DNA from: Schmidtea nova | Taxonomy: Eukaryota | Assembly: GCA_044892505.1 (NCBI GenBank) | Contig: CM097883.1 | Span: forward strand, 86,924,001-86,988,000 | Direction: 5' to 3' | Length of the DNA stretch: 64,000 bases | Shown: positions 1-64,000 of the stretch, piece after piece | Numbering within the stretch: position 1 is the first letter of the stretch | Layout: every line of letters starts with the position of its first letter | Notes under the pieces: generated by a model | What the model was told of the DNA's origin: nothing | Seen by the model: only the letters and a program-made list of their open reading frames with translations | The model's database searches: none | Program-made: the position numbers and the translations under genes

Positions 1-62
<62 letters not shown>
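1..62 (+). repeat. (TAA)n microsatellite running off the window start
   Basis: Pure TAA repeat. Similar AAT tracts occur near 7360-7390, 15230-15290, 33818-33887 and 36691-36770. Confidence 0.95.
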
Positions 63-63
<1 letters not shown>

Positions 64-2423
64 CGAATTGCTTTGTCGTTAGCAGAGTTTATTAACATAT
101 AATAATAAAGTAATAATTATATATAATTATATATAAAAATTACCTTTCAATTACTTATAATATAATTATAATAAAAATTTACGAGTATGTTTTTCGTGCA
201 GTTGAAACAAAAGTATTTTATAGCGTTATTTCATTTTAAGCATTTGATAGAAACTATCTAGGTAAGTGATTGGCAGATACTATCTCAGTGATGGAAGTCC
301 GTAACAGACTAGGCGCCATAAATGGAAATTAGTTCATCGATTGAAATATCAAACCAGATTTTATTCCATAAATACTCGTAAATAAAATGTGCAAGTGCGA
401 AAATTTTTCTGTTTTTATCTCTCATCCAAAAATTGTTAAATTTTTGTATTTTTATTGATAAAGCAACGTTTTTAATTGAGACCTTCATAAATTATCTAAT
501 TAACACAAATTATAAACTTTTTTGCCATCGATTATTTTTAATTGTTTTCTCTGGCTAACTTTGAGTAAACATATTATTTGTCATTTTCTAGACATTCTGA
601 CATTTGACTTGGTTTTGTTCGATGGTCTGTTCGGTAAATTTGTAGTGAAGATTGTCAACAAGAACTATCTTATGATGCATTGTTTTGCGCATTTGAATGG
701 AGTGATTAATACCAGTGTATATTTTATCTTGTATTTATGTCATATGCGATTATCTCTATAATTTTTATTTTTTTACAGGCTTCTTGGGCCACCCAAAATA
801 TTTTCTCTCTTCATTATTATGGATTTTTTTTATCTTAAAGTGAAGTTTTTTTGTAATTTTAATTTATTATAATTTGACATATTTATTTTTATATACCTAG
901 CAAAATAGCAGAATTTTCATTAGAATAAAATTAAAAATTGGAATTGTTGCTTTTTGCAAAAATTGTAGTTCATTTTTTTGTGTTAATTTCCATCTTATAT
1001 TTGATCACTTTTTATTAAAGAAATTATATATTAAAGTACATAAACTAATATACTTTTTTGTATACTTTTTTCAAGTATACTTTTTTGTGTTTCAAAAAAT
1101 TTTAGTGTCCACAAAATTTAGTTTCTTTTTCAAATTAGGCCGCTATTTAATTTTTATATATTTTTAGTAATATAAATGATAACTAACTAATATTAAGTAT
1201 TAGTATGGCAGTATTTTTATTAAATAAATCAAAACATGAATTATAAAGAAACCAAAAAAGGGGATAAAATGCCGATTATTTTTACTACTTTTATCACTGA
1301 CAGGCTTTATACCTCTAAGCGCTTAATGGCAAACTTCTTAAAAGAGTGTAAAATGTCCTCTTAGCTTTATTCTTTATAAAGGTTTATTTGTCTTATTCAG
1401 TTTCCATTGTGAATTTCTTATCATTTTGCTTTGATAAATGTAAAAAATAATGAGAAAAGTCAGTCTGATTCAAAAAGCTTAGTTGCGAAGTTAATTATAA
1501 ATAAATTATAAAAGTGCATTGTAAAAATTACGTACTCTGGTTTGAAAGTTTTTGTAAATTTAATTAAACTGAAGTTTTATAAAATTATGGATATGTTAAA
1601 AAATTAAAGTAATTTATTAAAGATTAAGAACGTTGTGCTGATTATTTTTTATTTTATTTTATAAAACTGTCCAAAAACATTAAATTTACTGAGCAAATAT
1701 GCAAATATTGACTGACCTTTTATTATTAATTTTGACCAAAATATTATTTTATGCAGATATTTAATTTAATAAAATACTACTATTTATAATAAAAAAGACT
1801 AACTAAATAAATTGAAGTGTTAAAAAGAGTAAATTATAACATTTATTTTAACAACACAAAAGTCTCTCTGAGGAGTAGATCAAATGTGTGCAGTTATTCC
1901 TTATTTAAATAAGGAGTCAGACCAAAGGTTATCAACTTAAAAAAAATATCATCATATTTCATTATTTATTCTCATAAATACAGCTTCTCTATATTTTGAA
2001 TTGTTTTTTGTATTATCTGCAGTTGAGAAATCTTTATTTGAGATAAAACCTTTCACTTGGAGAACAGCCACATTATTTTGAAATTTTTTCAATTGCAGCT
2101 TCTTATGTGCTTGATCCAGGTAAATAAGATTCACTAGGATTTACGAATATGATTATAGTTTCACTAATCATAAATCTTGACCAACTTACAGTCGCCTTTT
2201 AATTTTCAATAAACAAACAAAGTTCTTTTCACTAGATTTGTAAACCAGCTGTATTTTATTATCGAAGTCTATGTGAGTATTGATATTATAGAGAATCATA
2301 TTATTAGGAGTTTTCATTTTTATACTATTTTGTTATCCATTTATATTCATAACAGAAAAATAGTTTAAAATTCATAGTTCTGGCACTTATGTGTAACATT
2401 AAAGTAACTCGACCCCGCCCGCA

Positions 2424-2461
<38 letters not shown>

Positions 2462-2780
2462 TCTTTTATATATAAATAAATCCAGGAAGAAGAGGGTCAC
2501 GAGGGTCTTTTGACATGGGTTTCTTAATTCAGTGGGCCTCCAAACAGCACTAGGTATGTCACACCTTTACGTAGAGCAACCAAAAAACTTGAAATTTAAA
2601 TTTAGCATTTCGAATTAATAAGTTCGTTAGCAGCTCTAAAGCCTCGAAAAGCGCTATTTTAAATTTTTCATTAAATTTTGTTTTTGTTTGTTATATTTTG
2701 AATTACATTTTATATTTTAATAATTTTTTTCGCAAAATAAAACAATTTTTAATTTTTTTTATTTATAGAGATATTAAAAG

Positions 2781-2783
<3 letters not shown>

Positions 2784-2863
<80 letters not shown>
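2784..2863 (+). repeat. (TA)n microsatellite
   Basis: About 40 TA units; explains the YIYIYI stretch in ORF 2698..2967. Confidence 0.95.
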
Positions 2864-2866
<3 letters not shown>

Positions 2867-5049
2867 AAGAATATCATCGTCCTAGCTCGCAAATCCATTT
2901 GTTTTTGCCCTCGAATCCCGGTCAGAATGCACAAATATTAAGGAAAAACTCCACATTAAAAGTTTAAAATAAATTATTGTTTTCAATTGAGGGCCAAGGC
3001 TTACTATATATCAACAATGGTAACTTAATAAAATTTGTTTACATTTCATCACCGTCTTAATACTTAATGATTGATAAAATATGAAATAATAAAACTAAAA
3101 TGTGCTTAGTTATTGTTAAGCACAACATTATGATAAATTAAGAAATTGTACGGCCCTTGGCTTCTCTGGGATTTTCGTATTTACCGGCCATTAAAAGGGT
3201 TTGAAATCTCTACTGTATCACCATATGTATAAGCAAAAATAGAGTTTCTGACGGTAAGCAACTAGTTTACCAATAAAAATTGAACCGAATATCTCATTAA
3301 AAATTTATTTTGATTCAATATCTTGTGCAGATAAAAAGATCATATTAACCCAGATGTTGCCAAAACTATTTTATTCAAAAAAAAACATAAAATTAGTAAA
3401 ATCTTATTTAAAGTAGCTAAATAAAGTATACAAAATCAAGAATAAACAAAGAAGTTAACTGGTCAAGACTTGTAATTGTGATGTGCTAAACACATTCTTA
3501 TTATAGATATCTCTAAATAACTAGCGTATGCAAAATAAAAAATATATATAAGGAGCGTTCTTTTAAAAGGACGGTGGCAACATTTGGGTTAAGTCTTATT
3601 TATTGCTGTCATTATTTTAATTTATCTTTCAAAAGCCAGTCTGGTCGACTTTCCAAATGAAAGGCTCAAATAGTGAATAGATTATTAATAAAATGTTGAT
3701 AATTGGAATCGATTTTGCACCCAATATTTTCTCATTCTTCTTTGTTATTTGTGAACATAATTTTGTTTTTGTGTAAACAAACTTGTAGCTCTATTCATTG
3801 AACTTAAAATGAAAAATATTGATCGAAAAGTGCTAATTTATTGACCGATATATAATTGTTGATCATATCTTGCTGATTATATTCATATGAAACTATTTAC
3901 GATATCTTAATAAAAGTGCAATTTATTTATCAATGAACTATTTTATTTGACAGAACTGCAAAATATTTATTAATAACATTTTATTGGTTTTTGATTTTTT
4001 TTCAATAAACTAATTTTGATTTGTTATTGCAAATTGTTTTAATGAGCTTCAGTTCTATGAAAATATTTCTGATAGTGAATCATGGATAACCTGTTGTCAT
4101 GTATTACGTAATGTATGACTCGTATACTTTGTTACTGTGCTTCCTGACTATTCAATGCCACTGCATTCAGCTGCAGCGACTGGCCAATCAATGAGATGCT
4201 TATTAACTCTATCATTGTCTACGATAATTGGAATCAAATTCGTAATAGAATTTTTTTTTAGTTTAACTCCGGGAATTCTTCTTCGTGATTACAAGATAAT
4301 AATAATTATACATTGACAAGCTTCAAATGTAAATATATTTTTCTATATTCTAGCGCACTTTATTTTAATTAATTGATTAAATAATAACAGAAAATAATTC
4401 AAAATTTTTTTTCGCATTCGGAATTTTTTGCAAAGTATTTTTTTATTTCAAAAAATTAATAAAATTATCAACTAATAATACGAGTTTGTTTTTTATATTA
4501 TAATTGATTTAAACAAATTTATTAATATTCAGTGAATTCTGTTTAATTTTTCAATTCATAAGATGATGAATTTTATCAAAACTAAGAATTAAATTGTTAA
4601 AAAGAAATTTAAGGCATTTTCCATAAAAATTATTGGATAATAAATTACATTATCTGTAACTATAAAGCACACTAAACTTGGCTGCTAGAGTTTATCAATA
4701 TTTTAAAAATTTTTGAAATGAAAATCTATAAATATCTCATTATAACAAAAAATGAACTTTTAAAATAAACGGCTCAATTGTTATAATATTGTGTAATTAA
4801 AAATAAAAGTATGTGTGTCATAAAATATATTTTGAAGAATTATGAAATTTGTCGAATTCACAGCGATTCACTAAATATTAAATGAAAATCTACATATGGT
4901 ACAAGATTTCATCCATTTCATTTCTTTACCCTTTTATCGTGGAAAATATTTTCGAAAACCGTGAAATTTTACCTTAGTCTCAATTTGATAGATTATACCA
5001 TGTTTTTAGTGGAAATACCTGGTCACATAGAAATTATAAACAAAATAAA

Positions 5050-5945
5050 AATTTTTTTTTCGGGGTGAAATATACGTATAATAAGGATTCATTTCCGTCA
5101 AATAGAGTTTTACAATCATTTTCTATTCATGAGGTATTGTTTTATTCTGTTTAGGTAATGCCTGGCGTCGATTGACACCAAGGAATTCTAGCATTGTAAT
5201 AAATTCTACCATTTTAGTAAACATAACTATTCTTTTAATGAAGCAATGATCATCGGGATATCATAGAAGTAGTTTATGCATTTTCAGACGTTTCTTTTTC
5301 TTTTACCCTCAGTGAAAATTGTGTTATTTCTTAATGACTTACACAATTAATTTTCATAATTCTAAGGAATATGAAACTTTATGGACAACGTTTTAACATT
5401 TCGAGTTGATATTTTAGCATTAATCATTCAAATCCAAATATTCAAATTGAGATCCGTTAATGTAAAATTGCACATCATTTTTACCGCCTGTAATAGAATT
5501 CATAGGAAATACTTCTTCAAATGCTCCATATTCAATAACTGCTTGAGGTGAGGTCGGTTAAAAAGACAATTCAGATTTACCACAAATCATTTTCAAATAT
5601 AGTTCCATGTCCTTTCATTCGATTGTTTAGATACCTTCGATGCTTTATACGTCTAGCTCCAACTTGTTGAGGTTCATTTTTATTAAACATACTTTCAACA
5701 TTAGGAATCATACTAGTCACGATAGGCATTTGTTTTTAGTGATGGCAATATTTTCTGATCATTCATGATCACATCTTTTGCAGTTTTTAATCCAAAGCTA
5801 CCTATTCTCATAAGAATTGGGAGTGCAAATCTCCCTTTAATTTAAACCAACCTGATTCATACTGTTTACCTGCAAAATATGGTAACTCACAATATAATAG
5901 GTGTATCCTTTTAACATTCGTAATGTCCATGAGTTCCATATCATT
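5050..5945 (-). pseudogene. Polinton/Maverick relic: degenerate small basic ORF followed by the major capsid protein N-terminus
   Basis: Minus strand from ATG at 5590 reads MICGKSELSF*PTSPQAVIEYGAFEEVFPMNSITGGKNDVQFYINGSQFEYLDLND*. This resembles the Polinton MCP start (C.KSEL.LF..PPTQ..IE....E..P.......IEF.I.G....Y.DL). Upstream (about 5890-5720), ELPYFAGKQYESGWFKLK/RFALPILMRIGSFGLKTAKDVIMND resembles the small ORF that precedes MCP. Stops and frameshifts are present; the left boundary is approximate. Confidence 0.75.
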
Positions 5946-6739
5946 TATATAAGATTTTCATTTTATTAATGCTATAGAATCTATATAAATATTTTTATTT
6001 TATTATAATTTCAATAAAACTTTGAATTATTTAATGTAATTTAAATTTACACAATAAAATAGTAAATTTATCATTAACATTTATTTTGCATTTTAATTAA
6101 AGGCATGAAATGTAGTTAGAAAGACATGGTACTTTATTATTTTATATAACCTATTCATGTTTCTAAGTAACAAATTAATTATAGCATGTTTGTTGATTGT
6201 AGTTATTTTAATAAAATAAAAAATACTACTCGGCGCATCAGACTGTCGATAAATAATATTTAGGTAATTTTGGGCACGAACACGTAAAAAGGTTCGTCAC
6301 TACTCCTTCTTTACTCTCTCTATATTAACTTCGCATTTGATTAATTGATTGATTGTGCCACATAAATTTTGCGACGGCAAATTAAACACAAGTAGATTTA
6401 ATGTCGAGAACACTGTATGCTATCAAAATTTCAGATTGGTCCGATCACGGAAAGTGGGTTAATTTAAAAATATTGATATGTTAAATCTTTCCTTATTTCA
6501 ATATAAATTCTTATCTATACATTGTCTTCGGATTAAAGAGATAACGTAATTATATCTAAAATATGTTATATAAGTTTGAATAAATATTTCATAGCATTGA
6601 GAACGCATATTGAAATTTCAGTTTTGATAAAAATTAAGAGAGTGAAAAGAGAGTTTTAAAAACTATGTTTTTACGGTTAAATTATTTCATGTTTTTTCTA
6701 AACATACACAAACTGTCGACCCAGAAGTCTATTCAAGGA

Positions 6740-6860
6740 AAAAATCACTTGAGAAAGGCTGTGCCGAAAATTCGTGTAAGTTTTAAAAATATTTTGATCA
6801 ATAATTTATAAAATGAAAATGAAAATTTCTGAAATAGAAATTAAAAGATCAAAGATAAAA
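6740..6860. repeat. Palindromic family, diverged right arm
   Basis: cacttgagaaaggctgtgccgaaaattcgtgt...aaaagatcaaagataaaa matches the right arm of the 25295 copy. Confidence 0.6.
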
Positions 6861-7357
6861 TTCAGATATGATAATGATTTATATCAGAAACGAATGAGAA
6901 AGCCCTTTGATTTATTAATAAATGTTAAATTCTGTTGTAATCATATTTTATTATGAAGTTTATTATGAAATCAAATGTAAATATACTTTTTTTCAAATTG
7001 TCACTAATTGAAACAAGCATATATATCGACAAAATCTAAACTAAATAAATAGAGATAGAACAAAAAATAATGAAAATTCCAACTTCTATTCATTAAGAAT
7101 TTTATTAATAGATTGCAATTGTATCTGAGCGTAGTTTTGTTTTCCTAGCTAGGCGTGTTATATCTGGGGCTAGATTTCAAGGGAAAATAAATAAAAAATA
7201 GAGCTTGTTTGCTGTTCTTTTATTGACAAAAAACTCTGCAATTGTTTAACAAAAAAATTAGACTATTATAACAAAGAATATAAAATTGTTCTAGACATTT
7301 TTCTTAATTATTTAGAATACAGAGAGATAAAAGATTATTATTAATAATAATAATGAT

Positions 7358-7390
<33 letters not shown>

Positions 7391-7391
<1 letters not shown>

Positions 7392-8420
7392 CTTTCATCA
7401 GTGACCGAATAAATTTCATGACCATCAAAGAACTTAATCTCACTGGCCTTCCGATTCGTTTGGCACATAGATCTAAGGCATTAAGTCAAGCCCTAGTTAA
7501 CAACACGAGAAAAGAAAATACGTGTAAGATGGAAAATTGCTAAACACCAAAGAAAATATGCTTTCGCAAGAACATTGTCTATAGCATCATGTGTAATAAA
7601 TGCGAAGAAATTTACATCGGAAACACCCTTTGGACTTTGCATCAGAGAATTAAAGAACATCTTGATCCCGGTGGAAAGTCATCTGTATGTAGACATCTTC
7701 ACCAATGTCAGACAGAAAATAAGGAAAAATTAATATCAGTGAGAATATTGACAAACGAAAACGACGAGAAAAATCTCAGACTTAAAGAAGCTATTCTCAT
7801 TAGAGACAAACTCCCAAAAATTAACTCTAAAGAGGAAGTTAGCAAAATCGCCCACTTACTATCTTGTTAAAAAAATATATGTGGTTCTACAAATAAGAAA
7901 GTATAAAAGTAAAAGGAAGATATAAAAAAGGAGAAAGAAAAGTGATAGTACAGAGAATTTATGGGCATTTCAAAGAGATATAATATAATTAAATTGTAAA
8001 ACTATAAAAAAAAATAAATTCAAATATTAAGGGTTGGAAAATTAAAAATGTAGAATACAGACAATAAAATTTTAAGAATTTTAAATTTAAAAAAGGATAA
8101 ATTTATTTATTCGAAAAGAAATTTAGAAAAAGTTTTAAAAATTTTAGAGTTTTTATTTTATATTTTTAAATTTATAACAAAAAACATTTAAAAAACAATT
8201 AAGAATTTAAAAATTTATTAATCAGAAAAACATCCAATGAAAAGGAAGAGAAATCACGAAAAAAGAAACAACAGAATGAATGAAGATACCAGTTATTTGC
8301 CGAATTAGAGATTGACGAGGATTATTTGATAATCGAAATTTTTCTCATTTAATAAAATTGTTTTTTGCAGCAAAGGCTTATTTTGTTACTTATTTATTAA
8401 TTTATTTAATACTTAAGGCT
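7391..8420 (+). mobile_element. 5'-truncated, degenerate Penelope-like element, family B (linker + GIY-YIG + 3' region)
   Basis: Reads IPFISDRINF...GLPIRLAHRSKAL...TCKMENC*TPKKICFRKNIVYSIMCNKCEEIYIGNT...RIKEH...SSVCRHL...LRLKEAILIRDKLPKINSKEE*, a PLE GIY-YIG with CxxC/HH residues and a Cys-rich linker. Starts at an AAT tract, ends at an N-gap, and is homologous to 27880-28850. Confidence 0.85.
8304..8353 (+). ncRNA. Degenerate minimal hammerhead-like motif (PLE family B)
   Basis: TTGACGA-G-GATTAT-TTG-ATAATC-GAAA-TTTT-TCTC: core with U at position 3, 6 bp stem II, GAAA, and GAGA/TCTC stem I. Confidence 0.45.
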
Positions 8421-9382
8421 NNNNNNNNNNNNNNNNNNNNNNNNNNNNNNNNNNNNNNNNNNNNNNNNNNNNNNNNNNNNNNNNNNNNNNNNNNNNNNNN
8501 NNNNNNNNNNNNNNNNNNNNNNNNNNNNNNNNNNNNNNNNNNNNNNNNNNNNNNNNNNNNNNNNNNNNNNNNNNNNNNNNNNNNNNNNNNNNNNNNNNNN
8601 NNNNNNNNNTGTATTATTTTAATACATTGTGTTTTTAAAGTTATTAATAATGATACACCGTAAAAGAAAAAATTAAGGGAGTATGTAAACAAAAATGTTA
8701 TCAATCATAAATATTGTAATCCGATGATTGAATTGTGGTGAAGCGTTAAAACAAACAAAAATTCAAATAAATAAATAAATTATTATAATTAATGACCAAT
8801 CACATTGATTGTAGACTGTATAGAGAAATAATTTCACTATTTTAATAATAGAATGCAATAGAAATAGAATGAAAAGCATCAATACAGCAAGCAACTTGTA
8901 GAGATTTCACTTTCCCTTATCATTCGTCTAGAAAAGTGTAATTGGCTATGTGCAAGCCCTGCCAGCTGGTCTCCCAGACACACAACAGCAATGCTAATAG
9001 AACTATGGCAGAATGAAATTCTACTGAAATTTAATTTTACAAATTTATTTCACAGCAATTTTATCGCTAGAAATATTTCCTGGATTTTCTTTTATAATTC
9101 GATCTTTAAATGTTGATTGTATAATTGTAGCCGAAAATATTTCATTTGATTTATCGTGTTGGTCTATTTTTAGTCTTAAATTCTATCATGGCATTGAAAT
9201 TGGATATTATTTTAAATTTTTTTATTGTAGGGTTTTGTGAATACTGCAGGCAGGCCCATTGAATTGGTTGATGGATTATTTGTTTTAATTATTAGCAATA
9301 TTCCAATAAAAACTCTGGTTGTTTTTATTTGTCACACATAAATGTTTCTATCAAAATATTTGTTTAAATGTTTACATATGTT

Positions 9383-9413
<31 letters not shown>

Positions 9414-9575
9414 ATTTAATATAGTAACCAACTACATTAATTTTGCACCAATCTAACAATTGTAAGAATTATTTTTTTATTAAATTCGAAAATTAATTTT
9501 AACAGAAATAACCGGTTCCAATGTGTTAAATTATTTTAACGAAATTATTTTAATAGCTTAACGGTAAAACTTTAA

Positions 9576-9731
9576 CCCATTATCCGCATAGGTTATAAAT
9601 TTATATGTTCAATACTTTTACAAGTTAAGCAACATTGAAACAAAAAAATAATTTGAAAACTAGAATCCTTTTTTAAGTGAAAAAATATAAAATATTCAAA
9701 TCGTAATTTGGGGATTGTGGTGGCGAATGGG
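9576..9731. mobile_element. piggyBac-like MITE
   Basis: TTAA|CCCATTATCCGC ... GGCGAATGGG|TTAA: CCC-starting TIRs and TTAA on both sides. Confidence 0.6.
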
Positions 9732-11402
9732 TTAAATTACGTGTAGCGCTATCACCTTTGTTCTACCAAAAAAGGTTAAAATCTATAAAATATGTTTTAT
9801 TCTATTTTGTAAACAAATGAGTATGAAATATTTTTATAATTGTATTTTATATACATTAATTATAATATATAATGTTTTAGATATTTTTTTTATTTAAAAT
9901 GATTTTTTATAATAATTTTTAAAAATTATTTTAATAAAACTTAATTTTATTATTTTTTTTATTTAATATTAAATTTTGCAATATTTTAATTTAATTAAAT
10001 TAAGATATATTTTAAAAATTCCTAATATCTACTAACATATTTGCTTGTGTTAAATCTATTAGGAAAACCATCTTTTTACTTGACATTTTAATTGATTATT
10101 TTAAATTGTTTAATTTAACGAATTTTATAGAATAAATAAATTAAATAAATACAAAAATTAAATTAAATTAAATATTAATTTTTTTAAACTCGCTTTAGAT
10201 TCAGAAAATATTGTTGAAATATAGTTTATCGGGTTTTAACATTATATACGACAAAAAAATATTTTTTTTTCAATTGAAAAAAAAAATATTTTTAATTTAT
10301 ATAATTTAATTTGTTTTCTATTGTTCACCCGAAAAGATCTAAACATTTTTCTTCAACAATTTCCAAGTAGTATTTCTTTTAATATTACTTTTATAATTTT
10401 TGTAAATCAACCAAAACATAATAAATAATTAAATATTGTAACATAAACAAAAACTTTTATTTATATTTTTATTGTAACTATTGATATGTAATGTTAGATG
10501 ACCATTTCTAAAGAAGAAACTGAAATGGTACGAAATATTTGGATATATGAAATATTTAAAACTACTAAATTTCTAATATTTCGATCTAAATAATTAAATG
10601 ATGGTCATTTAGTAAAGGTTCTGTACATCAAATGAACTCAAAAAGGTTTCTTTGCTTATTAAGAAGACTCGCTTAATTAAGCAGAATATAAATAAATAAG
10701 AGACTGCTAGTCTGCATCCTTAAAGTCAAGGAAAGACGTAAAGAATTCACAAACTGGAGTTAGTTTTAAAGCAAGAGTATTTTGTGGTTGAAATTTGAAA
10801 AATCGAGAACAATTAAACATATTGTTTATATCGAAATGTTGGTGATCTTTTCTCTAGTTTAGTGTCTTTGTGGCTCATAATTTCAATTATTCTCCGAAAG
10901 ATTTCTTTTTTTAAGTCCAGTAGAGAAATATTTATGGAATTTATTCTTCATATATATGTAATAAAACAGTAATGCATTGGCTTCTTTTATTTTATTAATA
11001 ACTTATTAATATTAGGTGTAAACCCTTAAAATACTGCATACTTTTTGGCAACACTAATAACGAGGGACCCCGCGTTATTTTAAGATGAAGAAAGTTGATA
11101 TATTTCAATCGTTTGACCAATTAGAGTAAAAAACAGAAATTCAGTTGCCCCGTCCTGAACAAGTGTGCAAAATTGATTAATATAAAATTATTTTTATATA
11201 ATTTATTTTTACGATAAAAATGTTTTTGTAACAAAATATTTTACATTGTCAAAAATGACAAAAACTAAATTAAGGAATTCGTTTCATTTTTCAGTTGTTA
11301 CAGATGCGAAAGGTTTTGATTATTAGTTAATGGACCTACTTACCTTTTAACGTCCTCATGTTAGCAATTAGACATTTCAAAATTGACAGAAAATACTAAT
11401 GA

Positions 11403-11442
<40 letters not shown>

Positions 11443-12284
11443 TGTGTGTATATATATAATATTTTCCATTAACTTATTTCAAAACAAATTTTATGATCAA
11501 ATTTATCGTCGATAATTAGGTGTATTTATTAGCTTTCTATTGGTAATAATAGAACGAAATTATGGTCTCGGAAACTATGAAACTAAATTGGCAGTAATTG
11601 CATGTGAAATACATATTTTGTTATACATTTATCAGTTTCATTCACCTTTATTCACATGAATGATCCTGAATAGATAATGTTGGACGCTTTTTCTATAATT
11701 CTTAAGTACCTAATATGCTATTAATACTATTAATGACTTAGTGTAATATTATTGCTCTTGGAATACTAAGTTTCAGAAGTTTTATAATCTGAAAAACTGT
11801 AAATTAAAAACTGCTACCCATCATTAAAATTTTCGATCTTTATCACCTTTGATAATTTTTCGAATTTATTAATTTTAATATTTTAGACAATAGATCGAAA
11901 ATAATTTTCTATTTAATAGAAAGTTTCGTCACTGAAAATAATATTGAAAAATTAATTCCGAAAATTTATGTTAAATAATAAAAAAATGTTTTGATCTTTT
12001 TTTCTAATAAAAATGAAAATAAAAAAACTATCTATAATAAATATTTAAATAATAAGCTGTTTAAAAAAATCTAAAATTAACGTTAAATGACATTTTTAAT
12101 TGATTTCAGTTTTTATTTTATAAGAAGAAATATAATAAAACATTAAAAAGCATAGAATTTGATGTTTAGCAAAACTTGTCAATAGTTTAAAATTAAATAT
12201 TAAAATTTGTTTAATTATAAATAAATTTAATAAATATCTGAGGTTTTTAGTATGATATTTTGTGAAAGCAAAATAACCAAAAAA

Positions 12285-12385
12285 GATTGATATCAATAAT
12301 TCCCATAATGATTAGACTATAGATCAAAATTTCTTTAAACAAGTACACAATATTTCGGCACAGCCTTTATCAAGTGTTTATTTGT
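12285..12385. repeat. Palindromic family, left arm only
   Basis: atcaataattcccataatg...gactatagatcaaaa...cacaatatttcggcacagcctttatcaagtgtttattt; homology stops at the palindrome centre. Confidence 0.85.
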
Positions 12386-12550
12386 GTGTATATCATCAAA
12401 TATAAAAATTAATTGTTTGAATAATATCAACATTTTGAGTTGTGTTTAAAAAAGTTTTCGAAATTATGGATGTTCTTAATTTATGAAACCAAACAAATAA
12501 TAACAATAGAAGTAATGGGATGTGAGTCCGCTGGACCAACCTTCCTAAAG

Positions 12551-13436
12551 GTACCCGAAAAACGTGAAATTTTAGTATACCCCTCAATAAAAAATCAAAG
12601 ACCCCTCCACAAAAAAATTAAGGACACCCCACTATTTTATAGTGACCCCTCTACAATTTTTAGAGACCCCCATAATTTTTTCATTTCTTTATTTACAACT
12701 CTTTTCCTTAGAATTTACAAAGCTTATATCTTGTTCTACGAAGTTTTTGCTATGAAGTTTTGAATAAATTTACAGTATTTTCCAAGTCGAAATTCCACAC
12801 ACAACTAGAAAACAGTGTTTAAATTATAATCAATAGAATCTAATTCATTAATACTTACAATAAAACTAGATAATTTCATCATGGATTTATCATATCCGAA
12901 CAAATTAATAAAATCTTCAATTAATTTTATATTGAATAATTTTAAATAATTTTAAAATAATTTTGAAAGATGATATAAAATTTTTCAAATCATGTCAGAA
13001 GTTTATCCAAAATAAAAAATGATTGACACCATTTTTCAAAAGTAGTTTCTTTGAAATTATCTGTTTTTTTTGTTTCTCGATTTATTTTTTGGATTGGTCT
13101 GTTAGGTTTTCAATTAAATATATAAGGCACGGCTATAAATACTAATGATGATAATTTTGATTTATTTTTACAATATTTTTTTTAATATATTTTGTAAATT
13201 ATTTATGCCAACTTGTAGAGTACATGTTTCCGAATTGAGCAAGCTCTAAATCTTGTAAATTTATCAAGGAAAATAGGGGCAAATAAAGAAATGAAAAATT
13301 TTTGGGGGGGGTCAAATTTATTTTAGGGGGTATTAAGGAGTTCAAAAGTTTTGGGGACCTGGAAAAATTTTGTAAAGGGTCTCCGAAAAATATTGTGGGG
13401 GAGGGGTATACCAAGATTTCATTTTTTATTAGGTAC
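12551..13436. mobile_element. Non-autonomous TIR element with G/C-run subterminal repeats
   Basis: GAAATTTTAGTATACCCCTC (12566-12585) is inverted relative to GAGGGGTATACCAAGATTTC (13401-13420). Subterminal gacccc/ggggtc motifs; no clear TSD; superfamily unassigned. Confidence 0.5.
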
Positions 13437-13439
13437 ACA

Positions 13440-13590
13440 CTATTTCAACACAACCTTAATCGATAAAGACTGTCGAAATATCGTGTATCTAACAACAACA
13501 AAAATCTTGATCTATATTATTACAAAAACTCATGTTAAAATTATTAAATTAAAAAAGAGATCAAAGATGAAACCAAAAGATAATTATAAT
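13440..13590. repeat. Palindromic family, diverged right arm
   Basis: gataaagactgtcgaaatatcgtgta...ttgatctata...aaaaagagatcaaagatgaaaccaaaagataat. Confidence 0.7.
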
Positions 13591-15225
13591 TGCATTACTC
13601 ATCAAACCTTTATTAATTACTTTTAATTAATTTTGAAAAGTTCATTAGTATCCTATCAAACATTAAAAGTTTAAAAATTGTTCTGCAACTTAAAGGGTAA
13701 TCTCATAAAATAACAATAATAAAGTTACTTTGATAACTTCAATTTCTAAACCCCCCCCTACTTCCATTAATAATTGAATTGGTGCAGATATTTGATTTGT
13801 TTGTTCATATTGAATTAGAATCTATGAGATGTGTGATGAGCGAATTATACCATTTTCTTTTATTAAATTTATTTTTCCCTTGAATTCCAAAATTGAGAAA
13901 TAATTTTTTAGGGCAATGATTTATCTTCAAGACTCAAAATCATGCATACTAAATGGAAAGTGAATGAATGTCGTCTATAAAAATAAAGTTAGTGTTTTTT
14001 TTGTGAAAGATTTCAGCTTTTAAATACATCTTTTTATCTTTAGAATCTTTAATTTTCTTCATCTTTGATTTTTTTAATTTAAATTTTTCAGATAACAGAT
14101 CAAAAACAATTTTCTCTATTCAGCTGACATTTTTGACTTTTTTTAAGAATTATAATTCAGTAATTTCCACTTTAAATTTAACCTAGGAAGTCAAATTATC
14201 TTCTGGAAACCAATTTGACTCTTTTTAGTGCAACGAAAGAACCTATTAATCTTGAAATCAGATCCGATGACATGACTATCAATAGTTTCACAATTATTTA
14301 AATTAAAACAAATTAAATTAGCATTTACATAATTTATTTTTAAATATGATCTTTTTTTTTATTTCAGAAATTTTTATTTTTTATAAAAACTTTATAAAAA
14401 AACAATTTTGATTTAATATCTTTATAAAATAATGAAAATTTTTCAAATTAAATTTAATTAAATTAAAATTATAAAACATTTTATATTGTTTATTGAAATA
14501 ATTTTAAGTATAAATATGGTCAATATTTTCATTAATATCAAAATTGAAAATGCCTCAATTGTTTGAATATTACAAGCAAACTTTGGAAATTTGAATCCTG
14601 TGATTTTTTTAAAAATTTTATGGAAAGAAACTAAGATCAGGGACGGTCCTGACGGGGCGAGCATATGGGTGGCTGATTCAACAAAATCTCATTTTCTAAT
14701 AACAAAAAATATAAAAATATTGCCTCATAAATTAAAAAATAAATATTAATATATACGTTATTTTTTCATACTTAAGCTGAAAATCAAAATTTTATCTATT
14801 TATTCAAATAGTCGAATGTGCAGAATTTATTTATAGCCATCAACCCTCGCTTTCTTTTTATATTGTTTTCTTTGGCTAGACTGATGTCATTTTTAATTGC
14901 GCACAATTTTATCTGAGTTTTATCATTTTAAAACAATATAAATATTTTGTTTTAATAAAAAGTTATCACAAGATAGTGAAAAATGTTATTAAAATTATAA
15001 CCAAATAAATTATATCCACATAAAATATTTATTTACCACGTTGTTTATGATAATTACTGTTTAATTTCTTATTATTTAAAAAATATTTAAATATAATAAT
15101 TAATAAAAATATTTAATTTTTTTTAATGGCAATTATTGATATTTTTTGTTTATTATTAATTTAAAAATTTAATTAAATTGTGATAATAGCTTTGATAAAA
15201 TATTAATTTATATTAATTTAGAATA

Positions 15226-15274
<49 letters not shown>

Positions 15275-15549
15275 CAATAATAATAATAAATTTTATATTA
15301 TATATCACTTAGTTTTATTTTGCAGACCATTTGAGACAAAAGTAATTCATATATTATTATCAAAATTTGCATTTTCTTTAACTGATCTAAGCATATATAA
15401 TGTGACATAAGAAGCAATAGTCTTTTAATCAAATTTTCATATTCTTTTATTTGATTTTTTTTCTTTTTAGTTTAGTAGAAAAGATCAATTGAGAGAACAA
15501 GATATTTTGTAATTGTTTCAAATCCCAAATGCAGTAGCGCTCAAAAGCA

Positions 15550-15811
15550 ATGCTGCCGAAAAAACCAGATGCGCATAACTGCATGAAATCCCGATTCAAT
15601 GGAATGAATATCAAAATCGCAATTAAAGAGAAAAAAGCTGACAAAAGAAAAGAAAAATCTCGAGTTGCCGCCCAAATTCGACGAAATAAAGAAAGTCAAA
15701 CTTTAATTCTGTTGCAAAATGCGTTGCCTATTTGTTTACCAAGCCCAAATCAAATGCTGGAAAAATCTATTGTCATCCGTATAGCTGGACAAACTTTGTT
15801 TCTTTTGAAAA
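15550..15811 (+). CDS. bHLH-PAS gene (HIF-alpha/SIM/Trh-like), exon 1: bHLH
   Basis: KRKEKSRVAAQIRRNKESQTLILLQNALPI...MLEKSIVIRIAGQTL aligns by eye to HIF-1a [30 protein letters not shown]...LDKASVMRLTISYL. A phase-1 GT at 15812 fits exon 2, but an N-gap starts at 15815, so the donor is uncertain. The start codon is also uncertain. Confidence 0.8.
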
Positions 15812-16617
15812 GTCNNNNNNNNNNNNNNNNNNNNNNNNNNNNNNNNNNNNNNNNNNNNNNNNNNNNNNNNNNNNNNNNNNNNNNNNNNNNNNNNNNNNNN
15901 NNNNNNNNNNNNNNNNNNNNNNNNNNNNNNNNNNNNNNNNNNNNNNNNNNNNNNNNNNNNNNNNNNNNNNNNNNNNNNNNNNNNNNATTTTAAAATAATT
16001 GCAAAATGTTTGAGTAATTATTGGGAACGAGTAACTTGTGAGGGATTGTTGATTAAATATTTAAATCCAAAAATTAATGTTCAAGTTGCTCGTTCCACGA
16101 ATATTTTGAATGTGTTAAAGTAACTGAGTTGTGAATTTTGTTTTTGATATAATCACGTTTTTTTGAAAATATTTTTCATTTTTAATGTTTCTAAAAAAAT
16201 TTTTGTTTTTAATTTTGATAAAATTTAAAAATTTTTGTTTTATAAAACAAAATATTTTGTAAAATATTTTTATATATTAAATTAATTTGAAAATTTTATG
16301 TACAAAGATTTATTTTAAAAATTGAATTTTGATACAATTGGAGGATGATTATTATTGATTAATTTGTTTAAATATTTCGTATTTTATATCTATTATTGAT
16401 TATCCGGTTTGCTATTCTGAAGAAGACTGTTATTCGGTTATGTTGAATATANNNNNNNNNNNNNNNNNNNNNNNNNNNNNNNNNNNNNNNNNNNNNNNNN
16501 NNNNNNNNNNNNNNNNNNNNNNNNNNNNNNNNNNNNNNNNNNNNNNNNNNNNNNNNNNNNNNNNNNNNNNNNNNNNNNNNNNNNNNNNNNNNNNNNNNNN
16601 NNNNNNNNNNNNNNNNN

Positions 16618-16750
16618 TTTTGTTTCATCTTTGATCTTTTTTTTAATATTAATATCAATAATTCCCATAATGTTAAGACTATAGATCAAAATTTCTTTAA
16701 ATAAGTACACAATATTTCGGCACAGCCTTTATCAAGTGTGTATTTATGTT
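16618..16750. repeat. Palindromic family, left arm next to an N-gap
   Basis: tttcatctttgatcttttttt...gactatagatcaaaa...cacaatatttcggcacagcctttatcaagtgtgtattt. Confidence 0.85.
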
Positions 16751-17342
16751 AATTATTAAAGTGTACAGTGGTTCAAATTTCCATAAGTGTTAATTATTTT
16801 TTGTTTAGTTTATGATTTTTGTATTCATTTTGTTATAGTTAAATATTATAAAATAATGCGACGGGAAAGAAATACCGGCCAATGATAAAAAATAATTTAT
16901 AATCAATTTTAATTTTTTTAAAAAATACTTCTTTCGTTGAATATTGACAATTTTAGTCTGAATTTGATTTTTTGTTAGAATTTTAAAACTGGTTTTTGTT
17001 TTAGCAGAATATTTTTAAAATAAAATAAAATAATTTTAAAATTTAGTAAGCTTTTTCTGCAATGTTTGTTTTAAAATGGAAAATCAGATAAATTTCGTGT
17101 TTAAATGAACATGATTTATTGTAAATCGAAATTTTACAGATATTTTTTNNNNNNNNNNNNNNNNNNNNNNNNNNNNNNNNNNNNNNNNNNNNNNNNNNNN
17201 NNNNNNNNNNNNNNNNNNNNNNNNNNNNNNNNNNNNNNNNNNNNNNNNNNNNNNNNNNNNNNNNNNNNNNNNNNNNNNNNNNNNNNNNNNNNNNNNNNNN
17301 NNNNNNNNNNNNNNNNNNNNNNNNNNNNNNNNNNNNNNNNNN

Positions 17343-17532
17343 GTGACTATAGATCAAAATTTTTATAAACAATAACACAATATTTCGGCACAGCCTTTAT
17401 CAAGTGTTTATTTCAAATACACATTTGATAAAGGCTGTTCCGAAATATTGTGTTATTGTTTATAAAATAAGTTTTGATCTATAGTCATCATTATGAGAAT
17501 TATTGATAATAATAATAAAAAAAATCAAAGGT
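17343..17532. repeat. Palindromic family, both arms, flanked by N-gaps
   Basis: gactatagatc...cggcacagcctttatcaagtg tttatttcaaatac acatttgataaaggctgttccg...gatctatagtc...aaatcaaaggt. Confidence 0.9.
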
Positions 17533-18396
17533 NNNNNNNNNNNNNNNNNNNNNNNNNNNNNNNNNNNNNNNNNNNNNNNNNNNNNNNNNNNNNNNNNNNN
17601 NNNNNNNNNNNNNNNNNNNNNNNNNNNNNNNNNNNNNNNNNNNNNNNNNNNNNNNNNNNNNNNNNNNNNNNNNNNNNNNNNNNNNNNNNNNNNNNNNNNN
17701 NNNNNNNNNNNNNNNNNNNNNNNNNNNNNNNATCATGATCTACATTTTGTTTATTTTATTTATTTATTACTCAATTTTAAACCTATTTAATTGTAATGAA
17801 AACAATCAATCAAATTTTTTCTTTTAATAATCTAATAAAACTTTTTCTTAGAAAATTATATTAACTTTCTCAATCGCAGTGTCAAAGAAATTGATGGATT
17901 TAGAGAAAAAGTTCAATGATATATTAACTTCGTAAAAAACGAACAGTTCAATTTCCAAATATGTTATTTGCATGAATATAGGTACTTGAAATTCTATAGA
18001 TAATATCCGTTATTTTTCTAAAGGAAATTTTCCACAATTCATGAAATGATTTCTAATTTGCTCACTTTAGAAAAATTCCAATGAGTTCGTTTGCGATAAT
18101 TATCTAAATTCTATTCATAGTTTTCGAGTAAAGTTCTCTGAAATTTTCTCGGAAGATTTGTTTGTCGAGATAATTCTATCTCATCAAGTGAATGTCTGTG
18201 AAACTGAGTTTTAGAATATATTTGGCAAATGCTAGCAAATCTATTAATTTATTTTCATTTCATTTATAGATTTTTCATTTAGACTTATTTTTCAGATTAT
18301 TTTGGTTTAAATTTGTCATTTTCTTTAAATAAAAAAATAGTGTTAACAATAACTAAAAACAGTTAAATATATTTTAAAATAATAAATATATTTTAG

Positions 18397-19322
18397 TACA
18401 ATATTCCCCGGGCCATATCCCCCCGGACAATATCCCCTGGACAATATCCTCTGGACAACATCCCCTTGGACAATATCTCCTGGACAACACCCCCTTGAAC
18501 AATATCCATCCGGACAATATCCCCTGGACCATATCCCCCGGACAATATCCCCTGGACAATACCCCTTTAAACAATATCCCCTGGGCAATACCCCCTTTGG
18601 ACAATATCCCCTTTGGACCATATCCCTTTGGACAATATCCCCCGGACAATATCTCCTGGACAACATCCCCTTGGACAATTGCTTCTGGACAACACCCCCT
18701 TGGACAATATCCATCCGGACAATATCCCCTGGATCATATCCCCCGGACAATATCCCCTGGACAATACCCCTTTAAACAATATCCCCTTTGGACCATATCC
18801 CTTTGGACAATATCCACCCGGACAATATCCCCCGGACAATATCCCCTGGACAACATCCCCTTGAACAATATCTCTTGGACAATATCCCCTTTGGACCATA
18901 TCCCCCAGAAAACATCCATCCGGAAAATACCCCCTTGGACAATTTCTACCCTTGAAAATTCCCAACATCAATTAATTTAATATTAATTTAATTTAATATT
19001 AAAAATTCATTTATTGGTTTCGTTTGGGCATTGAGGGGTGAAATAAACTAAATATTGTAGTATCGTTTTTTGGTCATTGATGTTCGGAATTTTCCAAGGT
19101 GTAAATTGTCCAAAGGGGGTATTGTCCGAATGGATATTGTCCGGGGGGATATGGTCCGGGGGATATTGTCCGGGTGGATATTGTCCAAAGGGGGTATTGT
19201 CCGAATGGATATTGTCCGGGGGGATATGGTCCGGGGGATATTGTCCGGGTGGATATTGTCCAAAGGGGATATTGTTTAAAGGGGGTATTGTCCGAAAGGA
19301 TATTGTCCGGGGGAATATGTGT
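18397..19322. repeat. Foldback-like element: inverted arms built of a 14-16 bp GGACAATATCCCC(C/T) minisatellite
   Basis: The forward arm (18397-18970) ends ...cccttggacaatttctacccttgaaaattcccaacatca. The reverse arm (19078-19322) begins with its near complement tgatgttcggaattttccaaggtgtaaattgtccaaaggggg. An AT-rich spacer of about 105 bp separates them. Confidence 0.85.
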
Positions 19323-19684
19323 GTGTGGTTTTCATTGTTAATTGTTTCTTTATAACAATTAAATGTCAAATATTGTAAAGATTTAGGAATAATATAAATA
19401 AATTAAAAACGAAAATAATATTTTGAGTTGCCGGTTTTGTCAGAACTCCTTATATTTTAATAATTGTATTTAAATAAGTAGTATGGTTTTAAAATAAAAA
19501 TTCAAATCAAACAAGAATTCAATTAAGATACAAAGTTATTTGCTAAACAAAGTTATTTAAACAAAATTTTTCAGCAAATTTTTCATATTCCACAATCATT
19601 CAATATAATATAGCATTGATTAATTTATTTTGTATTAAAAATGATTTTATTTATAAAATATTTTAACTTTTATTTCTTTAAACT

Positions 19685-19820
19685 TATCTTTTGGTTTCAC
19701 CTTTGATCTCTTTTTTTAAGTCAATAATTTTTATATTAATTTTTGTAAGACTATAGATCAAATATTTTTTGGATCTTAGGTACACGATATTTCAGCACAG
19801 TATTTATCAAGTGTGTTTTT
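19685..19820. repeat. Palindromic family, left arm only
   Basis: ttatcttttggtttcacctttgatctc...gactatagatcaaa...cacgatatttcagcacagtatttatcaagtgtg. Confidence 0.8.
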
Positions 19821-19941
19821 ATTATTTCGTTATTTTAAATATATATATATATATATATATAGAAAACGCGAAAATTTTATGAAGATTTTCTTTTTGAAAT
19901 ATTAGAAGAAAAATTATTATTATTATTATTATTATTTTAAG

Positions 19942-20072
19942 TTCTTGGAATGACCGATTGGTTAACTGTGCCACTGATAAGTTCAAACTTTTTGGCTTTC
20001 TTTACAGACAATATTGGCCAAATTGTTTATGCTAGTCCAAATATTCAAAATGTTCTAGAACAGCACCACTGG
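19942..20072 (+). CDS. bHLH-PAS gene exon 2: PAS-A start
   Basis: AG at 19940-41; reads (I)LGMTDWLTVPLISSNFLAFFTDNIGQIVYASPNIQNVLEQHHW; GTAATT donor at 20073, phase 0. Parallels HIF [29 protein letters not shown], which has an intron at the same place. Confidence 0.8.
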
Positions 20073-20129
20073 GTAATTATTTATTGCTATAATTCTGAAA
20101 TTAATTATAATAATTTAATATTATTAATA

Positions 20130-20173
<44 letters not shown>

Positions 20174-20694
20174 TAATTAAAATTATTTATAAAAATGACA
20201 TTTACATAAATCTATTATTTTTAAATTTTGTACAATTTAAATATAAGGTGATATAATTATAAATGTTTTTCAATCTCTAAAACCAGAGAATTTCCTAAAA
20301 GTTTGATTTAATCTGCATTGTTTTGTTATTTTAGTTTCATTAACTTGTTCAACATCAAAAGAAATTTGATTTATTAAGTTTCGTCAATTTTGTCATTTTT
20401 GTGAATTTTAGGTATCAGCAAAAAATAAAAGCATTTAAAAACGCACTGTTTTTCAATCACCGATTCACCGATCCGCAAGGAAATTTGTATTGAAATTATA
20501 AGTACTAGATAAGTACTAATTATATAATATAAAAAATTCTCTTTTTTCAACTCTTAATGGGCGATGACAAACAATGACGAGTTTATGGCGTTTCGTTTGG
20601 TATTATTTTTTACCTGTTTTTCATCTAATCGTGTATATTACCAATCTTTGTTTGGTGGTATTTCTGGTTTGCAATGACTGAAATATTTTTATTA

Positions 20695-20925
20695 ATCTTT
20701 TGGTTTCATCTTTGATCTCTTTTTATTTTTAAATCAATAATTTTCATATTAATAATTGTGTGAATATATATCAAAAAACATTTTGGTTTCATTTACACGA
20801 TATTTTGACACAGTTTTTATCAAGTTTGTATTGATACACACTTGATAAAGGCTGTGTCGAATTATCGTGTAATAACAAAAAATATTTGGTCTATAGTCAC
20901 ACTATTATTATTATGAAAATTTTTG
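20695..20925. repeat. Palindromic family, both arms (older subfamily)
   Basis: cacgatattttgacacagtttttatcaagtttgtatt / gatacacacttgataaaggctgtgtcgaattatcgtgt; centre near 20832. Confidence 0.8.
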
Positions 20926-21275
20926 ATTTTAAATTATTTGTAATTAAATTATCTTATCGACTGAAATTACTACCAAAAAGAAATAGTATAATATAAATAA
21001 TATAATACAAATAAAATTTTTAAGTGTTTCAAACTTCCATGCAAAGTAAATTATAATATAGCTGTTCATTATAATATATAAATCCCTTAAAATGAATTTA
21101 TTTAAAATTAGACGGCTATTGACGACAGAAGGACTGACAGTGGCATTTTATTTATTTGATAATAATAAAAACCTTTAAATTAAAATAATTATAATTATAC
21201 TACTTAGTTTAAAATGTAGTAAAATAATGTATAAAATAGAAAGCCTTTTCTGTAAAGTTTATTGATTGAAATATT

Positions 21276-21692
21276 TCAACTTGTAAAGGTTATTTTAGTA
21301 GCTGCAAAATTAATTAATAAGACAAAAAAAAATATATTCAATAAAACAAATTGTTCTTTCTTAGCTGCAGGTATATCATCAGCTTTCACAGTTGAATTAA
21401 TCTTCTTTTTCTTCATGAAATAGCTGTCTTTAATGCGCTCTGGAATATCAATGGTAGAAATATCTATCTTTGTGCTTGTAGCAATAACTGGGGTGATTGA
21501 TTGTCTCATTCGCCTCTTGTGCTCACTGAATTCTTTCGTACGATTTGAGTTCTTTTTAATTGCAACATTCAATTGGTAACTTTGTGGTTTGCGTTGGGTT
21601 TTAATTTGTGCAGCTTCCATTTTTGTAAATTGCTTCTTGCTTGTCGTTTTTTGAATAAGGTGAAAAGTGCCATTTTTTTCTGATTTAAACAA
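21276..21692 (-). other. Unassigned 138-codon antisense ORF in intron 2 (possible exon of a nested gene)
   Basis: Open, hydrophilic K/S/T-rich frame, more GC-rich than its flanks, with a possible acceptor (ttgtttaaatcag) near 21680. No recognisable motif. Confidence 0.3.
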
Positions 21693-22535
21693 ATCGCATA
21701 TTTTTTTTATAAATAATTAAATACTTGATTTTAATATATAAATATTGATATTTAATTAAATAATATAATAACATATAATTATAACGGAGGCACTACAGTT
21801 ATGATCACTGAAATACTAAATTCTTTCCAAAAATAGATTTTTTTCTTTCAATTATTCTTTTAAATATAAAAATTGAAATTAATTTTAATTTTAATTTTTC
21901 CTTAAAACTATTTTTTAAAGCAAATTACATTTTGAGATCATATTTATTTACTATCATAAAAATAACTAATGTAAACATATGAATATGTTCTTTATAAATA
22001 CTTATAAAACAGTTTCCTTTTATTAAAATTTCACCTTTTACATTTTTGGATTTACTAATTTATTTTTCTTATGTGAAAAAATAGATTTTTTCTACAAATT
22101 TATTTCAATTCTTACTTAAGTTAATACATTGAGCCTTTCTTTTGTATTATTTTCCGTTTTTCATATTATTGTTGGTGTTGTTAAAATAAACAGAAAATAA
22201 ATGCAAAAGCACAAAAGCTATGTGCAAATCAATAAAAAAATACAAAATTGGGAAAATAATAATTAAAGTGCAAACATTAATTAAAATTTATAAAATTCAA
22301 AAATAAATATTTAACCTAGGAAACCTGGTATGTGATGATACTAAATGATAAGACGAATTCAAATATGGGTATATAATATTAAAAAGGAGCCCCAAAAAAG
22401 AAATATTAAGAAAATACAAATTAATTAAAATAATTAATTACCTTACAGGAAACCCGAGCCTATGGGAAGCTCAAGCGATGTGGAAAACCCGGGGTATCGA
22501 CACATCTATTAATTAGGAAAAGTTAATGGACTATT

Positions 22536-23057
22536 CAGAGGTGGGGAACCCGCGGCCTTTTGGCTATTCTAGTGCGGCCTTTTGAGTAATATCGATTTTT
22601 TTATTTGTATTTGATAAGATTTATGATGAGAATAAATTACGGAAAAAACATACTACCTTTCAAATAACTGATCAATATTTAGAAGACCAACTGATACTGC
22701 GAACGTCTATGCTTGAACCGAATATTCAAATGCTTTCTAACAAAAAGCAGAAGCAAATAAGCCATTAAAAGTTGATAAAATGAAACATTAACAAATATTT
22801 TTAATGATATACAATGTGTATATATATTATGTTTTATGTATGTATAACATTTTATTAACAATATACAATATAATAAATTAGATTTGTAAATATATATTTT
22901 TTTCATAAAAGATTATTTTAAATTGCGTTTTGGCTAATTTATAATGTGAATTAAAATAAATAGTTTATAGGGGGGTCAACGTTTTATTTACTGCGGCCTT
23001 ATGTTAAATCAGATAAGTGAATGTGGCCTTTTGAAATGAAAAGGTTCCCCACCCCTG
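22536..23057 (+). mobile_element. hAT (Charlie-type) internal-deletion derivative
   Basis: 15 bp TIRs CAGAGGTGGGGAACC / GGTTCCCCACCCCTG; near-identical flanks ggactatt / gactaatt. Internal LEDQLILRTSMLEPNIQMLSNKKQKQISH* (22679-22768) is the Charlie-type transposase C-terminus (KQ.Q.SH*). Confidence 0.8.
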
Positions 23058-23704
23058 GACTAATTGAAGGGTGACCGGGTGAAAAGCCGCAAATTTACTT
23101 AGCGGCAACTTCCAATTTAATTAATTATTTGACAGATCCATTAAGGCGCGACAGGACCGAGCAAAAAGGCACTATATAAACTGAGATTGCCAGTTGGTAG
23201 AAGACAAAATTAAAGAATTGAGCAAGAAATCTGAAAGTGGAAAAGGAAGCTGAAACGGTAATTGAAAGTTATAAAGTATCGATTTATCAATTTTCTGCGT
23301 ACCAAAAAGGAAGATCTCCCATTGGGTCTTCTACCCTAATGCAGAGTGCAGATAACATTACCTTTTGTGATTGAATTGGAAAAATAAAAATTATTGTATT
23401 GGGTCTAATTTGTTGTTTTGAAAGAAAGAACACAGGAGTCAGATACCAACCGACTATTCATTAATAACCCAACCCTTTATTGTGGAAGAAAGTTCAGAAA
23501 ATCTTCGTTTTCCTCATGGCTTAAAATACATCAACGTCAAATGAATCTTAAATGCGATGTTAGAAAGCAGCCTCATTTCAAAACATCTTCCATTGTGCTA
23601 ATTATTATTAGCAGAATTTTTTTCATTTCTTTTTCCATTATCATGTTCTTTCATTTAATTTTTAATTAGTTTTTTAGCTGATTGTCTTTTTTACATTTAA
23701 TTCA

Positions 23705-23932
23705 CAATGTTTCCCCGAATACAGGTCCGGGGCTAATATGGGAAATTTTTCTACGGAAGGCTTATATTTCGGTGATGTTGAAAGAAAATTTTGAAAAAAT
23801 TTTAGTTTTTTCGTCAAAAATTTGAATGCTATCAAATTCTTCTGTAAATAACGAATTTTCTTAAAGAGATGCTACAACCTGATCAGAGTTATTTTTTTTC
23901 ATTGGGTTTGGCCTCTATTAAGGGAAACACTA
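23705..23932. mobile_element. Possible Tc1/mariner-superfamily MITE
   Basis: CAATGTTTCCCC ... GGGAAACACTA imperfect TIRs; TA on the right side only. Confidence 0.35.
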
Positions 23933-25294
23933 TATATTAATATTAAAAGCAGAAACACACTATAGAATATTTTAGATATGTTTTAAAAATTATATTAATA
24001 GTTTATCTTTATTTTTTTAACTCTAAAAAATTAAAATATTTTTAACTTTATTTAGGATTAATAAAAATGTTATTGGATTGTGCTAGTGTGTGATTAAGTG
24101 ATCACCAATAAACCTGTAAATATTATTAATATTTCATTGAATTTGTTTATTGCTAGATGATGACTAATAATTTGCAAAAATACTTTATTTAAAAATTGGG
24201 ATTCTTTTATTTATTTAAAAGTTATCAGTGTTGTTTAATACTTTTAAATTTGTTTTCACGAAAACTCTAATTAATCAGCATTAAAAAATAAATTAGTTTT
24301 TTTTTAACCTTTAACAATGAAAATCTGATTCACTTTCACTGGTTTATTATTGGATTGTTTTGTTTGGAATTTTTTTGCTGTTTTCTGTTAAATTGATTGT
24401 GCACTTTAATGGACGATAAATCATTTTATCACAACAAATCAAAAGGTTATTCGCAGACTCTGTATCCATATGGACGTGCCCCTTAAGCACTATGGGAGTA
24501 ATCTAATTAAACTGTCTTTGACTATTTATCAGACCAAATCCATTCGCAATTTTACAGTTTTTCGTTTTCAAAGGAAATTTCAATTGAGAGAAAAAAAATA
24601 TTTTTCTAACAACAAACTAGGAATATTAATTCAATTTTTGTAACGGGTAAAAACTGACGGAAAATTCAAATTTAAAATTTCCATTTACAAAATTTAATTA
24701 AAACTGCAATTAACACCCAGATATTTCTAAGAAACTTGTGTCGCTTATTATGTCAAATATAATTAGTTATAAAATCCTAGGAATTTAAAATAGGGAATTA
24801 TTGAGGCGACAATGTAAAGAGACCTACAAATTCGAAATTTTAATATCTTTACAAATTTTAGATTAAAAAAATCATTCAAATTTTATTGGTTTTCATTGGT
24901 TTCCAGGAAATAAATGATAAAAAAAAATTTCTTTTCGACTCAATTTTTATTTAATACACTTAAAAAAGGCACTGCTGAAAATTTAAACAAGAAAAAAATT
25001 GTCTTGTTCTATTGGCTGAAAAAATGTATATAAATGAAATCGAAAAGTGAAGATTAAAGATTTTAATGATAATCAAATGTTGTTTTTTTCTTATTCACGC
25101 ACCTAATTTGCTGAATGACTGAATAAAGGTCGAGTTTAATTCTTATTTGTGTCTTATGTTGCAAACATTTGATTATTGCAGGTCTTATATATGTTGAGGT
25201 TCGGAAAATCTTAACTTAAGGTTCCTATATAAATAAGAACACAAACACTGGTTATTAACATTTTATTAAATCACAACAATTATATAATATCATA

Positions 25295-25523
25295 ATTATC
25301 TTTTTTCACCTTTGATCTTTTTTTATTATTATTATCAATAATTCTCATAATGACTATAGATCAAATTTTTTTTTATAAACAATAACACAATATTTCGGCA
25401 CAGCCTTTATCAAGTGTGTATTTCTAAATACACACTTGATAAAGGCTGTGCCGAAATATTGTGTTATTGTTTATAAAAAACAATTTGATCTATAGTCATT
25501 ATGAGAATTATTGATAATAATAA
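25295..25523. repeat. Palindromic family, best copy (about 98 bp arms, 2 nt loop)
   Basis: ...cggcacagcctttatcaagtgtgtattt CT aaatacacacttgataaaggctgtgccg... Arms pair out to tattattatcaataattctcataatgactatagatc / gatctatagtcattatgagaattattgataataata; loop at 25424-25425. Confidence 0.95.
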
Positions 25524-26714
25524 TTATATAATACACAATAAAATATTCACCTTTTAGACAAAAGTTATAAGCGTTACGTTTTTTTTGTTTTTGTATGTTT
25601 CCTCTGCTAAATGTCTCTACTTGCTATTACCTGAGCTCGGTTATGTAAATTTGTATGCTCGAAATTATATTGCAATATCAATTTCTGAATTTGCAATTCT
25701 TCTTAGCAAATAATTTTTGAGATGATTTGACTGAAAATTCAGTCAATTTTTATACTAAATTTTAAGGCACTTAATCTGCCAAAAATGATTGTTATTTTGC
25801 TTCTTGAGATGATTGAAATTGTGTTGAAAACAGAATTATTTTCAAAACATAATTGTTTTCTAACCTTGAAATTATTTCATTTTGCTGACCTTTGTAAGTC
25901 ATAAATATAATTTATTTAAACAAACAGTAATTTATTTATTTTATTTTTATTATAATTGTTATAATTTATTTTATTGAATTAAAATATCAAAATATAAACC
26001 ATTTTCCAAATAGTTAAAAGAATTAATTTACATAAAATATTTTCACAACAAAATCTTCTTTCAAAATTACATAAAATTTTGTCCATCACGAAAGAAAATG
26101 TCAATAAATGTTCGCAAGATCACATATTGATAAATTGTCAAATTATAAATTGTCATGCTGATAAATTGTCATCAATATTTTATTAACAGTAACAAAATAA
26201 AATTATCCCATAACCACATAAAATAACAGATAAATATCAATTGTCACCAAGATTATTGAAGAATTCTTCTTTCTGAAGTCCATATTTATTTCTTATTTTG
26301 TGTATATATATCTTCCCATACTATATAATATATTTCAATTTTTAAATTTTTAATATTCACCCATCTTCTAACATATATGTTCAGTCTAGATGAAGAAACA
26401 TTTAGATTTTTATAATGTATTGAATTGTAAACTTACTTAAAAGATTGGAATTTTTAGGTCCTTTTTTTATTTTTGAAGTTTATGCAGTTTGTGCAGTTCT
26501 ATTCTTGCATGAAAATATATATTTTTTAAAAATGAACTTTTTAATATGGGATTCCAAAAAAGTATTTTGCATCAATTCATATTTTTTATAAAACGATAGC
26601 CAGTGTCGAATTGGAAGTAATTTAGATTCATCGAAATTATTGGAAATATAAATAAACTCAAATAAATTATTAATTTTTCATTTTATCCTCTACTTATTTT
26701 CACTAACAGCACGG

Positions 26715-27400
26715 TCTATGGAGAAGAAAATTACCTTTGTTGAAAAGAAGTTTTTCATAATCACTCTTACAAAGAATGGTTTTCGAGAGACCAACATTCA
26801 CCGCCTTTTTGAAAATCATGTGGAAGACATTCAAAATGTTATTGAGTCTGACAATTCTTTGAGCCTCATCAATCTCTTTATGGTCTTTGATATGCCAAGT
26901 CTACTATACAACGTATTCTGACCCAAAAAATTCAAAAATATTATACCCAATCCGCGTTTCAAGGTACAAAGAAATTCGACATGTTTTTATAACTCGTAAC
27001 ATTCGAAAGAGCTTTTCAGTCATGCACCATAAAGTGGGTTTATCCCCCTGAAGTTGACTTAACAACGGTTGCCAGAAAAATAATAGGTGACAAAACATTT
27101 CTATGGTTAATAGCCGCAAATTTTTATGGTGACGCTTACTTTGAGGTTCTTATTCATGGAGAGGCAGTCAATGATGGAAAGTATACGGAGTTCTTATTGC
27201 GATCGTATGAGCTTTTACATGTGACAAGCCTTTATTATCATGAACGGTAATGCTCGCTCTCGTGTCACGAGGGCAGTTCAAATCTGGCAGGAAGAAAAAA
27301 TATCAACTTACTCCAGCAGCCCCTTTATTCAGCTGACCTGAATTATATGGATTGCTACATCTTCAAAAACTTGGAGGCGTTCCGAGGCGTGGATACTTTG
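26715..27400 (+). pseudogene. mariner-type transposase relic
   Basis: IMNGNARSRVTRAVQIW resembles LHDNARPH. After a frameshift, QQPLYSADLNYMDCYIFKNLE (27314-27376) resembles HPPYSPDLAPSDYYLF. An N-terminal HTH-like remnant lies in ORF 26718..26921. Confidence 0.7.
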
Positions 27401-27879
27401 TCTACTAAACATTTAGTATTGGAAATGAATTTTTTGAATTGAATTTTTTTTAAAATAAAATTTTGCACGTAAATGAAATTTGTTTTTAATTTTTTGGAAT
27501 AATAATAAAAAAATGAAATATTCTTTTTAAATCTCCTTTATGTTATATAAATACCTATCAGCATTTCCTATTATCATTTTTTAAAATATTTTTTTTTCAA
27601 AAATTAACACTTTGTTCAATGATTTTAAAAAACATTTAAAACGAAAAAAAGCAAAGTTTTTACTGTTACAAATCATAAATTGTACATTTTTTATTAAATT
27701 TTTGCTTAACAACTTGCGTTAGAATTAGTATGTTTTATGTCTGATCCGAGACAATTTATTTTTCGAATGTGGCGCAAGGCAGTCACCAGGTTAGACACTT
27801 CTGATTTAAAGTAATTAATTTATCATTAATTGATGGATACCATAATAATAATGACATTATCAAAAGGAAATTCAACCCG

Positions 27880-28850
27880 AGAAGTCAGAAAAATTTATAA
27901 AAATGACAAAAAAATATTTTTACCTTTAAATTCCTTTTATCAATGACCGGATTAATTTTATGATCATCAAAGAACATAATTTCATTGGTCTTCCAATTCG
28001 TTTGGCACATGTATCTAAGACATTGGGGCAAGCCTTGGCTAACAACCCAAGAAAAGAAAATACGTGTAAGATGGAAAATTGCTAAACACCAAAGAAAATA
28101 TGCTTTCGCAAGAACATTGTCTATAGCATCATGTGTTATAAATGCGAAGAAATTTACATTGGAAGCATCCTTCGGATTTAACATCGGAGAATTAAAGAAT
28201 ATCTTGATCCCGGTGGAAAGTCATCTGTATAAAGACATCTTCAACAATGTCAGACAGAAAATACGGAAAAATTAATATCAGTTAGAATATTGACAAGAGA
28301 AAACGAATAAAATAACTCTCAGACTTAAAGAAGCTATTCTCATTAGAGGAAAACATCCAAAAATAAAGTCTAAAGAGGAAGTTAACGAAAAAAACATTTT
28401 TGTTCTACAAAGAAAAAACAGAAAAAGGGAAAAACATAAATTACAGAACATATATGGACATTTCAAATTAGTTTTAAAATTTAAATATAAAGGGTTAGAA
28501 AATTGGAATATAGAAAACAAACTAAGCTAAAACAATTTTAAACTTTAGAAAGGATAATTTTTTGCGTTGAAATTGAGAAGATTTTTTAAAGAAGTATAAG
28601 ATTTATATTTATTCTTAAAAGATTTAATTTTTAATTATAAAGATTTTAAATTTATATTAATCAGATTTACATCCAATGAAAAAGGAGATAATTCACGAGA
28701 AAGAATCAGCAGAAATGGATGAAGATTCCAGTTATATTTCGAATTAAGGATTGATGAGGATTATTTTAAAATCGAAAATTTTCACTTAATATAAGATTTT
28801 GCAGCAAAGGCTAATTTTGTTATTTATTAATTATTTAATATTTAATGTTT
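27880..28850 (+). mobile_element. Degenerate Penelope-like element, family B, copy 2
   Basis: Colinear with 7391-8420 (IPFIND...GLPIRLAH...TCKMENC*TPKKICFRKNIVYSIMCYKCEEIYIG), with extra stops and the same 3' non-coding region. Confidence 0.85.
28743..28790 (+). ncRNA. Minimal hammerhead-like motif (PLE family B)
   Basis: attaagga-TTGATGA-G-GATT-attttaa-AATC-GAAA-ATTT-tcacttaat: bulged stem I, stem II, palindromic AAAATTTT in place of stem III, and U at core position 3. Confidence 0.5.
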
Positions 28851-31800
28851 CTACCAAGGAATCACCATTTTATACTTTATCATGATTATTATTCAAAAAA
28901 GGATGGCCACCCTTAAAGCTTATCCAAGTGTACAAGTCCGCAGAAATCCTACGAATGTTATCGATGAATTGCATCAGCATCAAACTGTTAATTGAGTCGT
29001 TTATTCTCGCATATGCAAAGCGATAAAGGATTCATTCTGTTACATCTGTAAATGTACATAACTTGTTATGAAACAGAAATCTGTTTAGCAGCAGATTTTA
29101 TTTGTTGTTGTCATTTATTCGGGACTAACGTTATAAATCAATCAGTTTTATGTTGATATTTTGTTAAATTACTCGTTTTGTGCTCGTGGAATTGATTTAA
29201 TAAAAAAATTAGGATGTTGAAAAAGATGTGCCTTTGTGCATGCGTTGATTTACTAATGTGATTTATTTTCAACGGATAAAATGTAAACATTGGTCTGTGT
29301 TTTAATGGGTAAAACGATTTTCTGAAATTAAATTTCAAACTAGTTCACTAGTAAAGAAGTTTAAATTAGAAATATTTTCGACAAATTAAAAAATATTAAT
29401 AGTTTATTTTAATTTGAATATAGTTTTGTATTAATTAATTATTTTCGGTCAATTGATCAAAGAAAAATTTAATGGTTCTTCTTTGCCAACAAATTTTTGA
29501 CAATACCTGTTTCGAGTGTTAATTAATAATTTTTTTTTAATTTGATATTTTAATAAAAAAAAATTTTTAATTTGATTTATTAATAAATGAAATCGAAAAA
29601 ATATCAAAAGATGACCAATATTAATTAATTATTTCTAATTTAGAAAAGAGTTGTGTTGAAAATTCGTGTTAAATATAAAGAAAGGTATTGATTTTTAGCT
29701 TTATAAACAAATGAAGATATATGACATTGACAAAAATTGATCAATGGTGACCAAGATAAAAGATTTGCATATATGGGTTTCTTATTTGATAGTATGACAT
29801 TTGCATTAGATAATGTTAATCTTTCATTTATTAGTGTTTTTTGGTAATTATGATAATTATTCTATATAAATATATATATATAATAGGAAAAATGTTTCAG
29901 GCAATGTATATATGTCCGCTCTAGACTCGGGAACGGTTAGAGCTATCGTCTTGAAACTTTCATTATTTGGTATATATATCTTTAACGAGGAACCATATTG
30001 TTTGTAAGGTCGATTGGGCGATGGCTTCAGTTCTTTTAGTGAGCAAATGTGAGGTAAAGTCGGAATATTTAGAAATTTTTTTATACATTTTCTAACATAA
30101 CTCAATTTATACTCATACTATTGTGCTGAAATTTTGCTATACGGTAGATACGCCTTAGACGAGGAACCTTATTGCTTTTTTAGTACATCGGTAGATAGAT
30201 TCATTATAATTGTACATTATAATCTTTTTCTTATAAATTAATATTGTTTTGATTATCATAGNNNNNNNNNNNNNNNNNNNNNNNNNNNNNNNNNNNNNNN
30301 NNNNNNNNNNNNNNNNNNNNNNNNNNNNNNNNNNNNNNNNNNNNNNNNNNNNNNNNNNNNNNNNNNNNNNNNNNNNNNNNNNNNNNNNNNNNNNNNNNNN
30401 NNNNNNNNNNNNNNNNNNNNNNNNNNNNNNNNNNNNNNNNNNNNNNNNNNNNNNNNNNNNNNNNNNNNNNNNNNNNNNNNNNNNNNNNNNNNNNNNNNNN
30501 NNNNNNNNNNNNNNNNNNNNNNNNNNNNNNNNNNNNNNNNNNNNNNNNNNNNNNNNNNNNNNNNNNNNNNNNNNNNNNNNNNNNNNNNNNNNNNTCTAGA
30601 AATTAAAAATAAATTTTTAAAAAATACAAATACAAATAAAAAATATGGCACCGAAAAGAGCTGGAAGTAGAAAAAATACAAATTTTATTTATTGAAATTT
30701 CTTTCAATATTCACTGTTTGTCAGATTGCGACGAAACTTTGAGAAGTTGTTGTTTCCGTGCCAGTGGTGTTAAGTTTCTGTATTTCATGTATAAACATTT
30801 CTTGAGGGGCATAGCAACACATGCCGGGATTTCGCTAGTTATAAATAAATTATTACAATTACCTAAGATTACAAATAAATGAAAAATTAGCACTATCTAA
30901 TGCAAAGGTCGTACTATCAAATGAGAAACCATATATTTACCTTTAGTTTATCAATATTATGGTATAAATTTATTTACCTAATCTAAGTTTAGTACACGTG
31001 AGGATGGAAGTGAATTATTAAATATTAATTAAAGATTAAATTAAATTATTGTTAATCATTAGCAACTCTAATTTTCACCATTGGTCTTTTATTTCCTAAT
31101 TCAGAAATATTAATTTTTTTATCAATTTTTTTTAAAGTACACAAAAGTTATGTTTTACTTCGAAATACACAGTTGAAAAGGCTGTGTGAAAAATTCTTAT
31201 ACTTTTAAAAAAATGAAAATATTGTAAATTATATTAAATTGTGTCATATACGAAAATGATTATTGATGATGTAAGTATTATTTTTGAAAGATTTGTCAAT
31301 TTATTTCTTTAAAACAGTCTCTGATTTTGGATATGAAAAAAAATTTTATTATCAAATTTTTGTACATTTCGACTTTGAATTGTCTGACTTTAAAAGAAAT
31401 TGCATGAAATCTAATTTATTTATATTTAATTATATTTAATTAATGTTCCGAATAAATTTACCAACGATTAAATAAATTAAGTATAAATATTAAAAAATGT
31501 TGAACTGTCTGAACACCAATCTTTTAGCATTAAAAGATCAAACTCTTTTTGTGTTCAACAGACCTAGTGAAGAAAGCTGCTAAAATCATGGTGCTGAATG
31601 AATTTCTTGATGAATTATTGATTTATTCTTTTCTTTTACTCTTCAATTAATTCAGATCTTTGAAATAATTATGCAAATTATTATCCGCAAAAGTGGAAAG
31701 CAAATAGCAACAAATTGACATCTAAAAATATAAATGTTAAAAACAGTTCGACTGCATTTTTTCAAATTCTAATTATCATAATTTTATTTTGATTTATTCT

Positions 31801-33814
31801 TCCAGTTCGCGTAAATGTTAATCGAGTTCACGGCACTTTTCGGTAATTTATTTACAGTCCATGTCGATTTGCGTCAGTTCATAGAATCAATATTTATCGT
31901 TCAAGTTTTTTTATTTAGAAAAATTTATTTAATTAAAAATTATTAATTTAATTTAATTTATTTTTAGTAATTAAAAGTGTTAATATTTATAAAATTATTA
32001 TTAATTAATTAATATTAATTAAAATAAATACAAATTTAAAATATTCAGGATAAATTATAGTATTTTTATAACGATTTTTGGAATCGTACGATTTTATATT
32101 TTTTCTAATGTATTTTGAAAAATTAAATTTTGAAAAATTATACTACTTTCTTAAGCAAAAAAACAAAGTTTTCAATTAAAGATAAATGTTCACGAAAAAT
32201 CTATTTGAGCTGTGGAGTCGCAAATAAAGTTGGGGTCGGTACAAATTAAACGATTACAACTTCAAAAGAAATTTTATTTTATTTTATTTAATTTAATTTA
32301 ATTTAATTTAATTAAAATTTAATTAATTAAAATTTAATTAATTAAAATTTAATTTAACTAAATTTATGTCTTACATTTTTTCAACTAAAGTCGAAGTGGA
32401 ATCAGAGTCGTTTTGTAGATTTCAAAGTAAAGGAGTAGGAGTCCATAAAATCTCTAAGAATTTTCAAAATTAAATAACATTTTAATACTAAAACTATTAT
32501 TAGTCAATTAAAATAAGTAAATAAGTAAATTTCATATATTATAATCAATTTGTAACCAATAGTTGCAATAATATTAGAATTCAATTTATGTTAATTTTTT
32601 CATTTAGTTATTATTAAACATGGAATATAAATTTTGATTAAAACTTATTTATATATTAGTTAACGATTGTTTCAGACCGAATTAATTAATAATCAAAAGA
32701 TAAAATCAACATAATCAAATTAAAATAAAACTCAATTAAAGTAGAAATTAACCGTATTGGGTATAAAGGTCACACTGGTAGATAAGAAATTCTAAGTAAG
32801 CTCTCTAAAGTAGGGGCCGGCAACCTTTTTTACTAGGATGGCATAGTTCGGAAATTCAAGAGTTTGGCGGGCACTGGAAATGAAAGGGAAGGATTATTAA
32901 TACAAAACATAAAATAAAAATCCATTATTAAATTATTGCATAAATTTTGAAAAATAAATTCAAATTTTAATTGAAAAAAATAAAATATTAAATTGATAAT
33001 TAATGCGATATTTGACATTGCAAATCTGCGGCTAAGTCGTAATTTGGCGCATAAGGAGAATTACTAGTTCTCAGACATTGATCCAAATGTGTGTTAGTGA
33101 GTCTTGGTTGGTACTTTGATTTTAATTATTCCATATTGGAAAACAAACATTTACAAGCATATATCGATGTGTTGAAAGGCCAATTTCAGAGTACATTTTT
33201 TCAACAATGATATTTTAGTAATAAAAAATTAAAATTTATACGTCCTAGGTAAGTTCTTAGGAAATTGGCAGAAAATCCAAATACCGAATAACTAAGCAAT
33301 CCAAAAAATAGTTCAGTTTTTCTCTAACAAAAACTAATTACTTAAGTTTTGTTAGGATTGATTAGTTATACAGCTTTTCGATATAACGCCAGTTTTATAA
33401 GAACGTACATGAGTCGTATAACGAGGTACAGGTGTATACTATATTAGATATTAATTTTAATTTTTTTTTACTAAAATATCATACTTTGTGGTATTAGTGT
33501 TATTTAAATAAATTTATTGAAATTCTTTAAATTAAAAAATATTGTTATAAACAAATGAAAAAAGTCAACAATTTTGTTCTTTGAAATTAAGACGGTAGAC
33601 ACTTTAAATGATACACAGGCACCAAGGTATCCGTAAATACCACGCTGCCGACTCCTGTTTTGAAGAGCTTTCGTGAAAATCAGTTGAAATGGAAAGAATA
33701 GATTAGAAAAAACTTACCAAAAAAGTAACTATACTCAAGGCCTATTTTAAGTCGAAATATTTCATTAAATAAACATTAAGAAAAAGACTTACAGATTTAT
33801 TTAAAAGATATTAT

Positions 33815-33891
<77 letters not shown>

Positions 33892-34149
33892 TAAATAATC
33901 ACAAAAACATGACACATATAATATACTTGTCTGCAGGTGTTTTTAGGTCAACATCACAATATCTAATAACCAAATAAATTTATTTATTTATACAAATAAC
34001 AATAATTTTAAAATACAAAAAGCTTTTTAAAATTATCAAAAAAATTTTAAAAATTACAATGAAGTAAATTTTTTAAAAATATCCTTTATTAAATATATTT
34101 AAAAATTTTATAGCTATACTCATGTTTGTAAATAATAACATAATTGAAG

Positions 34150-36640
34150 AATAAATCTCATAATCTTCAATGCTCTAAAACCATTTATAGCTCTGTAATC
34201 CAAACACGTTCTTATCTCGCCATTCTTTTTCTTAACTACCACAATTGAAAAAGTCCATGGAAAGTTGCTGACAATATGATTAAAATCTTCCACTAAACCT
34301 TTAGGTATTTTGCTAGGTTTAAAATTTATTGGCTTGGCCAATCCTGTTTCAATCTCATAGTTTACTAGCTCTGATTCTCCAATCTCCATTTTGTATTTAC
34401 TAAATATATCATTATTATTTCATATAATATTCATTACTTTAATTTTCTCTTCTCTTTTGATGAACTTATCTGTGTCGTTTTTTTATTTTTTTTCTCATTC
34501 TTTTGTGGCTCTGCGCATAATTCTTTACTTATAACACTCAGATCTGCTCCAGTGTCGAACATCAGTTTAACTTTCTTATTTCTAATTGAGCATTCCGCTG
34601 TTGGCTTTATTTAGTTATATAAAAAAACCTGACTCTTCGTGCTTTCTAACAAATTAAATAAAGATATCGTACACTACAAATTTATTTAAAACTCAAAAAC
34701 AATTTTCAAAAATATTGTCACAACACTTGATATGCACATTTTTTTTATTTATGACAAGATAGGTAATTCAAAGGGAGACCACCTTTATGTACTCTTTAAA
34801 TATTTTTTGATTAATCTGAATAACTAACTCTACTCTGCTTTTTTAATCTTTTGATTTCTCTTTCTTAGACCAACTGGTAATTGACAAAAATTGTAGTCCC
34901 TTATCTCTCTTTCTGGATAACCTAATGACCGAAATAAATTATCTAACCGCAAATTATCTAAAAACAAAATAATAACCAATCAGACTAAATCTGGCAAAAC
35001 AAAACAATTAATTAGGTGACATAGCACCTTTAACTCAGGGACTCTTCTTTAATAATTTATGTTTACCCTATAGCCGGCTATTATCCGGCTTTATGAAATA
35101 ATTTAATTATTTATTTAGCTGTCAGCTCGGGCTTCTCGTTAGCTTGGGGTTTTCATTAACCAATTAAATTAATTTCTTATTTTGAATTGATTTGAATTTC
35201 TTAACCGTCTAGCAGGTAAATTTTTGTTAATTTATTTTTTTTCACTTTTAAAAATTCCAACATCAACAGATTACAAACATTTTAGATGGCCTACTATTGT
35301 TTAATCTTTTTAAAATATTGTGTAACTGTGATAATAATGTAGTCCGCCTTTAGGAAGGCTTGCCTGCTAGAGGGTTAATATCTTTTTATGGGGACTCCAT
35401 TTATTTTTTATTATTAACTTCGTATTCGTCTCACTATTTCCCATTTGCTTACACCCGTTTCCCCTGCAAAGTATTGATTTATAGTTTTTAATTAATTTTT
35501 GTAATACTTTTTAAATTTTTCCTTTTTTATTTGTTTTACACACAAATTTCTGTTTTTACCGTCTTTTTACACCAATTTAGACAAACCCAATAGCTTATTC
35601 TTCATTTTTTCTGGTCTTCTACTTGAAATTAATGTAACTTGATATGATCTTAGTGTTTGTCTAGGCTTAGCTGCTTCTTTATTTACACATTTTTCTTCTA
35701 AATTTGATTTTTTAACGTTATTGGTTTTATCCTGGTTCAAACCAGTAATGGAATTTAAAGTTTTTTCTTCGCTTGTTTCTATTTTCATTTGTAAAGTTGT
35801 ATTTATTGTCATTTTCTTAAATGTATCTAAAGTTGTTTTGACTGCAAGCTCTAATGTAATGATAACCTCCTCAACCAAAGTATTTTATTAGTTTTTTATA
35901 GTCATATTGTCGGCCCGCTTGTTTATTCAGCGGTTATGAATTCAATTTACGTGGGTAACGTTTACAATATCCTGAATGATGACCTATTTGATTTCAGTTT
36001 AAACATTTTCTCCTGTCTTTTTCTCGAGGATTATGACGTCTTTTATGACATCTCAATTGCTCTATTGTTCGTTTTATATTTTAAATTTCTTCTCCTAATG
36101 TTTTTATTATCTCTGGTTTAGTTATCAAACATTACAATAACTTCTTTCTTCTTCTGATGGGATCTCCGGCTATTTGCTTCTTTTACTGTCTTCAATACTT
36201 TATCTAAAGTCTTTAGTTTTAAGAAGTCTATGGCACTTACCACGTTCATACTACGCATTTCTGTGATAAAGACTTTTACCATTAGTTCTCAATTTTTTCC
36301 TTAATTAATGCAATTCATTTTGATTCTTATACTGAAATCTACAATACCCTCGTCTTTGTTTTGTATTACTTCTCGGAATATAATTGCTAATTTTGATATT
36401 TCGGATTGTTTTACTTCAAGCAGCTTTTCTGTTCTCTTTGAGTAAAACTCAACATCACTATTAGTTTCTCGTTTTTTTTCGATCTATTTCTTTTATAATA
36501 TTTCTGTAAAAATATCCTAGGATGATATTTAGTTTATTCTGTTCAGCAATTTGTTTGCACTCACTGAAAAGATCCACATATTATTTAACTCCTAATGTGT
36601 TCTTTTACTGTTTCCCCAGTATTTCTGCTTTTTTTGAAAA
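34150..36640 (-). pseudogene. Ty3/Gypsy LTR-retrotransposon relic (gag, protease, RT start)
   Basis: Zinc knuckle CLN*NQIGHHSGYC (about 36005-35962); protease IRNKKVKLMFDTGADLSVIS (DTG at 34556-34548); RT start YEIETGLAKPINFKP...PWTFSIVVVKKKNGEIRTCLDYRAIN. The order is gag-PR-RT. No LTRs were recognised. Confidence 0.8.
35205..35374. mobile_element. piggyBac-like MITE nested in the Gypsy relic
   Basis: TTAA|CCGTCTAGCAGG ... CCTGCTAGAGGG|TTAA. Confidence 0.75.
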
Positions 36641-36688
36641 ATATTTGGATTCGAAAACTCTTCTTTAATCAATAATAAAGCAACATAC

Positions 36689-36768
<80 letters not shown>

Positions 36769-36787
36769 TATTATAATTATAATAAAT

Positions 36788-36887
36788 ATCTTTTTTCACC
36801 TTTGATCTTTTTTTGTTATTATTATCAATAATTCTCATAATGATGACTATAGATCAAAATTTTTTTTTAAACAATACCACAATATTT
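36788..36887. repeat. Palindromic family, left arm running into an N-gap
   Basis: atcttttttcacctttgatc...gactatagatcaaaa...cacaatattt, then Ns where the hairpin centre should be. Confidence 0.85.
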
Positions 36888-38324
36888 NNNNNNNNNNNNN
36901 NNNNNNNNNNNNNNNNNNNNNNNNNNNNNNNNNNNNNNNNNNNNNNNNNNNNNNNNNNNNNNNNNNNNNNNNNNNNNNNNNNNNNNNNNNNNNNNNNNNN
37001 NNNNNNNNNNNNNNNNNNNNNNNNNNNNNNNNNNNNNNNNNNNNNNNNNNNNNNNNNNNNNNNNNNNNNNNNNNNNNNNNNNNNNNNNNNNNNNNNNNNN
37101 NNNNNNNNNNNNNNNNNNNNNNNNNNNNNNNNNNNNNNNNNNNNNNNNNNNNNNNNNNNNNNNNNNNNNNNNNNNNNNNNNNNNNNNNNNNNNNNNNNNN
37201 NNNNNNNNNNNNNNNNNNNNNNNNNTTAATTGAATCCGTTAAAATCCATTATTGAATGACCTCAACAAACGGCGGCGGTGGCGGCAGCGGCGGAATATAA
37301 CGTAGTGACAGTTGTCTCTGAGTCAATATCAATTATAAGACATGTCATGATACATGTCAAATAAAATTGTGGCGAAATGTTATTTATTTTTGGATAATTC
37401 TGTCATTATAAAGTCAAAATCATCTTTTGAAAATTTCAATTAAATTTTTAATGGAACTGTGAAAATAATTTTTTTTAATTATTATTATTATTATTATTAT
37501 TATTAAAAACTATTTTTATAATTATTATTACAACTATTAGCGTTATAGAAATTTAATTTAAAGTTTGAAACATAAAATTTCAAAAGAAAGAATGAAAATG
37601 AGTCAGCAATTGAAATAAATAAATGATAAATAATTTGTACGTAACAAATGATCACTAAAAGGTGAAAACTCCAAAATAAATCGATTAATTATTTGAGAGG
37701 AACATAAATCATTAAAATTGGACAAACAAAAATCATTGAAATCTCATTTGAAAAATGAAGGTGAAAATGCATATCAAATCTGATTGGTGATGAGAGAAAT
37801 TGCTATGAATGATTCAGGCTAGACTTTGACATTAGCCTTTTTTAGCCTTGGTTCCATAAATGTACAAGCATCAGGCACCGAGAAATGATTTATCTAAAAA
37901 AATTAAATTATGTGAAAAATATTTAATTTAATATAATTTATTTTAAACAAACAAATTTTGAGATTTTCAAGTTTTAGTTAAAAACTTGATGACAGATATC
38001 CATCATACATCAATGTCTACTCAACGCTTTTAGCTTTTGTAATTTGGTCTCATTTAAAATTATAATTTGGATTTCAGTCAATTTTAGTCAGTGATATCAA
38101 GGCATCATGAATGTTGCACATCTAATAATTTTTAGGGTTTAATTATGTCTGGGTGCCCCCAATTCTCAATCTGTGATAAACATCAGTATGTCAGAATACA
38201 AATTAGGAAGATACTTTTCATTTAAAAAAACGTTATTTTTCCATTTGAATCTACATGAATTTAAATCTGTTATTGCATAATTCATGTCAAAAGAGGCACC
38301 GTGGAATCCTATCATTGACATCTT

Positions 38325-38540
38325 TTTATTTTCACCTTTGATCTTTTCGTTTCTCTTTCAGAGATTTTCATATTTTTTATAAAGTTTAAAAAGATCAAAA
38401 TATTTTTAAAAGTTTTACGAATTTTCGGCACAGTTTTTTCAATTGTATATTTGGGAAGATAGATACTTAAAAAGGCTGTGTTGAAAATTTGAGTACTTAA
38501 AAAATACTTTTATCTAGTCTTTATAAAAAAATATGAAAAC
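38325..38540. repeat. Palindromic family, old diverged copy
   Basis: ttttcacctttgatc...ttttcggcacagtttttt / aaaaaggctgtgttgaaaa; centre near 38455. Confidence 0.65.
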
Positions 38541-40965
38541 TTTTTAATACTTCTATTATTAAATTATCTGTTATATTATTTTTTTGTTTGGCTCTTGCGA
38601 GTGTCGTGGTCATATTATATATTGAGTTCAAGACATAATGTAGTATTCAAAACCTTTAGTTTATTTTTACATTTTGTGCACTTATATTAGTTGATAAGCA
38701 TTATTTACAGCAACAGAAGTCCTGTGTATTTATATCTGTAGTCAAAAAATTAATTAATTATAAAACATTGTTAATGTATGAAAGGCACTTGGAAGTGAGT
38801 AGGAAACTGATAGAGGAATTGTTAGCTAAATAAGTAATTTCAATGTATGTTTATTAATGAAAATCATTAAATAATTTCCAACACATTCGAAAGGTGTATC
38901 TGTACTTTACTTTAAAAAATAAATGCAAATTTTTAAATAGAAAAATCTTAAGTGTAATAGCACTATTTATTGAAAATTACATATTCTACAATTATGATAA
39001 AATTTACAATACCAATTCATAATCATGAAAATATTTTAAAATAAAAATTTTGCTTCAAAAACATTTTTTATGATAAAAAATATATTTGATTTCAATTACA
39101 ATTTTTTGCGTGACGTGTTTAAATATTGTTATTACTTATCAAATTGTTCAGAATGGTAATATTGGATAAATCTATTAGCCTATAGAATTACAGTTCAATC
39201 CATCGTATGATGTTTTGGTTTTTAATGTTTTAAAATTGTGATAATAAAACAATTAACAATTAAAAGTTTATTTTGATTCAAATCGCATATTTTAGACTTT
39301 TTAGTTTATTTGTTAGCTTTGTTAAAAGTGTATTGTATGTGCAGCATAGTGAAATTTCCTCTATTCTCAATATAGCCCGCCAGAGGGTCTGAGTTTGAAA
39401 TACCTATGATTTACAGCTTACCTGTGCTAATTTTCGTAATATCAAAAATGTGTATTTTTTCTTTTTACTTATTTAATGTAAGAAAGAAAAAACATTTATT
39501 TTTAAATTTAATTGATATATTCTATTTTTATATTAAAAATAATTTTATTCATCAATTTTTGAAATTAACGTATAATCTACCTCCTCCATTGAAAACTTTG
39601 TCGTTAAAAAGCGAATGTTTCAGTACTTTTGGACATAAATAAAGTGCAAATTCGCTAATTACGAGCATTTAAAATTTTTAAAAAATGATTTTTGGAAATT
39701 TTTCGGATATTATTAATGAATGTATGTGAAAGACTTAAATTAGCATTTAAATAGATTTTACACTAAAATAAACATTTTTTGAATTTTACCCTTTAACAAA
39801 AAAATTAGAAAAATCCTCAAAATTTTATAAAAAAGCATAATTATATTTAATTTAATAATTAAAATACCATTATAATAATAAAATATTTAAAATACAACAA
39901 AACTGGCTAAATTACTGCCAACTGCATTTAATATGTGTCTCATTTGTACGTAATAAGGGACAGTTGGTATACATATTATTTCCAAATTATGGCTGATATA
40001 TGCAAGGAAATGAGTTAAAAACTTGAAACAAACATATCAATGATATACAGTCAGGAACAACTACAAAACGGATATTTAAATACGTTCGGATTTATTCATG
40101 CTCTCATCAAACTATGAACGGAGTATACAATTTTGATTGACTATTTTCCATCAAACCATAAAAAATATTACTTTAAACTTGTTTGTTTATCCCAGATTTA
40201 TTTTGGAATGGTGTATTAAAAAATGCAAAGTAAATTTATTTTCATTTCATTTTTATATTCAATAGACATCTAAGGAAAAATATCTTGAAAAAAGTGTAGT
40301 GATTCCGAATTCAAACCTGCTTTTTTCCACCTGAATAATCCTCAATCTCAATAAACTCAATTGATTTCTTATATTTTCAGAATAAAAATCAACACAAATT
40401 TTCGGCACTGTATTTTTCGGAACATCCATACCAGTGAAATATTCCATTAACTAATCTTTTTCCAATAAAATTTTCTCATTTTCATCTAAAAAATTTCTAT
40501 TCGCCTATATTAGACGATACTCTCAAATCTAATAGTGAAAGATTTTCGCGACCCGCTCGACTAGTAAAGATTCCATTTAAGTATATCTTATCATGTTTGC
40601 TTTAATTTACTTTAGTAGCAAAACCTATTTGCTTCTTAGTGATTTTATGAGAATAATCTCAACGACACCGAGTAAGAGGAGTAGTTTATATGTGAATATC
40701 CCAAATACCCATTGCTCATTTGTTTATGTATATATTCTTAAAGTTTTTCACGGCCCACCTAAATTCAGTTTGTACCCACATTTTGAGAATTTCTGACCTA
40801 GATCCATTTTTGTAGCTTTTTATGGAATTAAATTTTTCTAAGCATAAGATGGAAATAAAAATAGTGTGACAAATATGTTATCTGATATTATTATTTTTAT
40901 AATAAGAGCTCAATAAATTTTTAAACGTTGTCATCTTTTCTTCCTATAATTACTTTTTGCATTAA

Positions 40966-41201
40966 CCCTCCAGACGTGGGCTATTTCTTTTTTAATTTTT
41001 TTTTGTATCAAATCGCGGGATATTATTGTTAGCTATTTATATTAGTTATAAGGATTATATTATTGGAATGTAAAAAAGAAAACGAAAATTTTAGTATAAA
41101 TTTGCAAATTTATTGACATTTAGCAACGCGATAATAGCGTACCCCGCGGAATTGTATAGGATAAGTGAAACGTGATATCCACGTTGCCCGCGGCTGGATG
41201 G
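40966..41201. mobile_element. piggyBac-like MITE (degenerate)
   Basis: TTAA|CCCTCCAGACGTGGGC ... GCCCGCGGCTGGATGG|CTAA. Confidence 0.55.
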
Positions 41202-41542
41202 CTAACTATTCAGGCAAGGATGGTAATAAGGAGTTTAAATTTAATTTATAATTCAAATAATTTTATATAAATTAATAACTTTTCTCATTGTCCGACAGTA
41301 GATCAAAAATATTTTTTCTTATTCAACACTAATTTCAGGTACTGCCCTTTTCAAGTGTTAAGGAATTAACAATTTTGTTGAAAATTGTGTTGAATAAGAG
41401 AAAAAGACATATTTTTGATATCTTGTCTAAAATATGAAAATGAGTGAAATAAAAAAGGATCAAATGGTGAAGATTACTAAAGATTTTCATGATACGAATT
41501 AATACTCTGACTTTGCAGAAAATGATATTCATCGGTATTTAG

Positions 41543-41800
41543 AGCAATCTCATTGGGATATCAATATTTGACATCATGGATTTCAAGTCAAGGTGGCCAA
41601 TGACTGGTGACGTGGTTAAATTGAAACTGTTGGCAAATCCCAATCCAACTTGTGATTTTAAAACGAATAAACCCCAAGTTTCCTCCATGTCTTTCTCGCC
41701 TTCGATGTTATATCAGAATTGCTCTCGATCGACAATTATATCAAAAATTAACGTACGCAGCAATCTATCTATGATTAACCAATTTATCCCTCCTTGCTCA
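41543..41800 (+). CDS. bHLH-PAS gene exon 3: PAS-A
   Basis: tttag acceptor, phase 0; SNLIGISIFDIMDF resembles HIF FELTGHSVFDFTH and SIM VELTGNSIYEYIH. The frame is open to a GTAATA donor at 41801. Confidence 0.85.
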
Positions 41801-41861
41801 GTAATAGTTTGAAATTTTAATAAAGTCCCATAGATGTATTATTCACACGATTTCCTTTTAG

Positions 41862-42211
41862 ATTTATACCGTTTGGTGTTCCACAAACATAAGCCATACC
41901 AACTCCAAATTGAAATTATTATTGCTAAGGCAAATCCAAACCCAACCGCCATCATTATCATCATCATCAATGCCATCACCCTCGTCATCATTGTCCACTA
42001 GCAATTATTCAGATTCAACAAATCATTTGGTTGTTCCGAGCAGTGAATGTCTACCTTTTGATAGGAGTTTGAGTTGGCCTTTAATTGTGAATCAAATGAA
42101 ATCGGAACACAACGATCCAGAAGCTCAATCCAACCAATTGAAATGTGTTCAGAAAGGGTTTATTGTGTCCATACATGACAGAAAATATAATTTCGAAGCT
42201 GTCAGCTCAGA
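41862..42211 (+). CDS. bHLH-PAS gene exon 4: end of PAS-A, Ser-rich loop, start of PAS-B
   Basis: Follows a 61 bp phase-0 intron. IYTVWCSTNI resembles KVLHCTGHI; KGFIVSIHDRKYNFEAVSSE resembles KTFLSRHSLDMKFSYCDER. GTAAGC donor at 42212, phase 2. Confidence 0.85.
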
Positions 42212-42358
42212 GTAAGCTAATAATTTTGTTATTAATCATATAAAACATTATAATTTGCCACGATTAATAGAATAAGGCAAATCCTTATTACAGAGTTATA
42301 AATATTTATATGTGATATAAGATGTTTCATTTCTAATTGAGGCGTATATGCTCTATGG

Positions 42359-42642
42359 CAGAGGTTTTCAAAGTGTATGTTGCAGACTGAGTTTAGGTAG
42401 GTCACGAAAAGGATTTTAAAGTATCTAATTAAAGTATCTATTTTTAAAGTATCTATTTTTATTCTATTACTTTGAGTTTACTCTTTAAAATGTCACTAGT
42501 AGTAAGTAGGCCTTGTTTTTATATAAGGAATAAAATCTTCACTTGATGGTGGGACGCTGAAAGTTTTTACTTTAAAATGGAGCAAGATAGTTGAAAGTTT
42601 GAAATCCCCTGTTCTATTGTTTAAAAGGTTTGAGAACACTTG
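42359..42642. mobile_element. Possible degenerate hAT-like MITE
   Basis: CAGAGGTTTTCAAA ... TTTGAGAACACTTG imperfect TIRs; TATGG directly on both flanks. Confidence 0.35.
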
Positions 42643-42716
42643 TATGGAGAAAGGGTTTGTGATAATATAATTTTAAAATGTATGAAATGTCAATAGTGAC
42701 ATTTGTTTATGTGAAC

Positions 42717-42728
42717 TTATGACAATAA
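42717..42728 (+). repeat. Left target-site duplication TTATGACAATAA
   Basis: Identical to 54352-54363; its last 4 nt (ATAA) overlap element homology, which starts at 42725. Confidence 0.85.
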
Positions 42729-42758
42729 ATAAGAGAACACCATTTTTTAAAATATATT

Positions 42759-42802
42759 AATGCAATATATTTCGACAGCTTAGCTGTCATCATCAGGCTT
42801 TT
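42759..42802 (-). ncRNA. Minimal type I hammerhead ribozyme motif (left terminal partial unit)
   Basis: Minus strand: aaagc-CTGATGA-T-GACAGC-TAA-GCTGTC-GAAA-TATAT-T-gcatt. Confidence 0.65.
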
Positions 42803-42905
42803 CACAATCTCAATAAAATAAAAATTGATCTTAATTATACGCTTAATAGTGATTACATAATTACATGTGCATAATCCAATAAAACTTTTATTTACCCTAA
42901 TAAAA

Positions 42906-45503
42906 TTAATTAAACACTCTCAAAATGCATGTAGATATTGCATTTTGTATATTTATTTTAGGATTAAATGATTTTATCATCAAAGCCTCACAATTCACAC
43001 GTTCATAATAATTTTTAAATCCCCTAGAAAGTATTTTGAAATTAGAAATATCAATGCTCATCTTGCAAGTCTTATTATGCTCAATAATGTTACTCTTTCC
43101 GCTCTTTCTGGCATGTTCTTGAACTCGTGTACAGAGATGACGGGTAGTCTCTCCAATGTATGTGGCATTACACCCATTACAAGTAAAACGATATACGAGA
43201 TCAGAACACAGACCAAATGGCGTCACAGATTTATTACTGAACATGTCACGAACTTTGCAAGACTTAGAAATTATTTTAACATTTGTATTTCCAATATATT
43301 TTATAATAGATTTTTTAAAATTTACAAATCCCTCAGAAAACGGTAAAACTATAACAGAACCAATGCAATCATTCAAGTTACTTTTATTTATTTCATTATT
43401 ATTATTGCAATCAACACCATCATTCATTCCCATAACAACATCACCTGTTTCAATCAAAGGAGCACTATCAGATGTATTAAACGGATCAACACCAGGAGAA
43501 ATCTTTTCATCAATCACATTCAACTTATTAATACACTTATCAACAGTTTCACTCACCATTCGTTGCAAGAAACATTTTGAATATCCATTATTCTGTAGTA
43601 ATTTAATTAATTTATCAATACTATTTATAGATTTACAATAAGTTGACGGCAATGTCCAAGAACGATAAACCAATCCCCTTATCATATTTCTTTTATATTT
43701 AAAATCACAAAAGCTTTCCGGTGATGTATACAAACCAGTATCTGTTGTTTTCCTATAAATTTCGGTTTCAAAATGTTTCTCTTTCTTTTCAATCAACAAA
43801 TCAAGAAATGATATTTTAGAATTAATTTCTTCTTCAAAAGTAAATTTAATATTTTTATGCAAATCATTCATATAATACAAAAAAGGCTCAACATGTTCTT
43901 TATTCTTAAATACAAGAAAAATATCATCAACATAACGTTTATATACTAAGGGTTTATTCACACTACAATTTATAAATTTATTTTCTAAACTTGACATAAA
44001 AATAGATGCCAGTGTAGGAGCTAAAGGTGAGCCCATAGCAACACCATCAATTTGCTTATACCATTGATTATCAAAGATAAAATGGACATTAGAAGTAGCA
44101 AATGTCAAAAGTTTACGAAAAGCAACAACATCAATAATATTATGAAGTGAAGTGTTAACACTCCATAAATTGCAACAAATATCAATCGTTTCTATTAAAG
44201 GAACATTTGTAAAAAGGCTAACCACATCAAACGAAACCATAAAGTCATCATTCCCACTCTTATTTAAATTTACTATAAAAGAGGCAAACTCAAAGCTATC
44301 TTTACATTCATAATCAGTTTTAATCAAAGGTTTCAACAAACTATCTAAAAACTTCGCAACCTTATATTGTGAAGTTTGAATCATTGACAATACAGGTCTC
44401 ATAGGTAAATTATCTTTATGTACTTTTGGAAGACCATATAATTTAGCAGGTTGGGATCCCCGAGGCCAAAGTGAATTAACAATATCCTTATCTATATGTT
44501 TATTTAAAATTAAGTCATGAAGTAAAGATATTAATATTGTTTCATCTTTTAAAGGTGGTAATTTGCCATTCTTACGAAAACTGACAATCTTTTCAAATTG
44601 TGGAGATAACAATACCATTTCTAACTTTTTAATATAATCATCATGATTAAGAACGACCAAACCATTACCCTTATCAAATTTACATATATTAATATTTTTC
44701 TTCGATAAATTCTTTAAAGTATTAAAATCATTTATATTTTGTTTTTTATTCTTAGTTAAATAATCATTGGCGTTAACATTCAGTAAATTTTTTAAATAAT
44801 TCAAATTAATATTCTTATTTTTAGATAAAGTAAAAAACAAACATTCAATCTGGGAAAAAAATTTAAATTTGTCAATCCTATTTCTAATACCATGATTCGG
44901 ACCAAACTTCAAAATACGTTCCTCATCACTCGTCAATGGCACATCACTAACATTCAACACAGTATTCTTAACATTAAACGTACATACACCAAACAATTTT
45001 CTCAAATTTTTTAATTTTTTATTTTGACAATCAATTTTTAAACTTAAACAACGTTGTGAGTTTAAAATTACGGATTTAATGCACATGTAAAAATGAAAAT
45101 CACCAATCACCTCGTACAAGACCAATCTTACTACTGAAAGTTGCTTAACAAGATAATTTCTTCGCCTTTTCTCCAATTCCAAAATTCTTCTTAAAGTTCG
45201 TCGATGAATCATTCGAACGTCATCATCGAGTAGGCAATCATTCAATTTCATTTTAAAAATAAATGCTGGTATCATATGATCTTCCAAACACGTTTCTAAA
45301 AATGAAATATCTAATTCTTTTTTCCTCACAGATGTGTAAAGTTTTAAATATCTCTTGAATATTGGAACTGAAGTACAATCTAATCTAAATAAACTATTAA
45401 ATAAAAATGGCAATTTATTCATATAAATAAGAGAACACCATTTTTTAAAATATATTAATGCAATATATTTCGACAGCTTAGCTGTCATCATCAGGCTTTT
45501 CAC
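42906..45503 (-). CDS. Penelope-like RT + GIY-YIG polyprotein, unit 1 (intact)
   Basis: 865 aa. RT motifs KLYGLPKVHK..PMRPV, FDVVSLFTNVP, QIDGVAMGSPLAP, RYVDD; GIY-YIG LVYRFTCNGCNATYIGET...R..EH...H...E...N. The likely ATG is codon 28 (45422, MNKLP). Confidence 0.95.
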   Translation of the reverse strand: MKSLMMTAKLSKYIALIYFKKWCSLIYMNKLPFLFNSLFRLDCTSVPIFKRYLKLYTSVRKKELDISFLETCLEDHMIPAFIFKMKLNDCLLDDDVRMIHRRTLRRILELEKRRRNYLVKQLSVVRLVLYEVIGDFHFYMCIKSVILNSQRCLSLKIDCQNKKLKNLRKLFGVCTFNVKNTVLNVSDVPLTSDEERILKFGPNHGIRNRIDKFKFFSQIECLFFTLSKNKNINLNYLKNLLNVNANDYLTKNKKQNINDFNTLKNLSKKNINICKFDKGNGLVVLNHDDYIKKLEMVLLSPQFEKIVSFRKNGKLPPLKDETILISLLHDLILNKHIDKDIVNSLWPRGSQPAKLYGLPKVHKDNLPMRPVLSMIQTSQYKVAKFLDSLLKPLIKTDYECKDSFEFASFIVNLNKSGNDDFMVSFDVVSLFTNVPLIETIDICCNLWSVNTSLHNIIDVVAFRKLLTFATSNVHFIFDNQWYKQIDGVAMGSPLAPTLASIFMSSLENKFINCSVNKPLVYKRYVDDIFLVFKNKEHVEPFLYYMNDLHKNIKFTFEEEINSKISFLDLLIEKKEKHFETEIYRKTTDTGLYTSPESFCDFKYKRNMIRGLVYRSWTLPSTYCKSINSIDKLIKLLQNNGYSKCFLQRMVSETVDKCINKLNVIDEKISPGVDPFNTSDSAPLIETGDVVMGMNDGVDCNNNNEINKSNLNDCIGSVIVLPFSEGFVNFKKSIIKYIGNTNVKIISKSCKVRDMFSNKSVTPFGLCSDLVYRFTCNGCNATYIGETTRHLCTRVQEHARKSGKSNIIEHNKTCKMSIDISNFKILSRGFKNYYERVNCEALMIKSFNPKINIQNAISTCILRVFN
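45457..45500 (-). ncRNA. Minimal hammerhead motif at the 5' end of unit 1
   Basis: Same sequence as 42759-42802. Confidence 0.65.
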
Positions 45504-45603
45504 AATCTCAATAAAATAAAAATTGATCTTAATTATACGCTTAATAGTGATTACATAATTACATGTGCATAATCCAATAAAACTTTTATTTACCCTAATA
45601 AAA

Positions 45604-48201
45604 TTAATTAAACACTCTCAAAATGCATGTAGATATTGCATTTTGTATATTTATTTTAGGATTAAATGATTTTATCATCAAAGCCTCACAATTCACACGT
45701 TCATAATAATTTTTAAATCCCCTAGAAAGTATTTTGAAATTAGAAATATCAATGCTCATCTTGCAAGTCTTATTATGCTCAATAATGTTACTCTTTCCGC
45801 TCTTTCTGGCATGTTCTTGAACTCGTGTACAGAGATGAGGGGCAGTCTCTCCAATGTATGTGGCATTACACCCATTACAAGTAAAACGATATACGAGATC
45901 AGAACACAGACCAAATGGCGTCACAGATTTATTACTGAACATGTCACGAACTTTGCAAGACTTAGAAATTATTTTAACATTTGTATTTCCAATATATTTT
46001 ATAATAGATTTTTTAAAATTTACAAATCCCTCAGAAAACGGTAAAACTATAACAGAACCAATGCAATCATTCAAGTTACTTTTATTTATTTCATTGTTAT
46101 TATTGCAATCAACACCATCATTCATTCCCATAACAACATCACCTGTTTCAATCAAAGGAGCACTATCAGATGTATTAAACGGATCAACACCAGGAGAAAT
46201 CTTTTCATCAATCACATTCAACTTATTAATACACTTATCAACAGTTTCACTCACCATTCGTTGCAAGAAACATTTTGAATATCCATTATTCTGTAGTAAT
46301 TTAATTAATTTATCAATACTATTTATAGATTTACAATAAGTTGACGGCAATGTCCAAGAACGATAAACCAATCCCCTTATCATATTTCTTTTATATTTAA
46401 AATCACAAAAGCTTTCCGGTGATGTATACAAACCAGTATCTGTTGTTTTCCTATAAATTTCGGTTTCAAAATGTTTCTCTTTCTTTTCAATCAACAAATC
46501 AAGAAATGATATTTTAGAATTAATTTCTTCTTCAAAAGTAAATTTAATATTTTTATGCAAATCATTCATATAATACAAAAAAGGCTCAACATGTTCTTTA
46601 TTCTTAAATACAAGAAAAATATCATCAACATAACGTTTATATACTAAGGGTTTATTCACACTACAATTTATAAATTTATTTTCTAAACTTGACATAAAAA
46701 TAGATGCCAGTGTAGGAGCTAAAGGTGAGCCCATAGCAACACCATCAATTTGCTTATACCATTGATTATCAAAGATAAAATGGACATTAGAAGTAGCAAA
46801 TGTCAAAAGTTTACGAAAAGCAACAACATCAATAATATTATGAAGTGAAGTGTTAACACTCCATAAATTGCAACAAATATCAATCGTTTCTATTAAAGGA
46901 ACATTTGTAAAAAGGCTAACCACATCAAACGAAACCATAAAGTCATCATTCCCACTCTTATTTAAATTTACTATAAAAGAGGCAAACTCAAAGCTATCTT
47001 TACATTCATAATCAGTTTTAATCAAAGGTTTCAACAAACTATCTAAAAACTTCGCAACCTTATATTGTGAAGTTTGAATCATTGACAATACAGGTCTCAT
47101 AGGTAAATTATCTTTATGTACTTTTGGAAGACCATATAATTTAGCAGGTTGGGATCCCCGAGGCCAAAGTGAATTAACAATATCCTTATCTATATGTTTA
47201 TTTAAAATTAAGTCATGAAGTAAAGATATTAATATTGTTTCATCTTTTAAAGGTGGTAATTTGCCATTCTTACGAAAACTGACAATCTTTTCAAATTGTG
47301 GAGATAACAATACCATTTCTAACTTTTTAATATAATCATCATGATTAAGAACGACCAAACCATTACCCTTATCAAATTTACATATATTAATATTTTTCTT
47401 CGATAAATTCTTTAAAGTATTAAAATCATTTATATTTTGTTTTTTATTCTTAGTTAAATAATCATTGGCGTTAACATTCAGTAAATTTTTTAAATAATTC
47501 AAATTAATATTCTTATTTTTAGATAAAGTAAAAAACAAACATTCAATCTGGGAAAAAAATTTAAATTTGTCAATCCTATTTCTAATACCATGATTCGGAC
47601 CAAACTTCAAAATACGTTCCTCATCACTCGTCAATGGCACATCACTAACATTCAACACAGTATTCTTAACATTAAACGTACATACACCAAACAATTTTCT
47701 CAAATTTTTTAATTTTTTATTTTGACAATCAATTTTTGAACTTAAACAACGTTGTGAGTTTAAAATTACGGATTTAATGCACATGTAAAAATGAAAATCA
47801 CCAATCACCTCGTACAAGACCAATCTTACTACTGAAAGTTGCTTAACAAGATAATTTCTTCGCCTTTTCTCCAATTCCAAAATTCTTCTTAAAGTTCGTC
47901 GATGAATCATTCGAACGTCATCATCGAGTAGGCAATCATTCAATTTCATTTTAAAAATAAATGCTGGTATCATATGATCTTCCAAACACGTTTCTAAAAA
48001 TGAAATATCTAATTCTTTTTTCCTCACAGATGTGTAAAGTTTTAAATATCTCTTGAATATTGGAACTGAAGTACAATCTAATCTAAATAAACTATTAAAT
48101 AAAAATGGCAATTTATTCATATAAATAAGAGAACACCATTTTTTAAAATATATTAATGCAATATATTTCGACAGCTTAGCTGTCATCATCAGGCTTTTCA
48201 C
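45604..48201 (-). CDS. Penelope-like RT + GIY-YIG polyprotein, unit 2 (open; R-to-P change in ETARH)
   Basis: 865 aa, near-identical to unit 1; likely ATG at 48120. Confidence 0.95.
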   Translation of the reverse strand: MKSLMMTAKLSKYIALIYFKKWCSLIYMNKLPFLFNSLFRLDCTSVPIFKRYLKLYTSVRKKELDISFLETCLEDHMIPAFIFKMKLNDCLLDDDVRMIHRRTLRRILELEKRRRNYLVKQLSVVRLVLYEVIGDFHFYMCIKSVILNSQRCLSSKIDCQNKKLKNLRKLFGVCTFNVKNTVLNVSDVPLTSDEERILKFGPNHGIRNRIDKFKFFSQIECLFFTLSKNKNINLNYLKNLLNVNANDYLTKNKKQNINDFNTLKNLSKKNINICKFDKGNGLVVLNHDDYIKKLEMVLLSPQFEKIVSFRKNGKLPPLKDETILISLLHDLILNKHIDKDIVNSLWPRGSQPAKLYGLPKVHKDNLPMRPVLSMIQTSQYKVAKFLDSLLKPLIKTDYECKDSFEFASFIVNLNKSGNDDFMVSFDVVSLFTNVPLIETIDICCNLWSVNTSLHNIIDVVAFRKLLTFATSNVHFIFDNQWYKQIDGVAMGSPLAPTLASIFMSSLENKFINCSVNKPLVYKRYVDDIFLVFKNKEHVEPFLYYMNDLHKNIKFTFEEEINSKISFLDLLIEKKEKHFETEIYRKTTDTGLYTSPESFCDFKYKRNMIRGLVYRSWTLPSTYCKSINSIDKLIKLLQNNGYSKCFLQRMVSETVDKCINKLNVIDEKISPGVDPFNTSDSAPLIETGDVVMGMNDGVDCNNNNEINKSNLNDCIGSVIVLPFSEGFVNFKKSIIKYIGNTNVKIISKSCKVRDMFSNKSVTPFGLCSDLVYRFTCNGCNATYIGETAPHLCTRVQEHARKSGKSNIIEHNKTCKMSIDISNFKILSRGFKNYYERVNCEALMIKSFNPKINIQNAISTCILRVFN
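48155..48198 (-). ncRNA. Minimal hammerhead motif at the 5' end of unit 2
   Basis: Same sequence as 42759-42802. Confidence 0.65.
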
Positions 48202-48301
48202 AATCTCAATAAAATAAAAATTGATCTTAATTATACGCTTAATAGTGATTACATAATTACATGTGCATAATCCAATAAAACTTTTATTTACCCTAATAAA
48301 A

Positions 48302-50866
48302 TTAATTAAACACTCTCAAAATGCATGTAGATATTGCATTTTGTATATTTATTTTAGGATTAAATGATTTTATCATCAAAGCCTCACAATTCACACGTTC
48401 ATAATAATTTTTAAATCCCCTAGAAAGTATTTTGAAATTAGAAATATCAATGCTCATCTTGCAAGTCTTATTATGCTCAATAATGTTACTCTTTCCGCTC
48501 TTTCTGGCATGTTCTTGAACTCGTGTACAGAGATGACGGGCAGTCTCTCCAATGTATGTGGCATTACACCCATTACAAGTAAAACGATATACGAGATCAG
48601 AACACAGACCAAATGGCGTCACAGATTTATTACTGAACATGTCACGAACTTTGCAAGACTTAGAAATTATTTTAACATTTGTATTTCCAATATATTTTAT
48701 AATAGATTTTTTAAAATTTACAAATCCCTCAGAAAACGGTAAAACTATAACAGAACCAATGCAATCATTCAAGTTACTTTTATTTATTTCATTATTATTA
48801 TTATTGCAATCAACACCATCATTCATTCCCATAACAACATCACCTGTTTCAATCAAAGGAGCACTATCAGATGTATTAAACGGATCAACACCAGGAGAAA
48901 TCTTTTCATCAATCACATTCAACTTATTAATACACTTATCAACAGTTTCACTCACCATTCGTTGCAAGAAACATTTTGAATATCCATTATTCTGTAGTAA
49001 TTTAATTAATTTATCAATACTATTTATAGATTTACAATAAGTTGACGGCAATGTCCAAGAACGATAAACCAATCCCCTTATCATATTTCTTTTATATTTA
49101 AAATCACAAAAGCTTTCCGGTGATGTATACAAACCAGTATCTGTTGTTTTCCTATAAATTTCGGTTTCAAAATGTTTCTCTTTCTTTTCAATCAACAAAT
49201 CAAGAAATGATATTTTAGAATTAATTTCTTCTTCAAAAGTAAATTTAATATTTTTATGCAAATCATTCATATAATACAAAAAAGGCTCAACATGTTCTTT
49301 ATTCTTAAATACAAGAAAAATATCATCAACATAACGTTTATATACTAAGGGTTTATTCACACTACAATTTATAAATTTATTTTCTAAACTTGACATAAAA
49401 ATAGATGCCAGTGTAGGAGCTAAAGGTGAGCCCATAGCAACACCATCAATTTGCTTATACCATTGATTATCAAAGATAAAATGGACATTAGAAGTAGCAA
49501 ATGTCAAAAGTTTACGAAAAGCAACAACATCAATAATATTATGAAGTGAAGTGTTAACACTCCATAAATTGCAACAAATATCAATCGTTTCTATTAAAGG
49601 AACATTTGTAAAAAGGCTAACCACATCAAACGAAACCATAAAGTCATCATTCCCACTCTTATTTAAATTTACTATAAAAGAGGCAAACTCAAAGCTATCT
49701 TTACATTCATAATCAGTTTTAATCAAAGGTTTCAACAAACTATCTAAAAACTTCGCAACCTTATATTGTGAAGTTTGAATCATTGACAATACAGGTCTCA
49801 TAGGTAAATTATCTTTATGTACTTTTGGAAGACCATATAATTTAGCAGGTTGGGATCCCCGAGGCCAAAGTGAATTAACAATATCCTTATCTATATGTTT
49901 ATTTAAAATTAAGTCATGAAGTAAAGATATTAATATTGTTTCATCTTTTAAAGGTGGTAATTTGCCATTCTTACGAAAACTGACAATCTTTTCAAATTGT
50001 GGAGATAACAATACCATTTCTAACTTTTTAATATAATCATCATGATTAAGAACGACCAAACCATTACCCTTATCAAATTTACATATATTAATATTTTTCT
50101 TCGATAAATTCTTTAAAGTATTAAAATCATTTATATTTTATTTTTTATTCTTAGTTAAATAATCATTGGCGTTAACATTCAGTAAATTTTTTAAATAATT
50201 CAAATTAATATTCTTATTTTTAGATAAAGTAAAAAACAAACATTCAATCTGGGAAAAAAATTTAAATTTGTCAATCCTATTTCTAATACCATGATTCGGA
50301 CCAAACTTCAAAATACGTTCCTCATCACTCGTCAATGGCACATCACTAACATTCAACACAGTATTCTTAACATTAAACGTACATACACCAAACAATTTTC
50401 TCAAATTTTTTAATTTTTTATTTTGACAATCAATTTTTGAACTTAAACAACGTTGTGAGTTTAAAATTACGGATTTAATGCACATGTAAAAATGAAAATC
50501 ACCAATCACCTCGTACAAGACCAATCTTACTACTGAAAGTTGCTTAACAAGATAATTTCTTCGCCTTTTCTCCAATTCCAAAATTCTTCTTAAAGTTCGT
50601 CGATGAATCATTCGAACGTCATCATCGAGTAGGCAATCATTCAATTTCATTTTAAAAATAAATGCTGGTATCATATGATCTTCCAAACACGTTTCTAAAA
50701 ATGAAATATCTAATTCTTTTTTCCTCACAGATGTGTAAAGTTTTAAATATCTCTTGAATATTGGAACTGAAGTACAATCTAATCTAAATAAACTATTAAA
50801 TAAAAATGGCAATTTATTCATATAAATAAGAGAACACCATTTTTTAAAATATATTAATGCAATATA
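48302..50866 (-). pseudogene. Penelope-like unit 3: nonsense mutation, 5' end cut within the hammerhead
   Basis: CAA to TAA at 50138-50140 splits the ORF (50138..50869 and 48302..50059). Homology ends at 50866, inside the ATATAT of the hammerhead. Confidence 0.92.
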
Positions 50867-50869
50867 CAT

Positions 50870-51435
50870 ATGATAGTGCTCCTTTGATTGAAACAGGTGA
50901 TGTTGTTATGGGAATGAATGATGGTGTTGATTGCAATAATAATAATGAAATAAATAAAAGTAACTTGAATGATTGCATTGGTTCTGTTATAGTTTTACCG
51001 TTTTCTGAGGGATTTGTAAATTTTAAAAAATCTATTATAAAATATATTGGAAATACAAATGTTAAAATAATTTCTAAGTCTTGCAAAGTTCGTGACATGT
51101 TCAGTAATAAATCTGTGACGCCATTTGGTCTGTGTTCTGATCTCGTATATCGTTTTACTTGTAATGGGTGTAATGCCACATACATTGGAGAGACTGCCCG
51201 TCATCTCTGTACACGAGTTCAAGAACATGCCAGAAAGAGCGGAAAGAGTAACATTATTGAGCATAATAAGACTTGCAAGATGAGCATTGATATTTCTAAT
51301 TTCAAAATACTTTCTAGGGGATTTAAAAATTATTATGAACGTGTGAATTGTGAGGCTTTGATGATAAAATCATTTAATCCTAAAATAAATATACAAAATG
51401 CAATATCTACATGCATTTTGAGAGTGTTTAATTAA
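50870..51435 (+). pseudogene. Penelope-like unit 4: 3' fragment (linker + GIY-YIG), inverted
   Basis: Begins at DSAPLIETG and runs to the normal stop; fused head-to-head with unit 3. Confidence 0.92.
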
Positions 51436-51535
51436 TTTTATTAGGGTAAATAAAAGTTTTATTGGATTATGCACATGTAATTATGTAATCACTATTAAGC
51501 GTATAATTAAGATCAATTTTTATTTTATTGAGATT

Positions 51536-54136
51536 GTGAAAAGCCTGATGATGACAGCTAAGCTGTCGAAATATATTGCATTAATATATTTTAAAAAATG
51601 GTGTTCTCTTATTTATATGAATAAATTGCCATTTTTATTTAATAGTTTATTTAGATTAGATTGTACTTCAGTTCCAATATTCAAGAGATATTTAAAACTT
51701 TACACATCTGTGAGGAAAAAAGAATTAGATATTTCATTTTTAGAAACGTGTTTGGAAGATCATATGATACCAGCATTTATTTTTAAAATGAAATTGAATG
51801 ATTGCCTACTCGATGATGACGTTCGAATGATTCATCGACGAACTTTAAGAAGAATTTTGGAATTGGAGAAAAGGCGAAGAAATTATCTTGTTAAGCAACT
51901 TTCAGTAGTAAGATTGGTCTTGTACGAGGTGATTGGTGATTTTCATTTTTACATGTGCATTAAATCCGTAATTTTAAACTCACAACGTTGTTTAAGTTCA
52001 AAAATTGATTGTCAAAATAAAAAATTAAAAAATTTGAGAAAATTGTTTGGTGTATGTACGTTTAATGTTAAGAATACTGTGTTGAATGTTAGTGATGTGC
52101 CATTGACGAGTGATGAGGAACGTATTTTGAAGTTTGGTCCGAATCATGGTATTAGAAATAGGATTGACAAATTTAAATTTTTTTCCCAGATTGAATGTTT
52201 GTTTTTTACTTTGTCTAAAAATAAGAATATTAATTTGAATTATTTAAAAAATTTACTGAATGTTAACGCCAATGATTATTTAACTAAGAATAAAAAACAA
52301 AATATAAATGATTTTAATACTTTAAAGAATTTATCGAAGAAAAATATTAATATATGTAAATTTGATAAGGGTAATGGTTTGGTCGTTCTTAATCATGATG
52401 ATTATATTAAAAAGTTAGAAATGGTATTGTTATCTCCACAATTTGAAAAGATTGTCAGTTTTCGTAAGAATGGCAAATTACCACCTTTAAAAGATGAAAC
52501 AATATTAATATCTTTACTTCATGACTTAATTTTAAATAAACATATAGATAAGGATATTGTTAATTCACTTTGGCCTCGGGGATCCCAACCTGCTAAATTA
52601 TATGGTCTTCCAAAAGTACATAAAGATAATTTACCTATGAGACCTGTATTGTCAATGATTCAAACTTCACAATATAAGGTTGCGAAGTTTTTAGATAGTT
52701 TGTTGAAACCTTTGATTAAAACTGATTATGAATGTAAAGATAGCTTTGAGTTTGCCTCTTTTATAGTAAATTTAAATAAGAGTGGGAATGATGACTTTAT
52801 GGTTTCGTTTGATGTGGTTAGCCTTTTTACAAATGTTCCTTTAATAGAAACGATTGATATTTGTTGCAATTTATGGAGTGTTAACACTTCACTTCATAAT
52901 ATTATTGATGTTGTTGCTTTTCGTAAACTTTTGACATTTGCTACTTCTAATGTCCATTTTATCTTTGATAATCAATGGTATAAGCAAATTGATGGTGTTG
53001 CTATGGGCTCACCTTTAGCTCCTACACTGGCATCTATTTTTATGTCAAGTTTAGAAAATAAATTTATAAATTGTAGTGTGAATAAACCCTTAGTATATAA
53101 ACGTTATGTTGATGATATTTTTCTTGTATTTAAGAATAAAGAACATGTTGAGCCTTTTTTGTATTATATGAATGATTTGCATAAAAATATTAAATTTACT
53201 TTTGAAGAAGAAATTAATTCTAAAATATCATTTCTTGATTTGTTGATTGAAAAGAAAGAGAAACATTTTGAAACCGAAATTTATAGGAAAACAACAGATA
53301 CTGGTTTGTATACATCACCGGAAAGCTTTTGTGATTTTAAATATAAAAGAAATATGATAAGGGGATTGGTTTATCGTTCTTGGACATTGCCGTCAACTTA
53401 TTGTAAATCTATAAATAGTATTGATAAATTAATTAAATTACTACAGAATAATGGATATTCAAAATGTTTCTTGCAACGAATGGTGAGTGAAACTGTTGAT
53501 AAGTGTATTAATAAGTTGAATGTGATTGATGAAAAGATTTCTCCTGGTGTTGATCCGTTTAATACATCTGATAGTGCTCCTTTGATTGAAACAGGTGATG
53601 TTGTTATGGGAATGAATGATGGTGTTGATTGCAATAATAATAATAATGAAATAAATAAAAGTAACTTGAATGATTGCATTGGTTCTGTTATAGTTTTACC
53701 GTTTTCTGAGGGATTTGTAAATTTTAAAAAATCTATTATAAAATATATTGGAAATACAAATGTTAAAATAATTTCTAAGTCTTGCAAAGTTCGTGACATG
53801 TTCAGTAATAAATCTGTGACGCCATTTGGTCTGTGTTCTGATCTCGTATATCGTTTTACTTGTAATGGGTGTAATGCCACATACATTGGAGAGACTGCCC
53901 GTCATCTCTGTACACGAGTTCAAGAACATGCCAGAAAGAGCGGAAAGAGTAACATTATTGAGCATAATAAGACTTGCAAGATGAGCATTGATATTTCTAA
54001 TTTCAAAATACTTTCTAGGGGATTTAAAAATTATTATGAACGTGTGAATTGTGAGGCTTTGATGATAAAATCATTTAATCCTAAAATAAATATACAAAAT
54101 GCAATATCTACATGCATTTTGAGAGTGTTTAATTAA
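51536..54136 (+). CDS. Penelope-like RT + GIY-YIG polyprotein, unit 5 (intact)
   Basis: 866 aa (one extra Asn) with all RT and endonuclease motifs; likely ATG at 51617. Confidence 0.95.
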   Translation: MKSLMMTAKLSKYIALIYFKKWCSLIYMNKLPFLFNSLFRLDCTSVPIFKRYLKLYTSVRKKELDISFLETCLEDHMIPAFIFKMKLNDCLLDDDVRMIHRRTLRRILELEKRRRNYLVKQLSVVRLVLYEVIGDFHFYMCIKSVILNSQRCLSSKIDCQNKKLKNLRKLFGVCTFNVKNTVLNVSDVPLTSDEERILKFGPNHGIRNRIDKFKFFSQIECLFFTLSKNKNINLNYLKNLLNVNANDYLTKNKKQNINDFNTLKNLSKKNINICKFDKGNGLVVLNHDDYIKKLEMVLLSPQFEKIVSFRKNGKLPPLKDETILISLLHDLILNKHIDKDIVNSLWPRGSQPAKLYGLPKVHKDNLPMRPVLSMIQTSQYKVAKFLDSLLKPLIKTDYECKDSFEFASFIVNLNKSGNDDFMVSFDVVSLFTNVPLIETIDICCNLWSVNTSLHNIIDVVAFRKLLTFATSNVHFIFDNQWYKQIDGVAMGSPLAPTLASIFMSSLENKFINCSVNKPLVYKRYVDDIFLVFKNKEHVEPFLYYMNDLHKNIKFTFEEEINSKISFLDLLIEKKEKHFETEIYRKTTDTGLYTSPESFCDFKYKRNMIRGLVYRSWTLPSTYCKSINSIDKLIKLLQNNGYSKCFLQRMVSETVDKCINKLNVIDEKISPGVDPFNTSDSAPLIETGDVVMGMNDGVDCNNNNNEINKSNLNDCIGSVIVLPFSEGFVNFKKSIIKYIGNTNVKIISKSCKVRDMFSNKSVTPFGLCSDLVYRFTCNGCNATYIGETARHLCTRVQEHARKSGKSNIIEHNKTCKMSIDISNFKILSRGFKNYYERVNCEALMIKSFNPKINIQNAISTCILRVFN
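51539..51582 (+). ncRNA. Minimal hammerhead motif at the 5' end of unit 5
   Basis: CTGATGA 51545-51; stem II GACAGC/GCTGTC 51553-67; GAAA 51568-71; palindromic ATATAT 51571-76; predicted cleavage after 51577; short stem I. Confidence 0.65.
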
Positions 54137-54239
54137 TTTTATTAGGGTAAATAAAAGTTTTATTGGATTATGCACATGTAATTATGTAATCACTATTAAG
54201 CGTATAATTAAGATCAATTTTTATTTTATTGAGATTGTG

Positions 54240-54283
54240 AAAAGCCTGATGATGACAGCTAAGCTGTCGAAATATATTGCATT
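54240..54283 (+). ncRNA. Minimal hammerhead motif (right terminal partial unit)
   Basis: Same sequence; CTGATGA at 54246. Confidence 0.65.
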
Positions 54284-54351
54284 AATATATTTTAAAAAAT
54301 GGTGTTCTCTTATTTATATGAATAAATTGCCATTTTTATTTAATAGTTTAT

Positions 54352-54363
54352 TTATGACAATAA
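54352..54363 (+). repeat. Right target-site duplication TTATGACAATAA
   Basis: Identical to 42717-42728; its first 3 nt (TTA) overlap element homology, which ends at 54354. Confidence 0.85.
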
Positions 54364-56286
54364 CTTCATCATTTTTGTCATTGTCGCTAGTACTGAGTCA
54401 AAATGACTTCTTTGCAACGGAAATTCATCGTAACCTAACAAATGTTTGTGAAGAAGTGAAGAATGTGAAAAGGATTTAGATTTTACGAAAGGATTAAAAA
54501 ATTGTGAACGTGAAAGTGTAAAAAAGAGAGAAGGATCGCAAATCCCGCCGACAGAAACATATGATTGGAATACCGACAAAGTAAACCAACTTATTCCAGG
54601 AGATATCACATTGCCCTTAAGAGGATAAGCCGAAATTGTTAGACTGACATCGCTCTTAAATTAGAAATGCACTGCTTCTTTTGAAGCACCTAATACCTGT
54701 AAAATTGCGTTGCTCAAATATTTATTGTATCCATTAATAATAGAAATTTTCAAATATTTCAAAAAGTTTATTATTTTTGAACAATATATAAATCACAATT
54801 TTTTCCGTCAGTAATATCTTGAGAAAGAGAACTTCAAACACATCAACCTACAAGTATTCCATTATTTTTTCTATTACAGATTTATAACAAATTAGGTATA
54901 AATCCCTTCAAATGATTATTGCATTTTTTGAATTTATATAAAATTAGATATGCGTGGCTATGAAAGGAAAGACTGGCATTTTGTATACATTATGATGATG
55001 GATAATGTTTTATAATTAATTTATCAGAATTTATCTATTGATAATTATCAATAGTATATTTTAAAAACGTGGGAAGTACAGATGGATGGTCGTTTTTAAA
55101 TAATTTAATTTTTTTGGCCATACTTTTTTGAAAGTCATACTTTTTCGAAATATATATATAGCTTAATTTCGGTTCTTTTTTAAATTTTTTAAAATATATT
55201 TTGAAATTTTTCCTTATGAGGTTTTGTTTTTCAATTCCTATTCCTATCAACGAAAAAATTAAAAACTGAAATTAAATAATAAATTACCAGAGTTAATTTA
55301 ACACTATTTTTCGTGCGTTCTGATTCTTTTTTTAGAAATTAAGCCCAATATATATGCGTAATTTTAGGCATTAGTTTACTACTATTAAAAATAAGTAGTC
55401 TTATTATAATAATTTTAATTTCATTTTTTATTATTATTTTATTTCTATTTTTATTATTGTCATATATATATATATATATATATTAATATTTTTTCCGTCT
55501 ATCGTTTATCGCCACCCATATATAATTTTATATAAATTCACTTTATAAGCTAGTTATTAATGGCAATTTGTCTCTGAAATTCTAGATTCTTGTCTTAAAG
55601 TAGTTAAAATTTTACGGAGCAAAAAATATTTTTAAAAATACTCAAGAATAAATTATGTTGATCATTTCTTTTGTGAATTTGTTTGATTCGTTTAGCAAGT
55701 ACACCTAATTCTGTTTTTACACGATAGATACGTTCCTAAAAATTCGTGTAAAAAAAGATATTGGCTGAATGGAAAAATAGTAGATTGGTTCCATACCTAA
55801 AAAAGCAACAAAAGTACAATAAACAAACAAAAGTATAACAATAAATATAAAAAATCCATGTTAGAGTTCACAAAAGAATTTATTTTTCGTGCTTACACAT
55901 TTTAATTCATTAAATATATTATATAAAAAATAATCTAACTGAATTCTGAAGAATATAATGCGAAGTTAAAATGTATGTATACATAATTTGTGAAAAATGA
56001 AAATAAAAAAATTAATAGAACATCAAAAAAAATTCATAGAATATTGAAAATCGTGTTAAAACAAAGCAATTTGTGTAAAAAGAGAAAATAAATTCTTTTT
56101 AATTCGTGTTAAATCAAATTCGTATTAAACAATTCATGTAAAAACAGAATTAGGTGTATTCGTTTTGAGTGTAACATTCATGGATTTTTGTTAATTTTTT
56201 CAAATTTCATTAATTCAGCAAGTTGTAATAAAAACATAAAATTAATGACTTCTCACTTTATGTGTTCTTTAATCATTTGCCCAAGG

Positions 56287-56826
56287 CAAAGCCACCTTAT
56301 CCAATAGGCACCATAGGCACCGTGCCTATGGCCTACGAACTTTAAGGGGGCCTACGAAGAAAAAATAAAATACATACATATATATACAAAGAAAAACAAA
56401 ATAATTTTAGTTAAAAAAAATTAAAAAACGAAAATAAATAATTTCAAATATAAAAACGGAACTGAAAAATTTTAAATAATAATTTATTTTCGCCATTTTT
56501 CTTTGACAAAATCTTCAATAATGTCGTCAAAATTCATATCACGAGTAAGATTACTCTCAATGATGAGAGGCGATCTTGATTCATAGTTGACCGAATATAA
56601 TTTTTTATATGCTTCAATTTGGAAAATGATCGTTCTCCTTCTGCATTTGCTCCAATAATAGAGAGATAAATTCGAAATGCAATATTTACATTTGGAAAAC
56701 TTGTCTGTAATTTGTCTTGAATTTGTGATTTTATTAAATCTGCTACAGATTTTGGTGTACTAATTTGTTTTTCATTATTTATATTGTAATGTGCCTAGGG
56801 CCTACGAAAGGTTTGAGACGGCTCTG
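56287..56826 (-). mobile_element. hAT internal-deletion derivative with the transposase dimerisation domain
   Basis: Perfect 8 bp TSD GCCCAAGG (56279-86, 56827-34); ends CAAAGCC / GGCTCTG. Minus strand FPNVNIAFRIYLS.../EGERSFSKLKHIKNYIRSTMNQDRLS is the hAT C-terminal motif. Confidence 0.9.
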
Positions 56827-56905
56827 GCCCAAGGCATATTATTATGAATTCTATTTCACGTTTTCACACTTATTTTGGGATCAATTTTTAGTGACTTTTT
56901 TGTAG

Positions 56906-57012
56906 ATTCTGCAGAGTTGTCGGAGAAACAGAAAACGATTTAACCGAACAGAATTTGTTAGACATAATTCACATTGAGGACGTAATCAGGGTAAAATCAT
57001 ATCTAGACTCAA
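56906..57012 (+). CDS. bHLH-PAS gene exon 5: PAS-B
   Basis: ttttttgtag acceptor fits the phase-2 donor at 42212. FCRVVGETENDLTEQNLLDIIHIEDVIRVKSYLDS resembles [35 protein letters not shown]. Phase-1 GT at 57013. Confidence 0.85.
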
Positions 57013-57062
57013 GTTTGTTATTTAAATACGATAAATTATATTATTAATTAATTAAGTCATAG

Positions 57063-57201
57063 AAAAAAGAGATAATAACATGTGGACCCCAATTTATCGT
57101 ATTTTAGGCGCAAATGAGCGTTATTGCATGGTCAAATCGTTGGCAAAACAATTCTCTACTAGCTGCAGTCAATCTATAATTCTCCATCATAAAATTATTA
57201 G
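57063..57201 (+). CDS. bHLH-PAS gene exon 6: PAC
   Basis: Follows a 50 bp intron. KRDNNMWTPIYRILGANERYCMVKSLAKQ...SIILHHKII resembles [26 protein letters not shown]...CIVCVNYVV. GTAAAC donor at 57202, phase 2. Confidence 0.85.
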
Positions 57202-59957
57202 GTAAACTTATTTTTATAATTTATCTTATTATTTTACATTTTATCTTACTTACAAATAGAAAGTAAGTAAATTGTTTTAATTGATTTTTATAAATTTATT
57301 TTAAATTATGATAATTAGTTTTCTTTAGAAAAAGTAGTTACAATTTTAAAATAATTTTTTTTTAAATAAAATTAATTATATATTGTTGAGGTTNNNNNNN
57401 NNNNNNNNNNNNNNNNNNNNNNNNNNNNNNNNNNNNNNNNNNNNNNNNNNNNNNNNNNNNNNNNNNNNNNNNNNNNNNNNNNNNNNNNNNNNNNNNNNNN
57501 NNNNNNNNNNNNNNNNNNNNNNNNNNNNNNNNNNNNNNNNNNNNNNNNNNNNNNNNNNNNNNNNNNNNNNNNNNNNNNNNNNNNNNNNNNNNNNNNNNNN
57601 NNNNNNNNNNNNNNNNNNNNNNNNNNNNGTTAGTTTTGTGGGCGTCCTGTCTGGCATAGGATGACCCCCACCCTTTTATTTATTTTTTATCTATTTACAA
57701 AAGTGCAAAACAAAAAATCCACACGAAATAATGACAAATTAAAAACTATTGAAATATAGAAATAAAATCAAAGGAAATCATCTAATAAAAAAACTCAAAT
57801 TATAATTGAACAGAAACAAAATCAAAAGAAAACTACCAAAGGAAAATTTTAATAAAATATAAAATTTCTTTACCAAAATCGTTGAACGGCAAATACAAAG
57901 AAACAACCATAGAAAAGTGAAAATTTAAAGCAACAAAAGGAAATTAGAGACAATCAGCAAGGACTAAGAAAATTAACCAATTTTAGGAAAGAAAATAGCA
58001 ATAGAACAAAGATAAAAAAGACAACTAGTCCAAATCCAAACGTTTGGACAATATCTTACTTAGTGAGTATCGTGTTATACTTTTTGTTGCTTTTGTAACT
58101 GATATTGTAACAACATGCGCACGCACACTCACACAAAATTACACAGAATTCACCCTAGCTGTCCCAAGACAGTTATTTATTACCGGAGACTCTGCTGGCC
58201 TCTACAAATTTATTTTATACATAATAAATATCATAAATTACAAATNNNNNNNNNNNNNNNNNNNNNNNNNNNNNNNNNNNNNNNNNNNNNNNNNNNNNNN
58301 NNNNNNNNNNNNNNNNNNNNNNNNNNNNNNNNNNNNNNNNNNNNNNNNNNNNNNNNNNNNNNNNNNNNNNNNNNNNNNNNNNNNNNNNNNNNNNNNNNNN
58401 NNNNNNNNNNNNNNNNNNNNNNNNNNNNNNNNNNNNNNNNNNNNNNNCTTTCTTTATTTTTAACAATACAATGTTTTTAGACAACTTTTTTCAATATTTA
58501 TTTTCTGATATTGTTTATAATTTTTATGAGAAAATTTATTTTTATTATTTCAAATCAATTTATCATTTATATTAAATTCTTAGCTAAAGAACTATTAGTA
58601 AACATTTTGTATTATTTTATATTACTTATAATTAAACAGTAAGTAAAGAATTGTAATTGATTTTCATAAATATATTTACAGCTATAATTAGTTTTTGTTC
58701 GACAGTATCATAAAAAGTAATTAATTTAATAATATTAATTAAAAATTATTTCTAAAAAATTTTTAACTTCTGAATTGATTTTCTAAATTTTTAGCAATAT
58801 CATAAATGTTATTGGACAGCTTAGTATATTTATTATCAGGATTTATTTTTATAAGTTTTATGAGAAAATATTCATTATATAATAAAACAATAAATATAAA
58901 AAAGCTCGTGTCTATTGCATACGTATGTTGATAATATCGCAGGCGATTTTATTTTTAAATTCCTTATGTAACCCTTTGCATTCTATATACATGAAGGGCG
59001 TCAATAACGGTCTATCACGTAATGGTTTCTAGTCGATTGACAATAATATATAATAAGTGTTTGACATGTAGAAGGCTGTGATATTAATTCGTTCCGTAAA
59101 GTCTGCGCCTCTGTCGGCTGATCGTGCTTCCATTAGTCCGGTTGTGCAAGCGTATACGCATTCACTAGATCTTGGTACAAATCCGGCATATTATTAACTT
59201 TACTTTTATGGACCTGTCTTGGTCATCCAAATATTAAAAAGTTTTCTTTAATATTCTTAAATGATTTCTTTATATTAAAATATAAACTAATAAATGTTTT
59301 TTTTGTTTTCATTTTTACTATTTTCGACAGCGATATAACACTTTAAAATAAGAAGTACGTGCATTGTACGTGTGAACAAATTTACGCGAAACATTCACTT
59401 CTCTTGTGCTAAGTTATTATTAAAAGTAGCTGGACAGCTGTGAATAGATCCTAATGTAATTTTGTTTGTAAGTCACAAATGTGTATGTGTGCATGCCTTG
59501 AATGCTCTACGCGTTTTTATGCTTATAGCAGAATTTATTTAGAAATGGTCTAGTAGAGGCATGGAATTTCGAAGGTAGTTTTCAATCCCAAAAATTCGGG
59601 ATGAAATATTTTATATTTTATAAATTACATATAAAAGTCATTATTCTTTTTGCATCGTAAATTCAAAATTGATTATTTAAAGTTTTTTTTCTCACAGTAA
59701 ATTAAAAGCTCATCGCAAAAAAACCATAAAATGAAACAGTCAATTTTATTTGTATTGCTAAACATATTATACTTTACAAATAATGATATGCAACATCCAA
59801 TTTTAGAAGATTTTATGTAGAAAACTATATAGTTATAATAATAATATAATATAATAGAAGATTGACATAACTTCAAATATTGTCTTTCATATATTCTTTT
59901 TCTTAATTTTATATTTTTATATATATTTTGCATCTCATTAGTAAATTTTTTATAAAT

Positions 59958-60022
59958 AAAGACTGGATCAAAAAAATTTTAATTGTCACATGAATTTTTA
60001 AAAAAAATTTGATCTATAGTCT
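59958..60022. repeat. Palindromic family, centre-deleted copy
   Basis: agactggatcaaaaaaattt ... aaaaaaatttgatctatagtct: the outer arm parts are joined by about 25 bp and the inner hairpin is missing. Confidence 0.5.
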
Positions 60023-61074
60023 ATTTTAGCCAGGGAAGCTCTGGTGTTGATTGAATCCATTTTAAAACACTATTTGAATATAATAAAATTTAAAAAATAA
60101 TTAATGTATAAGTAATGATTTCAACATATGTTCATACATGCAGGCAGCATACATTAATAATCTAATACTTATTATAAAATGGCTCACAGTCTATATAAGA
60201 ATAAATGAAAATTTCTAAAATGGAAAAGAGGTAAAATGTGAACAAAATTAAAGATTTTTATTGTATGTCCTATTACTTTTACTTTAATTTTTATCTACTT
60301 TTGACCTTATTGCTTATCAGTTTATTGTGTTGTTCTTGGACAATTGCGTGAAAAATTATATAAAATTGGAAAAAAATTAATTAAAGTCATAAAATTCATT
60401 TTTAGGGGGAAAGTATGAGCGAGTAAAACGAAAAGTTTAAAGCGAATATGAAGATTTTAAATTCGATTTTTTTGGAGGTGGGTTTGATTCCCTAGGGGAT
60501 TTAATTCCAAAACTATAAATTATAATTATATAAATTTTGTTTATTACATTGGACAAAAACAAAATTGCTGAATTTGATGGGTGTCATAGCGGTCTGTCCT
60601 ATTTGGTTTGGTGGTGAAATTAATTGTATATAATTTATAAATCTAATCAAAGGAATTTTACCGGTATGGTTTTTGAAAAACAGAGATGAATAATTGCTTC
60701 GATTGAATATAAAATGTAAAAGGGATTTGGTAAAATTGGCCAGAATCGTCTATGATAAACGTGCGCTTGTGATGAGTATTAAAAGTTTTGAAAATTTGTT
60801 TGATATTATTCAATACATGCATGCGTATTTGTGCATGAAATTGTATTGAATTTATTGTCATATTAGTGAGAACTCGTATTTTATTGTGAAAATAAATTCT
60901 GTTATTTGTTAAATTGTGTTTAGAATAAAGGAACGTGTGAAGTCAGATTAAATTCCACGGAAATTGATTATAATCCCAATAATTGTTACCGCCTTTTAAA
61001 TAATAATTACATAAATTATTATTAACATTATCATTATTATTATCATTATTATTACTTATTATTTATTATTATTA

Positions 61075-61445
61075 TTACTACTTTAATTATTTTTACTGAA
61101 ATATGCACTANNNNNNNNNNNNNNNNNNNNNNNNNNNNNNNNNNNNNNNNNNNNNNNNNNNNNNNNNNNNNNNNNNNNNNNNNNNNNNNNNNNNNNNNNN
61201 NNNNNNNNNNNNNNNNNNNNNNNNNNNNNNNNNNNNNNNNNNNNNNNNNNNNNNNNNNNNNNNNNNNNNNNNNNNNNNNNNNNNNNNNNNNNNNNNNNNN
61301 NNNNNNNNNNNNNNNNNNNNNNNNNNNNNNNNNNNNNNNNNNNNNNNNNNNNNNNNNNNNNNNNNNNNNNNNNNNNNNNNNNNNNNNNNNNNNNNNNNNN
61401 NNNNNNNNNNNTTTAATTATTTTTACTGAAACATGCACTATAATA
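61075..61445. repeat. Minisatellite spanning an N-gap
   Basis: tttaattatttttactgaaa(t/c)atgcacta occurs on both sides of the gap. Confidence 0.6.
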
Positions 61446-61559
61446 AGCATTATTATTATTATTTATTTCATTGCCCCTATCATTTCATGAAAGAGCCCTG
61501 GGTTTTTTTTATTCACCAGGATGTTCTTGCAATGTATTATCATTGCATTCTTGCATTGA

Positions 61560-62440
61560 ATAGTAATTTTATTCCGCATTGTTGCAACTAAATCTTCGAT
61601 AATTCTCTCTTAAATAACCTCGACTTCTGTGAATTTTTGACTAGGTGTAATGGCATTGAAATTTTAAATGCTCTCTTAAACATTTCGAATCTCATATGTC
61701 GTTCTTTGCCCACATAGCAAACTTTATTTCTTGGTTTGATATTTGAAAGTTAAAGTGATACTTGTTAAAGTGATTTTTATGCCGCAATAGTAGCATTTTT
61801 ATCTTTTCTGTTTGATAAATTTTCGATTAGCATTGCTATTTATTGCATGCTATATTTTTGTTCATATTTTCTAGTATATTTTGTTGGATTTCAGAATCTT
61901 TGACGCCCTTTACATTCTTTTATTCTTTTCACCACATTTGCTCAAGTTCCTTTCTTTTAACCTTAAACAATTGACGAAATTTCCCCAATAACTACACTTT
62001 TTTTTTACCTTTGATTTTTTCCATTTCTTTTAAATCTCTCATTTTATTTTATTTTTTGTCTCTTTTCTTTGACTACGAAATATGCAGCTAGTTCTTTTTT
62101 GTTCCAATTATGTCTCATTCTTTACTAGTTTCTCGACGTTTTAAAATACAGTGTTACCATTTCCTTGTCGTTTTTGGAATTATAAATTTTTTTAACAAAA
62201 TCTCCAATCAAAGAAGATGGCCTTAAGAATGCTTCTCGTAATTTATTTTCAAAACCCTTTTCTGGAATTGCTTCGTAAATTGGCAATATTTCTCTTTCGA
62301 TGAGGCATGAGATGATGATGTTTCTTCTAGACTGCAAATATCAAAATAACGATTGCAAACTGTTATGAATGTTTCGACATCGTCGCCCGTTCTTTCTGCG
62401 CTGTTCATGTTAAGAATAACATCAAAGTTGATAATATAAT
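61560..62440 (-). pseudogene. LTR-retrotransposon gag relic
   Basis: GDDVETFITVCNRYFDIC.../NIIISCLIEREILPIYEAIPEKGFENKLREAF looks gag-like; downstream are two decayed zinc-knuckle starts, KCYYCG and KVCYVGKERH. Confidence 0.55.
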
Positions 62441-62521
62441 TTTTTTTCAATGTCAAAAACTATTTCTTTGTTTTATTTAATAATACATTTCGATAAATTT
62501 TTCAATAATAATACTTATATT

Positions 62522-62946
62522 CAGGGCCGACTGTGGTTTTTGCGGGGCCTTGGGGAAATATTATGTGCGGAGCCCCTTCCCAAAAAAAAAAAAAAATGAT
62601 ACATGAACATAATTTTATCAATTCATTTAATGAAATATTTATTTCTTCAATATATACAATAATATACATACATAAACATAATATTTTTTATTCCTATTTC
62701 GTATACGGGTATACGAGTATACGAGTATAATACACACCCTTATTTTAGCTGACTAAAATGTGAAAAAAGGGCGTACTATAGTCAAGATATTACAATTCAT
62801 CGATGTTAAAATGTAGGGAAAGACCTGCGTTAATATCCTACTTGTAAAAAACGTTGCATTCGGTGTCAAAAATTTGCTTAGCCTCTAATAATTGATAGAA
62901 TATGAAAGCGCGGAGCCTCGGTAAAAATCCCTGAAGTCCCGACCTG
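62522..62946. mobile_element. hAT-type MITE
   Basis: Perfect 8 bp TSD CTTATATT (62514-21, 62947-54); ends CAGGGCCGAC / TCCCGACCTG. Confidence 0.8.
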
Positions 62947-63606
62947 CTTATATTGTCAATAATTATTTTCGTGCATGTTTTGAGTTTGATTTAATTTAAT
63001 TTAATTAATTAATTTTTAATACAAAACAAACACCAATCCAAAATTATATTCTACGCAATATATTTCAAGAACATCATTTTCATCTTCAAGTTCTTTTCTG
63101 TCAAACATTCCAATATAAATCAAAAAAGTGTAATTTTAAACAAATAAATCATAACTTTTAAAAAAATATAGTATGAAAATTTTTACTATATTTTTTTAAA
63201 AGTTATGATTAAATTGTTTAAATATTTATTTGATTAATATTAGAATGTTTGACTGAAAAGCACCTGAAACTGAGAATTATGTTCTTGAAATGTATTGTGT
63301 GTAAAGTACATTTGGATTGACTTTTGATTTGTATTATTTCAGTGCCATGTTTGTTTTGTTATGTATTAAAGAATAATATTTAATAATTTATTGTTATCCT
63401 CGCAGATCCAATTTAGGATTTTAGTCTTATCAGTATTAAATAAAAAGTAGAAATGGCTAGGTGTTGTATTAATATTAATTGTAAATTGTTCTTTACTTGC
63501 AAATTTTTTTTTAATTTTATCAATTTGTAAAAAGTTATATTTGATAATTAACTATTTTATTCTTCTAAACTTCTTAAATTCCTGAATGAATATATTTTAT
63601 TTTTAG

Positions 63607-63973
63607 AACCGATCTTACTAGTGAATACTCTACAAAGTTTTGTGCATATGAATTCAAAAAGAAATTACTTCCGTCAAAAATTTTCATATCAGCAGCAAGT
63701 TCCCCCAAAAGAAAACATCAGTCTTTCCCAAAATCTACTCCGTATGTCATGTCACAGAATTCCTCTCAGTCAATATTTCAAAAACGAAAATCAACCGATC
63801 AAAGTTTTGACAATGAAAAATTTTCTCACGTTAGTGAAAATGTGAGTGCTTTTCAAAAGTTTTCCCCATGCAGTCAATCAGAACCAGAAAAATATTTAGA
63901 GAAACTAGTAATCATTTGTAATTTTTTTGTCAAGGCATTATTTATCATTAACGTCTCTTATTTTTACCATTGA
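63607..63973 (+). CDS. bHLH-PAS gene exon 7 (putative): Ser/Lys-rich region after PAS
   Basis: ttttag acceptor at 63605-06; the frame required by the phase-2 donor at 57202 is open for about 120 codons (TDLTSEYSTKFCAYEF...MSQNSSQS...). It ends at stop 63973 or splices at GTAATC 63908. No homology support; phase and openness only. Confidence 0.6.
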
Positions 63974-64000
63974 TCTTTTCAGAAATTCTCATTTTTTTGA

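What the first reader, a model, noticed from the sequence alone, without database searches (positions are those of the whole stretch)
42717..54363. 11.6 kb bidirectional Penelope concatemer inside a single 12 bp target-site duplication
Seen: three exact head-to-tail 2698 bp units on the minus strand, a central head-to-head junction, then a fragment, a full unit and a partial unit on the plus strand. TTATGACAATAA flanks both extremes, and there is no host DNA between units. Established: PLEs form partial tandems (pseudo-LTRs) and often carry an inverted 5' segment, usually around one ORF. Inference: one integration event copied more than four units from a multimeric or circular RNA, giving three open RT-endonuclease ORFs in one locus. 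It could be a young, self-perpetuating source array.
Basis: partly seen in the sequence, partly recalled or inferred. Interest (0 to 1): 0.9.

Follow-up and report, generated by a model that had tools for sequence, protein, structure and literature searches.

The report
Two-armed multi-copy Penelope retrotransposon insertion
An 11.6 kb block of about 4.3 near-identical copies of a Penelope-like retrotransposon, in two arms that face each other inside one 12-bp target duplication; it is a large, very young example of a known insertion architecture, not a new kind of element.

Summary
Window 42729-54351 (11,623 bp) is tiled without host DNA. On the minus strand lie units of 2678, 2698 and 2701 bp plus 61 bp. 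On the plus strand lie 769 bp, a 2701-bp unit and 18 bp. The 12-mer TTATGACAATAA flanks both ends and occurs nowhere else in the window. The units are 99.8-99.9% alike, not exact.

Each unit encodes a reverse transcriptase with a C-terminal GIY-YIG endonuclease. Its start codon lies inside a hammerhead-ribozyme motif whose helices covary in relatives. The "partial unit" at the right end is the canonical Penelope "tail": the two arms stop at two start sites about 38 nt apart.

Both arms have their 3' ends outward, next to the duplication. They meet at an asymmetric 3-nt microhomology. This fits one insertion in which both nicked strands primed cDNA on multi-unit RNA, as shown in vitro for an anole Penelope-like element (PMC11167929). 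Six of seven relatives' loci show the same head-to-head layout, but with at most 2.5 units.

Three ORFs are intact. The single-event reading is supported. A circular RNA template and "source array" status are untested. This is a new member of a known kind, of modest interest.

The parts
42717..42728 (.). Left copy of the 12-bp target-site duplication TTATGACAATAA
   Evidence: One of only two occurrences in the window. Its last 4 nt (ATAA) also match the element, which is a microhomology.
42729..45406 (-). Unit A, the 3'-most unit of the minus-sense arm (2678 bp). It ends at reverse-transcription start site S1.
   Evidence: It has 2 private substitutions.
45407..48104 (-). Unit B, a full 2698-bp unit, used as the reference
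   Evidence: It has 2 private substitutions.
48105..50805 (-). Unit C, a full 2701-bp unit with the (AAT)5 allele
50806..50866 (-). First 61 nt (3'-proximal in element sense) of a fourth unit. This is the 5' end of the minus-sense arm. It stops directly 3' of the hammerhead core.
50864..50866 (.). Head-to-head junction: 3-nt microhomology ATA shared by both arms
   Evidence: The two blastn hits overlap here; sequence shown. The junction is asymmetric: unit position 61 meets unit position 769, and the nearest mirrored arms lie 705 nt apart (I1).
50864..51632 (+). 769-nt 5'-truncated unit fragment F, the 5' end of the plus-sense arm
   Evidence: It has 1 private substitution and the (AAT)4 allele.
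51633..54333 (+). Unit E, a full 2701-bp unit with the (AAT)5 allele
54314..54351 (+). 'Tail': a 38-nt extension (34-41 nt, depending on how the microhomologies are assigned) by which the plus arm runs past start site S1 to start site S2
   Evidence: the last 18 nt are identical to the unit ends. The same one-sided 29-31 nt tail is seen in relatives L002, L005, L006 and L007.
54352..54363 (.). Right copy of the 12-bp target-site duplication
   Evidence: Its first 3 nt also match the element.
42906..45491 (-). Intact ORF, 861 aa from the ATG. RT domain about 43833-44402; GIY-YIG endonuclease about 42942-43199.
45604..48189 (-). Intact ORF, 861 aa
48302..50866 (-). Broken ORF copy: the start is lost to the 5' truncation at the junction, and there is one internal stop
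   Evidence: counts only.
51548..54136 (+). Intact ORF, 862 aa
50864..51435 (+). C-terminal ORF fragment (189 codons plus stop) in the truncated unit F
42770..42796 (-). Hammerhead-ribozyme core motif, copy 1 (core, helix II, GAAA). The ORF start codon lies inside it.
45468..45494 (-). Hammerhead core motif, copy 2
48166..48192 (-). Hammerhead core motif, copy 3
51545..51571 (+). Hammerhead core motif, copy 4
54246..54272 (+). Hammerhead core motif, copy 5

Best explanation
This is one recent insertion of an endonuclease-bearing Penelope-like retrotransposon (PLE) with a 2.7-kb unit.

Proposed steps:
1. The element's endonuclease nicked both strands of the target 12 bp apart, each nick just after ATAA.
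2. Each freed 3' end primed reverse transcription on multi-unit element RNA. Priming was at one of two internal start sites that lie about 45 nt (S1) and about 83 nt (S2) downstream of the hammerhead core.
3. The top-strand cDNA, started at S1, ran 8.1 kb (3.02 units). The bottom-strand cDNA, started at S2, ran 3.5 kb (1.29 units, so it carries the 38-nt 'tail').
4. The two cDNA ends paired at a 3-nt microhomology and were completed and sealed.

The result is two arms with their 3' ends outward inside a 12-bp duplication.

The template was most likely a linear read-through transcript of a tandem source array with slightly different units.

Shown by the sequence: the tiling, the ends, the duplication, the microhomologies, the tail, the intact ORFs and the ribozyme motif. 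Inferred: the order of events and the enzymology (taken from in vitro work on another PLE), and the nature of the template.
For: Identity:
- Pfam RVT_1 hit at 8e-12; the GIY-YIG hit is weak.
- The endonuclease region aligns to the Pfam-positive endonuclease of relative P0017.
- 1398 homologues, most carrying the domain set RVT_1, HTH_animal and DUF8422.
- YVDD, DKG and YIGET motifs are present in all three intact ORFs.
- A hammerhead motif occurs once per unit end: 5 hits against 0.04 expected.
- In six family members, 90% of cells pair against 32-43% in slid controls; 11 of 15 pairs show compensatory changes; 0 of 500 shuffles reach this.

Single event:
- The 12-mer is unique to the two extremes.
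- There is no host DNA inside.
- Both arms have their 3' ends at the duplication.

Two primed strands:
- The arms end at two different unit positions 34-41 nt apart. This matches the two RT start sites and the 'tail' in PMC11167929, where the protein cleaved and extended both strands.
- There is 4-nt and 3-nt microhomology at the two priming sites, and ATA at the junction.
- The junction is asymmetric, not a palindrome.

All units of one age: 7 substitutions, all private, none shared.

Linear heterogeneous template: the (AAT) alleles run 4,4,5 along one arm and 5,4 along the other. No slippage is needed if both cDNAs copied an RNA with units 5'-4,5,4,4-3', the second cDNA starting at an inner unit.

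Relatives: L002, L003, L005, L006, L007 and L009 show head-to-head arms. L002, L005, L006 and L007 carry a one-sided tail of 29-31 nt.

Literature describing this architecture: PMC8557442, PMC3846280.
Against: - No reads, alleles or RNA data are available, so unit number, single-step origin and template type are not directly shown.
- The in vitro study reported priming without homology to the target. Here 3-4 nt of homology are seen, which may be chance in AT-rich DNA.
- The (AAT) argument rests on one microsatellite. Gene conversion between the neighbouring inverted units C and E could mimic it.
- No other copy of this exact family was found, so no source array is known.
- The relatives examined have at most 2.5 units, so a template of more than 3 units is unusual.
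Confidence: 0.55

Rival explanations
1. Same single two-strand-primed insertion, but the template was a hammerhead-processed, circularised unit-length RNA copied round and round (rolling-circle reverse transcription).
For: - The start sites lie 40-80 nt downstream of the predicted ribozyme cut. A linear cut monomer could therefore not template a full unit, but a circle could (geometry is inference).
- Unit junctions are seamless and identical in all copies.
- All substitutions are private, as expected from one uniform template plus copying errors.
- The hypothesis is published (PMC4209133). Retrozymes with related ribozymes do form circles (PMC7229834 abstract).
Against: - Each arm is heterogeneous for (AAT)4 and (AAT)5 within one cDNA. 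This needs at least two identical slippage events on a circle, against none on a heterogeneous linear RNA.
- In vitro, ribozyme mutants did not affect insertion, and unprocessed RNA was the main substrate (PMC11167929).
- No RNA data exist for this element.
Confidence: 0.2
2. An ordinary smaller PLE insertion (inverted fragment plus one to two units) later grew by unequal crossing-over or replication slippage between its tandem units.
For: - 2.7-kb units at 99.9% identity are good substrates for unequal exchange (general knowledge).
- The relatives examined have at most 2.5 units.
- Units A and B share the 4-repeat length.
Against: - No substitution is shared by any subset of units. The tree is star-like, which needs all duplications to precede every substitution.
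- A and B, the candidates for the newest duplicates, carry more private changes (2 each) than C, E and F (1 each).
- The power of both arguments is low, with only 7 sites.
Confidence: 0.13
3. The unit number or the inversion is an assembly or fold-back read artefact.
For: Tandem and inverted PLE structures are known to trouble assemblies (PMC8557442, PMC3846280). Identity between units is very high.
Against: - The junction is not a palindrome: unit position 61 meets position 769, and 705 nt separate the nearest mirrored arms.
- The two outer ends differ by the canonical tail and are flanked by different host DNA with a clean 12-bp duplication.
- The units carry distinct private variants, so they were not collapsed or copied from one consensus.
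- There is no N run within 5 kb of the left end or 3 kb of the right end.
- The same layout is seen in six independent relatives' loci.
Confidence: 0.07
4. Two independent insertions: a plus-sense copy landed later at the 5' end of an older minus-sense array.
For: PLE endonucleases can nick their own repeats (scenario in PMC11167929).
Against: - The second insertion would need its own duplication, and none is present at the inner junction.
- Its outer end would have to fall exactly between the first array and that array's right-hand duplication copy.
- Both arms are equally young.
Confidence: 0.03

Closest known systems
Canonical endonuclease-positive Penelope-like elements (Penelope/Poseidon type; for example Pen2a of Adineta vaga in PMC3846280 and PAc of Anolis in PMC11167929)
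   Same: [quoted passage not shown]
- The ORF start lies in the repeat, at a hammerhead ribozyme.
- Partial tandems (pseudo-LTRs), a head-to-head inverted 5'-truncated copy, a 30-40 nt tail at one end only, and a short target duplication.
- Two internal RT start sites.
- A short asparagine (AAT) run between RT and EN, as in A. vaga families.
   Different: - More units: 3.02 + 1.29 here, against the usual 1.x plus a short inverted repeat.
- Only 65% or less protein identity to anything in the databases searched.
- Duplication of 12 bp, against 8-10 bp in A. vaga.
- 3-4 nt homology between the nicked target and the start sites.
- Clade placement not tested by phylogeny.
Twin priming of human L1 (inversion/truncation insertions)
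   Same: Both strands of a staggered target cut prime cDNA. The two cDNAs join at a microhomology, which gives an inverted 5' segment inside one target duplication. This rests on my own knowledge of the L1 literature, not on a paper read here.
   Different: In L1 the second primer anneals inside the same single-unit RNA, so the inverted piece is internal sequence. Here both cDNAs begin at the element's dedicated start sites and each runs through more than one unit. The enzyme family is also different (GIY-YIG rather than APE).
Retrozymes and hammerhead circular RNAs (PMC7229834; bioRxiv 10.64898/2026.07.22.740005)
   Same: Tandem units, each carrying a type-I hammerhead with a short palindromic helix III. 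They are thought to be mobilised by PLE enzymes and to spread through multimeric or circular RNA.
   Different: Retrozymes are short and non-coding. This element is autonomous, with a 2.6-kb ORF. No circular RNA has been shown for it.

Membership tests
Penelope-like elements (EN+) | Reverse transcriptase of the PLE/telomerase-like group | tested here: met
   RVT_1 hit at 7.7e-12. YVDD and DKG motifs are present. 1398 homologues, most carrying RVT_1, HTH_animal and DUF8422. No phylogeny with named references was made.
Penelope-like elements (EN+) | GIY-YIG endonuclease fused at the C-terminus | tested here: met
   The Pfam GIY-YIG hit is weak (E 0.0075, below the cut-off). The region aligns at 4e-11 to the Pfam-positive endonuclease of P0017, with the (V/L)VY, YIG, R, EH and N positions shared.
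Penelope-like elements (EN+) | Partial tandem copies (pseudo-LTRs), with the ORF start in the upstream repeat | tested here: met
   Head-to-tail units without spacer. The ATG lies 65 nt upstream of start site S1, so a copy needs more than one unit to keep its start.
Penelope-like elements (EN+) | Inverted 5'-truncated copy joined head-to-head | tested here: met
   The same layout is seen in 6 of 7 relatives' loci.
Penelope-like elements (EN+) | 30-40 nt 'tail' at one end only | tested here: met
   38 nt (34-41) on the plus arm only. Tails of 29-31 nt in L002, L005, L006 and L007.
Penelope-like elements (EN+) | Hammerhead ribozyme motif in the repeat | tested here: met
   Motif present once per unit end, with covariation in helices I, II and the palindromic helix III across six sequences. 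No Rfam model reaches threshold, as expected for minimal PLE hammerheads (PMC4209133). Self-cleavage cannot be tested here.
Penelope-like elements (EN+) | Short target-site duplication | tested here: met
   12 bp, present only at the two ends.
Penelope/Poseidon clade as opposed to Neptune, Nematis or Hydra | CCHH-type Cys/His residues in the endonuclease, no CX2-5CxxC linker upstream, DKG rather than DKT (criteria from PMC8557442) | tested here: inconclusive
   By eye in the translation: CxxC lies between GIY and YIG, with His/Cys after it; DKG is present; no CX2-5CxxC lies upstream. There is no reference alignment or tree, so the clade call is a lead only.
Hydra clade of PLEs | DKT motif, no CCHH, insertion into (TA)n | tested here: not met
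   DKG is present, Cys/His residues are present, and the target is not a microsatellite.
Rolling-circle copy of a circular hammerhead RNA | Circular unit-length RNA exists and serves as template | not testable with these tools
   No RNA data. The only indirect evidence is the (AAT) allele order, which argues weakly against it.
Fold-back assembly artefact | Perfect palindrome about the turning point | tested here: not met
   Unit position 61 abuts unit position 769, and there is a 705-nt unmirrored centre.

The most novel reading that the evidence does not exclude
The locus may be a genomic footprint of rolling-circle reverse transcription of a hammerhead-processed circular Penelope RNA. On this reading the two-site (S1/S2) priming on opposite strands, seen in 5 of the 6 loci whose ends I could read, reflects a fixed geometry of a dimeric enzyme rather than an optional 'tail'. 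The stop of the long cDNA 3-6 nt from the predicted ribozyme cut would then mark a processed or ribozyme-folded template.
Probability: 0.15. Interest if true: 0.6.

Novelty: new member of a known kind. Interest (0 to 1): 0.3.

Why it matters
How Penelope-like elements build their tandem and inverted insertions is still only partly understood. The first in vitro data (2024) showed nicking and extension of both strands and two internal start sites.

This locus is a clean, very young in vivo example that shows all of those features at once:
- a readable 12-bp duplication, which most relatives hide inside (TA)n repeats;
- both nick sites;
- both start sites, with their microhomologies;
- the junction of the two cDNAs;
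- cDNAs that each run through more than one unit.

It is useful as a worked example and for annotation, because such blocks are easily mis-assembled or mis-called as LTR elements. It does not change the current picture.

Tried and rejected
- Rfam at E up to 1 on 17 kb, at E up to 10 on 161 nt, and at gathering score on the whole window gave no hammerhead or other real RNA family. The ribozyme was found by motif and covariation instead.
- A PDB sequence search gave no hit.
- The exact protein is not on record anywhere. An exact 27-mer of the ribozyme is absent from the metagenome contigs. No second copy of the family was therefore found, and no empty site.
- The host organism was not identified. 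Cluster look-up of the closest relatives gave no organism names; the only named relatives are a coral protein and a liver-fluke protein at about 30% identity. The window is about 26% G+C and rich in transposon debris.
- The flanks of the insertion have no Pfam hit and no repeat elsewhere in the window, so the target looks like unique non-coding DNA.
- The bacterial-type promoter and terminator scan is uninformative for a eukaryote. A TATA-like box and an AATAAA in the 100-nt spacer are pattern matches only.
- Hydra-clade membership was considered and rejected (DKG present, Cys/His present, no (TA)n target).
- I did not scan the viral contig collection, so as not to fetch animal virus sequence.
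Full report
**Observation**

I used the unit at 45407-48104 as the reference for a blastn search against the window. The search tiles 42725-54354 without a gap. In window order the pieces are:
- unit A (42729-45406, reference positions 21-2698);
- unit B (45407-48104, the reference);
- unit C (48105-50805, 2701 bp);
- 61 nt of a fourth unit (50806-50866);
- in the opposite orientation, a 769-nt fragment F (50864-51632);
- a full 2701-bp unit E (51633-54333);
- 18 more nt (54334-54351).

The repeat finder gives the same picture. The 12-mer TTATGACAATAA occurs only at 42717-42728 and 54352-54363. At the window's base composition a given 12-nt match has a probability of about 7e-7. The block is therefore 11,623 bp of element sequence with no host DNA inside. 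No N run lies between 37226 and 57393.

The units are not exact copies. There are 7 substitutions, every one private to a single unit (A 2, B 2, C 1, E 1, F 1). There is also one repeat-length difference: (AAT)5 in C and E against four repeats in A, B and F.

**What the unit is**

The long ORF gives a Pfam RVT_1 hit (about 8e-12) and a weak GIY-YIG hit near the C-terminus. That C-terminal region aligns at 4e-11 with the Pfam-positive endonuclease of relative P0017. The motifs YVDD, DKG and YIGET are present in all three intact copies.

A protein search found 1398 homologues, and most of the best hits carry RVT_1, HTH_animal and DUF8422. The best is only 65% identical, and the exact protein is on record nowhere. 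No solved structure matches by sequence.

The start codon sits inside a hammerhead-like core: CUGAUGA, one unpaired U, a 6-bp helix, then GAAA followed by the palindrome AUAUAU. The generic form of this core rests on my own knowledge. The motif occurs once per unit end, with 5 hits against 0.04 expected. Rfam does not detect it. That is usual for the minimal, dimer-type hammerheads of these elements (PMC4209133).

I tested the fold on six distinct family members, the window plus five sequences from four relatives' loci:
- 90% of cells pair, against 32-43% when the partners are slid;
- 11 of 15 pairs show changes on both sides;
- none of 500 shuffles reaches this.

I drew the structure from these same sequences, which inflates the contrast somewhat. 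The compensatory changes in helices I and II, and in the palindrome (AUAUAU against ACAUGU), are nevertheless plain.

The element is therefore an endonuclease-positive Penelope-like element (PLE). By motifs it looks like the Penelope/Poseidon type: DKG is present, Cys/His residues lie in the endonuclease, and there is no upstream CxxC linker (criteria from PMC8557442). I made no tree, so the clade is a lead only.

**The ends**

In element sense, both arms have their 3' ends outward, directly next to the duplication.
- The minus arm stops about 45 nt after the GAAA of the ribozyme. I call this start site S1. Its last 4 nt are shared with the duplication.
- The plus arm runs 38 nt further, to start site S2. 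The range is 34-41 nt, depending on how the shared bases are assigned. Its last 3 nt are shared with the duplication.
- Those extra bases are identical to the unit sequence.

This is the PLE "tail". It is described as a 30-40 bp extension usually present at only one end (PMC8557442), and as 31 bp in Adineta vaga, where duplications are 8-10 bp (PMC3846280). It has been explained in vitro by two adjacent internal start sites of reverse transcription (PMC11167929).

From the geometry, the two priming 3' ends were the top strand ending in the duplication and the bottom strand ending in its complement. Both end in ATAA, so both nicks followed ATAA, 12 bp apart.

**The centre**

The arms meet at 50864-50866, where ATA is shared by both. 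Unit position 61 abuts unit position 769, and the nearest mirrored arms are 705 nt apart. The junction is therefore not a palindrome. That argues against a fold-back read or assembly artefact. It also argues against the snap-back self-priming model, which expects palindromes at the turn (PMC3846280). It fits two separate cDNAs annealing at a microhomology.

**Genes**

Counted from the ATG, the ORFs of units A and B (861 aa) and unit E (862 aa) are intact. They differ by 1-3 residues and one Asn. The ORF copy in unit C has lost its start, because the arm ends 61 nt into the next unit, and it has one internal stop. F carries only a 189-codon C-terminal piece.

The ATG lies 65 nt upstream of S1. 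A copy therefore keeps a complete gene only if it extends beyond one unit. This is the known reason why these elements need more-than-unit copies (PMC4209133, citing Evgen'ev and Arkhipova 2005).

**Relatives**

I fetched eight loci through homologous proteins at roughly 32-37% protein identity. One of them, L003, lies at a contig end. Six loci show the same head-to-head layout:

| Locus | Layout (units) |
|---|---|
| L002 | 0.33 + 2.2 (unit 2599 bp) |
| L003 | at a contig end |
| L005 | 1.1 + 0.84 |
| L006 | 0.6 + 1.0 |
| L007 | 0.9 + 0.9 |
| L009 | 0.2 + 0.95 |
| L008 | single truncated copy |

In L002, L005, L006 and L007 one arm stops at S1 and the other at S2, with a tail of 29-31 nt. All four lie in (TA)n repeats, which hide any duplication. 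In L009 both arms stop at the same place. The window's copy is thus the largest of this small sample (4.3 units against at most 2.5). It is also the only one with a readable duplication.

**Mechanism**

The best-supported account is a single insertion in which both nicked strands primed cDNA synthesis on multi-unit element RNA. One cDNA started at S1 and ran 8.1 kb. The other started at S2 and ran 3.5 kb. They joined at ATA.

This is what the anole element's protein does in vitro: it cleaves and extends both strands, uses two internal start sites, and uses unprocessed multi-copy RNA as its main substrate (PMC11167929). It works like L1 twin priming (my own knowledge of that literature).

The sequence shows the anatomy. 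The order of steps and the enzymology are inferred.

One difference from the in vitro report is 3-4 nt of homology between each primer end and its start site. In DNA this AT-rich, that may be chance.

**The template**

The predicted ribozyme cut lies upstream of S1 and S2. A cut linear monomer could therefore not template a whole unit. The template was either a multi-unit RNA or a circle.

Within each arm the (AAT) alleles differ: 4,4,5 from the 3' end of the minus arm, and 5,4 on the plus arm. A single linear RNA with units 5'-4,5,4,4-3' explains both arms with no slippage, if the second cDNA began at an inner unit. A uniform circle needs at least two identical slippage events.

This favours a heterogeneous linear transcript, but only weakly. 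Gene conversion between the neighbouring inverted units C and E could give the same pattern.

One oddity remains. The long arm ends 3-6 nt upstream of the predicted cut and directly 3' of the ribozyme core. A chance hit within 6 nt is about 0.5% per unit, but this was noticed after the fact, and L002 and L005 do not show it (notebook).

**Rivals**
- Growth by unequal exchange cannot be excluded. However, no substitution is shared by any subset of units, so all units look the same age.
- An assembly artefact is made unlikely by the asymmetric centre, the different ends, the private variants and the recurrence of the layout in independent relatives. Only reads can settle the unit number.
- Two separate insertions would need a second duplication, and none is present.

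**Verdict**

The single-event reading is supported. "More than four units copied" should read "two cDNAs of 3.0 and 1.3 units". The right-hand "partial unit" is the canonical tail. The circular template and the "source array" role are untested. The architecture and the circular-RNA idea are both already published. This is a new, unusually large and clean member of a known kind.

**Context**

The host organism is unknown. The window is about 26% G+C and full of transposon remains.

- I left the entry in place and do not repeat the lengths here.
- Early in my reasoning I also worked with the ORF bounds that one search lists.
- The L6 stretch was sent to no tool. The generic core was used as a search pattern in my scripts.
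- The consensus line printed was not used.

Noticed in passing
window 7544-7867 (+), 15989-16117 (+), 28086-28298 (+): Remains of other, divergent Penelope-like elements. All three are C-terminal endonuclease pieces. The first has a Pfam GIY-YIG hit at 4.6e-7. The second is 58% identical to the array's C-terminus and abuts an N run. They match at 33%, 58% and 30% identity to the array's ORF.
   Followed up: partly
window 50858-50866: The 5' end of the long arm lies 3-6 nt upstream of the predicted hammerhead cleavage site and directly 3' of the ribozyme core. This could reflect stalling at the folded ribozyme or a processed template end. It is a single case and was noticed after the fact.
   Followed up: partly
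window 42725-42728 and 54352-54354: Both inferred primer ends finish in ATAA, so both nicks follow ATAA. Each shares 4 or 3 nt with the RNA at its start site. The in vitro study of another PLE reported no such homology.
   Followed up: partly
window 43156-43641 (+), 45854-46339 (+), 48552-49040 (+), 53398-53886 (-): Each unit has a 161-162 aa ATG-started ORF antisense to the endonuclease-proximal part of the main ORF. This is long for DNA so AT-rich. I tested neither domains nor conservation.
   Followed up: no
window 56537-56794 (-): Remnant of a hAT transposase C-terminal dimerisation domain (Pfam 9e-8), 2.2 kb to the right of the array.
   Followed up: partly
window 21279-21716 (-): ORF with a short ribosomal protein L6e match (Pfam 1.8e-7, about 46 residues). 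It could be an exon or a processed pseudogene fragment.
   Followed up: partly
window 18340-19400: A block of higher G+C (32%) with open frames on both strands and in several phases, and repetitive peptide-like translations. It looks like a satellite or minisatellite rather than a gene.
   Followed up: no
L002 8560-8680 and 15280-15310; L005 7000-7175 and 12040-12120; L006 and L007 ends: The more distant relatives sit in (TA)n microsatellites, so their duplications cannot be read. The window's family inserted into unique AT-rich DNA. In L007 a second PLE copy abuts the first in the same microsatellite.
   Followed up: partly
L002 1-4741: An unrelated direct repeat of about 2047 nt with a 2691-nt period (100% identity) lies upstream of the PLE in this relative's contig. 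Its nature is unknown.
   Followed up: no
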